Of a stretch of 43,981 nucleotides of DNA, positions 1-43,981 are shown in pieces (within the stretch, counting starts at the first letter, position 1; every line of letters starts with the position of its first letter). A program made the position numbers and the translations under genes. The DNA comes from an uncultured Elusimicrobia bacterium (GTDB lineage Bacteria > Elusimicrobiota > Elusimicrobia > 2-01-FULL-59-12). The notes beneath the pieces are model-generated. The model saw only the letters and a list, made by a program, of their open reading frames with translations. It had not been told where the DNA came from and searched no databases. The DNA is taken from contig CAZDML010000004.1 of assembly GCA_964506645.1 (NCBI GenBank), positions 1 to 43,981 on the forward strand. The letters are read 5' to 3'.

Positions 1-548
1 CCTTCATACACGCTTTCCCAGAAATCGAGAATACGAAACGATGGCGACCAGAGTTTTTCGAGTTCGGCTTTCGTAAAACGATGCGGCCCGTCCGTGCCCG
101 GCTCCTTGTCACTAAACACACGTAAGAAAAACTGCCCGCCACGCTTGAGCACCCGGTGGATCTCGCTGACGGCTTTGGAGCGGTCGGAAATATCCAGGGT
201 ATGGAAGCACCCCCGGTCATAGGCAAAGTCGACAAAGGCATCTTCCACAGGCAGGTGCCGGGCATCCCCCTGCTGGAAGAAACCGAACAACCCATGATTT
301 GATGCGTTTTCTCGCGCTATTTTAACAGCGGTAGGGCTCAAATCGATGCCGATCACATTAAACCCCTGCTCAATCAAGTAGACGGCGTCGTGCCCGGGGC
401 CGGTCCCGATGTCGAGAGCATCCCCCTTGGCAATACGCCCTGTTTTTACCAGGCGAACCAGATCGGGGTCAGGGCCCCCGGAATTCCAGGGTAAATTCTC
501 CACTGGGGTGGAGATGTAGTGGGTTTCCCAGTCGTTTATTTCAGGCAC
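1..548 (-). CDS. Class I SAM-dependent methyltransferase (TPMT/TehB-like); 3' end runs off the window
   Basis: Not in the ORF track because it has no stop in the window. Manual translation from GTG at 548: MPEINDWETHY..LPWNSGGPDPDL..GDALDIGTGPGHDAVYLIEQGFNVIGIDLSPTAV..VDFAYDRGCFHTL..VLKRGGQFFL. Contains motif I (DxGxGxG), acidic motif II and the DRGCFH motif. Confidence 0.9.
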   Translation of the reverse strand, partial: MPEINDWETHYISTPVENLPWNSGGPDPDLVRLVKTGRIAKGDALDIGTGPGHDAVYLIEQGFNVIGIDLSPTAVKIARENASNHGLFGFFQQGDARHLPVEDAFVDFAYDRGCFHTLDISDRSKAVSEIHRVLKRGGQFFLRVFSDKEPGTDGPHRFTKAELEKLWSPSFRILDFWESVYE

Positions 549-554
549 AAAACT

Positions 555-584
555 AGTGTAGAACAGTTAACCGCTATTTAACAA
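555..584 (-). promoter_or_regulatory. Putative sigma70 promoter TTGTTA-N18-TACACT, 6 nt before the GTG start (leaderless-type)
   Basis: Hexamers read on the minus strand; no Shine-Dalgarno between the -10 and GTG. Confidence 0.5.
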
Positions 585-659
585 TTCTGTCATCTTGCTG
601 TAATACTCATCCGCTACATTTAACCTGTAGGTCGCCACCTTTTATAAAGGAGAACCGCT

Positions 660-1184
660 ATGCAGCAAATGGCCCAGCAAGACGAAGAACTTAACGAAGT
701 TAACGTTATTCCACTGGCCGATCTTTCGTTAGTTCTCCTGATCATTTTAATGGTTCTGAGCCCCATGGCGACCCAGGGCATGATCGCACTCACGAAGGCT
801 CAGGCACAGGCGGCCGAAACGGCGCAAGAAATTACCCAGCCGGAAACCCCGATTATCGTGAGTTTTGAACCGGGCGTGCTGCGTTTGGACGAAACCATCA
901 CCACCTCTGATCTTGATTTTATTGAGAAACTTGAAGCACTTTTGATGAAACGCAAAGACAAAGCGGTGAACCTTACCGCCTCGCCGCTCTTGACCCATGG
1001 GGATGTGGTCCGTGTGATGAATATGATTCAGCACCACGGCGCTGCCAATTTGGTCATGCTCAAATGGGACGCCTCAGCCAATCAGCCGGCCGCCATTGCC
1101 GCGGCGGCCGAAGAGCGTGCGAAAGTTGCTGCGGCTTCCAAGCCGGGTACCGTTCATTTGCGCCGTAAAGGAGCGCGGTCATGA
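660..1184 (+). CDS. exbD: Biopolymer transport protein ExbD/TolR family
   Basis: EVNVIPLADLSLVLLIILMV TM segment with the conserved Asp; periplasmic domain ..HGDVVRVMNMIQHHGA; AAGGAG RBS upstream. Confidence 0.9.
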   Translation: MQQMAQQDEELNEVNVIPLADLSLVLLIILMVLSPMATQGMIALTKAQAQAAETAQEITQPETPIIVSFEPGVLRLDETITTSDLDFIEKLEALLMKRKDKAVNLTASPLLTHGDVVRVMNMIQHHGAANLVMLKWDASANQPAAIAAAAEERAKVAAASKPGTVHLRRKGARS

Positions 1185-2398
1185 TGCCGGACATGACGCC
1201 GCAAATGGCCGGCTTCGCGCCGATCCCGGGAATGACACGCATCATTCCAGTCATCCGCCGTCCTGCCGCTTCGGTCCACGTGCTGATGCAGCGTGATTAC
1301 GAAGTCTCTGGATCACGTCTCGCGTTTGGGTTAGCGGTTGCCTCGCACATCATCCTCTTTTTATGGAACCCAACACTGCTCCCTGCAGGCCATCTGGCGC
1401 CGCCCCCCGAGTTGATGCATGTGGAATTTCGTGAAGCGCTTCCGCCGGTGGTGAAACCGCAGCCGCCGAAGCCGGTGGTGAAACCGATCGAGAAAAAGAA
1501 AGCGCCGGTTGTTCAAAAGAAACTGGAAAAGAAAGCCAAGAAATCGGGGCTCACCCTTTCCGCCAAGTCGCATGCGCCAGTGAAAAAGGCCGCGCCCGTG
1601 CCGGTAGCCAAGCCAAAACCGGTCATTGCGATTCCGCATTATGTGCCGCATACGGCCGAAGACGATCTGGTCAACCCGTCGCATGCCCCGCAGCAGCTGA
1701 GTGTGCCAGCACGCCCGGCCTCGCCCAATGTCCTGTCTGCCCCGCAGAAGCTGGTGGGGAAAACACGGGGCGTGAAAGTCAGCAATGTTCGATTTGAATT
1801 GGCCGAAGCCGGAACACTTTCCGGCAGTGCGCGCGCGGGATCACCCGTGGTCGCTATTCCATTAGGCGAAGAAGCGGGGGATATGGCTGTGCTCCCTTCC
1901 GCACCGGCGTTGCATGAATCTCCAAAAGGAAAAGGATTGGGCGGTGCGTCCCGCTATCAACCTGGCCTGGGGGCCGGTGCCGGGGAACTGGCGGGCCGTA
2001 ACCGCGGTGGGTATAGGGGCGGCGTCATTCGTGCCGATGCGGGCGTGAGCGCAGAAGTCGGTATTACAGGAACAGGATCCAGCAAAGGCCATGCGGGTGC
2101 AGCCGGTCCAGATATTGCCGGTCCCGTGGGTGATCGCGGAATTTCGAAGAAAGTCCTGCCGGAATATCCAGCCTGGGCCGAAGAGAAGGGGATTTCTGCG
2201 ATGGTGAAGATTTACTTTACGGTACGCGCCGATGGCTCGGTGCGCTCGACCTTAGAGATTCGTCAAAGCTCGGGGTATGCGGAACTCGACGAGCTGGCGA
2301 AAGACGCTCTGCGCAAATGGAAGTTCCAACCGACAGATGCCAGCTCCGGAGAATCGGATGCCTGGGGAGTGATTACGTTCCGCTTCACGCTCGGCTAA
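1181..2398 (+). CDS. tonB: Energy transducer TonB family protein
   Basis: N-terminal TM with SH motif (AVASHIILF), Pro/Lys-rich spacer, C-terminal TonB_C (PEYPAWAEEKGISAMVKIYFTV..SSGYAELDELAKDALRKWKF); ATGA overlap with exbD. Confidence 0.9.
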   Translation: MMPDMTPQMAGFAPIPGMTRIIPVIRRPAASVHVLMQRDYEVSGSRLAFGLAVASHIILFLWNPTLLPAGHLAPPPELMHVEFREALPPVVKPQPPKPVVKPIEKKKAPVVQKKLEKKAKKSGLTLSAKSHAPVKKAAPVPVAKPKPVIAIPHYVPHTAEDDLVNPSHAPQQLSVPARPASPNVLSAPQKLVGKTRGVKVSNVRFELAEAGTLSGSARAGSPVVAIPLGEEAGDMAVLPSAPALHESPKGKGLGGASRYQPGLGAGAGELAGRNRGGYRGGVIRADAGVSAEVGITGTGSSKGHAGAAGPDIAGPVGDRGISKKVLPEYPAWAEEKGISAMVKIYFTVRADGSVRSTLEIRQSSGYAELDELAKDALRKWKFQPTDASSGESDAWGVITFRFTLG

Positions 2399-2820
2399 AG
2401 CCGGACGTGTTCCTTATATAAACATTTGTTCATCACGACTTTGAGGCCGGCGGTCCGCGCTTTCTCCGCAGCTTCGTTATGGACAATGCCTTCCTGCATC
2501 CACACCGACTTCGCTTTCTTCGCGATCGCCTGATCGACAATCTCCGGAACCGCCGAGGGTTCACGGAAAATATTCACCATATCAATCGACCCCGGAATCT
2601 CCGCGAGCGACCCATACGCTTTCTCGCCCAGAATTTCCTTCTGCCCGGGATTGACCGGAATAATTGTATAGCCTTGATCCTTCATATAGGCCGACACGCT
2701 GTGACTGGGGCGCTCGGGTTTCGGGGACAGCCCGACCACAGCGATAACTTTTGTCGTTCGCAGAAGCTCTGCGATTTCTGCGTTCGTGGCATTTTCTTTC
2801 GGGAATTCGCATTCAGGCAT
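2395..2820 (-). CDS. CoA-binding protein (YccU-like)
   Basis: IAVVGLSPKPERPS..GYTIIPVNP..IDMVNIFR..VWMQEG..AGLKVVMNKC signature. Confidence 0.9.
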   Translation of the reverse strand: MPECEFPKENATNAEIAELLRTTKVIAVVGLSPKPERPSHSVSAYMKDQGYTIIPVNPGQKEILGEKAYGSLAEIPGSIDMVNIFREPSAVPEIVDQAIAKKAKSVWMQEGIVHNEAAEKARTAGLKVVMNKCLYKEHVRL

Positions 2821-3568
2821 GGGAGATCCTTTCTAAGAAGTGGAGTAAGTGACGGTTAAACTCGGCTGAATTTTCCAGATTGCTCATGTGCGCTGCATCG
2901 GGAATCACGTGCATCTCTGAACCAGTAATCTTTGCATGCAGGGCCTCGGAAGCGGCCGGGGGTGTAATAGCGTCTTTCTCGCCCACGAGAATCAGGGTAG
3001 GCACCTTGATGGCTGACAACGCAGGGGTCGTGTCGGTTCTTGCGGCCATTGCCAGCAGCGCTCCGCGAATGCCGAGAGTCGGGTTGGCCAGAATCACACG
3101 GCGAATCTTTTCTACAGCCGCTCTATTTGTTTCAAAACTTTCCGGGGCAAACACGGCTTTTAAAAAGCCTTCCGCGTAAGCCACTTTATCCGCTTCCACC
3201 GCTTTCATGCCGGCTGCGCGCTTGATTTTGGCTTCGTTGGTGTCGGCTTCGCTGCGCGTGTCCGCCAAAACAAGTCCGGCGACCCGCTCCGGGGCGCGTT
3301 CGATTGCACGCAGGGCGATGTAGCCGCCCATGGACAGCCCGCAAAGAATAGCCTTCGGTATTTTTTTCTGGTCCAGGAGGGCAAGGAGATCATCGACAAA
3401 AAGGTCGATGGTGTATTGTCCGTCCCCGGCTGGCGTCTGACCATGCCCACGTAGGTCGTACGTGATGACGGGAAAAGTTTTTAGCGCCTCGACCTGCGGA
3501 TCCCACATCGCCTTGCTGAACGGAAAACCGTGAATAAAAACGATTGGTGTGCTTGGCGCGGAACCCAT
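2813..3568 (-). CDS. Alpha/beta-fold hydrolase (3-oxoadipate enol-lactonase-like)
   Basis: IHGFP oxyanion loop, YDLRGHG, nucleophile GLSMGG, acid GEKD, His in AAHMSN. Confidence 0.9.
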   Translation of the reverse strand: MGSAPSTPIVFIHGFPFSKAMWDPQVEALKTFPVITYDLRGHGQTPAGDGQYTIDLFVDDLLALLDQKKIPKAILCGLSMGGYIALRAIERAPERVAGLVLADTRSEADTNEAKIKRAAGMKAVEADKVAYAEGFLKAVFAPESFETNRAAVEKIRRVILANPTLGIRGALLAMAARTDTTPALSAIKVPTLILVGEKDAITPPAASEALHAKITGSEMHVIPDAAHMSNLENSAEFNRHLLHFLERISHA

Positions 3569-3574
3569 AAACGC

Positions 3575-3583
3575 ATTCTATCA
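3575..3583 (-). promoter_or_regulatory. Extended -10 (TGnTAGAAT) 6 nt before ATG of the hydrolase (leaderless-type)
   Basis: Minus strand reads TGA-TAGAAT-GCGTTT-ATG; no SD. Confidence 0.55.
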
Positions 3584-3644
3584 CGTCTTTTGGTCAGGCC
3601 AAGCGGAGCACCACGTTGCGTTGTTAGGCCTGACCAAAAGACGT
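3583..3644. repeat. Perfect 18-bp inverted repeat with 26-nt loop
   Basis: ACGTCTTTTGGTCAGGCC (3583-3600) is the exact reverse complement of GGCCTGACCAAAAGACGT (3627-3644). Lies directly after the stop of the 1666-aa ORF. Confidence 0.9.
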
Positions 3645-3645
3645 A

Positions 3646-6600
3646 TTACGCTGCAGTTTTGAGAAGAGAGGTGTTGTTCCTAGAGGTTTTGGATCGCTGG
3701 GTTCGGAAAAAGAGCGCTATCGCGCCGATCGCGCTTCCCAGAAGGACCGACGGCAATAGCCAGGGGAATACACGGCGGGTGTTAGGGGTCGATGAGGAGG
3801 ACGAAAGAGTTTCCTTTGATCCGGGTTTCCTTTTAACCAGGCTACGCAGGTAATGACCCGTGAGAGCGACTTGTTTGTAGCCGCTGTCCCAATTTTCGCT
3901 GACGGTGGGATTGAGACCGGAGTTTTTTTGAGCAGCTTGAAGTACGGCGCTTGTGAGACGATTCACGTCCGAAGACACCTGGCCGAACATGGCCCAGCCG
4001 GAGAAGATAAATCCGTTTTCACCCGCTTTCTTGTGATCGCTGTAGGGCGCGTTGGATCCGGTGATGTAGTTGGAGACTAGCGGGTTTGTTGTGCTGCCGT
4101 TCCACATGGTTGTGGTTAAGGTGCGGGACATGCGCAGGACATCGTCCGAAGTAAATGGACCAATGCCAGCTTCCCGCATGAAGAGCATCATCTCCACCCG
4201 ATTGGTGTGATCGGTATCCCAATCTTTGTCTGTGTTGCGGTCGTCTTTAATAAATTGGCCCTTGTCCCAGATCCATCCCTTCCCGGCAGGGGTCAGTCGC
4301 GCCTTAAACGCTCGGCCAATTTTTTCGGCGAGGGTTTTGTATGGGGTCTCCCGGGTTGCCTGATATAAAAAGGTTGCGATATCGCCCAGAAGCCAAGACT
4401 TATCGTTCCACTTCACGCCTTCGCCCCAGTCTTCCGGATCATGCTCTAGCCAGTCGGGATAGCGTGACGCATCGAGATTTAAGCGTCCCTCATCAACACC
4501 CGGCAGCACGCTACTGACAAAACGCACATACGCTTTGGCTTTAGCTGCGTATTTGGACTTGAGCGCCGGGGTTGTCATGATCATCGCGGCCGCACGGGCG
4601 ATCGGCTGGAGGGTTTGCAGCGTATAAACGTCCTCCGGTTTTCCAGAGGAAGCGTCCTTCCAGGCGGGATGTCCGTTCACGGTGGAAACCTTGGCGATCA
4701 TCGCATCGATTTCGTCCAACGCTTTTTGGAACTCCGCGCTGTCCTGCGTGGCTTCCACGGCAGAAAGCATGCCCATGAGCTGGATGCTCACCAGGTAATA
4801 CTGCTCGGCATCCGCGCTTTGAATCATTTCTTTTGTCTCTTGATAGGAGTCTTTTAAGACCTGCTGGTGCAGAGCGGTTGCCTGCGTTAACGACAATTCT
4901 CCGGAGGGTGTAGATTGGGCAGAAAGGTTGCGCGACAGGAGAAGCAGGAGAAGGAAGGGAATGATCGTCCCCGGTCTCCGGATGCTTCCCCCCGCCGCTT
5001 TCTGTTGAAGAGATTTGACGGAGATATAAATAATCGGCACCGTTCGCAAGGCTGTTGTGACCATGTGAAATCGGTTGGTACTGGCTTCTCCAATAAAGGA
5101 CAGGGACGCCACTGAATCGGTCCCGTCCAGCGCTTTGACCCGCAACTGTACAGAGAAATCTTGGGGATCTCTATGCGGTTGCATAACATTTAATACAACG
5201 GTCTGTGGCCCGTTCCGACCGTACCCTGAGGCGGTAAAGACAAGCGTATCCTTGGTGGCCGAGTCGCACGACAAAATAACAGGATCCGTCGGATCGCCCA
5301 AGCGCACCTCGATCCCCTTCACAACACTCCATCCGCGTGACCAGGATTCTTTCGCTTCGGGACGCTGCAGCATTTCTGCACGGACATGTTGACGGTCTTC
5401 GGCGCGATCAAACGACAATGACCCCAGCATGGGCATGGTTCCGGACAAAAATTTCATGAGATCCATCCAAAGCGCATCCTGCAAAGAAAAATCACCCGGG
5501 GTCGCCGTACCGATCACTCCATCGGATGTTTGTCTGTTTGTGGCATTTGTTTTTGCGTGTGTCACGATAGCACTAATCAACCCTGCAACCAAAGCTACTC
5601 CCAGTAGAAGAGGGCTTCCCATCCATGCCTCAAGAGGGTTATCTGGAATACGTAGACCTTCCGATCCAAAAATCGCCAGTAGCTGCGCTCCCCCGGGAAC
5701 AGCGATAGCAGCCATAGCCCACCATCCCCACGTCGTAGCACCTTCCAGCCAGCCTCTTTCGCGAAGATTGCGCAGATCTGCTGAAGTAACCGGTACTGGC
5801 TTGGCATTGCTTCCCTTATAAACACGAGGATGCACCCCACGCGAGCCATAGATCAGGCCACTCAACAAGACGGCGACACTTCCTACAAAAAAGGTCGCGA
5901 TCCCCGCGCTCTCTTCGCGGGATGTCCCTGTATCAAAAGGATGCTGATAGAAATACCCGTGCGTGAGGACCATGGGGAGTGCGATAAGCACGCCCTGAAA
6001 AAAGAGGCCCTGAACCATGGGGGCCAAGACGGTTTGGATAGTCGAGAGCGGTACGCCGCGTTTCATCAGCGGCTGATAGATCAGCCGGTCAAACCAGAAG
6101 CCAATCAGACCGCCTGTGGCGGTTCCTTGAGTTGTCGTGGAGGAATAGCGATCGCTTCGCAAGAGAGCCCGGGCTTCGGCATCGGCAATGACTGTGACGT
6201 CGGAATGCAAGCGAAGCACGGACGACGGTAGTTCAGTTGAAATAGGACCTTCCAGTGCTTTCTGCAGGGCGACGGCTTTTTTGGGGCCGCTCACGAGCTG
6301 CAAAATTTTCCGCGCATCCAGGATGGTTCCCAAACCAACGGTCAGTGCCCATTCTGGAACCAGGCTTGGATCGTTCCCGAAGAATTCCTGATTTTGAACA
6401 CGCGTTCGTGCTGCAATTTTCACAAGATCTGTTCGAGACTCAAAATGGGACCCGGGTTCACGAAACGCTAGATGTCCATTCTCGCCCATCCCTAATACGG
6501 CCAAATCAATGCCACCCAGACTTTTAATTAAGACTTCGTAAGCGGTTGCTTCGGCTGCTGCTGATTCAGCTTGGTCATTAAGCGTGTGGACATGCTCTGC

Positions 6601-8646
6601 GTTAAAACCAAGTTCTGGCTTTCGACTCTGCACATCCAGAAGCGGATCGGTTAGAACGCGTTTAGCATGGGCCGCAAAGCTTTGGTCCGCATAGGCGGCT
6701 GGAATCTGATAGTAGTTGTCCAAGAAAAAGAAATGCACATTGGAAAGGTCGAGAGGATGTTCTTCTAAAAGGCGAACGAGCTCTTGATACATTCCGCGCG
6801 ACGTGCGGTCGGCCGGCAGGAGCAGGTTGGCACGGCCCTTTTCCTGAAGATTTTTCTGGAGAGTGTCATACACGAATCGGGCAGCGGGCTCAGCGACGGC
6901 ATCACGGTCGGGCACACCGACCAAGTTGACGGGATAATCGTTTTCGTCTGCCGGCGCAACAATTGAGGAATTCGTTTGCGAAGGCGGAACCCAATGGTAT
7001 TTTGTGGTGTCGTATGTGTATCCTCGTTTGCCCGCTGCGGCTTCAATACGTTTCCAGGCCTCTGCATTGAGACCGTAAATCTTCAAGAGCGCACGCCGAT
7101 TCAGTTTAAAAATATCGTTCCAGGAAATTTTTCCAGCGCGTGCGAGCGAATTGATCAGACGTGTAATCGCGTGCTGCGTGTCTCCCCCATCGGTCTCACC
7201 TGGATAGAGAAAGTCGCTTCGCTGTATAAAGTCACCTGCGGCGAGCGCAGCCGCGCTGACCCATCGGTTGATATGCGGGACATAGCCGTGCTGCGCTGCG
7301 GCGTGGATAATATAAAGCTTGAAACGTGTGTTCAGGATCTCGTACGGTGCGCTCTCGAATAAATCTTTCCAAGACGTCCATCCTTTCTGTGTAAAGGTAC
7401 CCATGAGATCGTTGAGTGTCCGTTGCACAGCGCCTCGATCTTCCGTTCCCGCAGGTAAAAAATCCTTACGATTCACGCGATCATGCCTGCGCCTCTCGGT
7501 GGCGTGCTCCTCTATTTGTTTACGTAAAACGGCCAGTAGGACATTTGGAGGACTGGGTTTTGCAACCAGAGGGATATCGGGATAACGATCCAGGATAGGT
7601 TGGCTTAATTGCGTTTGCCCACTGCAGATGACCACCGGAAAATGAGGATTTGATGCTCGCAGGCTATCGATCAAATCTCCGCCGTGGCTGGAGATGAGAT
7701 GCGTATCGACAACGGCCGCAGCAAAACGACCGATGCCCAGTTTGAGTGCGTTCTCGACACTGTCTGCTTTTTCAACGACGTAGCCGTTTCTCTCTAAGAC
7801 CACTTCCCACAGGCGTGTAATATGTGCGTCGTCATCTACCACGAGAATTTTAGGACGAGAGGATAATTCTTTCTGAAGGGCGGTTCGAAAACGTCTCTCA
7901 TACGCAAATAATTTAGTCAGAGTATCGATGCGTGATTCTTGCAACATTTTCCGTAGTTGATCTGTGGGGATCTTTGGGATAAGCAACCGATGAGAAGCGA
8001 GGAGTTTGCTTGCTTGTCCGAAGCGTTCAATCATTTCAGCCGTCGCGATGCGGTGAATCAATGACGACGCATCAGGTTCTTGGAAGTGACCGCTATTTTC
8101 GTGAGTGATTTCTCGGCGTTCCTGAAATTCGGCCTGGGCTTGAGAAGCTTCGGTATTAAAAATAGCCGTATTGATCACGACGATCGGCATTCCATCGCTT
8201 TCACGGCGGTAATGGAAGGCAGGAATGTCGTGCTTAAGTTGATCGGTGTAGAGGACGATGGCCGTGGTCCCGTCTTTCTCGGTGGGGGACATGCGATTGG
8301 ACAGGGTCGTTAAATGCTCAGCGTTTTCTTTGAGTTCTTGCTTTGCCCACGCGTGAAATTGCGCGCCGTTGTCGAGGCCCGGAATTTTAAAGGTTCCGAT
8401 CCCTTCGTTGGGGAGAAGGCCAGAAAAGGTAGGCCGGATGTGCGGACTGGCTTCGGAAAGAATGTGCTGCATGCCCAGAACGCGAAGGATAAAGGCTTGA
8501 TCAGTAAAGAGAGATCCAGAGAGCCTCGTGGGCCCCGGCTTACAATCCGCCGGGGCGACAGCAGATAGCGCCGCTGTTGCCGGATCGGCAACCAAGGAGA
8601 CGGCGAGGACTAGCGCGACCCCGCGAGAGAAGTGACGGTTTTTCAT
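3646..8646 (-). CDS. Giant mosaic membrane protein (1666 aa): conserved leader, receiver domain, two alpha-CTD-like repeats, NagB-like domain, TM bundle, internal signal peptide, putative extracellular alpha/alpha domain, C-terminal TM and ..KTAA tail
   Basis: Receiver KILVVDDD..VVDTH..CSG..AKP (~7515-7860); 83-aa tandem repeats (~7017-7470); glucosamine-6-P deaminase fold with LDNY, GMGENGHLAFREPGS, ALTVGLGTIL (~6160-6935); several TMs (~5560-6120). Confidence 0.85.
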   Translation of the reverse strand: MKNRHFSRGVALVLAVSLVADPATAALSAVAPADCKPGPTRLSGSLFTDQAFILRVLGMQHILSEASPHIRPTFSGLLPNEGIGTFKIPGLDNGAQFHAWAKQELKENAEHLTTLSNRMSPTEKDGTTAIVLYTDQLKHDIPAFHYRRESDGMPIVVINTAIFNTEASQAQAEFQERREITHENSGHFQEPDASSLIHRIATAEMIERFGQASKLLASHRLLIPKIPTDQLRKMLQESRIDTLTKLFAYERRFRTALQKELSSRPKILVVDDDAHITRLWEVVLERNGYVVEKADSVENALKLGIGRFAAAVVDTHLISSHGGDLIDSLRASNPHFPVVICSGQTQLSQPILDRYPDIPLVAKPSPPNVLLAVLRKQIEEHATERRRHDRVNRKDFLPAGTEDRGAVQRTLNDLMGTFTQKGWTSWKDLFESAPYEILNTRFKLYIIHAAAQHGYVPHINRWVSAAALAAGDFIQRSDFLYPGETDGGDTQHAITRLINSLARAGKISWNDIFKLNRRALLKIYGLNAEAWKRIEAAAGKRGYTYDTTKYHWVPPSQTNSSIVAPADENDYPVNLVGVPDRDAVAEPAARFVYDTLQKNLQEKGRANLLLPADRTSRGMYQELVRLLEEHPLDLSNVHFFFLDNYYQIPAAYADQSFAAHAKRVLTDPLLDVQSRKPELGFNAEHVHTLNDQAESAAAEATAYEVLIKSLGGIDLAVLGMGENGHLAFREPGSHFESRTDLVKIAARTRVQNQEFFGNDPSLVPEWALTVGLGTILDARKILQLVSGPKKAVALQKALEGPISTELPSSVLRLHSDVTVIADAEARALLRSDRYSSTTTQGTATGGLIGFWFDRLIYQPLMKRGVPLSTIQTVLAPMVQGLFFQGVLIALPMVLTHGYFYQHPFDTGTSREESAGIATFFVGSVAVLLSGLIYGSRGVHPRVYKGSNAKPVPVTSADLRNLRERGWLEGATTWGWWAMAAIAVPGGAQLLAIFGSEGLRIPDNPLEAWMGSPLLLGVALVAGLISAIVTHAKTNATNRQTSDGVIGTATPGDFSLQDALWMDLMKFLSGTMPMLGSLSFDRAEDRQHVRAEMLQRPEAKESWSRGWSVVKGIEVRLGDPTDPVILSCDSATKDTLVFTASGYGRNGPQTVVLNVMQPHRDPQDFSVQLRVKALDGTDSVASLSFIGEASTNRFHMVTTALRTVPIIYISVKSLQQKAAGGSIRRPGTIIPFLLLLLLSRNLSAQSTPSGELSLTQATALHQQVLKDSYQETKEMIQSADAEQYYLVSIQLMGMLSAVEATQDSAEFQKALDEIDAMIAKVSTVNGHPAWKDASSGKPEDVYTLQTLQPIARAAAMIMTTPALKSKYAAKAKAYVRFVSSVLPGVDEGRLNLDASRYPDWLEHDPEDWGEGVKWNDKSWLLGDIATFLYQATRETPYKTLAEKIGRAFKARLTPAGKGWIWDKGQFIKDDRNTDKDWDTDHTNRVEMMLFMREAGIGPFTSDDVLRMSRTLTTTMWNGSTTNPLVSNYITGSNAPYSDHKKAGENGFIFSGWAMFGQVSSDVNRLTSAVLQAAQKNSGLNPTVSENWDSGYKQVALTGHYLRSLVKRKPGSKETLSSSSSTPNTRRVFPWLLPSVLLGSAIGAIALFFRTQRSKTSRNNTSLLKTAA

Positions 8647-8662
8647 AGGAAATGGATGAAAA

Positions 8663-8668
8663 AGTATA
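8663..8668 (-). promoter_or_regulatory. Putative -10 box TATACT 16 nt upstream of the 1666-aa ORF ATG
   Basis: Same hexamer, same TTT run and same 16-nt spacing as upstream of the 649-aa ORF; no SD. Confidence 0.45.
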
Positions 8669-8745
8669 ACGGGTTATCGACGGAGGATGAATAGAGCGTT
8701 CGGCTAAATGATGGGGTCTGTAAGACCCAAAGAAGACTGGGTCCT

Positions 8746-10155
8746 TTACGGATGGGAGAAGGAGATAACGGTTTCGATGTGGGAGGTGTGTGGGAATAGA
8801 TCGACAGGCTGGACGTCTTCCACGCGGTAGCCGCCGCGGGTTAAGAGCGCCGTGTCACGGGCCAGAGTTCCGGGATCGCAGGAGACGTAAATCAGCTGAT
8901 GCGGACGCAGCTGTAAGATCCCTTGAACGACTTCTTTGGAGCAGCCTGCGCGCGGCGGATTAACGACGGTGAGCTTGCCGGAAGCGGGCCGATCGATCCC
9001 GGAGCGCATGAAGCGTTCAGTGGGTTCGCCGATAAAGCGGGCATTGCGGATGTTGTTGAGGCGAGCATTCTTCTCGGCGTCGCGGGCGGCGCTTTCCACT
9101 TCTTCCACGCCCAGCACAGCCTTAAACTGGGGCGCCAGATAAAGCGCGATGCTGCCGACGCCGCAGTAGAGATCCAGAAGGAGATCCCCGCGCGCCGCCT
9201 TTTTCACCACGTCATACAGCACCTTCGCCTGTACGGTGTTGACCTGAAAAAAGGATCCCGGCGATAACAGAAACCGTAAAGTTCCGAGACGTTCTTCGAT
9301 CGTCTCTGCGCCGGCGATGGAGCGCCAGCGCCTGCCGAGAATGACATTGGTATGGGCCGGATTGATGTTCTGATGAATACCGGCCAGGGCCGGAAATTCG
9401 GTGACCAGCGTCTGGACGATTTCGCGTTCGTGGGGGAAATCGGGGGTGTACGTGACAAAGGCGAGCAGCGCCTGTGTCGCATTTTGTGTGGTTCGTACCA
9501 ACAGATGCCGCAGCCATCCGGTGCGACGGTCTTCGTCATAGGCTCGCACGCCATACCGTTCCAGGAGCGCCCGCGCCCGGTTTACAATGGCGACCGAAAG
9601 CTCGGGCTGCACCAGACAATCCTCGATCGGCATAATGTCGTGCGATCCCGGCGCATAAAAACCTGTGACCAGTCGCTTCCCATCCCAGCCCACCGGCTGT
9701 TGCACCTTGTTGCGGTACCTCCAAGGATCCTTCATTCCGATCGTCGGGTTCACGCGAACGCCTTTTACGCCGCCAATGCGCTCAAGGGTTTCACGGACAA
9801 GCTCGGTTTTAGCGCGGAGCTGAGCATCGTAGGTTAGGTGCTGCCACGTACATCCGCCGCAGAAGAGGGATTGCTGTTTATTTAGTTGGAAGTGGTAGGG
9901 ACAGGCCGGTGTAATACGTTCTGGCGACTGCTCGATGACACGGACGGGATACGCACGGGCAAAACGATCGCGGGTTTCGGTAATTTCTACTTCGAGTGTA
10001 TCCCCCGGAGCGGCGTAGGGAACAAAGAGGACGCCCTCATCCGTACGGGCGACGCCATCACCACCCAGCGAGAGCCGCTCAATGGTGACGGTGCGCCGCG
10101 AACCGATCTTAAGGAGTTTGTTGCGAGAATCCACAGGATTACCCGTAAATTCCAA
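8746..10155 (-). CDS. rlmD: 23S rRNA (uracil-C5)-methyltransferase, RlmD/RumA family
   Basis: TRAM N-domain, CPYH..CGGCTWQH Fe-S motif, SFFQVN, DLYCGVG, NPPRAG, catalytic YVSCDP and DLFPHTSHIE. The called TTG start lies in a repeat element, so the real start is probably slightly downstream (e.g. GTG 10134). Confidence 0.92.
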   Translation of the reverse strand: MEFTGNPVDSRNKLLKIGSRRTVTIERLSLGGDGVARTDEGVLFVPYAAPGDTLEVEITETRDRFARAYPVRVIEQSPERITPACPYHFQLNKQQSLFCGGCTWQHLTYDAQLRAKTELVRETLERIGGVKGVRVNPTIGMKDPWRYRNKVQQPVGWDGKRLVTGFYAPGSHDIMPIEDCLVQPELSVAIVNRARALLERYGVRAYDEDRRTGWLRHLLVRTTQNATQALLAFVTYTPDFPHEREIVQTLVTEFPALAGIHQNINPAHTNVILGRRWRSIAGAETIEERLGTLRFLLSPGSFFQVNTVQAKVLYDVVKKAARGDLLLDLYCGVGSIALYLAPQFKAVLGVEEVESAARDAEKNARLNNIRNARFIGEPTERFMRSGIDRPASGKLTVVNPPRAGCSKEVVQGILQLRPHQLIYVSCDPGTLARDTALLTRGGYRVEDVQPVDLFPHTSHIETVISFSHP

Positions 10156-10271
10156 TCATCAAATTCCAAGCTCCAAATAAGCTCCAATAATTAAACATCT
10201 AAACAGGTTTTGTTTTTGTATTTGATGATTATTTGTTTATTTGGTTATTGGATTTTGGTGATTGGAGTTTG
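10148..10271. repeat. Heptamer-built imperfect inverted-repeat element, copy 1
   Basis: Left arm ttccaat-catcaaa-ttccaag-ctccaaa-(taag)-ctccaat..; right arm ..(ttta)-tttggtt-attggat-tttggtg-attggag. Same architecture at 28752 and 32967. Confidence 0.85.
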
Positions 10272-10691
10272 TGAACCATTGTCCTGGCTCAGACGATGCA
10301 GAGTGTCCTGCACATCCGGCAACAGGGCGCTCTTGGGATATTTTTCCTGAAAGGCATTTAATGCGGCGATCGCTTCCGCGCGTTTCCCTTGGCGGGCCTG
10401 TTCCACCGCTTCGCGGTAGACCTTTACTTCGGCGACGTCCACGGCCTGCGATCCTTTCTTTTCCTTCCAATAGAGAGCCGATTTTTCCTGCTTCGCGCCG
10501 CGAAGACCCGCAACACTGGCGGAGCCGGCCGTCGGTTTATTGGCTCGTTGTGCGGTGTGGTCGAGCTTCACCTGAAGTTTTTGCAAGTAATCATTTAAAT
10601 TTTCTACGGGCTGCGCGGTTTCTGCCATCGCGCTTGCGCCGAGTATTGCGGTAAGCCCCAACACCACCAGCCAGTTTGTTCTACGATTCAT
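10245..10691 (-). CDS. Exported hypothetical protein with coiled coil and one TPR-like hairpin (CpoB/YbgF-like C-terminus)
   Basis: AGGAGG RBS before ATG 10691 (MNRRTNWLVVLGLTAILGASAMA = Sec signal); YREAVEQARQGKRAEAIAALNAFQEKYPKSALLPD resembles an outer-membrane-type TPR. Confidence 0.75.
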   Translation of the reverse strand: MNRRTNWLVVLGLTAILGASAMAETAQPVENLNDYLQKLQVKLDHTAQRANKPTAGSASVAGLRGAKQEKSALYWKEKKGSQAVDVAEVKVYREAVEQARQGKRAEAIAALNAFQEKYPKSALLPDVQDTLHRLSQDNGSQTPITKIQ

Positions 10692-10730
10692 ATGACCTCC
10701 TGTTGGATGCTGCTGTTTTTGAAAAATCCC

Positions 10731-10759
10731 TTGCACGAAAAGTCTTTTGGCGTTATACA
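10731..10759 (+). promoter_or_regulatory. Sigma70 promoter TTGCAC-N17-TATACA
   Basis: Hexamers at 10731-10736 and 10754-10759, upstream of the 19-aa sORF. Confidence 0.65.
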
Positions 10760-10798
10760 CAAAGTGTCGTACAAAAAAAACGGGAGGTGAGACCGCTC

Positions 10799-10858
10799 AT
10801 GAAGAAAAAAACCAAGAAGCACGGAAAAAAAGTTAAACGTACCCATAAACGCCGTTAA
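10799..10858 (+). CDS. 19-aa highly basic small protein MKKKTKKHGKKVKRTHKRR
   Basis: GGGAGGTGA RBS 8 nt upstream, own promoter and downstream intrinsic terminator. Confidence 0.65.
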   Translation: MKKKTKKHGKKVKRTHKRR

Positions 10859-10887
10859 GTCCGCCTGAACTCCGGCGGATTTTTTTT
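10859..10887 (+). terminator. Rho-independent terminator
   Basis: TCCGCC/GGCGGA stem, 8-nt loop, followed by 8 T. Confidence 0.8.
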
Positions 10888-10904
10888 CGTCCGGATTTGT
10901 ACGG

Positions 10905-10941
10905 AAACCTCGCCAGCGGGAAAGTGCCAACGGCGGGGTTT
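10905..10941. terminator. Second stem-loop (possible terminator between convergent genes)
   Basis: AAACCTCGCC pairs with GGCGGGGTTT (10 bp, one G-U on the + strand). Confidence 0.35.
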
Positions 10942-10957
10942 TCATTTTAGGATTTTT

Positions 10958-11191
10958 TTATCCAACCAGGAAAATGAGATAGACGCCGCAAAGGAGCGCT
11001 GTCCCTGCGCCTGTCACCATCGTGAAAGGAAAAGTCGATTTGAAATGAACGAGGAGTCCGGACGACGTGCTGAGGGCGCCCGCGTGTCGCTGGTTTTCAC
11101 GCCACACCTGATAACTGCGCACACAGGTGACGATGCCCCACAAGAGGCCTGCTCCGGCATAGACAATTTCGTTTCCGTCGTGAGGTCTCAT
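10958..11191 (-). CDS. Small two-TM hypothetical membrane protein (77 aa)
   Basis: Two hydrophobic segments (IVYAGAGLLWGIVTCV; FTMVTGAGTALLCGVYLIFLVG); no competing better ORF. Confidence 0.55.
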   Translation of the reverse strand: MRPHDGNEIVYAGAGLLWGIVTCVRSYQVWRENQRHAGALSTSSGLLVHFKSTFPFTMVTGAGTALLCGVYLIFLVG

Positions 11192-11439
11192 CGTAGGCGG
11201 AGTTTAACGCCAGATCGACGGTAATGCAATGGAAAATCAATAGCGTGAGGAAAAATTTACGACTTCGTGAGCCGATGCCGCCGGACATTGTACGCGGCGA
11301 GGTCGGGTCATGGCGGCAGGCGTGTTTCGCTGCACTCCTCAGGGCTTCATGGGACCGGCAAAGGCATGCAAGAGGAGACCCGCTAAAATGACATAAGTTA
11401 AATTTGGTCTAAAAATAGAAGCAAAATCGACAGCCAGAC

Positions 11440-11892
11440 CTACCGTAGCCAGTCTTGATGAAACTCTTGCCCGTCCCACCAAATCAGGGAATACGACGTG
11501 TCTTTTCCGCAGCCGATGGCGGTGTTTTTCAGAGAAATCTCTTCTGTTCCTTTATAAATACCTGGGGGGCGTATGTCCAGGGGATCACAGTAGCGAGCAT
11601 TTGGGACGGGCATCATGCGGTAGGCGATGTGGGTGGTTCCGGAGGAGAGGGCGACCAAGAGTGTGGTGCAATAAAAGGAAGGATCACAGTCGTCTGGTTT
11701 CAAAATCAGGGCATAATCGGCCTGATGGTCCCCGTTCAAGTCGCTGCTGACCCATCGGTCCACCGGATCCATGGGGTAGCGTTCAGATAAATACGTCTGG
11801 ATATTTTTTGGGAGAGTCTCGGTCGGCGCTCCCGCCGATGCCGGAAGCGAGCTTAAAGACAGAAGAACGGAAAGAAAGAAGCGGGTCCACAT
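11440..11892 (-). CDS. Secreted hypothetical protein (150 aa) with DxNGDxxxD Ca-binding-like loop
   Basis: Sec signal MWTRFFLSVLLSLSSLPASA; DLNGDHQADYA motif; four Cys. Confidence 0.75.
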   Translation of the reverse strand: MWTRFFLSVLLSLSSLPASAGAPTETLPKNIQTYLSERYPMDPVDRWVSSDLNGDHQADYALILKPDDCDPSFYCTTLLVALSSGTTHIAYRMMPVPNARYCDPLDIRPPGIYKGTEEISLKNTAIGCGKDTSYSLIWWDGQEFHQDWLR

Positions 11893-11934
11893 GCTTGAAT
11901 GATTTCAAACTTCGCGGGTGTGGGCAAGCGTTGG

Positions 11935-13884
11935 TTATGCGGCCGTGTCGATGCGTCGTTTGGATTTTCGGGCAGGAAGCGGCGCAGGGTCGGCGTCTTC
12001 CCCTGAGGAATGGAAAATGGTGAGGGTATGCGTCTGGGGATCATATAGCGGCTGCTTCAACAGGTAGTCCGGACTGGCCCAGAACAGCAACTCATCCACT
12101 TCATCGCGCGATAGATACTGTCCGTCACGCACAATGCGAATAATCGCTTCTTCCTGGTTCTGCGAGACCAGAAGTTTCCAGGCGGCCAGTGCGGCCATAG
12201 AAGGAATATCGTGATAGGTGCTCTGCGCGAAACCGCGCAAGCCGCCGGGGACCGCGATTTTTACTGTATGTAAATGTTGCTCGATGCTTTCCCGGGCGGA
12301 TACCAGGAGTCGCAAGAGCACGGGCTGGTCGGTTTTGTGAAGTTCGCTTAAAAGACGCAGACGATGGGTCAGGGTCAGCAGCTTCTTGTACTCAATGAAT
12401 AGAATCCCTGGGATTTTTTCCAGGGCCATGTGAGACATATCCAGTATATGCGTGATCAAATGAGTGTCACGGCCCAGCAGGGTCCTAAAAGCAGCGCCAT
12501 GGTTTTTCCAGATCCATTGCTGTTGAACCAGCAGTTGACCTTCCGGAGGCACGGCGACCAGAACCGTCTTTTTTGTGCTGTGCTTGGAGGGATCCCAGAA
12601 GAGCAGGGGTTTTTTCCTGGGAGCCGCGGCTGATTTTAAAAGAATATCCTCCCACACCCGCTCAAGCATATCGTGCTGCTCCTTGAGCTTAGAGCGCGGG
12701 TGATGCGCGAGCAGGTGCAGTCCTTTGGGTCGGCCGAGATAAATGTCTGAAAACGATAGGCCCGCGTGCGACTGTCTTTCATGTTTGCGATTTTCGTGAT
12801 CCGCATCCGAAGAGGCCGTCCCCTGGGCAGAACGGACGAGGGTCCACAAGGGTTGCTTTTCAGGGAAGAGATCCGGAAATTGGCCGCGCAGAATTTGTAA
12901 ACAGGCCATCAGGTCAAACCCTTCTACGTCCAGCGCATTTTGAATGCGGTCCAGGAGCGCGCGGTGTTGGTGCACAAGCTGGCCTACCGCAATATCCTCG
13001 TCATCCGAATCGGTAGGCGGATGAATGATCAGGGCTGATTGAAGTGCACGGGTAAAGTCGCGCAATTTTTCGATATCTGCAGGCCCGGCTTCTCCATGGG
13101 TGAGCCGAAGGCTGATCGCCTGCATTTCTGGAGCCACTGATTCGATGAGCATCGGATAAATGTTCACGTCGATTTCGTCCACGCCAGAAAGAAATTCGTT
13201 GCGCAAGTGATACCCTTGCAATGCCAGAAGCCGGAGCGCGGCTTCCGGGTAGTGCGCCAGTCGGACCGCCCTTTCTGAAAATCGGACGTGGTAGGCGGCC
13301 GCGGCATGAACCATCCAGTCCCACACGGTGGGCAGCGTATTCGGCCAGGCATCCTCAGTTTTGACCCAGCCGTCCAGGAGATGTTGGGCTGTCTTAAGCA
13401 AGGGCGCGGCCTGAGCTTGCGGAATATCCCCTTCCAGAATTCGCTCCATGACTCGAATCAAATTTTCGTCGCGAGGGTTTTTTAAATCCACATCGAGCAA
13501 ACCGGCGCTAAGGAAAAAACGGTCCCAGGCGGACTCTCCGCTGCCGCTTTTGTGAATTCGAACACCGGGCGGAAGGCTCATGCCTATCGCGATGGGAATT
13601 CCGGAGGGATGGTCCTCGGCATGGCTCCATGTCCAGTTTTTATGAAGAGTCAACGGGGAGTTCTGCCGGATTTTCCAATCGATTGGGGAATGTCCAGTAA
13701 AGGCAACGACCAGTAGAACTGTAAGCGCTTCGGATTCCGTCCGGGGGGTGTAAGACGCATCCCCTGGAGCCGCGTTTGAACGAGGTATTTCTACTAACGG
13801 GAGCGCAGCGGCGACCGCAGGCTCAAAGCCCAGGCAGAAAGCAAGCACCACCGCGGCGCAGCGAAGGAAGAGTTTGTTCGTCAT
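11935..13884 (-). CDS. Hypothetical protein (649 aa from MTNKLF) of the conserved-leader/AA-tail family
   Basis: Leader MTNKLFLRCAAVVLAFCLGFEPAVAAA aligns in register with the two giant ORFs; ends KRRIDTAA. No recognisable domain. Confidence 0.8.
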   Translation of the reverse strand: MTNKLFLRCAAVVLAFCLGFEPAVAAALPLVEIPRSNAAPGDASYTPRTESEALTVLLVVAFTGHSPIDWKIRQNSPLTLHKNWTWSHAEDHPSGIPIAIGMSLPPGVRIHKSGSGESAWDRFFLSAGLLDVDLKNPRDENLIRVMERILEGDIPQAQAAPLLKTAQHLLDGWVKTEDAWPNTLPTVWDWMVHAAAAYHVRFSERAVRLAHYPEAALRLLALQGYHLRNEFLSGVDEIDVNIYPMLIESVAPEMQAISLRLTHGEAGPADIEKLRDFTRALQSALIIHPPTDSDDEDIAVGQLVHQHRALLDRIQNALDVEGFDLMACLQILRGQFPDLFPEKQPLWTLVRSAQGTASSDADHENRKHERQSHAGLSFSDIYLGRPKGLHLLAHHPRSKLKEQHDMLERVWEDILLKSAAAPRKKPLLFWDPSKHSTKKTVLVAVPPEGQLLVQQQWIWKNHGAAFRTLLGRDTHLITHILDMSHMALEKIPGILFIEYKKLLTLTHRLRLLSELHKTDQPVLLRLLVSARESIEQHLHTVKIAVPGGLRGFAQSTYHDIPSMAALAAWKLLVSQNQEEAIIRIVRDGQYLSRDEVDELLFWASPDYLLKQPLYDPQTHTLTIFHSSGEDADPAPLPARKSKRRIDTAA

Positions 13885-13900
13885 TAAAATACCTGCGAAA

Positions 13901-13928
13901 AGTATAGGGGGTTTTGAGCAGCAGACAA
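13901..13928 (-). promoter_or_regulatory. Putative promoter TTGTCT-N16-TATACT, 16 nt upstream of ATG 13884
   Basis: Hexamers read on the minus strand. Confidence 0.5.
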
Positions 13929-14049
13929 ATAGAGCCAAAGTCTATAAATAGGGAGAAAAAGACCCTAAAAAGCCTGGGCCCTTAGGCCTGTATTTTTGCC
14001 CTTCCGATCCATAGATCCACCGACGAGAAGTCGATAGACTTTAGAACGC

Positions 14050-17000
14050 ATGAAATCCCACCTTTTCACACGAATTATTGCGGCCGTTTTGTGCCTTGCG
14101 ATGGGGCAAGAACCTGCAGCACAAGCAGCGCAATGGGCAACGGCCAATGAGCAACGGGCTACACATTGCGCATCGCGCATGGCCCATCGCGACGTTTCTC
14201 CTTTTTCCTCCCAAGCCTTGGTGGGCTGCCTCATCGCAGGCTTTGTCGGCTTTCATGCGCTTCACCAGGGGCATGCCGAGGCTATGCAACTTCGTATCAA
14301 TGCTGGGACCTTGCTGGGGATTTTAACGGGTTCAGCCGTCCTGGGCATTATGAAGTCCGGTGACAGTACCCCTCCTCCTATCGCTCTACAGATTCAGTAC
14401 CTTTCCACGGCGCCTCCCCCGATCTATCAAGACGCGATTCGACATTTTTTTGATGAAGAGGATTACCTTAGTCTTCGCGAAAGCGTACGACTCTCGGGTG
14501 GCCCGGACAATTTGGATGGCTATCGAGTAGCGCTCTTTATAAAAACGGTGCAAAGTGCAGAAATAGCCATTGTTTCTGAAGTCCGCTATGAAGCTATTCA
14601 CACCGTTACAGGAAAAACACATAAAGGGAAATTCGCCCTGCACTCGTCCTGGTTGGACAACCCGGAAGATCTACAGCAGGAGCTGTTAACTCTTGAACGA
14701 CTCCGCAATGACTCGCCCGACTTGTTCGAGAGCATTCCCGCACTCTATACCGTTGCTAGGATTTTGATCGATAGAAATCAACCGATCATTTTCGGAACGA
14801 CGGACTGGGTTCCGGTCGAAGATATTAATTTCCGTCTGAACCCATCGGGAACGCATCTAGAGCCCTACATCACTTATTTGGATCAGCCCTCCGATTCCTT
14901 ATCCCCCGAAGACGCTGATTGGGTGACAAGAGAAATCGCCCGCCTCTTAATTTCCACGGCATTAACTGGAACTACTCTGGTCCCGTCACTCAATACCGGC
15001 ATGTTTGCGCTAGAGCGGCGATCGGGGGATAGGCCTAAAGTCTGGCTTGTCGGAGGAACTCCGCTCAGAGAAGAAGCGATTGAGTCTGCTGTCGGGGCAC
15101 TCGCAGAGCAATTTTTAATGCTTCTGGGTCTTCGACTCTATGATGCCGAAGAGCATCGAGCGAAGAACATGGATACAGGGTTACCCACGCACCCGATTTT
15201 TACCCCCGAACAGTTGCTGGCCGGTTTCCATGCGATGCTCATAGATAAAGTAGGTGCAGTTTCCGGCATGAAATTATTCATCGCCTTTGTCGCTCAGCTG
15301 GGATACAGCATTGAGCGCCTCAACACATTAGAAGAATATACCGGCTTCACCCCCGAAGCACTGACGGAGCGTTTAACAGCCTATTTACACACTCTTCATC
15401 CCAGGGCCATCGTTGCAAAGTCTCCCTGGGGCCAACTCTACGGAGAACTGAATGAAGGCAAAGAGCATCTTCAGACTCTTCTGAAAAAAGAGGGTCTTCA
15501 GATCCTGCTTCGGGCTTACCCGCAGATCCAAGAACTAATCGATACCGCGCGTTTTGCTGACCTGAAAGTTCTCATCGAAGACATCATTGCGCCGGAGCAG
15601 GAAACAACGATTTTGTTCGAAGCGCCGTTCATCCAGTCCCTGAAATATCTTCGACAAATCCAATTTCTAAGAAAAGAGGATGCGGTTCCATTTGTTCGAG
15701 ATGTTTTCAAAGCCATCGTGGGCCAGTTTGTAAACGAACATCAGATTGGTTTTGTGGCAGGCCAATCCGAAGCGATTGCTTTGGCTGTGGAACAGCTTCA
15801 AGCGCTTTATGAGGAAGTTTGGGGGTGGACCGATGATTTGCAAACCTTCATGGTGGAACTTGTGGCTGCGCGCGAGTGGAGTGTCGAAGAAGCCAGCCAC
15901 AAACTAAAACGTCTTCTGGTTGCACTCACCGAGCGGCACCGTACTTACAACCAAAGCATCCGTCTGCGAAAACCCGGCTTTGAGAACAAGCCCTATGCCA
16001 TGACAGGGGGAAGTTCTGAGCGAGCCGTGGTGCGGTGGCCCTACGTGGGTATTGAGGGACAACAGCCCTTGTCCCATACGGGTGTTTGGCCACAAGCTCA
16101 GGCGCTTTTGGACTTTCTGAGCACGCCAACCACGAAATTGCCGAAGTATGCCGACATCATTGTGATTTTTGGCAATGACCTGCTGGCCTCCTCCCGAAAA
16201 GGCGCGGAACTCTATAAGCAATACACAGCGGCGGCCAAAAAACTAGGACGTCCTTTCCCGAAAATATTCGTGACGGGCGGCAGCGGCCGGGACACGCCGG
16301 CGCATTGGGTGAAAGGGGAAGCTCACGCGCATCAGCAAATTCTCCGTGAGCACGCTATTTCACCAGGGCGCATTTTCCGGGAATCAAGAGCAACGAATAC
16401 AGAAGACAATGCCATTGCCGCAGCCAATTTCTTCCTTCAGCGCGGATATACCGAGGAGGATCCTGTCGATACGGTGGTTGTCATTCAAAGCCCTGCCTCG
16501 ACCCTGCGTGCACAGTTGACGCTCGAAAAGTGGGCTGGAACATTGGCCCGGCGGGTCGTGGGTGTTGCCCCTTTTGATCCCGATATCGAGCGGTCCGACC
16601 CGGCCACACGGCTGCGGCTCCTGGAGACCGCCGTCGGTGAAATTGGCCGTCTTCTGGATTATCCGGGCAAAGGCTATTTCCGTGCTGTCGAGATTCCGGA
16701 TGAGATTCTTCAATTAACGTTAGATGTCCAACGCTCACTGCTCACCGATCCTTCTCTGCGGCCAGAAACGCGTACGGCACTGATTCGTTGGGGAGATGTG
16801 ATGAGTGTAGAACTCGTGCGCAGGGCTTTGCCGGCGGGCCGCAGCCCTCAGCACTTTCCGCCTCCGGCTCCATTCGAACCTACGACGCGAATCCTAACAG
16901 CTTCTGGCAATTCCAATATGAGTTATTTGAACCGTCATACGTCGCAATGGTCTTGGATGCGTAGGGAATTGTGGCCCACCATGATTCAAGCCAAAGTCGC

Positions 17001-20000
17001 GGCTGGACGAAAACAGATCGAGGTTATTATTCTTGGGGCCTCCACCGGGGAAGAACTGGCTCGTGCGTATCATGAAATCATTTTGGCTTTGCAGGACCAA
17101 CATGAAGACCCGCGGCAATGGATTCTTCGAATCCAAGGATGGGAAATCGATGCAGGGACGGCAGCCGCTGCCGCGCGGCGCTTAGCGGGCGAAGAACCCT
17201 TTGTGTATGACTTGCCCGAGCGTGCCGACAAAGCGCCTCTTCACCTGGATTATGCTCAGCAATGCGTGAAGACGCTCAATAGTTTTCTGGGTGTGCCTGG
17301 CCATTCTTTAGAAGTGCATCAGGCAGATTTCCAGACAGCACATTTGGATGAGCTCTATCCAGAGACGGACCTCGTTATCGAAAATCAAGTCTTCTATCAG
17401 TTGGGTCTGACGAATGAGTCCATAGCGTTTTATGAACGCTTAGCCCGATGGGCTCGACCCTGGATGGTTGGGGGCGAGTTCTATTATTTGCATCAGTACG
17501 GAGGACGCCCTGTGCGCGAAGTTATGCATGAGACCCCTCTATCGGCGGGAGAACGTACGCATTTAGTCAGCTCCCCTTTAGTTATATCTCCATCAACCGT
17601 CTCTCCCATCCCAAGCATCAAAGTGGTGGCCATCGATTGGAACAGCACGCTTTATTCAGAAAGTAAGCAAACCCTACGGAAGGGAGCACGGGAATTCTTA
17701 GAAGGTCTCGGTGATCGTGGCATCACGGCTTACGTGTGGAGCAATAACCCGGACGTCTGGAATCATGTGATCCGATTCGACCTGACGGGTTTGCTCCAGA
17801 AGCCTGCTTGGATTATTAAGGATAAACGGGCCCAGTTAACGCAGTTGATAGAGCATCTTCGGGTTCCTCCCGATCAGATTGTGGCGATGGGTGATGAGGC
17901 GGCGGATATTCTCGTGGCCAAACGCTTGGGAACAAAAGCCATTCTCATTCGAAGTCGCAGCAGCGTGGATACGTCGCTTCTCGTAGGAAAAATGGTGCCG
18001 GATGCCGTCATCCCCAATCTGTATCATCCCGACAATATCGCAGATCTCATCGCCGGTGGCGTAAACCCCGACCCGGCGGGCCGTCGCTGGACCTCCTTTT
18101 TTGTGCCGCTGCAAGGAAAAATCATTATGGCCATTCCTCAAGACGGCCTTACGGGGGATGAACTGGAACGCTATGTTCGCCGTGTCGCGCCATTTCGGGA
18201 AACAAGACAATTTGTCTGGCCTTTAATGCCCGTGATGATTGTGCCCACGCTCGCCATGGCCGGGCTGCTCAGCGTCCTGCCCTATTCCGACCCTCATTCT
18301 CTGACGGCTAAAACGCTCATTTTTCTTGCTGCGGCCTCGTTCGGCGCTACGGGCGCGGTTGTGAGTGCTTGGCTCTTTCGTCTCGCCCACAGCAAGGTCT
18401 ATCACGTATCCGGACAAGAGCAACATGCGTATATTGGCGCACCTGTTCCACCGACCGCAGACGAAAAACCTCTTCTTTTTAAACGCGGACTGGTGTATGC
18501 CTTGGCGCTGGTGCTTCCTCTCTTGGGTGCTGTGGCGAGCGTCCTTTTGGGTGCGAATGCAGGAGTCGCCGCTGGACTTGCGGTCACATCCCTGGGTGCT
18601 CCCTGGGCCATACACAGCTATCGCAACAATAAGCCGTTCGGGCAGATCTTTGCGGGTCATCCTGTCTGGAAGGAATTGTTGATGGCGCACCCGTCGGAAG
18701 ACTTCCCATCGCTTTATCAAGAATTCTTGAACTTTTTGCGCTTCCTGGGACAGGAAAATCATCGTACTGATAAACCCACAACTCTCTTGCGAGACGCCCA
18801 CCATGTATTAAATCGTTGGAACATCAAACGGGTGGCAAATATTGCCATTCCTGAAGTGGTGCGACCCGATTTTGAAATGCTGAATGCGGGTGTACGACAG
18901 TCGCTTGCTGGCGTGGGCTGGGCTTCTCGAGAAGATATTCTGCAACGCCTTCGCTCCCTGGCTCATGCAGCGCCTCGAAATGAGACAGTCCTTTCCTTGG
19001 GGAGCAGTGATGGTGAGGGACTTCCTTTGCTGGAACTGGTCTTGTCTTATCGTGAAGTCACTCTTGTGGATTTGGACGATGTGAGCTTGCAGCGCGGTAT
19101 GGAGCGGCTACGTCGTGATCTTGTGCAAGATAAGCTTGGGTTAAACGCAGAACAGATAACAGCCATTCTCGCTCGTGTTCATGTGATTCGTGAAGATATT
19201 TCGGGAATTGTCGAAGAATTTACGGGTCACATAGATCATATTCTTCGCGAAGAAACGTCAGATGCCCGCCTTGTGGATGCTTTGGTTACATACCTTCGCT
19301 CCTATGGATCACGCTCTTCTTGGCCCGCACCTGCGTTCGGCGCCCACGATCTTGTTATTTGTCCACTCGTTATGACGCAGCTGCAGTCGGCCTTACCTCA
19401 CGTGATGCAAAAGCAGATCGATGCACGTATTTCTCATTTATCTCGAGAGCAACTCTTGGCCCTGATGGGTGCCGTGAATGAATTTACAGATGCGGTCATG
19501 AAGGCCCACCTGGCACACCTCGAGCAATGGGTAAAACCCACCGGGCATCTCTACTGGTCGGATACGACGGACGAGGTGGAATTTGATATTCGCGGACAAC
19601 AGCAAGCTCTCCCGATGATATCAATGGAGGCGTTCAAAGCTGCGGCCTCCAAGCATTTTGATGTTCGTCCCCTGGATCTCTGGACGTGGATTCAGACGAT
19701 TCCGACCGTCTCCATTTTGGGTCAGCTCTTCTTTGTTGAAGCGTTGGCAATGCGGCCGCATCGTGTGATCTCGGCAGGCATGCGAGTGAGAGACCGCCGA
19801 GGCCAGGAACGTGAGATTGATGAGGTTCGCGAGGATGGCAAGGTTCATCTCACAGGGGATGCCCCTCATATCTACATAAGTATGGGACTTCTGGAGATTG
19901 TTCCTGTTATCTCGCAAGAGGCCAAGAGTGAGGACACAGAGGAAGATGTAAAGCAGGGCACCCCCAGGAATTCCTATTTCTTGCTGCTTGTGCTTTTCTT

Positions 20001-23000
20001 GTTTACTGGCGGTTTGGCCCGTAGTGCGAAAGCGCAGGATGTTTCTATGCCGCATTCGTTCGTGACAGAGATGGTCTGGAGTGATTTTCCGTGGATTTCA
20101 GCATTGCTCGCGGTTGTCATCCCTGCGGCGGCCTGGGTGATATGGAAATACGTTCCTCGGTTTTGGGTGCCAGCCCCTTGGGTCGCTCAGATGGATTCTG
20201 CGGAGACCCGCTGGGAAGGTTGGCAGCAGATCCCTGCAATAGAACCAGAGACCGATGAAGTCGACGCACTCTATCACTTTTATTATTGGAGTCGTCACCC
20301 CGACTGGCAATCCTTGGCACCTCAAGATTGGAAGCAGTTAAAAGGGTTTGTCGAAAGCGCTCAAAAGCGTCAGGCTGCAGAGGGTTTCCCGGTTCTGGTT
20401 CTCCCGCCGGATCTGCTGGCGACGCTGCTCGCACAGCCGGAGGGCCTGGCCGAGCTCCTGCGCCGCGTTCATCCTTACACCCTCCAGTCGCTCGAGCATG
20501 CCGACTCGCCGGTGTCGCGCTTCACCATGCATGAGGGCGTGTACTACCAGCTTTTTGCAGAAAAATTACTTGGACGTCTGCCGGAAGGGGGCGTGAATCT
20601 TATAAATATTGATCCGCATTCGGACGCGATTTACCAGGCCCACGAGTATATGTCGAATCGCTTTTTGCGGGGCACAAATCAGGAGAAGGCCACGCAGCGG
20701 CTGCACTATAAGGGCGTCACAGATTTTAATTGGATCGCCGCCGCGGTCGGGGATGGGCTGGTGCGCGAAGCCGTGACCATCCCGCCGAAGCAAACGATCT
20801 GGACCGTGGGTCATATTCGCCGCCACGCCGAAGGGTGGCCGATGGTTATGGAGACCGATATCAGCGATCTCGGTAAAGCAGCTGAGTTTACTGAGGAGGC
20901 CCCGCTCTGGGTCACCGTGGATATGGATATGTTCAGCTTGCGCTCTGAATTTGTCCCTCAGCAGACGATTTATCATCATGGCGAACGGACGGCACGCGCG
21001 ATCATCGAGCTAATGGTTGCAGATCTTGGGTTGCATCGAAAGAAGATCGATCGCTTGTCGACGGCGGTCTCTCCAACCTACATCTCACTAAAGGCTACCC
21101 CTAAACAGATCGACATGTACCAGAGGGTTACCGAGGAAGTGCTTTCACCGCTGCTTCGGCCCAAGGCGACGGCAGCCCCAACTCCGATGGGGTCGTCCCC
21201 CGTACTCAAGGTACTCTTGGAAGCGTTGGGACTTAGCGATGCGGTCATTGCCAACTCGGAAAATGTGCAAGAGACGGGAGCGCCCTATACCCTCAAGCGG
21301 TTGCAGCTTCCCGTGCGATCGAGTCAGCATGGCGTCCCCCAGGGCCTGGATATTCTTCGACATGAGTTGACACTGCATTACCTAGGCCCCCTGAGTATGG
21401 ACTTGGTGTATTCTAAAGAGGGCACGTTGGTGGCCATTTCGCCGACCCCCAGCACATCCCTTCCTAAAAAACTGTTTTACATCGATGCGACGCCGTACCA
21501 GTTCACTTTTCCGCAATCCTCGGAGGCACGCGCAGAGTGGGAGAAATTTGTAGCGCAATACAAACGGGACCAGGATGTCGTGCGTGTGTATCTGTCCTAC
21601 TTCAAACGATCCAGCGGATTAGAGCCACGACGGCTCAATAGCCTGGCCCCACTCGCGCACGCCCATTACGATGCTGCCGATAAAAAATGGGAGGTCGCCG
21701 GCATAAACATCCATTTATTCGATATTACGCGCTGGCTTTCGGCCGCTGCGAAACTCGGACGCCGTATCGTTTTGCCTGTCTTTCCTACGGTGTATCATCC
21801 GCAGTCCACCCAACTATCAGAATCCGACCGCAACTACTACAAGGCGTTGCACGAAGAGGTGTCTTATAAAAAGGACCAGCGTATTCTGGTTGTCGGTCCC
21901 GGATCCGGACTGGAAGTCTGGGCGTTAGCCCAGAAAACAGAGCTTCCAATTTCTGTCATTGGCATCAATCCGTTGGAAGTCGCCAACGTGAAAGCGCTCG
22001 CTGCGCTCGGGGGCTTTTCCGTTAATATTCTCGTTGGCGATAACGTCATCGATGAAAACGGCCATCCTCGATTCCCGGGAATAGAATTCGATGTCATCGT
22101 CTGGAACATGCCGGCGCTGGAACATCCGCTAACCTACGACTTAACGCATAAGCAGTTGCATCAGTATCACGATGGCGATTTGGGCGGCGAAACCCTCTCC
22201 CGTTTTGGCATTGGACTTCTAAAAGTTCTCGCTCCACAAGGTTACTCTCTTATATGGAACCGCTTGCCGCGCGGTACAGAAAATCCTGCACAGGTGATCC
22301 GAGACTACCTGCATCTGAAGGTAGAGGATTCACAGACGACTTCATTTGAAGTGGAGGAATTAGATCGCGGTGTCTATCGGATTTCCCGCGCGCCTTCGGT
22401 CGCACAGCGCGTGGGAATGGGCATGCCGCACCATCTCTACAACCTTTACCATCCGGAGGCTGTACTGACGCGTTCGGGGGATTCCTCCATGAAACCAAAA
22501 CATTCGCGGCGGCCCTGGGGTGTGATTGTTCTGGGCTTAGCTTCGGGTTTTGCAGGCGGGATGTCCCTTCTACTGGCGCAGAACGGCACGCTGCATGAGA
22601 TGTATCCTGAGGTTCTTCTTTTTACGCTCATCAGTGGTGTCGTGACAAGCCTTGTGTGGGCCTCCCTGCAGGAAATGCATGCTACGAAAAGTGAGTCGTA
22701 TTCTTCACGTCTGAGTATCTACTTAGCGCTGTCGGTTTTGTGTGTTGGCAGTTGTATGCCTCTATCCCTGGGTATTTTTACCGGTGTCTTTATTCATTTG
22801 TTTATTTCGCTCAGTCTTCGCTCCTCCGATGATGCGGTAAAGACGCCGGAAGCGGTTTTGTCGCGACTCTGGCCCGCCTTTTTTGCGTCTTTAGAATCTC
22901 AGCAGCCGGAGGAGCGTGAGCGCGCGGAAGCTGCCTTGATCGATGGGTTGTTCGTTTTTGCCATGCATCCACGTCTCTATCTACGGCGCATTATGACGCT

Positions 23001-23730
23001 GGCCAAACAAGAGCGGGCCACGACGCCTCTATCCGAAGATCATGAACTACGTTGGCTCGCCAAAGAGGCCCAAGGAGCATTGCGCTCCATGGGCGTTGCC
23101 GTTGTCCTGAGCGACGGGCAGGACACCCACGGTTTCTGGCATCTGTCCCCTCGTTTGTATCGTGTGCTGCGTACGGATGCTGCATCTGCCCAGATGGATG
23201 GAAAGCCGCTTCGCATCGTATACGCCCACCATCTCGACAGACGCCCGCGCGCGCAAGACCCGATGTATCTTGATAAGAAGGAGAACGTGCTTTATGTGAA
23301 CATTGATTACTTTGTGGCATTAGCAAAGAAGTTGACGGCGCTCCAAGATCTTCCTGAATTTACGAATGAATTGATCGCCTCATCGGTGCACCATGAATTC
23401 GCCATCCCCTTGTCCGAATATCATTTCGAGCCTCTGCCGTTAGAGGAGGCGCTGTTTTCTCCGGACCGTTCTACGTCCAAGGGACGTTGGTGGAACACGT
23501 TCTTAAAGGGCCTCTTTTTTGGCCTATTTTTTGTTGTTCCTGCGTTGCTCGATGCGCAAACGATCCGTCCGAATGTGGATGCTATGACGCTGGCTTCCAA
23601 AATCCATGGGGTTTCTTCTTCGGGATACTCGGGGGTGTCCTCCTGGACCGTAGACGATCTTTTCCATTCCAAACCCAAAGGGCGGATGGTCACGCCCATC
23701 GATCATGAGCGACTGCGCCGCGCCGCGTAA
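14050..23730 (+). CDS. Giant mosaic membrane protein (3226 aa): conserved leader, possible kinase-like region, DUF218/YdcF, CheR-like methyltransferase, HAD-like, TM bundle, second SAM-MTase, internal signal peptide, UPF0489-like, HemK/MTS-like MTase, TM bundle, internal signal peptide, ..RRAA tail
   Basis: Uninterrupted 9.7-kb ORF. DUF218 IIVIFG..IFVTGGSG..GEA..ESRATNTEDNA (~16150-16540); LGASTGEE (~17035); IDWNSTL..MGDEAADI (~17617-18030); LSLGSSDG..VDLD (~18980-19760); IDPHSD..FNWIAAAV..VDMDMF (~20520-21140); VVGPGSG..DVIVWNMP (~21770-22380). Confidence 0.88.
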   Translation: MKSHLFTRIIAAVLCLAMGQEPAAQAAQWATANEQRATHCASRMAHRDVSPFSSQALVGCLIAGFVGFHALHQGHAEAMQLRINAGTLLGILTGSAVLGIMKSGDSTPPPIALQIQYLSTAPPPIYQDAIRHFFDEEDYLSLRESVRLSGGPDNLDGYRVALFIKTVQSAEIAIVSEVRYEAIHTVTGKTHKGKFALHSSWLDNPEDLQQELLTLERLRNDSPDLFESIPALYTVARILIDRNQPIIFGTTDWVPVEDINFRLNPSGTHLEPYITYLDQPSDSLSPEDADWVTREIARLLISTALTGTTLVPSLNTGMFALERRSGDRPKVWLVGGTPLREEAIESAVGALAEQFLMLLGLRLYDAEEHRAKNMDTGLPTHPIFTPEQLLAGFHAMLIDKVGAVSGMKLFIAFVAQLGYSIERLNTLEEYTGFTPEALTERLTAYLHTLHPRAIVAKSPWGQLYGELNEGKEHLQTLLKKEGLQILLRAYPQIQELIDTARFADLKVLIEDIIAPEQETTILFEAPFIQSLKYLRQIQFLRKEDAVPFVRDVFKAIVGQFVNEHQIGFVAGQSEAIALAVEQLQALYEEVWGWTDDLQTFMVELVAAREWSVEEASHKLKRLLVALTERHRTYNQSIRLRKPGFENKPYAMTGGSSERAVVRWPYVGIEGQQPLSHTGVWPQAQALLDFLSTPTTKLPKYADIIVIFGNDLLASSRKGAELYKQYTAAAKKLGRPFPKIFVTGGSGRDTPAHWVKGEAHAHQQILREHAISPGRIFRESRATNTEDNAIAAANFFLQRGYTEEDPVDTVVVIQSPASTLRAQLTLEKWAGTLARRVVGVAPFDPDIERSDPATRLRLLETAVGEIGRLLDYPGKGYFRAVEIPDEILQLTLDVQRSLLTDPSLRPETRTALIRWGDVMSVELVRRALPAGRSPQHFPPPAPFEPTTRILTASGNSNMSYLNRHTSQWSWMRRELWPTMIQAKVAAGRKQIEVIILGASTGEELARAYHEIILALQDQHEDPRQWILRIQGWEIDAGTAAAAARRLAGEEPFVYDLPERADKAPLHLDYAQQCVKTLNSFLGVPGHSLEVHQADFQTAHLDELYPETDLVIENQVFYQLGLTNESIAFYERLARWARPWMVGGEFYYLHQYGGRPVREVMHETPLSAGERTHLVSSPLVISPSTVSPIPSIKVVAIDWNSTLYSESKQTLRKGAREFLEGLGDRGITAYVWSNNPDVWNHVIRFDLTGLLQKPAWIIKDKRAQLTQLIEHLRVPPDQIVAMGDEAADILVAKRLGTKAILIRSRSSVDTSLLVGKMVPDAVIPNLYHPDNIADLIAGGVNPDPAGRRWTSFFVPLQGKIIMAIPQDGLTGDELERYVRRVAPFRETRQFVWPLMPVMIVPTLAMAGLLSVLPYSDPHSLTAKTLIFLAAASFGATGAVVSAWLFRLAHSKVYHVSGQEQHAYIGAPVPPTADEKPLLFKRGLVYALALVLPLLGAVASVLLGANAGVAAGLAVTSLGAPWAIHSYRNNKPFGQIFAGHPVWKELLMAHPSEDFPSLYQEFLNFLRFLGQENHRTDKPTTLLRDAHHVLNRWNIKRVANIAIPEVVRPDFEMLNAGVRQSLAGVGWASREDILQRLRSLAHAAPRNETVLSLGSSDGEGLPLLELVLSYREVTLVDLDDVSLQRGMERLRRDLVQDKLGLNAEQITAILARVHVIREDISGIVEEFTGHIDHILREETSDARLVDALVTYLRSYGSRSSWPAPAFGAHDLVICPLVMTQLQSALPHVMQKQIDARISHLSREQLLALMGAVNEFTDAVMKAHLAHLEQWVKPTGHLYWSDTTDEVEFDIRGQQQALPMISMEAFKAAASKHFDVRPLDLWTWIQTIPTVSILGQLFFVEALAMRPHRVISAGMRVRDRRGQEREIDEVREDGKVHLTGDAPHIYISMGLLEIVPVISQEAKSEDTEEDVKQGTPRNSYFLLLVLFLFTGGLARSAKAQDVSMPHSFVTEMVWSDFPWISALLAVVIPAAAWVIWKYVPRFWVPAPWVAQMDSAETRWEGWQQIPAIEPETDEVDALYHFYYWSRHPDWQSLAPQDWKQLKGFVESAQKRQAAEGFPVLVLPPDLLATLLAQPEGLAELLRRVHPYTLQSLEHADSPVSRFTMHEGVYYQLFAEKLLGRLPEGGVNLINIDPHSDAIYQAHEYMSNRFLRGTNQEKATQRLHYKGVTDFNWIAAAVGDGLVREAVTIPPKQTIWTVGHIRRHAEGWPMVMETDISDLGKAAEFTEEAPLWVTVDMDMFSLRSEFVPQQTIYHHGERTARAIIELMVADLGLHRKKIDRLSTAVSPTYISLKATPKQIDMYQRVTEEVLSPLLRPKATAAPTPMGSSPVLKVLLEALGLSDAVIANSENVQETGAPYTLKRLQLPVRSSQHGVPQGLDILRHELTLHYLGPLSMDLVYSKEGTLVAISPTPSTSLPKKLFYIDATPYQFTFPQSSEARAEWEKFVAQYKRDQDVVRVYLSYFKRSSGLEPRRLNSLAPLAHAHYDAADKKWEVAGINIHLFDITRWLSAAAKLGRRIVLPVFPTVYHPQSTQLSESDRNYYKALHEEVSYKKDQRILVVGPGSGLEVWALAQKTELPISVIGINPLEVANVKALAALGGFSVNILVGDNVIDENGHPRFPGIEFDVIVWNMPALEHPLTYDLTHKQLHQYHDGDLGGETLSRFGIGLLKVLAPQGYSLIWNRLPRGTENPAQVIRDYLHLKVEDSQTTSFEVEELDRGVYRISRAPSVAQRVGMGMPHHLYNLYHPEAVLTRSGDSSMKPKHSRRPWGVIVLGLASGFAGGMSLLLAQNGTLHEMYPEVLLFTLISGVVTSLVWASLQEMHATKSESYSSRLSIYLALSVLCVGSCMPLSLGIFTGVFIHLFISLSLRSSDDAVKTPEAVLSRLWPAFFASLESQQPEERERAEAALIDGLFVFAMHPRLYLRRIMTLAKQERATTPLSEDHELRWLAKEAQGALRSMGVAVVLSDGQDTHGFWHLSPRLYRVLRTDAASAQMDGKPLRIVYAHHLDRRPRAQDPMYLDKKENVLYVNIDYFVALAKKLTALQDLPEFTNELIASSVHHEFAIPLSEYHFEPLPLEEALFSPDRSTSKGRWWNTFLKGLFFGLFFVVPALLDAQTIRPNVDAMTLASKIHGVSSSGYSGVSSWTVDDLFHSKPKGRMVTPIDHERLRRAA
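14128..14199. repeat. In-frame heptamer-periodic imperfect palindrome inside the giant ORF
   Basis: gcaatgg-gcaacgg-ccaatga-gcaacgg / attgcgc-atcgcgc-atggccc-atcgcga; GCGCAATG (14128) is the reverse complement of CATTGCGC (14164). Confidence 0.6.
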
Positions 23731-23776
23731 GCGCCCTACTTTCTTCCGACGAAATGAATTAAGATAGTCTCCGCAT

Positions 23777-24475
23777 ATGCCTCGATTAACAGGACTTTCC
23801 TTAGCCTTTCCCTGTCATAACGAAGAAGCCAATGTAGAGCGTGTGACGCGAGACGCGCTGCGCGTGGCGGCCCAGGTGGCGGATCGTTATGAAGTGATTC
23901 TTGTCGATGACGGCAGTCGCGACCGCACCGCGGAGATCGTGACGCGTCTAGCGCAGGAGTTTCCCCAGGTGCGTCTCGTGCGGCACCCGGTCAATAAAGG
24001 ATACGGTGAGGCGCTTAAATCCGGTTTTCGCGCGGCAACCATGCCCTGGGTGTTTTATTCCGATGGGGATGGACAATTTGATCTTAATGAACTACCCGCA
24101 CTGATTGAAAAAACGAAAGAGGCCGATATTGTTTCTGGTATTCGTGTTCACCGCGCTGACCCTTGGCATCGCAAAATGAATGCCGCTATTTTTGAACTGG
24201 CGGGCCGGATATTCTTCGGGTTACATGTACCCGATGTTGATTGTGCCTTTAAAATTTATAGGCGGGATCTTTTCGATAAGATTCGCATGAACACTTCGGG
24301 GGCCATGATCGATACGGAAGTATTGGTCAAAGCCAAACGGGCGGGATACCGTATCACGACCCTACCCGTTCGGCATCTCCCTCGGCAAGCCGGAGTGCAA
24401 TCCGGTGCGAAACTGCGCGTGATTCTGCGTGCCATGAAAGAATTCTGGGTGTTGTGGTGGGATCTGAGAAAGTAG
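23777..24475 (+). CDS. GT2 glycosyltransferase (polyprenol-phosphate sugar synthase, DPM1-like)
   Basis: FPCHNEE, VILVDDGSRD, NKGYGEA, DGDGQ (DxD), DVDCAFK motifs. Confidence 0.9.
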   Translation: MPRLTGLSLAFPCHNEEANVERVTRDALRVAAQVADRYEVILVDDGSRDRTAEIVTRLAQEFPQVRLVRHPVNKGYGEALKSGFRAATMPWVFYSDGDGQFDLNELPALIEKTKEADIVSGIRVHRADPWHRKMNAAIFELAGRIFFGLHVPDVDCAFKIYRRDLFDKIRMNTSGAMIDTEVLVKAKRAGYRITTLPVRHLPRQAGVQSGAKLRVILRAMKEFWVLWWDLRK

Positions 24476-26526
24476 CACAACGCCGTCTGGTGTGGACCGT
24501 CCTGGCGGCGATGGTTCTGGTCGCCGGGAGCATCATCCGGTGGCATCGTATCGACACGCGCCCGCCGGCCTGGGACCAGAGCGTGCATCTCCATCTCGCT
24601 CTCGACTATCGTGACTGTCTCCTTCACGGAAAACCCGTCACTTCTCCCTGGACGGCTGTTTATCCGCCGCTGTATCACCTTTCCTTAATCCCGGTATTGT
24701 CGCTCGGGACCCCTTCCGAAGCCAAAGCCGCGTTCATGCATCTGTTTTATTTTGCACTTCTCCTGTGGGGGCTTCTGCGCTTAACGCGAAGACTGGGCGC
24801 GGAGCCCGAAACCGCTGTGCTGGCGGGACTGCTGAGCGCGTCCTACGCCATTGTCATTTACACCATGCATTACGCACTGATCGATTTTCCGCTGACGGCG
24901 TGGGTTGTTTTTTCACTGGCGCTTCTCGCTGAGACCGAATCATTTACGCATCGCCGGAATTCTCTGATGTGGGGTGTTAGCGCCGGCTTGGGCGTCTTAT
25001 TTAAATTCCCTTTCGTACTTTTCTTTGCGGGGCCTGTTGCAGTAGCCATCGTCCAAAGCCGTTCGCGCAAAAACGCAGGGCTGGCTATTCTTACAGCGGT
25101 TGCTGTAGCTGCCCTGTGGTATGGTTGGCAGGGACCGGTCTTTCTACAGAACGCGCTCGGTTTGGCCGGAGAACGCGGTGCAGCGGAAGGGGACCCCTCC
25201 TGGACCCAGTGGCAGGGGTGGGCGTTTTACCTGGGCGCGCTGTACGACCAGCTGGGCATGGGCCCTCTTCTCTTCACGGGGATAGGGCTTGTTCTTTTTG
25301 TAGGAAAAAAAGAAGCACGCTCTCGCGCTGGTCTCATTGGTCTGACCTTGCTTTCCGGCTATCTGCTCTTCACGCTAATTCATAACAAGGATTTTCGCTA
25401 CACCACGCCTCTCTTGCCGCTCTTGGCCCTTCTTACGATCCTGGGCTATTATGGGACCGTTCGAAATCGGGGGGGCCGAGCCGTGATCACCGCCTGTGTG
25501 CTCGGACTCTGGCAGTGGAATGTGACGCATGTGGATTTGCCGCGTGCTGAGCACTGGAAGCATCGTGAGTTGGGCGAGATTCTGACGCACGCGCACGATC
25601 CTTCGCAGCCGTTTCTTCTCGTGAGCGTGTTGTCCAATCACCCGATGCTCTTTGGGCGAAACTTGCGCTGGAGTCTGCGATCGCAAGGAATCCGCATGGA
25701 TACTTCGTCGGTCGGTGATCCCAACGCGGACTTTGCCGAATTTGTGATTACAAAGTCGGGGGACGGCGGGCCGGAATCGGATGCGATTCGTCGTACGTGG
25801 CAATCACTGCAGGACGCCGGCCGGTCGTTTACAGCACTATTTCGTCCGATCGCTCAGGTGGATCTTCCGGATGGAAGCCAGGCGACGGTCTATCAGCGCG
25901 ATGTGCATCCGCGCTTCAAAGTGACACCGCTGAGCGTCAAAGCGGTGGAGAAAAAGATTCTTATGCTTGCGCGTGAGGCTGCAGGGAAGGGCTCGAAAGT
26001 TGTTATCCTGGCTACACCTGAACAGCTGCGCGAAGGGCGTATGGCCTTGGCGCGCCTGCATCTTCAAAACGGAACCGTGCAGGGTATTGCGTTGCCGCCC
26101 ATCGATGCAGAAATCACCGAAGCCCGACTGAATTTGTACCGACTTTACGACCGTCATGAGCCAGGGCTCTTGTCCTTTGGGTCACTGCACGTGAGCACTC
26201 AGATATCAGCACGGCAGGTCGAAGAAGAACTGAATTCGCGCGTGAAAGGCTTATCGAAAGCGCAGGCTCACTTTAAAAATGGCACGGTCGGCGTCCATGC
26301 GCGGCTTCACGGTATACCTCTTTCGGCATGGGCGCGCGTGGCTATTAAAAACGAGAAGCTCGTTGCGACAATCACCTGGTTGCGCGTCGCAGGGGTTCCG
26401 ATTCCTGGATTCTTGTTCGGGAAAGTCCACATTCAGAGCGTTCCGCTTTATCCAATTCCGTCGTTCCCGGGCCGTATTGATATCCGCAACCTCCACCTCG
26501 ACAACGATCTATTAACGCTCTCATGA
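24454..26526 (+). CDS. GT-C fold membrane glycosyltransferase (ArnT/GT39-like) with C-terminal LmeA/DUF2993-like domain
   Basis: PPAWDQSVH first-loop acidic motif, YPPLYH, about 11 TMs, KFPF, NKDFRY; C-terminal beta-rich soluble region. Confidence 0.8.
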   Translation: MVGSEKVAQRRLVWTVLAAMVLVAGSIIRWHRIDTRPPAWDQSVHLHLALDYRDCLLHGKPVTSPWTAVYPPLYHLSLIPVLSLGTPSEAKAAFMHLFYFALLLWGLLRLTRRLGAEPETAVLAGLLSASYAIVIYTMHYALIDFPLTAWVVFSLALLAETESFTHRRNSLMWGVSAGLGVLFKFPFVLFFAGPVAVAIVQSRSRKNAGLAILTAVAVAALWYGWQGPVFLQNALGLAGERGAAEGDPSWTQWQGWAFYLGALYDQLGMGPLLFTGIGLVLFVGKKEARSRAGLIGLTLLSGYLLFTLIHNKDFRYTTPLLPLLALLTILGYYGTVRNRGGRAVITACVLGLWQWNVTHVDLPRAEHWKHRELGEILTHAHDPSQPFLLVSVLSNHPMLFGRNLRWSLRSQGIRMDTSSVGDPNADFAEFVITKSGDGGPESDAIRRTWQSLQDAGRSFTALFRPIAQVDLPDGSQATVYQRDVHPRFKVTPLSVKAVEKKILMLAREAAGKGSKVVILATPEQLREGRMALARLHLQNGTVQGIALPPIDAEITEARLNLYRLYDRHEPGLLSFGSLHVSTQISARQVEEELNSRVKGLSKAQAHFKNGTVGVHARLHGIPLSAWARVAIKNEKLVATITWLRVAGVPIPGFLFGKVHIQSVPLYPIPSFPGRIDIRNLHLDNDLLTLS

Positions 26527-26612
26527 TTGTGCTGAGACAAAAAGAGGAAATGGAGACTTCCCTTCGATCGCTCGCGTGGATTTTTAATCAGTGCGGCGGA
26601 CTGGATGGCCCC

Positions 26613-26783
26613 GCAACTCGAGGAAGAGAAGCGCCTGCAGATTTAGCCTGGTCTAGACGAGAGAGCAGCCAGCTTGGCTCAGTCGCTGAACAGCGACTTA
26701 ATCGAATGTTCCTCAAGTTTGCTGGCTGGCGGCCAGACCGGGCGTCAAAAATCTGCACAAGCGCTGATTTTTCCTCGCTGTGC
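26613..26783 (+). ncRNA. Candidate structured ncRNA: ~165-nt imperfect rod with central bubble (6S RNA-like)
   Basis: Nested pairings CGAGGAA/TTCCTCG, AGCGC/GCGCT, TGCAGATTT/AAATCTGCA, GCCTGGTCT/AGACCGGGC; bubble 26655-26665 opposite 26729-26734; CAGCCAGC/GCTGGCTG; terminal AGTCGCT-GAAC-AGCGACT. G-U wobbles favour the + strand. Confidence 0.55.
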
Positions 26784-26805
26784 TCTTCCCAGAAGAAAAA
26801 AACGC

Positions 26806-28233
26806 ATGAATCGTAAACACCTGTGGCTTATTTTGGGATTTAGTTTCCTGGTACATCTGCCGGGACTGACGTCACCCCTTCTGGATTATCACGCGCATCG
26901 CCAGACCCAGACGATGTCCATGGCGCGCAATTTCGCTCGGCATGGCATGCACTTCCTCTCACCGGAAGTGGATAATTTTGGCTGGCCCACTCGTACCGGC
27001 ACCGAATTCCCTATTTACAGCTATTTGGTAGCGTTCCTCTTCAAATTGTTTGGCGAGCGTGACCTGTGGGGTCGCCTGCTGAGCTGTGTGTTTGCCGCGG
27101 GTGGGGCGGTGTTTCTATACCGATTTGTTCAGCGACGGCTCGGTGAGCGTTCGGCGCTGTGGGCGGCGCTCTCGATGTGTGTGGTCCCGGTCCATCTTTA
27201 TTTTACGCGGGCGGTGATGCCAGAACCGATGGCGCTCTGGGGGGTTCTGGGTTTTCTGGATTACTTTGATAAAGCCCAGCGAGAGACGGGGAGCCAGTCA
27301 TGGGGGTATTACGTTGCTGCAACCGTGCTGGGGGCCTTCGGTCCGATGTTAAAACTTCCATACCTTTATGCGCTTGCTCCGTTGTATTTCCTTCTTATTC
27401 TTGAAAAATATCCATTGCGCATTGCCCAGTGCGCATGGCGTCTGCTTCCGTTAGGCGTGATTCTTCTTGCCACAGGACTTTGGTACCGATATGCGCGCAC
27501 GGCACCGGCCGTTGTGTTGCCGCTGGACAAAGATTATTTTTGGAATAACCTGCAGGCGTCGCGGACGGCGCACCTCTGGGAAGCGCAGCTCGTTTCCCGG
27601 TTGCCAGAAATTTGTTTTACCTACGCGGGTCTTGTCTTTGCAGTGATAGGCGGAACGTACTTCTGGAAAAACCGCGAGCACCGCTGGTTTCTCGCCTGGC
27701 TGTTGGTGGGGGTGTTTTATACGGGAATGATTGGGGACTATGGTCTGATTCATCGCTATACGCTACTGCCCTGGGCACCGATCGCGGCGGTTTATATCGG
27801 AATGGGCATCGCGTGCATGCAGGACTGGGCGGGGGATATTTCGAAGCGCCGTGCGTTGTGGTTGGTTCTTGTCTTGGCGATTCCCATCCACGCAGGGTTT
27901 CGCATTAAACATTGGTACCGTGTCGAACGGCAGTGGCTCTTCCGCGCTCGCGACGTGGTCGCTCGCGTCAGCACACCGAAAGATCTCTGGATTACCAATA
28001 CGGCCGAAGATCCCGTGCTGTTGTACTACATCGACCGCTACGGTTTTTCTGTCGACTGTGGGGACAAGGGGCTCACCCGCATGGCGGGTTTTAAAATTCG
28101 CGGCGCAAAGTTCTTTTTAACCCCGACGGAAGGCAACTGGAGCAAACATCCGGAATTCGCTGCCTATTTCAATAAAACGGCGAAACTTTTGCACACCGAC
28201 CCCGAGTTCGTTATCTATCAAATTCAGAAGTAA
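26806..28233 (+). CDS. GT-C fold membrane glycosyltransferase (ArnT/GT39 family)
   Basis: HAHRQTQT, TEFPIYSY, GRLLS, SRA-like FTRAVMPEP, LKLP, HRYTLLP motifs; multi-TM. Likely start MNRKHLW at 26806 rather than 26674. Confidence 0.85.
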   Translation: MNRKHLWLILGFSFLVHLPGLTSPLLDYHAHRQTQTMSMARNFARHGMHFLSPEVDNFGWPTRTGTEFPIYSYLVAFLFKLFGERDLWGRLLSCVFAAGGAVFLYRFVQRRLGERSALWAALSMCVVPVHLYFTRAVMPEPMALWGVLGFLDYFDKAQRETGSQSWGYYVAATVLGAFGPMLKLPYLYALAPLYFLLILEKYPLRIAQCAWRLLPLGVILLATGLWYRYARTAPAVVLPLDKDYFWNNLQASRTAHLWEAQLVSRLPEICFTYAGLVFAVIGGTYFWKNREHRWFLAWLLVGVFYTGMIGDYGLIHRYTLLPWAPIAAVYIGMGIACMQDWAGDISKRRALWLVLVLAIPIHAGFRIKHWYRVERQWLFRARDVVARVSTPKDLWITNTAEDPVLLYYIDRYGFSVDCGDKGLTRMAGFKIRGAKFFLTPTEGNWSKHPEFAAYFNKTAKLLHTDPEFVIYQIQK

Positions 28234-28239
28234 GAGCCT

Positions 28240-28248
28240 TGATATAAT
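28240..28248 (+). promoter_or_regulatory. Extended -10 promoter TGaTATAAT for tRNA-Glu
   Basis: Perfect TGnTATAAT 26 nt upstream of the tRNA. Confidence 0.65.
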
Positions 28249-28274
28249 TAGAAGTCTTTAAAAAAGCGACTTTC

Positions 28275-28346
28275 GTCCTCATCGACTAGCGGTTAGGTCA
28301 GGTCCCTCTCAAGGACCAAGCACGGGTTCGATTCCCGTTGGGGACG
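28275..28346 (+). tRNA. tRNA-Glu (anticodon CTC); CCA not encoded
   Basis: Acceptor GTCCTCA/TGGGGAC, D-arm GAC..GTC, anticodon arm GGTCC-CTCTCAA-GGACC, T-arm ACGGG-TTCGATT-CCCGT. Confidence 0.95.
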
Positions 28347-28356
28347 GAAGTCGCTT

Positions 28357-28875
28357 TTATTTTTTCTGGGGAGCCTCGCTGGCGGTGGGAATGGTGGATT
28401 GGAAGCCGTAGTGCATGAGCAGTGACACGTCTTCTCGGTTAACCAACATGAGCAAAAGATCGCCGCGCGGCGAATTGCAGGCACGGCCCAGCGGTTTGTC
28501 GTGCATGTAGGGGCGGATCCGAAGGTCGTGGATGAAAAATCCTTTTTTGGTGAAAAACGCCTTCATGACGTTCACTTCATCTCGCATCGGATATTTGGTT
28601 CCCTTATTTTTATGCGCCTTCAGCCAGTCTTTTTCCCACGGATTGCTTAAACACTGAACAGGCTGGAGAGCCACCCATGCTTTGTTCGGGTCATCGGTCA
28701 TAAAGGGATTGGACGGTTTAGGTTTTGCTAGCGGGGCAGTGCGACACCCTAAAGTTCCAATCACCAAGCAACACATTCCAAACAAGCTCCAATAACCAAT
28801 GCTCAAAACCACGTTTGATCGTTGGATCTTTTTGTGTTTATTTGGAGCTTGGAATTTGGTTATTGGATTTTGCAT
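28357..28875 (-). CDS. Putative lipoprotein (hypothetical)
   Basis: Hydrophobic stretch ending IGTLGC (lipobox variant), then Pro/Lys linker and a small domain with QPVQCLSNPWE and RACNSPRG. The first ~40 codons come from a repeat element. Confidence 0.65.
   Translation of the reverse strand: MQNPITKFQAPNKHKKIQRSNVVLSIGYWSLFGMCCLVIGTLGCRTAPLAKPKPSNPFMTDDPNKAWVALQPVQCLSNPWEKDWLKAHKNKGTKYPMRDEVNVMKAFFTKKGFFIHDLRIRPYMHDKPLGRACNSPRGDLLLMLVNREDVSLLMHYGFQSTIPTASEAPQKK
28752..28873. repeat. Heptamer-built imperfect inverted-repeat element, copy 2
   Basis: ttccaat-caccaag-caacaca-ttccaaa-(caag)-ctccaat-aaccaat.. / ..(ttta)-tttggag-cttggaa-tttggtt-attggat. Confidence 0.85.
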
Positions 28876-30840
28876 TTAAGAGCCTTTCGCCTTTTTGGCT
28901 TGTTGGCGATATTGACGGGCTTTTTGATCGTTGGGGGTAACGCCGAGCCAGCCGTTTTCGTAGCACCCGGCAAGAAGTTCCAGCGCCTTGGCGTCACCAC
29001 CCGCGGCGGCTTGTTTGATGAGCTGCAGCGCTTTCTTTTCGTCCTTGGCGACGCCTTCCCCTTTCACATACAGCTGGCCTAAATTGAGTTGTGCTGCCGT
29101 CACACCGCCGGCCGCAGCTTTGGCGTACCAGGTCGCGGCCTGCGCAGGGTTGGCCGCCACACCCACGCCGCTTTCATACATCACACCCAAACGGTACTGT
29201 GCATCGGCATGTCCTTGTTCTGCGGCCTTCTGATACCACACGGCCGTTTGTGCGGGATCTTTGGGAACACCCTGGCCCAGGTAATACATGGCCCCGATGC
29301 GAACTTGCGATTCGACATGGCCCTGCTCCGCGGCTTTCTGGTACCCCTGTGCAGACTTCGCTAAATTTTTGGAAACACCCAGACCCGCTTCATACATGAA
29401 GCCGAGCTGCGCAAAGGCATCGACACTGCCTTGGTCTGCGGCTTTTTGCAACCAAAGATAGGCTTCGGCTGGATCTTTGGGGATTCCCTGGCCGTTGAGC
29501 AGCATGACGCCCAGATACACCTGCGCGTCGACTTGGCCGTTCTGTGCGGCTTTGCGTAAATAAGGAATGGCTTTGCTGGGATCCTTCGATGCCTTAGGAT
29601 CGTTGACCAGGGCGACCCCAACGATGGCTTGTGCTTCGGCGATGCCGTTGTCCGCGGCCTTCTGATACCACGCTTGTGCTTGGGCGGAATCTTTCGGAAC
29701 GCCTTCGCCTTCAGCGTACATCATGGCCAAATTGTATTGCGCTTCAGCGATGCCGCCTTCGGCGGCTTTGCGGTACCATTCAGCGGATTGCGCAGGATCT
29801 TTGGGCACCCCATCGCCCGTGGCGTAGAGCGCGGCCAGATTGTATTGCGCCTCATGAATATTTTTCTCGCCGGCTTTGCGGTACCAGACCGCCGCCTGCG
29901 CGACGTCCTTGGGAATGCCGTCCCCGTTCTGCAGCATGGCGCCGAGACGATAGGCCGCATCGGCATGGCCTTGTTCGGCAGCTTTTCGCAGCCAGTCCGA
30001 GGCCAGCGGCATGTTCTTGCCAACCCCCGTTCCCGAGCCATAAAAAAGTCCGAGATGATACTGGGCATCCGCGTCGCCCTGTTCGGCCGCTTTCTGGTAA
30101 TAGGTGATGGCTTGCGGAATATTGCGTGTAATGCCGTCGCCTTTGGCGAGCATCGTGGCAATAGCGAGCTGGGCTTTGGAATTGCCTTGCTCGGCTGCTT
30201 TGACATACCACGCAATCGCTTGCTGGAGATCTTGGGTCTGGCCTTCGCCGGTGTGAAACTGGCGTGCGTAATCGTACTGAGCACTTACTTCCCCGGCTTC
30301 GGCGGCTTTCTGCGTCCATTCTTTATGGCCGAGCCGGTAATGCGCTCGGGCATCGCCTTTCTCTGCCGCTTTCTGAAACCACATAGCGGCTTGAGCTGGG
30401 TCTTTCGTAAGGCCGACCCCATCCGCATAAATCGTGCCTACCTTATATTGGGCCTGGACTTCCCCTTGGGTGGCTGCCTTTTGATACCAATACAAAGCTT
30501 GTGCCGGGTCCTTGGGAACCCCCAACCCTTCACTGTACATCTGAGCCAGATAGAGCTGAGCAACCCCGTAATCCTTGTCTGCTGCCTTGCGGTACCACTC
30601 GGCGGCCTTTTCGGTGTCTTTTTTAACTCCTTGGCCGTTGGCGTAGATCTTCCCGATCGTAAACATGGCAAAGGAATTGCCCTGATCCGCCATGGGCGAC
30701 AGCAATTTCAGCGCGGTTTTATAATCCCCTTCGGTATAGGCCGTGAGTGCATCGGTGTTGGGCATGGCCCGGCTCCAAAGGGAGGCGGGACCCCCCAGAG
30801 TAAGGCTAAAAATAGCAACGAATAGGGTCTTTTGCTTCAT
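28876..30840 (-). CDS. Secreted Sel1-like (SLR) repeat protein, 16 full plus 1 truncated 36-aa repeats
   Basis: AQYxLGxMYxxGxGVxKDxxxAxxWYxKAAxxG repeats; signal peptide from MKQKTLFVAIF (30840). The longer called start runs through the riboswitch. Confidence 0.92.
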   Translation of the reverse strand: MKQKTLFVAIFSLTLGGPASLWSRAMPNTDALTAYTEGDYKTALKLLSPMADQGNSFAMFTIGKIYANGQGVKKDTEKAAEWYRKAADKDYGVAQLYLAQMYSEGLGVPKDPAQALYWYQKAATQGEVQAQYKVGTIYADGVGLTKDPAQAAMWFQKAAEKGDARAHYRLGHKEWTQKAAEAGEVSAQYDYARQFHTGEGQTQDLQQAIAWYVKAAEQGNSKAQLAIATMLAKGDGITRNIPQAITYYQKAAEQGDADAQYHLGLFYGSGTGVGKNMPLASDWLRKAAEQGHADAAYRLGAMLQNGDGIPKDVAQAAVWYRKAGEKNIHEAQYNLAALYATGDGVPKDPAQSAEWYRKAAEGGIAEAQYNLAMMYAEGEGVPKDSAQAQAWYQKAADNGIAEAQAIVGVALVNDPKASKDPSKAIPYLRKAAQNGQVDAQVYLGVMLLNGQGIPKDPAEAYLWLQKAADQGSVDAFAQLGFMYEAGLGVSKNLAKSAQGYQKAAEQGHVESQVRIGAMYYLGQGVPKDPAQTAVWYQKAAEQGHADAQYRLGVMYESGVGVAANPAQAATWYAKAAAGGVTAAQLNLGQLYVKGEGVAKDEKKALQLIKQAAAGGDAKALELLAGCYENGWLGVTPNDQKARQYRQQAKKAKGS

Positions 30841-30847
30841 ATGGGCA

Positions 30848-30900
30848 AGTCTAACAGGTGGACTTTGCTGTTGCAATACCGAATCTGGCTGGGGTATAAT
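30848..30900. promoter_or_regulatory. Divergent sigma70 promoters sharing one palindromic -35 (TTGCAA, 30871-30876)
   Basis: + strand TTGCAA-N18-TATAAT (30895-30900); - strand TTGCAA-N17-TAGACT (30853-30848), with TG extension, 7 nt before the Sel1 ATG. Confidence 0.6.
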
Positions 30901-30937
30901 TTGTCCACAGTTGTTCGTTCTTTTCGACAATAAGTTG

Positions 30938-31110
30938 CTCTTATCCAGAGTGGGGGTCCCGCAAACCTGTGTTTCAGGGGAGGCGGGACCAGCGTTCAGT
31001 GACACATCGAACGCTGGAGGGACGGGCCCGAGGATCCCACGGCAACCTTTAAAAAGGTGCCAACGCCTGGACACTTTAACCGCTGTGGTGGTTACTGATG
31101 CCGATAAGAG
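30938..31110 (+). ncRNA. SAM-I (S-box) riboswitch aptamer with ~60-nt insertion in P2
   Basis: P1 CTCTTATC/GATAAGAG; ATCCAGAG; GGAGGGACGGGCCCGAGGAT; CGGCAACC..GGTGCCAAC core; upstream of a thrC-like operon. Confidence 0.88.
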
Positions 31111-31119
31111 GAGGAATGT

Positions 31120-31158
31120 AACCCCAAGGGGCTATTCTCCGTGGGGTTTTTTATTTTT
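31120..31158 (+). terminator. Riboswitch expression-platform intrinsic terminator
   Basis: AACCCCA..TGGGGTT stem with inner GGGG/CTCC, then TTTTTTATTTTT ending at the thrC ATG. Confidence 0.75.
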
Positions 31159-32406
31159 ATGAGCGATCCAAAAATCAAAGCACTGCAGTGTAAAGAATGC
31201 GAACACCAGTACCCCGCCAAGGCGATTCACGTCTGTGAATTCTGCTTCGGTCCGCTGGAAGTCGTTTATAACTACGACAGCATCAAGAAGCGGGTGAGCC
31301 GTCAGAGTATCGAAGCCGGTCCCCGTACCCTCTGGCGCTATTGGGATCTTCTCCCGGTCGAATCCCGCGACGTGATCACGTTGCAGGAAGGCTTTACCCC
31401 GTTCTGGCATGCCAAAAACCTGGGGGAAGAGCTGGGCTTAAAGAAGCTCTACATCAAAAACGATTCTGTTAACCCGACCTTTTCTTTTAAAGACCGTGTC
31501 GTTGCCACCGCACTGAACCGCACCCGGGAGCTCGGGTTCGACACTATCGCTTGCGCGTCGACCGGAAACCTGGCCTGCGCCGTCGCCGCCTTCGGCTCGG
31601 TCGCCAAGCTGAAGACCTTTGTTTTTATCCCGGCCGACCTTGAACAGGGCAAGATCGTAGGCGCTGGAATTTGCCAGCCGACCATCGTCGGCGTGAAAGG
31701 CAACTACGACCAGGTGAACCGCCTCTGCGCGGAAGTCGCCGATGCCTTCAAGTGGGCGTTTGTGAACGTGAACATCCGACCCTACTATGCGGAAGGATCA
31801 AAGACCCTCGGTTTTGAAGTGGCCGAACAGCTCGGCTGGAAAGCGCCGGATCACTGTGTGGTGCCCATCGCCTCGGGGTCGCTGCTCACAAAGATTTATA
31901 AGGGTCTCCATGAGTTTATGGACCTGGGTCTCATCGAAAACCACAACGTTCGCATGACAGGCGCTCAGGCGGAAGGCTGCAGCCCGGTTGTCACGGCCTG
32001 GAAAGCCAAGTCCGATATCATTAAACCGATTCATCCCAATACGATCGCTAAGTCGCTAGCGATCGGGAATCCGGCCGATGGATTCTATGCCAAAAAGATC
32101 ATTGATAAGACGGGCGGGCTTGCTGAAAGTGTGACCGACCCCGAGATCGTAGAAGGCATTTCACTGCTCGCACGTACCGAAGGCATCTTCACAGAGACCG
32201 CCGGAGGGGTGACGATCGGTTCGTTGAAAAAGCTGGCCCAGTCTGGTAAGATTCAACCGAATGAGACGGTGGTTGCGTTTATCACCGGGAATGGCTACAA
32301 GACGCAAGAGGCAGTTCTGGGCGTGGCCGCAAAGCCCGTTGTCATCGACCCGTCCATCGCGCAATTTCGAGACATTTACGATCAACTTTCCGCCGTTCGA
32401 GCCTAA
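31159..32406 (+). CDS. thrC: Threonine synthase-family PLP enzyme (fold type II)
   Basis: Zn-ribbon CKEC..CEFC, LQEGFTP, NPTFSFKDR (PLP Lys), CASTGN, EGSKT, VVPIASGS, ETAGG, ITGNGYK. True reaction uncertain (see findings). Confidence 0.85.
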   Translation: MSDPKIKALQCKECEHQYPAKAIHVCEFCFGPLEVVYNYDSIKKRVSRQSIEAGPRTLWRYWDLLPVESRDVITLQEGFTPFWHAKNLGEELGLKKLYIKNDSVNPTFSFKDRVVATALNRTRELGFDTIACASTGNLACAVAAFGSVAKLKTFVFIPADLEQGKIVGAGICQPTIVGVKGNYDQVNRLCAEVADAFKWAFVNVNIRPYYAEGSKTLGFEVAEQLGWKAPDHCVVPIASGSLLTKIYKGLHEFMDLGLIENHNVRMTGAQAEGCSPVVTAWKAKSDIIKPIHPNTIAKSLAIGNPADGFYAKKIIDKTGGLAESVTDPEIVEGISLLARTEGIFTETAGGVTIGSLKKLAQSGKIQPNETVVAFITGNGYKTQEAVLGVAAKPVVIDPSIAQFRDIYDQLSAVRA

Positions 32407-32430
32407 CGCCACACACTTTTCGGAGGATTT

Positions 32431-32712
32431 ATGGCAGCTAAAGTTCGTATTCCAGCCCCTTTAAGAAAGCTCACCAAAGAGCAGGCCGTCGTTGATTGTA
32501 CCGGCAAGAATGTCGAAGAAATCTTGGCCAATTTGGAAAAACAATATCCGGGCATCAAAGAACGTATCTGCGATGAAAACGGTCAGATTCGCCGCTTCAT
32601 TAATGTGTTCATTAATGGGGAAGATATTCGCTTTAAAGACGGCGCTAAAACGGCTGTTGCCGAAGGCGCAGAAATTTCAATCATTCCTGCAATCGCAGGC
32701 GGCATTCGGTAG
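32431..32712 (+). CDS. Ubiquitin-like sulfur carrier, MoaD/ThiS/CysO family
   Basis: VRIPAPLRKLT..RRFINVFINGEDIRF..ISIIPAIAGG-IR; GGAGG RBS. Confidence 0.9.
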   Translation: MAAKVRIPAPLRKLTKEQAVVDCTGKNVEEILANLEKQYPGIKERICDENGQIRRFINVFINGEDIRFKDGAKTAVAEGAEISIIPAIAGGIR

Positions 32713-32720
32713 GAGTTATT

Positions 32721-32966
32721 GTGGTTAAGAAACAACTTGAACTGATTTATCCGACCAACCTCATCAAAGAACCTCTGATATATCAGATGGCCAAGAAAAT
32801 CCCGGTGGTGTTTAATATCCGCCGCGCGAAAGTAACGCCGACCATCGGCGAAATCGTTCTTGAGCTCGAAGCCGAAAACGATAAAGTGCTCACCGATGCC
32901 ATTGAATTTCTCTCCCGCAAAGGCGTCGAAATCCAGCCGGTCACCGGCTCCTCCGTAGAGTCTTAA
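32721..32966 (+). CDS. Stand-alone NIL domain protein
   Basis: LIYPTNLIKEPLIYQMAKKIPVVFNIRRAKVTPTIGEIVLEL..AIEFLSRKGVEI; GGAG RBS, GTG start. Confidence 0.85.
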   Translation: MVKKQLELIYPTNLIKEPLIYQMAKKIPVVFNIRRAKVTPTIGEIVLELEAENDKVLTDAIEFLSRKGVEIQPVTGSSVES

Positions 32967-33081
32967 GTTCCAATAACCAAGCACCAAGTTCCAAATAAAC
33001 TCGAAACACCAAACTACAAACAGTTTGGGCGGTTACTTTTTATGTGCTTGGTTATTATTTGGATCTTGGAATTTGGAGCTT
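32967..33081. repeat. Heptamer-built imperfect inverted-repeat element, copy 3 (between convergent genes)
   Basis: ttccaat-aaccaag-caccaag-ttccaaa-(taaa)-ctcgaaa-caccaaa-ctacaaa / cttggtt-(atta)-tttggat-cttggaa-tttggag. Confidence 0.85.
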
Positions 33082-33100
33082 AGCGATTGAGTTGGATGTG

Positions 33101-34003
33101 TTACCAGGTTTTTGATTTTTCCAGAATATAGACGGGAACGTTGTAGCGGTTAAACTTCGCTTCTTCGTATTTGTCTTTGACGGCCAGATCAATGCGCAGT
33201 CCTTTAATGGCGCTGCCGGTATCAGCGGCATACGCGTACCCATATCCCTTCACATACAGCCGCGTCCCGAGCGGAATCACCGTGGGATCCACGGCCACCA
33301 ACCCCCGTTGCAATTTAAACCCCAGATAGGTTGTATCGCTGGGGACATACTTTTCACCCACGTAATAGCCCGTCGCGCGCAGGTGCAGCACTTTGCATTT
33401 ACTCAGGTCATAGACTTTTTCCGGCAGATTGTTATTTTTGAGCAGCGTGAGCGTATAGCTCGGGTGTTTGATGACTTTGCTTTTGAGGATTTTTCGGGAG
33501 GCTTCGGTCCCGTTGTGCAGTGTCTTTTCCACGCGCCGCACGATTTCTTTAACCACGCCTTTACGCACGAGTACTTTGCGCAGGTTGCCGGTGAGACGCG
33601 TTTGTTCCGTGATAATCAGCGGGGTGGTCTGGGTCTCAGTTTCGATTTGGCGCGTCACGCGGACGACTTTAATCGTGGTGTGACGCTGCAGGAGATCGGC
33701 GGGTGGTGGTAGACAAAAATCGTCTTTGCCGAGCACAATGTTCCGTTCGGCCAGAGCGTCTCCAACCGTTTTGACGTGGGTACGGTAGGTCTGAATTTTC
33801 CCGTCCGCTTGGATGGCAATGACAGGCGTATTCCAACGGCGTATGCCTCCGCCTAAAAGAAGAATTAAGAAAGCAATTTCCAGCGAGACCACCACCGGAT
33901 GGCGGCGGATATCAAACCAGGAAAGAACATCACGCGGCGAATGCCGCCGCTCAGGAGAGTCGGAAGAGGGCTCGTGCATTGGCGCTAGTGACCCGGGCAA
34001 CAT
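33101..34003 (-). CDS. DUF348-G5-3D domain cell-wall remodelling protein (YabE/Sps-like)
   Basis: TM anchor; TVGDALAERNIVLGKDD (DUF348); G5; 3D domain with all three Asp (VAVDP, ADTG, RID). Follows tatD as in the conserved metG-tatD-yabE cluster. Confidence 0.85.
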   Translation of the reverse strand: MLPGSLAPMHEPSSDSPERRHSPRDVLSWFDIRRHPVVVSLEIAFLILLLGGGIRRWNTPVIAIQADGKIQTYRTHVKTVGDALAERNIVLGKDDFCLPPPADLLQRHTTIKVVRVTRQIETETQTTPLIITEQTRLTGNLRKVLVRKGVVKEIVRRVEKTLHNGTEASRKILKSKVIKHPSYTLTLLKNNNLPEKVYDLSKCKVLHLRATGYYVGEKYVPSDTTYLGFKLQRGLVAVDPTVIPLGTRLYVKGYGYAYAADTGSAIKGLRIDLAVKDKYEEAKFNRYNVPVYILEKSKTW

Positions 34004-34781
34004 CCTCAGAGGGTTTATTTTTTAAAGCAGCAATTTCACGGCCGATGACCGCAATGGCATGCGGTTCATTACGTTGACCGCGCTGCGACTGCGGCGGTAG
34101 ATACGGGGAGTCGGTTTCCAGCACGATACGTTCCAAAGGCATTTGACGCACCACCTGCTGCAGGAGTTTTGCCGACGGGTACGTGACAGGACCGTCAAAG
34201 CCTAACATAAATCCATGCAGGAGATAGGTTTGCGCGTCTGGCCAGCCTCCAGAAAAACAGTGGATCACGCCGTTTGGACGCGGGCAATCCAGAGCACCGG
34301 ATGTTTCGGGGAAAAATTCGGCCAGGCGTTTTTGAATGTCCTTCTGTGCGGGACCGGCTTGCGGATGTTCCTGAGCATCACGGCAATGAATCACAATGGG
34401 CATTCCGGCTTCGCGCGCCAACTCAAGTTGACGGCAAAAGAGATAGTCCTGCTGCTCTTTCGTGTTCTGCATCCGGTGGTAATCGAGCCCGAATTCACCC
34501 ACGGCAACCACCTTGGGATGTTTCATCAACTCCCTGAGTTGGGTGGAAAGCGCGGTCCACTCGGCCGGACCGTACGTATGTGCATAGTGCGGATGAATCC
34601 CCAGTGCGGCGTAAATGGTCGGCGTTGATTCGGCCAGGGCCACCGCTGCATCCCACATATCGGGCGACTCGGCAATTTCGATGAGGGTGGTGACTCCGGC
34701 GTCACGCGCACGGGACAGCGCGGCGTCGCGGTCGTGAGCGAACTTCTCGTCGTTAACGTGGCAGTGAGTGTCGGTCCACAC
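33951..34781 (-). CDS. tatD: TatD family DNase/exonuclease
   Basis: DTHCH, GIHPH, VGEFGLDY, IHCRDA, IHCFSG, LETDSPYL. Confidence 0.95.
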   Translation of the reverse strand: MWTDTHCHVNDEKFAHDRDAALSRARDAGVTTLIEIAESPDMWDAAVALAESTPTIYAALGIHPHYAHTYGPAEWTALSTQLRELMKHPKVVAVGEFGLDYHRMQNTKEQQDYLFCRQLELAREAGMPIVIHCRDAQEHPQAGPAQKDIQKRLAEFFPETSGALDCPRPNGVIHCFSGGWPDAQTYLLHGFMLGFDGPVTYPSAKLLQQVVRQMPLERIVLETDSPYLPPQSQRGQRNEPHAIAVIGREIAALKNKPSEDVARVTSANARALFRLS

Positions 34782-34784
34782 CGG

Positions 34785-36311
34785 TTATTTCCTGGGGAAA
34801 AGCGGGGTGCCTTTCTGGGTGAGCTGTCCTGCGGCAAGCTCCACACGGGTCGGGTCTTCGAAGAAGGCTCGGGCGCTCGTCGTGAAATCATCGGTTTGAC
34901 CCAGCTGACGCCAGATGGTTAGCGTTGTTTCCGGCATAAACGGCCAGAGGTAATACAAAATCATTTTCAGGGATACCAAGACGCCATAGAGCACATCTGG
35001 AATATCGGCCGGGTTTTCTTTGGCCATCTTCCACGGGGCCATCCGCTCGATAAATCCATTCACAGCGCTGATTGCTTTCCAGATTTCAGCCAGCGCCAAA
35101 TGAAAGGCCTGGTTCTCGAGATGGGCTGGGACATTCTTTACGAGAATCGCGCCCACTTCGGTGATGATTTCGCGGCGGGTTTGTGAGACTGGAATCTTTC
35201 CTTCGGAATATTTTTCCACCATGGTCAGTGCGCGCGAAATCAGGTTGCCCATGTTGTTGGCCAAAGCGGCGTTGTAGGCCGTTTTCATTAAATCTTTGGT
35301 GAAATCGCCGTCCGCGCCAAAGGGGAAAGCCGAGAGCAGAAGATAGCGCGTTCCTTCCACACCGTATTCCGAAATTAACTCGGCGGGGCGCACCACATTG
35401 CCCATGCTTTTGGACATTTTCTGGCCGTTGACGGTAAAAAAGCCGTGGGTAAAAACTTTTTTGGGCAGTTTCATACCGGCTGCCATCAGAAGTGCCGGCC
35501 AGATGACCGCATGGAACCACAAAATGTCTTTCGCCATCAGATGTAGATCGGCTGGCCACCATTCTTCCATTCGCTTTTGGTTTTCTGGATAACCCAGCGC
35601 TGTCAGGTAATTGATGAGGGCATCGACCCAGACATAGGTTGTCTGGGAGCGGTCCCAGGGTAGCGGAATCCCCCAGGCCAGCGTCGCCCGCGAGATGCTG
35701 ATATCGTTCACGTCTTGCTTGAGCTTGCCGATAACTTCATTGCGGCGCTCGATCGGAAAAATTTTGAAATGGTTGGGGTGGCTTTCGTCCGTGATCGCCG
35801 TAAGCAGGTCGTTTTTATAATGAGAGAGGCGGAAAAAGTAATTGTCTTCTTCTTGTACTTCCGGCTTGATGCGGTGATCGGGGCAGAGCCCACCGATGAG
35901 TTCGTCGTCCGTATAAAAACGTTCGCACTGAACACAGTATTTGCCCTGGTAACGGCCTTTGGAGATGGCCCCTTTGTCCCAGAGTGTCTTGAGGAAGGTT
36001 TGTACCGCACGCGCATGTTCCGGCATCGTGGTGCGGATAAACATGTCGTTGGTGATGTTGAGAGATTTCCAGGCCGATTGAAATTGTGCGGCGATTTCAT
36101 CGGTATAAAGCTGCGGATCTTTGTTGTGCGCGGCGGCGGCTTGGGCGATCTTGGTTCCGTGCTCATCGGTTCCGGTCAGGAAAAAGACTTCGTCCCCAAT
36201 CAAGCGGTGCCAGCGCGCCAGGACGTCCGCGGCCACAGTGGTATAGGCGTGCCCGATATGCGGCACATCATTGACGTAGTAAATGGGTGTTGTGAGATAG
36301 TATCGGGTCAT
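34785..36311 (-). CDS. metG: Methionine--tRNA ligase (short form, no C-terminal tRNA-binding domain)
   Basis: YLTTPIYYVND, HIGH, GTDEHG, YVWVDAL, KDILWFH, KMSKS. Confidence 0.97.
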   Translation of the reverse strand: MTRYYLTTPIYYVNDVPHIGHAYTTVAADVLARWHRLIGDEVFFLTGTDEHGTKIAQAAAAHNKDPQLYTDEIAAQFQSAWKSLNITNDMFIRTTMPEHARAVQTFLKTLWDKGAISKGRYQGKYCVQCERFYTDDELIGGLCPDHRIKPEVQEEDNYFFRLSHYKNDLLTAITDESHPNHFKIFPIERRNEVIGKLKQDVNDISISRATLAWGIPLPWDRSQTTYVWVDALINYLTALGYPENQKRMEEWWPADLHLMAKDILWFHAVIWPALLMAAGMKLPKKVFTHGFFTVNGQKMSKSMGNVVRPAELISEYGVEGTRYLLLSAFPFGADGDFTKDLMKTAYNAALANNMGNLISRALTMVEKYSEGKIPVSQTRREIITEVGAILVKNVPAHLENQAFHLALAEIWKAISAVNGFIERMAPWKMAKENPADIPDVLYGVLVSLKMILYYLWPFMPETTLTIWRQLGQTDDFTTSARAFFEDPTRVELAAGQLTQKGTPLFPRK

Positions 36312-37267
36312 TGTTGACGTCGAAGTGTAGCAAGTTGGAGGAGTAAATTGTCGTACACAAGTCCGGGCTGCACATTGTGTCGCAGTTGGATCTGTGCCTG
36401 TTCAATGAGTCGCACAGAGGATTGCGCGGGCATGTAGCCGGAGTGTAGTGCCCGCCAGGCGGGAACGAGCAGGTGGCTTAGACGCTCTTCCACATCGGGC
36501 CGTGTGAGGCGGTTGGCTTTGGTTCGACGTTCGGGCCCAGAGACAATTTCGCCTGCTTTCTTGTGAGCGAGAGATTCCCAGAGGTCTTCTGCTTCACGAA
36601 TCGCTTCAATTTGTTCGGCTCTCCCCAGGTGGAGCGCGCGGCCGGGCGATCCGAGCGCGAGTTCGATCAAGCGGATCCGGTCTTCCTCGGCAACACCTTG
36701 CTGCGCAAGGCATTTCTGCATCTCCTCATCGCTCAAAGGACGAAAGCGAATGGGTTGGCAGCGCGACAAAATCGTTTGGAACAGCCGGTCACGAAAGGGC
36801 GTGAGTAAAAAGAGCGCGGTATGTTCGGGCGGCTCTTCCAGAATCTTGAGAAGCGCGTTAGCGGCATCCGCGGTGAGACGCTCGGCGTCATCCAAGATCG
36901 AGACTTTCCATCGGCCTTCCCCGGCGCTCTGTAGCAGACGGCGCCGTTCGTTTTGGATCGTTTCCATGCGCAGGGACTGCTGCTTTTCGATCGGTTCGCC
37001 GCGCTCGGCCGCCTGACTGAACAAGCTGATCACGCGCACATCCGGGTGATTGCCTGCGGCGATCTTCTTGCAGCTTAAACACGCGTCCGCGTTGCAGGGC
37101 TTCTTGGCGGCCGAACAGTTGAGTGCCTTTGCCACTTCGATGGCCAGCGTACGTTTGCCAACCCCTTCCGGACCAAAAAACAGCAACGGGTGCGTTGTTT
37201 CTTTAGTGACCCAACGCTGACAGAGGTCGACGGCCAGGGACTGTCCGATAATGGAAGAAAAGCTCAT
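36308..37267 (-). CDS. holB: DNA polymerase III delta' subunit
   Basis: GPEGVGK, Zn-Cys cluster, HPD, ANALLKILEEPP, TILSRC. Confidence 0.93.
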   Translation of the reverse strand: MSFSSIIGQSLAVDLCQRWVTKETTHPLLFFGPEGVGKRTLAIEVAKALNCSAAKKPCNADACLSCKKIAAGNHPDVRVISLFSQAAERGEPIEKQQSLRMETIQNERRRLLQSAGEGRWKVSILDDAERLTADAANALLKILEEPPEHTALFLLTPFRDRLFQTILSRCQPIRFRPLSDEEMQKCLAQQGVAEEDRIRLIELALGSPGRALHLGRAEQIEAIREAEDLWESLAHKKAGEIVSGPERRTKANRLTRPDVEERLSHLLVPAWRALHSGYMPAQSSVRLIEQAQIQLRHNVQPGLVYDNLLLQLATLRRQQ

Positions 37268-37884
37268 GCAAGAAATTTTTCGATGGCAGCGCGAATGAGC
37301 GCCTGTGTTTTGTTCATGTCAGGTTGTTGCTGGATCACTCGAAATCGTCTCGGTTCTTTTTTCGCTAGGGCCAAAAAACCTTTTCGCACATTGTTATGGA
37401 ACGTGGCGCCGGCCAATTCCATGCGGTCGTGGCCGTTCTTGGCCTTCTTGGCTTGCTTCAAGCCTTTGTCGGAAGCGACATCGAGCAAAATAGTTAAGTG
37501 AGGAACCAGTCCACCGGAAGCGACTTTATTGAGGTGGGAGATCATTTTCGTATCCAGTCCACGCCCATACCCCTGATAGGCCAGAGTCGAGTCGGTGTAA
37601 CGGTCACAGATCACCAGGGTTCCCTTCTTAAGATACGTGCGGATCAGCGAGACATGCTGGGCGCGGTCGGCTTCAAACAGGAGAAGTTCAGCCTTGGGAT
37701 CCAGCGGTACCTTGGTTTGGAGCAGGATCTGGCGAATGGGTTGGGAGAGCTCGGTCCCCCCGGGTTCACGGGTCGTGACCACGGAGAATCCCTGCGCTTC
37801 CAGCCAGGGCGCCAAAAGCCGGATATGCGTGGATTTCCCACTGCCTTCCGGCCCTTCAAAGGTAATAAAAATGCCCTTCTTCAT
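37264..37884 (-). CDS. tmk: Thymidylate kinase
   Basis: FITFEGPEGSGKST, TREPGG, ADRAQH, CDRYTDSTLAYQGYGRG. Confidence 0.97.
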   Translation of the reverse strand: MKKGIFITFEGPEGSGKSTHIRLLAPWLEAQGFSVVTTREPGGTELSQPIRQILLQTKVPLDPKAELLLFEADRAQHVSLIRTYLKKGTLVICDRYTDSTLAYQGYGRGLDTKMISHLNKVASGGLVPHLTILLDVASDKGLKQAKKAKNGHDRMELAGATFHNNVRKGFLALAKKEPRRFRVIQQQPDMNKTQALIRAAIEKFLA

Positions 37885-37893
37885 AGCGGTCTC

Positions 37894-37899
37894 ATTATA
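37894..37899 (-). promoter_or_regulatory. -10 box TATAAT 9 nt before the tmk ATG
   Basis: Minus strand TATAAT-gagaccgct-ATG; no SD. Confidence 0.5.
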
Positions 37900-37923
37900 C
37901 TTGGATCGTCGGTGACAGGTCGA

Positions 37924-38208
37924 CTAAGCGGCGTGCTTGAGGAGAGTTTCGTTAATGATCGTCTGATAGCCAATACCGCGGCGCTTCGCTTCGGCCTTTG
38001 CCCAAGCCAACGCTGCTGGGTGCAGCCGAATAAACGTCGGCTTGTATTTGTGCTCATCTAATTTAGGCGGTCGTCCACGCGGAGGGCGTTTAACGCCCAA
38101 TTTGCGCTCAATCGCTTTCCTGCCGGCTTCTACTTCCTCCGGCGTGGCACGTCTTGATTTGGAGAAATCAAAATCTCTTTCCAGATCTTTATCGTCGTTG
38201 TGCTTCAT
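37924..38208 (-). CDS. brnA: BrnA antitoxin of type II TA system
   Basis: DFDFSK..RGRPPK..IRL..LAWAK..GYQTIINETL; AAAGGA RBS before ATG 38208; overlaps brnT. Confidence 0.88.
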   Translation of the reverse strand: MKHNDDKDLERDFDFSKSRRATPEEVEAGRKAIERKLGVKRPPRGRPPKLDEHKYKPTFIRLHPAALAWAKAEAKRRGIGYQTIINETLLKHAA

Positions 38209-38464
38209 AGTGTTTCCTTTCTCGCTGATTCGCTTTGCGAGCACTGATAATTCGGCATACGGTGTCATCCTTGCGCAAAGTAACGATCACGAGCAGCAGA
38301 CCTTCCTCATATCTTGTTTCAGATCGTGACGAATGGAGAGGATCATCTTCAATCCGATGGTTCGGATCATCAAAAATCGTGATGGCCAGCTCAAACAAAA
38401 CCCCATGCTTGATAACGTTCGTAAGCGCCTTCCCAAAATCCCACTCATAATCTGTATATACCAT
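38189..38464 (-). CDS. brnT: BrnT family ribonuclease toxin (possibly with short internal deletion)
   Basis: EWD..K..N..KHG..FE.A..IFDDP..RIISARKA..ER..YE. Confidence 0.88.
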   Translation of the reverse strand: MVYTDYEWDFGKALTNVIKHGVLFELAITIFDDPNHRIEDDPLHSSRSETRYEEGLLLVIVTLRKDDTVCRIISARKANQRERKHYEAQRR

Positions 38465-38535
38465 AATAAACCCTTCCTTTCAACTTCTTAGAGTCAAAAA
38501 GAAGGGATTTATTCCATATTCAGGCGATAAAAAGC

Positions 38536-38640
38536 CTCAGCCCCCTGAGAGCGTCCTTGCGTCCCGCCAGCTTCGCTGGGTGGGACTGTCCCGCTTCCTA
38601 TAAAAATAGGGTGGCGGGACGAACGCTTCAGGGGGCTGAG
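38536..38640. repeat. 105-nt nested palindromic intergenic element (REP/MITE-like)
   Basis: CTCAGCCCCCTGA/TCAGGGGGCTGAG (13 bp perfect), AGCGT/ACGCT, CGTCCCGCC/GGCGGGACG, plus an internal second GTCCCGC and a CCTAT-aaaa-ATAGG hairpin. Confidence 0.8.
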
Positions 38641-38684
38641 TGTGATCCTGCTACGGCCCTTAGGCAAGTAGGCAGGTCAGATTT

Positions 38685-40646
38685 TTATGCAGAGAACCCA
38701 AAGGCCACCTTCGCCAGGGTTTTCTTACGCTCTTCTTCAATGCGTGCGCGCATGAAGGGTGCTGTCAGCGCATCGGCTGCTGTACCGAAGAGTTTTTCGG
38801 CGGCTTGAGCGAGCTCCGCGGGAAGTTCCATGCCCTGATCCACATACGATTGAATCTGGCTTGCCATAGATTCCATTTTCTGGATGCGCCGTACCACAGA
38901 CGTCGTCCAACCCACAAAACTTACAGCAGCACCGACGGCAAGGAGCAAAGCCATCGGGCCCGTGTCCATTGTGGCCACCGCAGGGATGCCAAAGCCATCC
39001 GCAAAAGCGGCCGAGGGAAAAAGCAAGAGCGTCGCGGCCAGCGTGAGCGTACGCAGGATCCATTTTTTCTTTCCTGTTTTTGCTTTATCGCTCCAAACAA
39101 GCCCCCCCACAAAAACTCCAAGGCTTAAGACACCCCGGACGATCGTGGTCCACGGATTGCTCGGCTGCTTCGGAGTTTGCATATCTTCATCAAAAAATGT
39201 GCCTTTGGGTTGTGAAGCTGCGGAATCGGCTTTTTTGGGGGCGAGAGGCATTTCCATACTTACCCCACCCACAGTTGCTTTTTCTTGGGTAGGAACGCTT
39301 GCTGAAACAGCCGCAGTCTCACGAGGTGCTTCTACTGCCATGCGGAGCTGCGGACGGGAAGAGCCCATGGGAGCGTCTTGTCCCAAAGCCATGCTCCCTG
39401 CGCCAGCGAGTACAAGTGCTAGCATCGCGCGTACGCTCAGCCGGCGGACAGATCCCGCAGCAGCGGCCAGACTCGCCGTTACTTGTCCTGCCGCATGAAA
39501 AGGACGGGTAAGACCCGCTGCGGCCCAATCCTTACCGGAGGACAACTGCTCCGGTGTCAAATGCTTGCCCAGCATGCGGTTGATGTAGAGCATCTCATCG
39601 ATTTTGGAGTGCTTGCGCACGTTGGGGGAAATCACGGCATAGCTTAAGCCTTGCTGTTTTAAAAGCTGGGTAATTCCATCGGTATGGAAGCCGCCCACGA
39701 CCATGACGGTGGTGGTCTGGTGATCAAGAGCGCGCAACTTCAGGCTGTTCTTAAAAAGTTCTTTATCGCGCATGAGGGCAACGACGTAGTAGTCAATCGC
39801 CGCGGACACCGGCATGAGCAGGGTGTTCGCCTCATCTTTTGGCAGCGCCTGTTGCAGGTGCAGCAGAGCCGCGCTGGCATTTTTTACGGCTGGGCCAAAT
39901 TCTTCTGGCGTGAGATCGAGATTCGCAAGTTGTTCCACGGCCGCAATTTCGTTGTCGAGCTCGGCAGCGTTGGTGCGAGCCATGGGTGTTTCCTTATTAA
40001 CGCGCTGAAGCGCCCCGCGGAGAATCGATAGGTTTTCGCGCAGTGCCATACGGGCCTGATACGACTTGGCAAAGAAATCGAGAGCCGATTGATAGAGCGG
40101 CATCGTCTCAATACCGTAGAGGCTGCCCTCGCCTTCGGTGACCACATAATGAAAGTCACCCGGCATTTCACCTTGGCGGATCAAATAATCGGCAGCCTGG
40201 GTGCGGGATTTTGCGTCGCCTATTTTCTGCATGGCCGAGACATCAACAGGACCTTCCTGGCCTTCAACCGCGATGCGGTTGGGAAGCAGGTTCATGCCTT
40301 TAAGCGTTTTCAAAATTTTGGAGATCGCAAACTGAACCGAGCGGTTGGCGTGGAGATCCTGAATCAGGATGACGTCCGGTGTGAACCCGGTGGTCAATGT
40401 TTTCGCCGAGTAGACATCGGATACGAAGCCAATCGATTTGGAGAGCGGTAGCGAGAAAGAAGCTCCCATCGGTGCCGCGTGAGACGTCACCGGTACCGAG
40501 GTTCCCGCGATGGCCGCGCTTAAGCTCACGGCCATAAACTTCGTGGCCATGCGGCGGCGCTGGGTGTTCGAGAAGGTCGATACCATGACCGGCTCAAGCG
40601 TCTCGCGATTAAAAATCCATTGAATAAAGTCGGTTAAACGTTTCAT
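38685..40646 (-). CDS. Exported protein with TIKI/TraB/ChaN-like N-terminal domain followed by internal signal-peptide-like segments and TMs
   Basis: GGAG RBS before MKRLT (40646); signal ..SVPVTSHA; ILIQDLH..IAVEG..LYGIE..RDKELF..VVGGFH..SYAVISP (~39618-40375). Confidence 0.8.
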   Translation of the reverse strand: MKRLTDFIQWIFNRETLEPVMVSTFSNTQRRRMATKFMAVSLSAAIAGTSVPVTSHAAPMGASFSLPLSKSIGFVSDVYSAKTLTTGFTPDVILIQDLHANRSVQFAISKILKTLKGMNLLPNRIAVEGQEGPVDVSAMQKIGDAKSRTQAADYLIRQGEMPGDFHYVVTEGEGSLYGIETMPLYQSALDFFAKSYQARMALRENLSILRGALQRVNKETPMARTNAAELDNEIAAVEQLANLDLTPEEFGPAVKNASAALLHLQQALPKDEANTLLMPVSAAIDYYVVALMRDKELFKNSLKLRALDHQTTTVMVVGGFHTDGITQLLKQQGLSYAVISPNVRKHSKIDEMLYINRMLGKHLTPEQLSSGKDWAAAGLTRPFHAAGQVTASLAAAAGSVRRLSVRAMLALVLAGAGSMALGQDAPMGSSRPQLRMAVEAPRETAAVSASVPTQEKATVGGVSMEMPLAPKKADSAASQPKGTFFDEDMQTPKQPSNPWTTIVRGVLSLGVFVGGLVWSDKAKTGKKKWILRTLTLAATLLLFPSAAFADGFGIPAVATMDTGPMALLLAVGAAVSFVGWTTSVVRRIQKMESMASQIQSYVDQGMELPAELAQAAEKLFGTAADALTAPFMRARIEEERKKTLAKVAFGFSA

Positions 40647-40794
40647 GCGAGTCTCCAATAAGTCGTTATTCGCTTTCTTGTGACTTTAAGAGTGTACCGG
40701 AAGAGCCAAAGTAGGTAAATAGAACCCAAGGCCAAAAATGGAGGTCTTTTGGGCCCAGGGGTTTCCTGGGTCCCGGCGTCACGGCGATGTCGCA

Positions 40795-42867
40795 TTATTT
40801 GATAATGACGAATTTCCCACGGTTTTGGTGTCCGGAAGGGTCAGTGACTACATATAGGTAGAGACCTGAGGCGACTTTGTCTCCTTTTTCATTGGTCATA
40901 TCCCACTGTGCAGAGGTGTTAGAAGTCGTTAGCGTTCGGACATGATGTCCGGATACAGTGAAAATCTTTAGGGTGCAGCCCGCGGTAATTTGATCAATGG
41001 TCAGTGGAAGTCCGGCGTGGCGGTCACTCCGCCAGGGGTTGGGATAAATGCGCGGGTTAGGTGTAGATGCAAGCTGTGCCGAACTCTCGGACGGAGGTGC
41101 TGTGGCCGTTATGCAAACACGCGTGGAGTCCCGCTGACTGTGCGCATCGTAGGGGATCGACACATCTTGGGTATTGTTCCAAAAGTACAACTTTTGAATG
41201 GTGGTCGTAACAGGGTCTTGGTTGAGAGCCGGACCAAATTGATAGCACGGATAAAACGCATCCTGATCATTAAAGTGGGGGTAGCCAATGTATTTTCGAT
41301 CGGGCTCGGTGGGAAACAGATGCAGCGTATTGCTGGCCACGTGCATGTCATAAATTCCCATGCCGCGATAATCATTGGGAGCGAAGGCTTCGACGTCATT
41401 TTGAACCGAGGTCAGTCGGATGCCCTGCGTGTTCCAGAGAGTATTGTTTGTGACGCGTATTTGAAGGGCCACATCGTGAGCCCGCCGTGATTCGGGGCTG
41501 ATCCAAGTGGAGAGGCCATCTCGCACATTGTCTCCAACGCGCACTTGAATAGAACGAGAATCGTAGAGCGTATTACGGTCAATCGTGCAGTTCACGCCTC
41601 CGCTATAAATCGTAATGCCGATGGGGTTATCGATCAGCGTATTGCCGCGAAGGGTAATGTCTTTGGCATCCCAACGGCGAATAACAAACAAGCTTCCAAC
41701 CTCAGGAATACTATCCCAAGGACGATCCACCGTTATTGTTTTATTGGAGGTATTTAGGTTGGAAATATATCGCCAGCTTCCCATGGCCCGGCCGGAGGTA
41801 ATGATGACCACATGTCCAGTATAAGCCGCCAAGCGCGTGGAGGTGTCGGGGCCCCACAGAGCGCTGGAATCGCTTAAGCTCGTAGCCGTGACGGCTGAAA
41901 TCGTTCCTTGATCGGTAAAATCCTGGATATTGGAATGCTGGGTCATAATCGCTTCGCCGTCGCCTCCTTGTTCCTTGGGTGTATGGATGGACCGGAATGT
42001 GTTATCGAGGAGTTGAATTTGAGAGCCAAAACTGAGCTCTATCCCGCCGCTTTCTATGGCTTCAAGTTCCGGGTGTCCATCGGCCGTTGAGCCGGCGTAT
42101 TTGCCGAGAGAGTCGCGTGTGAACGTGTTTCCTTGGATCAATGCATTTTGGTTCAGCTGCATTTGAACACGTCCGAAGTTGTACGTCACGGTGTTGTTCA
42201 AGAATGACACGTTCGTATTGTCGATGATATAGATGGGGCCAAAAACGGTCGACGTCGAATCCATCGTGGAGTTTTGCACGAGCAGCAGGTCGGCATTACC
42301 GATCCAAACACTTCGTCCATTGCTCAGATGAATATCCAGATTGTTGAGGAAAATTTTGCTGTGCGGATTGGAGCCCCAGCTCCAGAGCGTCGCCACGGGT
42401 TGCGTGGAATTTGTCATTGAGAAGAGCCCTAGATCCGTCAGGCCGATGACGCTGCTGTCGCGGAGGGAGAGGCCGGACCAATGCATGGAGTTGTTGTCTT
42501 CTTGGAGGGGAGTCGGATTGTAGAACCGAACGCGTGAGGTCTGCGCACTGTCTCCTCGAAGAAGGACTCTCGGGAAGAGCTCAATGGGCGCACCCGAAGG
42601 CGTCACGATTTTGTAATCTCCCGCAGGGAGATAGACGGTCCCTCCTCCGTCGCTCCAGGCTTTATGGATCGCCGCGCGCAGTGCGGCGGCATCATCCGTG
42701 ATTCCGTCGCCGGCGGCGTTGTAGGGGGGAGACTTGATATTGATTTCATGTGCGGCGATGGTGTTAAAGTCGTTCGCCCAAGGGACGCCCAAAACGGACG
42801 GATCCCATGTCGCATAAAGAGGCGGTACGACAACGAGTAACCCAGCGATAAGAAGGAGGTGTTTCAT
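40795..42867 (-). CDS. Secreted right-handed beta-helix protein (Pectate_lyase_3/GH28-related) with T9SS/FlgD-like C-terminal domain
   Basis: Signal MKHLLLIAGLLVVVPPLYA; YNAAGDGITDDAAALRAAI..GGGTVYLPAGDY; Asn-rich beta-helix repeats; CTD IYPNP..KIFTVSG..VRTL..WD..N..G..VASGLYLY..GKFVIIK. Confidence 0.88.
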   Translation of the reverse strand: MKHLLLIAGLLVVVPPLYATWDPSVLGVPWANDFNTIAAHEINIKSPPYNAAGDGITDDAAALRAAIHKAWSDGGGTVYLPAGDYKIVTPSGAPIELFPRVLLRGDSAQTSRVRFYNPTPLQEDNNSMHWSGLSLRDSSVIGLTDLGLFSMTNSTQPVATLWSWGSNPHSKIFLNNLDIHLSNGRSVWIGNADLLLVQNSTMDSTSTVFGPIYIIDNTNVSFLNNTVTYNFGRVQMQLNQNALIQGNTFTRDSLGKYAGSTADGHPELEAIESGGIELSFGSQIQLLDNTFRSIHTPKEQGGDGEAIMTQHSNIQDFTDQGTISAVTATSLSDSSALWGPDTSTRLAAYTGHVVIITSGRAMGSWRYISNLNTSNKTITVDRPWDSIPEVGSLFVIRRWDAKDITLRGNTLIDNPIGITIYSGGVNCTIDRNTLYDSRSIQVRVGDNVRDGLSTWISPESRRAHDVALQIRVTNNTLWNTQGIRLTSVQNDVEAFAPNDYRGMGIYDMHVASNTLHLFPTEPDRKYIGYPHFNDQDAFYPCYQFGPALNQDPVTTTIQKLYFWNNTQDVSIPYDAHSQRDSTRVCITATAPPSESSAQLASTPNPRIYPNPWRSDRHAGLPLTIDQITAGCTLKIFTVSGHHVRTLTTSNTSAQWDMTNEKGDKVASGLYLYVVTDPSGHQNRGKFVIIK

Positions 42868-43350
42868 TTAATAATGACGAATTTGCCTCGTGCTTTATTG
42901 CCCTGCGGATCCGTCACCTGATACAGATAAAGTCCTGACGCTGCTTTGTCACCGCTATCGGTTGTCAGGTCCCAGGTGATCGACCCGCCCGCCGCCGCCT
43001 TTGCTCATAAAGTCATTGACCGCCGCCAGATACCCCGGCAGCAAGGGACTGTTGGGATAGGGAAGTTCCGTAATAATAATGACGTTGTATTTGGAGAGCC
43101 GCGCTGCGGTCACTTCGCTATAGGTATTGGTGTAATCCACTTCAAATCCCGCCGCATGCCAGGCGCGGATCAGTTCAAAACTCCCGGTGAAATAGTTATT
43201 GGAGATGAAAAGGACAGCCGGATTGGCTGCCTGTAGGGGAGGGGGACGAAGCGAGAAAGCCAATAACAAGAGGAATGGAAATAAAAAATGTCGAAAAAGC
43301 CAGTGAGAAACAGCCTCCTGGTCGCAAGGTTCTCGGTAATATCTTAACAC
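42864..43350 (-). pseudogene. Internally deleted secreted CTD-bearing protein gene
   Basis: N-terminal signal plus start of a GATase-like domain (..FMSKGGG) is joined out of frame at a GGC run (42984-42999) to 41 codons GGSITWDLTTDSGDKAASGLYLYQVTDPQGNKARGKFVIIK*. Its stop overlaps the next ATG (ATGA). Confidence 0.8.
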
Positions 43351-43477
43351 GCGTTAAGTTTAGCGGGAATTCAACGTTAAACAAGGCACATTTTGAGTAA
43401 TGAATTTATTGGGTAGGGAGGCCCAGAAATATAAATGGCCTATTAAAAACGAATCTATTTTTAGGCGTGATCTTTCG

Positions 43478-43981
43478 CTATATCAACTCTACAGAGCTGT
43501 CAGGAACCCAGCCTTTCAAGCCTTCGGAAGGGATGCCGATTTCCAACCATCCTTGGATGGGTTCCTGTTCGTCGAGGACCAGCACGCGGCGCCCTTCGGG
43601 AATGGTGAAGTTAGCCGTGTAGCTCATGGTGGGACCACTGCGGACTTCGGCGGTGGGAATAATGACAACGGCTTCGCGTTTCGTAGCCAAGTTCACCCGG
43701 AATCCTAGCCATGCCGTGAGGACGAGCCAGAGGACGACAATTCCCAGGGTGAGTTCCGCGCCCGGCTGATACCGGCCCAGCATCCGCAACGTTCCCCCCG
43801 CGCAGAGTCCGATAAAGAAGAGGCTGGCTAAAATCGTCAGGGTGTTAAAGGAAAGACTAAAAAAGAGCCGCCAGAGAAGCCGCGCCAGCGCACCGTTGGG
43901 TAAAAGCGGATCTCCGGCTTTGGTCAGTGCGAAATGAAGATTGAAGATGACATCGCCCTGACTCGAATTTAAGCGAAAGGC
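43478..43981 (-). CDS. BatE-like TPR/TM/SH3b protein, 5' end outside the window
   Basis: Frame is open from 43981: AFRLNSSQGDVIFNLHFA (end of TPR), two TMs, EVRSGP..FTIPEG..V..L..GWLEI..GLKGWVP (SH3b). Confidence 0.8.
   Translation of the reverse strand, partial: AFRLNSSQGDVIFNLHFALTKAGDPLLPNGALARLLWRLFFSLSFNTLTILASLFFIGLCAGGTLRMLGRYQPGAELTLGIVVLWLVLTAWLGFRVNLATKREAVVIIPTAEVRSGPTMSYTANFTIPEGRRVLVLDEQEPIQGWLEIGIPSEGLKGWVPDSSVELI

Follow-up and report, generated by a model that had tools for sequence, protein, structure and literature searches.

In Wolinella succinogenes, homocysteine is formed by the HcyS/HcyD/HcyF/MetY system, in which a JAMM-type protease removes the residue after the GG of a ThiS-like carrier, whose thiocarboxylate is the sulfur donor. 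The acceptor enzyme is MetY (fold type I, acting on O-acetylhomoserine) rather than a paralogue of threonine synthase (ThrC), and the system has no NIL gene. This route has been termed the 'protein thiocarboxylate pathway', and Aquifex aeolicus and Acidimicrobium ferrooxidans have been singled out as organisms without a known homocysteine route (PMC5764234).

A second route, MetM/MetO, has been described in Streptomyces albulus and comprises the ThrC homologue MetM, the carrier MetO, the protease Mec and the ligase MoeZ (Hasebe 2024, Appl Environ Microbiol 90:e01247-24; via bioRxiv 10.1101/2024.10.14.618325, PMC12172450). Homocysteine synthesis is the activity published for MetM, and a SAM riboswitch is described in front of S. 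albulus metM (PMC12172450). GapMind notes that threonine synthase is a frequent misannotation of MetM. The lone study on a cyanobacterial homologue detected no clear MetM activity and proposed moonlighting as a threonine deaminase; the Microcystis member of this group is reported to be 51.6% identical to MetM (PMC12172450).

NIL domains enter homocysteine synthesis through the enzyme L-aspartate semialdehyde sulfurtransferase, or L-ASST, which consists of MA1821 (DUF39/COG1900) and the NIL-ferredoxin protein MA1822 and is also present in Desulfovibrio. Its NIL domain has been proposed to bind methionine and to regulate, and the literature regards NIL as a methionine-binding, regulatory domain. 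Here we describe an operon from an uncultured Elusimicrobia bacterium that probably makes homocysteine by the MetM/MetO route, with a NIL protein as a proposed accessory and a SAM-I riboswitch in presumed control.

An operon for enzyme, carrier and NIL protein

The window, by which we mean the whole stretch of 43,981 nucleotides that was analysed, carries three co-directional open reading frames on the + strand. The earlier note had assigned them to a ThrC-like enzyme, a ubiquitin-like carrier and a NIL protein; all three lie exactly at the coordinates given there, and their domain profiles agree with the assignment. The metM-like gene (31159..32406) encodes a ThrC-family PLP enzyme of 415 aa with an N-terminal four-cysteine zinc ribbon, a predicted O-phosphohomoserine-dependent homocysteine synthase. 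The metO-like gene (32431..32712) starts 24 nt past it, and a gene for a stand-alone NIL-domain protein of 81 aa, a proposed regulatory or accessory subunit, follows at 32721..32966. The spacers measure 8–24 nt, with the Shine-Dalgarno sequences GGAGG before the metO-like gene and AGGAG before the NIL gene.

The carrier is a ThiS/MoaD protein of the CysO type with 93 aa, matched by ThiS (PF02597, 68 bits) and SAMP1 (NF041918, 70 bits). Its best PDB match is CysO of Mycobacterium tuberculosis (3dwg_C, E = 5e-19), and it is 58% identical to a cyanobacterial orthologue. The tails of these carriers vary between lineages: most orthologues end in GG, while the window carrier ends in PAIAGG-IR, which is the GG-IR terminus remarked on before. 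Also in agreement with the earlier note, the window lacks a ThiF/MoeB-type E1 and a JAMM gene, and thrB and hom are likewise missing, according to Pfam scans of 25 window ORFs and tblastn against the whole 44 kb. The Pfam scans took in the operon, the gene on either side of it and 20 further ORFs, all but the two giant ORFs and some short ones; the tblastn queries were ThiF, JAB, TusA, CysM, ThrB, Hom and cysteine desulfurase.

A SAM-I leader with a two-hairpin expansion

At the Rfam gathering score no riboswitch is found in the window. In E-value mode a partial match to SAM-I (RF00162) appears at 31001-31089 with 34.1 bits, under the gathering score of 44.4. These boundaries misplace P1 and were superseded once the leader had been aligned with that of locus L083, the closest relative, whose enzyme is 91% identical and whose leader scores 74 bits as SAM-I. 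The alignment puts the aptamer at 30938..31111 (+), with P1 formed by CUCUUAUC (30938-30945) and GAUAAGAG (31104-31111). Outside an insertion of 61 nt the two leaders are collinear and all conserved core segments are intact; the minimum-free-energy fold retains P1-P4 (z = -3.5), as does the RNAalifold consensus. Downstream lies the expression platform, an intrinsic terminator (31120..31158, +) with a stem predicted by RNAfold at 31120-31148 and a U-run to 31158 that directly adjoins the ATG of the metM-like gene. Hairpin and T-run are kept in the Elusimicrobiota leaders, and orthologous leaders of metM-like genes score 56-87 bits as SAM-I. Upstream, a consensus scan picks out a sigma-70-like promoter (TTGCAA-18-TATAAT, 30871..30900, +; 10/12 matches, a pattern match only) 38 nt before P1. 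A GTG at 31141 was considered as an alternative start of the enzyme gene and dismissed, because in L083 it meets a stop or lies in another frame; the mini-ORF AUG-UAA at 31117 lacks conservation. The SAM-I control asserted in the earlier note thus holds as far as the presence of an aptamer upstream is concerned, by alignment and fold and by its recurrence in orthologous leaders, but the element lies outside the segment 31159-32966 to which the note referred, is atypical and scores below threshold.

The low score is explained by the insertion, a domain of two hairpins (hpA and hpB; 30957..31017, +) placed in the 5' strand of P2 beside the k-turn, whose G-A/A-G region is retained. The insertion is missing from the aligned leaders L083-L085 and folds independently (-33.4 kcal/mol, z = -5.6). 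Its 13-mer GGGAGGCGGGACC recurs at 30780. Three metagenomic leaders of MetM-like genes (L088, L089 and L090) carry insertions at this site too, likewise built as two hairpins, in which the stem sequences differ and the loop is conserved, and compensatory changes are seen at 14 pairs among the insertion-bearing leaders. All four score 34-40 bits and so fall under the gathering score. An origin as a mobile or repeated element was dismissed: no second copy turns up in the window or among 87 loci, and the structured expansion is conserved in other leaders. An exact 29-mer of the insertion likewise had no match in the scanned metagenomes. A conserved structured expansion of SAM-I is the favoured interpretation; more speculatively, a two-hairpin domain grafted beside the k-turn could set the window leader apart as a structural subclass of SAM-I that has not been described before. 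Such a variant is missed by standard Rfam annotation and offers a natural test of how much elaboration the k-turn region tolerates.

An enzyme clade distinct from threonine synthase

By profile searches the enzyme looks like a threonine synthase. It scores 232 bits with PALP (PF00291) and passes the NCBIfam equivalog model TIGR00260 with 295 bits against a cut-off of 167, while it stays slightly under the cut-off of PRK08197 (294.5 of 303 bits) and at 72 bits against 325 with the cysteate synthase model. Its homologues are all named 'threonine synthase' in the sources. They form a clade with 59-78% identity across Elusimicrobiota, Nitrospirota, Cyanobacteria, Chloroflexota, Aquificota, Planctomycetota and Actinomycetes; the cyanobacterial members are 59-62% identical to the window enzyme. 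When a profile of three actinobacterial homologues was used for searching, the best 120 matches came from Acidimicrobiales and MAGs, with no Streptomyces among them. To our knowledge, enzymology and genetics for the clade are confined to Streptomyces.

Within the clade the catalytic lysine K111 (SFKDR) is invariant, and the ThrC motif NPYRxEGQKT is replaced by RPYYAEGSKT throughout. Solved ThrC structures match the window enzyme with about 200 bits only and without residues 1-55, which hold the zinc ribbon. With the window enzyme the Aquifex member shares 61% identity, against 36% with ThrC of Aquifex itself (PDB 2zsj). The window enzyme accordingly has neither the orthology nor the NPYR-x-EGQKT loop of canonical ThrC. 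A phylogenetic placement of this group had been recommended at the outset; the Aquifex comparison, the altered motif and the zinc ribbon together argue for a clade clearly separate from canonical ThrC.

Regulation and gene neighbourhoods point the same way. Members of the clade are under SAM-I or T-box control in four phyla and have sulfur-carrier partner genes, rather than the regulation and context of a threonine pathway. SAM-I elements at the gathering score lie directly upstream of the enzyme gene in eight Elusimicrobiota, three Chloroflexota and one Actinomycetes loci, and at one locus in Actinobacteria there is a T-box, with AUG (Met) as its probable specifier. These observations bear out the argument, made when the locus was first read, that SAM-I control implies methionine and not threonine. 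In Planctomycetota, SAM-I is followed by genes for homoserine dehydrogenase, a GHMP (homoserine) kinase and the MetM-like enzyme, and this hom-thrB-metM operon points to a homoserine-derived substrate, namely O-phosphohomoserine. Sulfur-carrier chemistry is well represented around the clade. Of roughly 80 loci from the various phyla, most have a ThiS gene adjoining the enzyme gene, and ThiF E1 genes are adjacent in 14, among them the Elusimicrobiota locus L012. Elsewhere the neighbours include JAB, TusA and cysteine desulfurase, and also a CysO-CysM pair, ThiS-ThiF fusions and sulfite reductase. Nitrospirota clusters contain two carriers and two E1s, with the CysM-like genes separate and provided with a small ThiS of their own.

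NIL as a recurrent partner

The third protein matches NIL (PF09383) with 44 bits against a cut-off of 24 and has no cysteine. Some NIL proteins of 81 aa are named after MA1822 by JGI. Its gene accompanies the enzyme-carrier pair in 11 of the 12 fully analysed Elusimicrobiota instances, in all seven Nitrospirota loci and in 17 of 19 from Chloroflexota, in two gene orders, and in none of the 33 cyanobacterial loci. This linkage in three phyla is new: a search of the literature for connections between NIL and thiocarboxylate, ThiS or MetO gave nothing beyond papers that treat the two separately. The association extends to fused proteins. Among the 150 nearest NIL representatives there are seven ThiS-NIL, two PALP-NIL, one JAB-NIL and one ThiF-NIL, all unannotated metagenome gene calls, of which some (PALP-NIL, JAB-NIL) could reflect lost stop codons. 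Six ThiS-NIL proteins found by a motif scan retain PAIAGG at the junction, and tandem NIL-NIL proteins also exist.

What the domain does can be approached through its predicted structure. The AlphaFold2 model (pLDDT 76) has the secondary structure order E-H-E-E-H-E, an ACT-like β-α-β-β-α-β fold, and the top Foldseek matches are C2 domains of MetN (TM 0.78-0.81, rmsd 1.2-1.3 Å), with ACT domains matched as well. At the level of sequence, single-sequence and profile searches against the PDB gave no meaningful match and none to any MetN structure. A weak hhalign match (probability 11%) pairs FNIRRA of NIL with NNIISA of MetN, so that N32 aligns with N295 of the N-I-I motif; this asparagine does not vary among 28 homologues, and its conservation among 150 is 90% or higher. 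In E. coli MetN, N295 has a role in methionine binding. A role as a persulfide or sulfur-relay protein was dismissed for lack of a cysteine. So was a ferredoxin subunit of the MA1822 type: no Fer4 domain is found in NIL or its 150 nearest representatives, which also lack ABC_tran, and Pfam scans of the 25 window ORFs found no DUF39.

A proposed mechanism and its alternatives

We propose the following course of events. Transcription would start about 40 nt upstream of the riboswitch. When SAM is abundant the aptamer would close P1, the terminator before the ATG would form and the operon would be switched off, as the anatomy of the leader suggests. The MetM-type enzyme would take O-phosphohomoserine, eliminate phosphate on PLP and add sulfur from the C-terminal thiocarboxylate of the MetO/CysO-type carrier to give homocysteine. 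Before that, the GG-IR tail would be trimmed by a JAMM/Mec-type protease and the trimmed carrier adenylated and then sulfurated by a ThiF/MoeZ-type E1, both presumably encoded elsewhere in the genome. The least certain part concerns NIL, a likely dedicated accessory of the carrier system and most plausibly a sensor of a small ligand, methionine, which might bind MetO, the enzymes that process or activate it, or MetM, and in this way exert post-translational feedback.

The core of this scheme, homocysteine from the ThrC paralogue and the carrier thiocarboxylate, we regard as highly probable by analogy with the published MetM/MetO biochemistry and from genomic context. It coincides with what the earlier note had derived, a SAM-repressed γ-replacement on O-phosphohomoserine by the carrier thiocarboxylate after unmasking by a JAMM/Mec protease. 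That derivation gains support from the published MetM/MetO/Mec/MoeZ route, from SAM-I and T-box control, the hom-thrB-metM order, the ThiF, JAB, TusA and desulfurase neighbours and the separation of the clade. As the core mechanism is that of the S. albulus pathway, the core idea is already known.

Could the first gene nevertheless encode an ordinary threonine synthase, perhaps one with a secondary activity, for instance threonine deamination, and the carrier and NIL genes be mere neighbours? The equivalog score, the uniform naming of homologues and the Microcystis protein, for which threonine deaminase behaviour but no clear formation of homocysteine was reported (PMC12172450), would fit. Against this stand the control by SAM-I and by a T-box with a probable Met specifier, neither related to threonine, the ThiS linkage kept across phyla, the greater similarity of the Aquifex member to the window enzyme than to its own organism's solved ThrC, the altered motif, the added zinc ribbon and the misannotation noted by GapMind, which leave an ordinary threonine synthase very improbable. 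We also find it very unlikely that enzyme and carrier make another sulfur compound, be it cysteine from O-phosphoserine in the manner of CysM/CysO, a cysteate-like product or a precursor of a thio-cofactor or siderophore, with SAM control reflecting general sulfur economy. Substrate specificity is not readable from sequence, the best structural relative of the carrier is CysO of a cysteine pathway, and CysO-CysM-like pairs adjoin the cluster in Nitrospirota; however, CysM-like genes, if they occur, stand apart from the enzyme gene and come with a small ThiS of their own, the cysteate synthase score is far below its cut-off, the SAM-I-controlled hom-thrB-metM operon and the probable Met specifier indicate a homoserine-derived substrate and methionine, and homocysteine synthesis is what has been published as the activity of MetM.

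It is improbable that the insertion has disabled the riboswitch and rendered the operon constitutive or constitutively terminated. The sub-threshold score and the position beside the k-turn, which the P2 pseudoknot needs, could be taken that way, but the conserved core and P1-P4 are intact, the insertion folds on its own, three further leaders preserve site, hairpins and loop with compensatory changes at 14 pairs, and elaborated k-turns spliced into SAM-I have been reported to fold (PMC4005666). For NIL, methionine sensing, already suggested in the earlier note, is our tentative preference, at somewhat under even chances, and draws on fold similarity of the model, one conserved asparagine and analogy with the literature. 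NIL recurs in the transporter, in L-ASST and in MetM/MetO, three methionine systems with no other relation to one another, and ligand sensing is the easier explanation for this; its closest structural matches are ligand-binding MetN C2 and ACT domains, and the NIL-NIL proteins suggest ACT-like dimers. Instead, NIL could act as a structural adaptor, confer specificity or form a pro-domain of the carrier that is cleaved off, for example holding MetO for processing by JAMM or loading by E1, or steering the MetO thiocarboxylate to MetM and not to CysM, MoaE or ThiG. This has in its favour the GG kept at the ThiS-NIL junction, the fusions with ThiF and JAB, the missing sequence-level similarity to MetN C2 and the Nitrospirota clusters with two carriers and two E1s, where a specificity factor would be useful; set against the conserved asparagine and the predicted fold it is a possible but doubtful alternative. 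With methionine sensing retained, a joint and more speculative reading, which we consider unlikely as a whole, makes NIL a third component dedicated to MetM/MetO-type homocysteine synthesis, active at the carrier level, in three phyla or more. Some lineages would then make a MetO-GG-linker-NIL precursor cut by JAMM, like ubiquitin fusion precursors, and others, the window included, a GG-xx carrier plus a separate NIL; NIL loaded with methionine would block carrier maturation, activation or MetM, and the leader would be a new SAM-I subclass. If true, fast feedback at the protein level would be laid on top of the SAM riboswitch.

In essence the locus extends the 2024 Streptomyces pathway, whose core chemistry is known from the literature, to Elusimicrobiota, and the gene pair is widespread in Nitrospirota, Chloroflexota, Aquificota, Planctomycetota, Acidimicrobiales and cyanobacteria. 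Aquifex aeolicus and Acidimicrobium ferrooxidans, the two organisms singled out above, come from these lineages. Since the genes are still annotated as 'threonine synthase', MAG-based reconstructions of metabolism will contain false calls of methionine auxotrophy and of threonine pathways. Beyond the published pathway, the SAM-I-hom-thrB-metM operons provide genomic evidence for the O-phosphohomoserine substrate, and the conserved NIL partner with its ThiS-NIL, ThiF-NIL, JAB-NIL and PALP-NIL fusions gives a handle on the role of NIL in methionine systems, L-ASST included.

Comparison with known systems

The nearest counterpart is MetM/MetO of S. albulus. Both have a ThrC-homologous PLP enzyme beside a ThiS-type carrier, a SAM riboswitch upstream and a C-terminal extension of the carrier that would need trimming; E1 and protease are encoded elsewhere, for the window carrier presumably in the rest of the genome. 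The window differs in belonging to Elusimicrobiota, in its third gene for NIL, which is not in the curated pathway of GapMind, and in the riboswitch expansion, the S. albulus proteins being compared here by description and not by sequence. With RF00162 the window leader shares the P1-P4 four-way junction and the conserved core sequences, along with a terminator as expression platform, whereas insertion-bearing leaders have 58-64 extra nt, folded into two hairpins that lie within the 5' strand of P2a or adjoin it, close to the k-turn.

The HcyS/HcyD/HcyF/MetY system of Wolinella likewise has a carrier with an extension after GG, but the window has a ThrC paralogue and NIL. The CysO/CysM/MoeZ/Mec+ system of M. 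tuberculosis (PDB 3dwg) offers the closest solved carrier and is similar in its fold-type II PLP enzyme, carrier thiocarboxylate and phosphorylated amino-acid substrate; it yields cysteine from O-phosphoserine, its CysO ends in GG and CysM-type enzymes have about 305-320 aa, in contrast to the ThrC-type enzyme with zinc ribbon of the window. L-ASST shares the attachment of a NIL domain to a homocysteine-forming system, yet the window NIL has no ferredoxin or DUF39 partner, and the predicted substrate is a homoserine ester instead of aspartate semialdehyde. Finally, the C2 domain of MetN (PDB 3tuz, 3dhx, 2qrr) is the best structural match of the NIL model and has the conserved Asn of the N-I-x motif in common with it, while the window NIL is predicted to stand alone, lacking an ABC ATPase, has about 20% identity and no HMM-level match to MetN, and reads NIRRA in place of NIIS/NIL.

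Gene content of the operon

The operon comprises three co-directional open reading frames, and its span (31159–32966) agrees exactly with the one that an earlier note on this DNA had proposed. The first gene (MetM-like, 31159–32406, forward strand) encodes a PLP enzyme of 415 residues that belongs to fold type II and to the threonine synthase family, with scores of 232 bits for PALP and 295 bits for TIGR00260, and of 294.5 bits for PRK08197, slightly below the cut-off of that model. Four invariant cysteines make up a zinc ribbon within its N-terminal 55 residues, and its homologues include proteins from Elusimicrobiota MAGs, the top one being 91% identical. It is followed by a ThiS/MoaD carrier of 93 residues (MetO-like, 32431–32712, forward; ThiS 68 bits, SAMP1 model 70 bits), which terminates in PAIAGG-IR, and by a stand-alone NIL domain protein of 81 residues (32721–32966, forward; 44 bits, cut-off 24), whose entire sequence is devoid of cysteine. 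The carrier and NIL genes, preceded by spacers of 24 and 8 nt, respectively, have good Shine-Dalgarno sequences, whereas none is found at the metM-like ATG, which lies immediately 3′ of a terminator U-run. The sole Shine-Dalgarno-like sequence near this gene, GAGGAGG at 31109–31115, overlaps the 3′ end of the riboswitch P1 helix 43 nt upstream.

The earlier note had also stated that the window has no ThiF/MoeB activator or JAMM protease gene. A Pfam scan of 25 ORFs, consisting of the operon itself, the gene on either side of it and a further 20, bears this out, as none matched ThiF/MoeB, JAB, TusA or CysM, nor a kinase or dehydrogenase of homoserine. When the entire window was screened by tblastn, no such partner genes were returned either. 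Outside the Pfam-scanned set are a few short ORFs and two giant ones, which encode 3226 residues (14050–23730, forward) and 1666 residues (3646–8646, reverse).

Divergent from the operon lies a gene for a secreted-looking protein of 654 residues with 14 Sel1 repeats (28876–30840, reverse). The longest call for this ORF begins with a GTG at 31074 and gives 732 residues; it would run into the riboswitch and probably overstates the length of the gene. Downstream of the operon, at a distance of 1.8 kb, the methionyl-tRNA synthetase gene metG (34785–36311, reverse) is part of a tatD-metG-holB-tmk block, which is also found near the MetM-like cluster in the related loci L001 and L085. The synteny of metG with a methionine operon may be a coincidence. 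Further features are a tRNA-Glu (CUC) gene (28274–28347, forward) and a weak match, under the Pfam cut-off, to a BrnA-like antitoxin (37924–38268, reverse), which adjoins a 91-residue ORF (38189–38464) and possibly forms a toxin-antitoxin pair with it.

An expanded SAM-I leader

At the Rfam gathering score no riboswitch is reported in the window; in E-value mode a lone SAM-I match appears at 34.1 bits (31001–31089). L083, the closest relative, has a leader recognized as SAM-I at 74 bits, and on alignment the aptamer of the window is the same. This alignment places P1 at CUCUUAUC (30938–30945) paired with GAUAAGAG (31104–31111) on the forward strand and reveals 61 extra nucleotides (30957–31017) close to the k-turn, in or next to the 5′ strand of P2. 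The full 178-nt RNA retains P1–P4 in its fold (z = −3.5), and the insert by itself forms two hairpins (−33.4 kcal/mol, z = −5.6). It is not a repeat: no other copy was found in the window or in 87 loci, and a scan of metagenomes with an exact 29-mer gave no match.

A gapped-pattern scan of metagenomes for further insertion-bearing leaders identified three, L088 (2199–2290, forward), L089 (641–726, reverse) and L090 (2843–2930, forward), each with 58–64 extra nucleotides at the same site and upstream of a MetM-like gene; L090 additionally has ThiS and NIL genes. The hairpin stems vary in sequence but maintain pairing, as illustrated by hairpin B with CCAGCGUUC/GAACGCUGG in the window, CCAUGUUCC/GGAACAUGG in L088 and CAUCCGCC/GGCGGAUG in L089. 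Three of the four leaders share its loop, AGNRACRCAUC, and RNAalifold detects compensatory changes at 14 pairs. Because pairing and loop are kept in other leaders and compensatory changes occur, we read the element as a conserved, expanded SAM-I variant, not a broken one. Together the four leaders would represent a SAM-I subclass with a two-hairpin domain of 58–64 nt beside the P2 k-turn. All of them score 34–40 bits, under the RF00162 threshold of 44.4, and are therefore missed by standard annotation.

A promoter-like pattern, TTGCAA-18-TATAAT, precedes the aptamer (30871–30900, forward), and a terminator hairpin with U-run (31120–31158, forward) adjoins the metM-like ATG. This anatomy suggests that SAM represses the operon through termination. 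As a separate observation, an exact 13-mer, GGGAGGCGGGACC, occurs twice in the window (0.08 expected by chance), at 30780–30792 in the 5′ end of the Sel1-repeat gene and at 30978–30990 within the riboswitch insertion; a 20-nt inverted repeat of 80% identity connects 30776–30795 with 30952–30971.

A conserved clade and its neighborhoods

Within Elusimicrobiota the three-gene cluster recurs with differing flanking genes. Screening a single genome from each species returned at least 594 loci. The best 80 come from Elusimicrobiota, Nitrospirota, Cyanobacteria, Chloroflexota, Aquificota, Planctomycetota and Actinomycetes, with identities of 59–78%. The window enzyme shares 61% identity with the Aquifex member, which in turn is only 36% identical to the solved Aquifex ThrC, 2zsj. 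On the strength of this paralogue test the MetM-like clade is a distinct, strongly conserved orthologous group and not the housekeeping ThrC.

In most of these best 80 loci a ThiS carrier lies downstream of the enzyme. A cyanobacterial carrier shares 58% identity with the window carrier, whose nearest solved relative is M. tuberculosis CysO. Most orthologous carriers terminate in GG; tails of 1–4 residues are typical of Elusimicrobiota and sporadic elsewhere, and the GG-IR tail seen here would fit a need for trimming. ThiF-type E1 genes neighbor the cluster in 14 loci, including L012 from Elusimicrobiota, and other neighbors are ThiS-ThiF fusions, a JAB protease, TusA, cysteine desulfurase, CysO-CysM-like pairs and sulfite reductases. 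The neighboring genes in other phyla are those that a protein-thiocarboxylate system requires. In a Nitrospirota supercluster (L009, 3000–8512; L013, 2586–9155) a small ThiS, a CysM-like PALP, ThiF, MetM-like, ThiS, NIL and ThiF genes occur in this order, with two carriers and two E1 enzymes adjoining; L013 also contains a JAB gene. In a Dehalococcoidia MAG (L015, 6995–8983) a sulfite/nitrite reductase with a C-terminal ThiS fusion is located beside a MetM-NIL-ThiS cluster.

SAM-I elements at gathering score are found immediately 5′ of the cluster in eight loci from Elusimicrobiota, three from Chloroflexota and one from Actinomycetes. In an actinobacterial locus (L016, 4670–4924) the MetM-like gene has a T-box leader (102 bits) instead of a SAM riboswitch. 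In T-boxes the specifier codon normally lies 5′ of a conserved purine; since the specifier loop reads GAA-C-AUG-A, the specifier is likely AUG (Met). Riboswitches and T-box together tie the cluster to methionine. In Planctomycetota (L049, 2425–6218; L052, 2446–6218; L035) the genes behind SAM-I are, in order, those for homoserine dehydrogenase, a GHMP (homoserine) kinase and the MetM-like enzyme, and no carrier gene adjoins them. This operon is a putative SAM-controlled O-phosphohomoserine branch, and its context argues directly for O-phosphohomoserine as the substrate.

The NIL protein

NIL is a component outside the curated MetM/MetO pathway. It adjoins the enzyme-carrier pair in 11 of 12 fully analyzed Elusimicrobiota instances, in all seven Nitrospirota loci (order enzyme-carrier-NIL) and in 17 of 19 Chloroflexota loci (order enzyme-NIL-carrier), the remaining two ending at contig edges; no adjacent NIL is seen in 33 cyanobacterial, three Aquificota and three Planctomycetota loci. 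All pair-linked NIL proteins share the motif FP..LI.EP.IY....NIRRA.V....G...LEL.G.

An exhaustive profile search yielded 674 representatives, and the domains of the best 150 were surveyed. None of these contains a ferredoxin or ABC ATPase domain. Gene calls from metagenomes predict seven ThiS-NIL fusions (among them P0366, P0378, P0389, P0428, P0435 and P0473), two PALP-NIL (including P0481), one JAB-NIL (P0446) and one ThiF-NIL (P0406), besides several tandem NIL-NIL proteins such as P0362 and P0364. The subfamily thus seems to occur joined to each component of the carrier system. According to a motif scan, six ThiS-NIL proteins retain PAIAGG followed by a linker of 1–25 residues, a diglycine that could be exposed by cleavage alone.

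An AlphaFold2 model of NIL (pLDDT 76) adopts an ACT-like fold, and its top PDB matches are the C2 domains, which bind methionine, of the methionine importer ATPase MetN (TM 0.78–0.81, rmsd 1.2–1.3 Å). In a weak hhalign alignment FNIRRA matches MetN NNIISA, which puts N32, invariant or nearly so, opposite N295, a residue with a role in methionine binding. NIL is also regarded as methionine-binding and regulatory in L-aspartate semialdehyde sulfurtransferase, and has been reported to be required in this DUF39 pathway. A literature search turned up no link between NIL and carriers of the thiocarboxylate type.

Proposed mechanism and alternatives

From the observed gene content, conservation, regulatory elements, NIL fold and fusions we infer every biochemical step of the following scheme, as well as the ligand and target of NIL. 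Low SAM would allow read-through of the leader. MetO would be trimmed by a JAMM protease and charged by a ThiF/MoeZ E1, both presumably encoded elsewhere, and MetM would convert O-phosphohomoserine and MetO-COSH to homocysteine. NIL, probably a dimer, may sense a sulfur amino acid and modulate MetO maturation, MetO charging or MetM itself.

Could the enzyme simply make threonine? Regulation, gene linkage and the paralogue test all speak against a plain threonine synthase, which is unlikely. Enzyme and carrier might instead make a different sulfur product, but the hom-thrB context and the T-box, whose specifier is probably Met, disfavor this reading. An inactive riboswitch is conceivable in principle, yet the covariation speaks against it. 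NIL could serve as an adaptor or pro-domain instead of a sensor.

Relation to the known pathway

The mechanism put forward in the earlier note, in which a ThrC paralogue acts on O-phosphohomoserine with carrier-COSH, turns out to be the MetM/MetO pathway published for Streptomyces albulus (Hasebe et al. 2024, as cited in PMC12172450). The core finding is hence a new member of an already known pathway. A SAM riboswitch lies upstream of S. albulus metM, and homologues also exist in cyanobacteria, the Microcystis one being 51.6% identical to MetM and adjoining a MetO-like gene (PMC12172450). B. subtilis ThrC is reported to be 33% identical to MetM, which equals the distance measured here between the MetM-like clade and canonical ThrCs. 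The two also differ in a loop that reads NPYRxEGQKT in canonical ThrCs and RPYYAEGSKT throughout the MetM-like clade.
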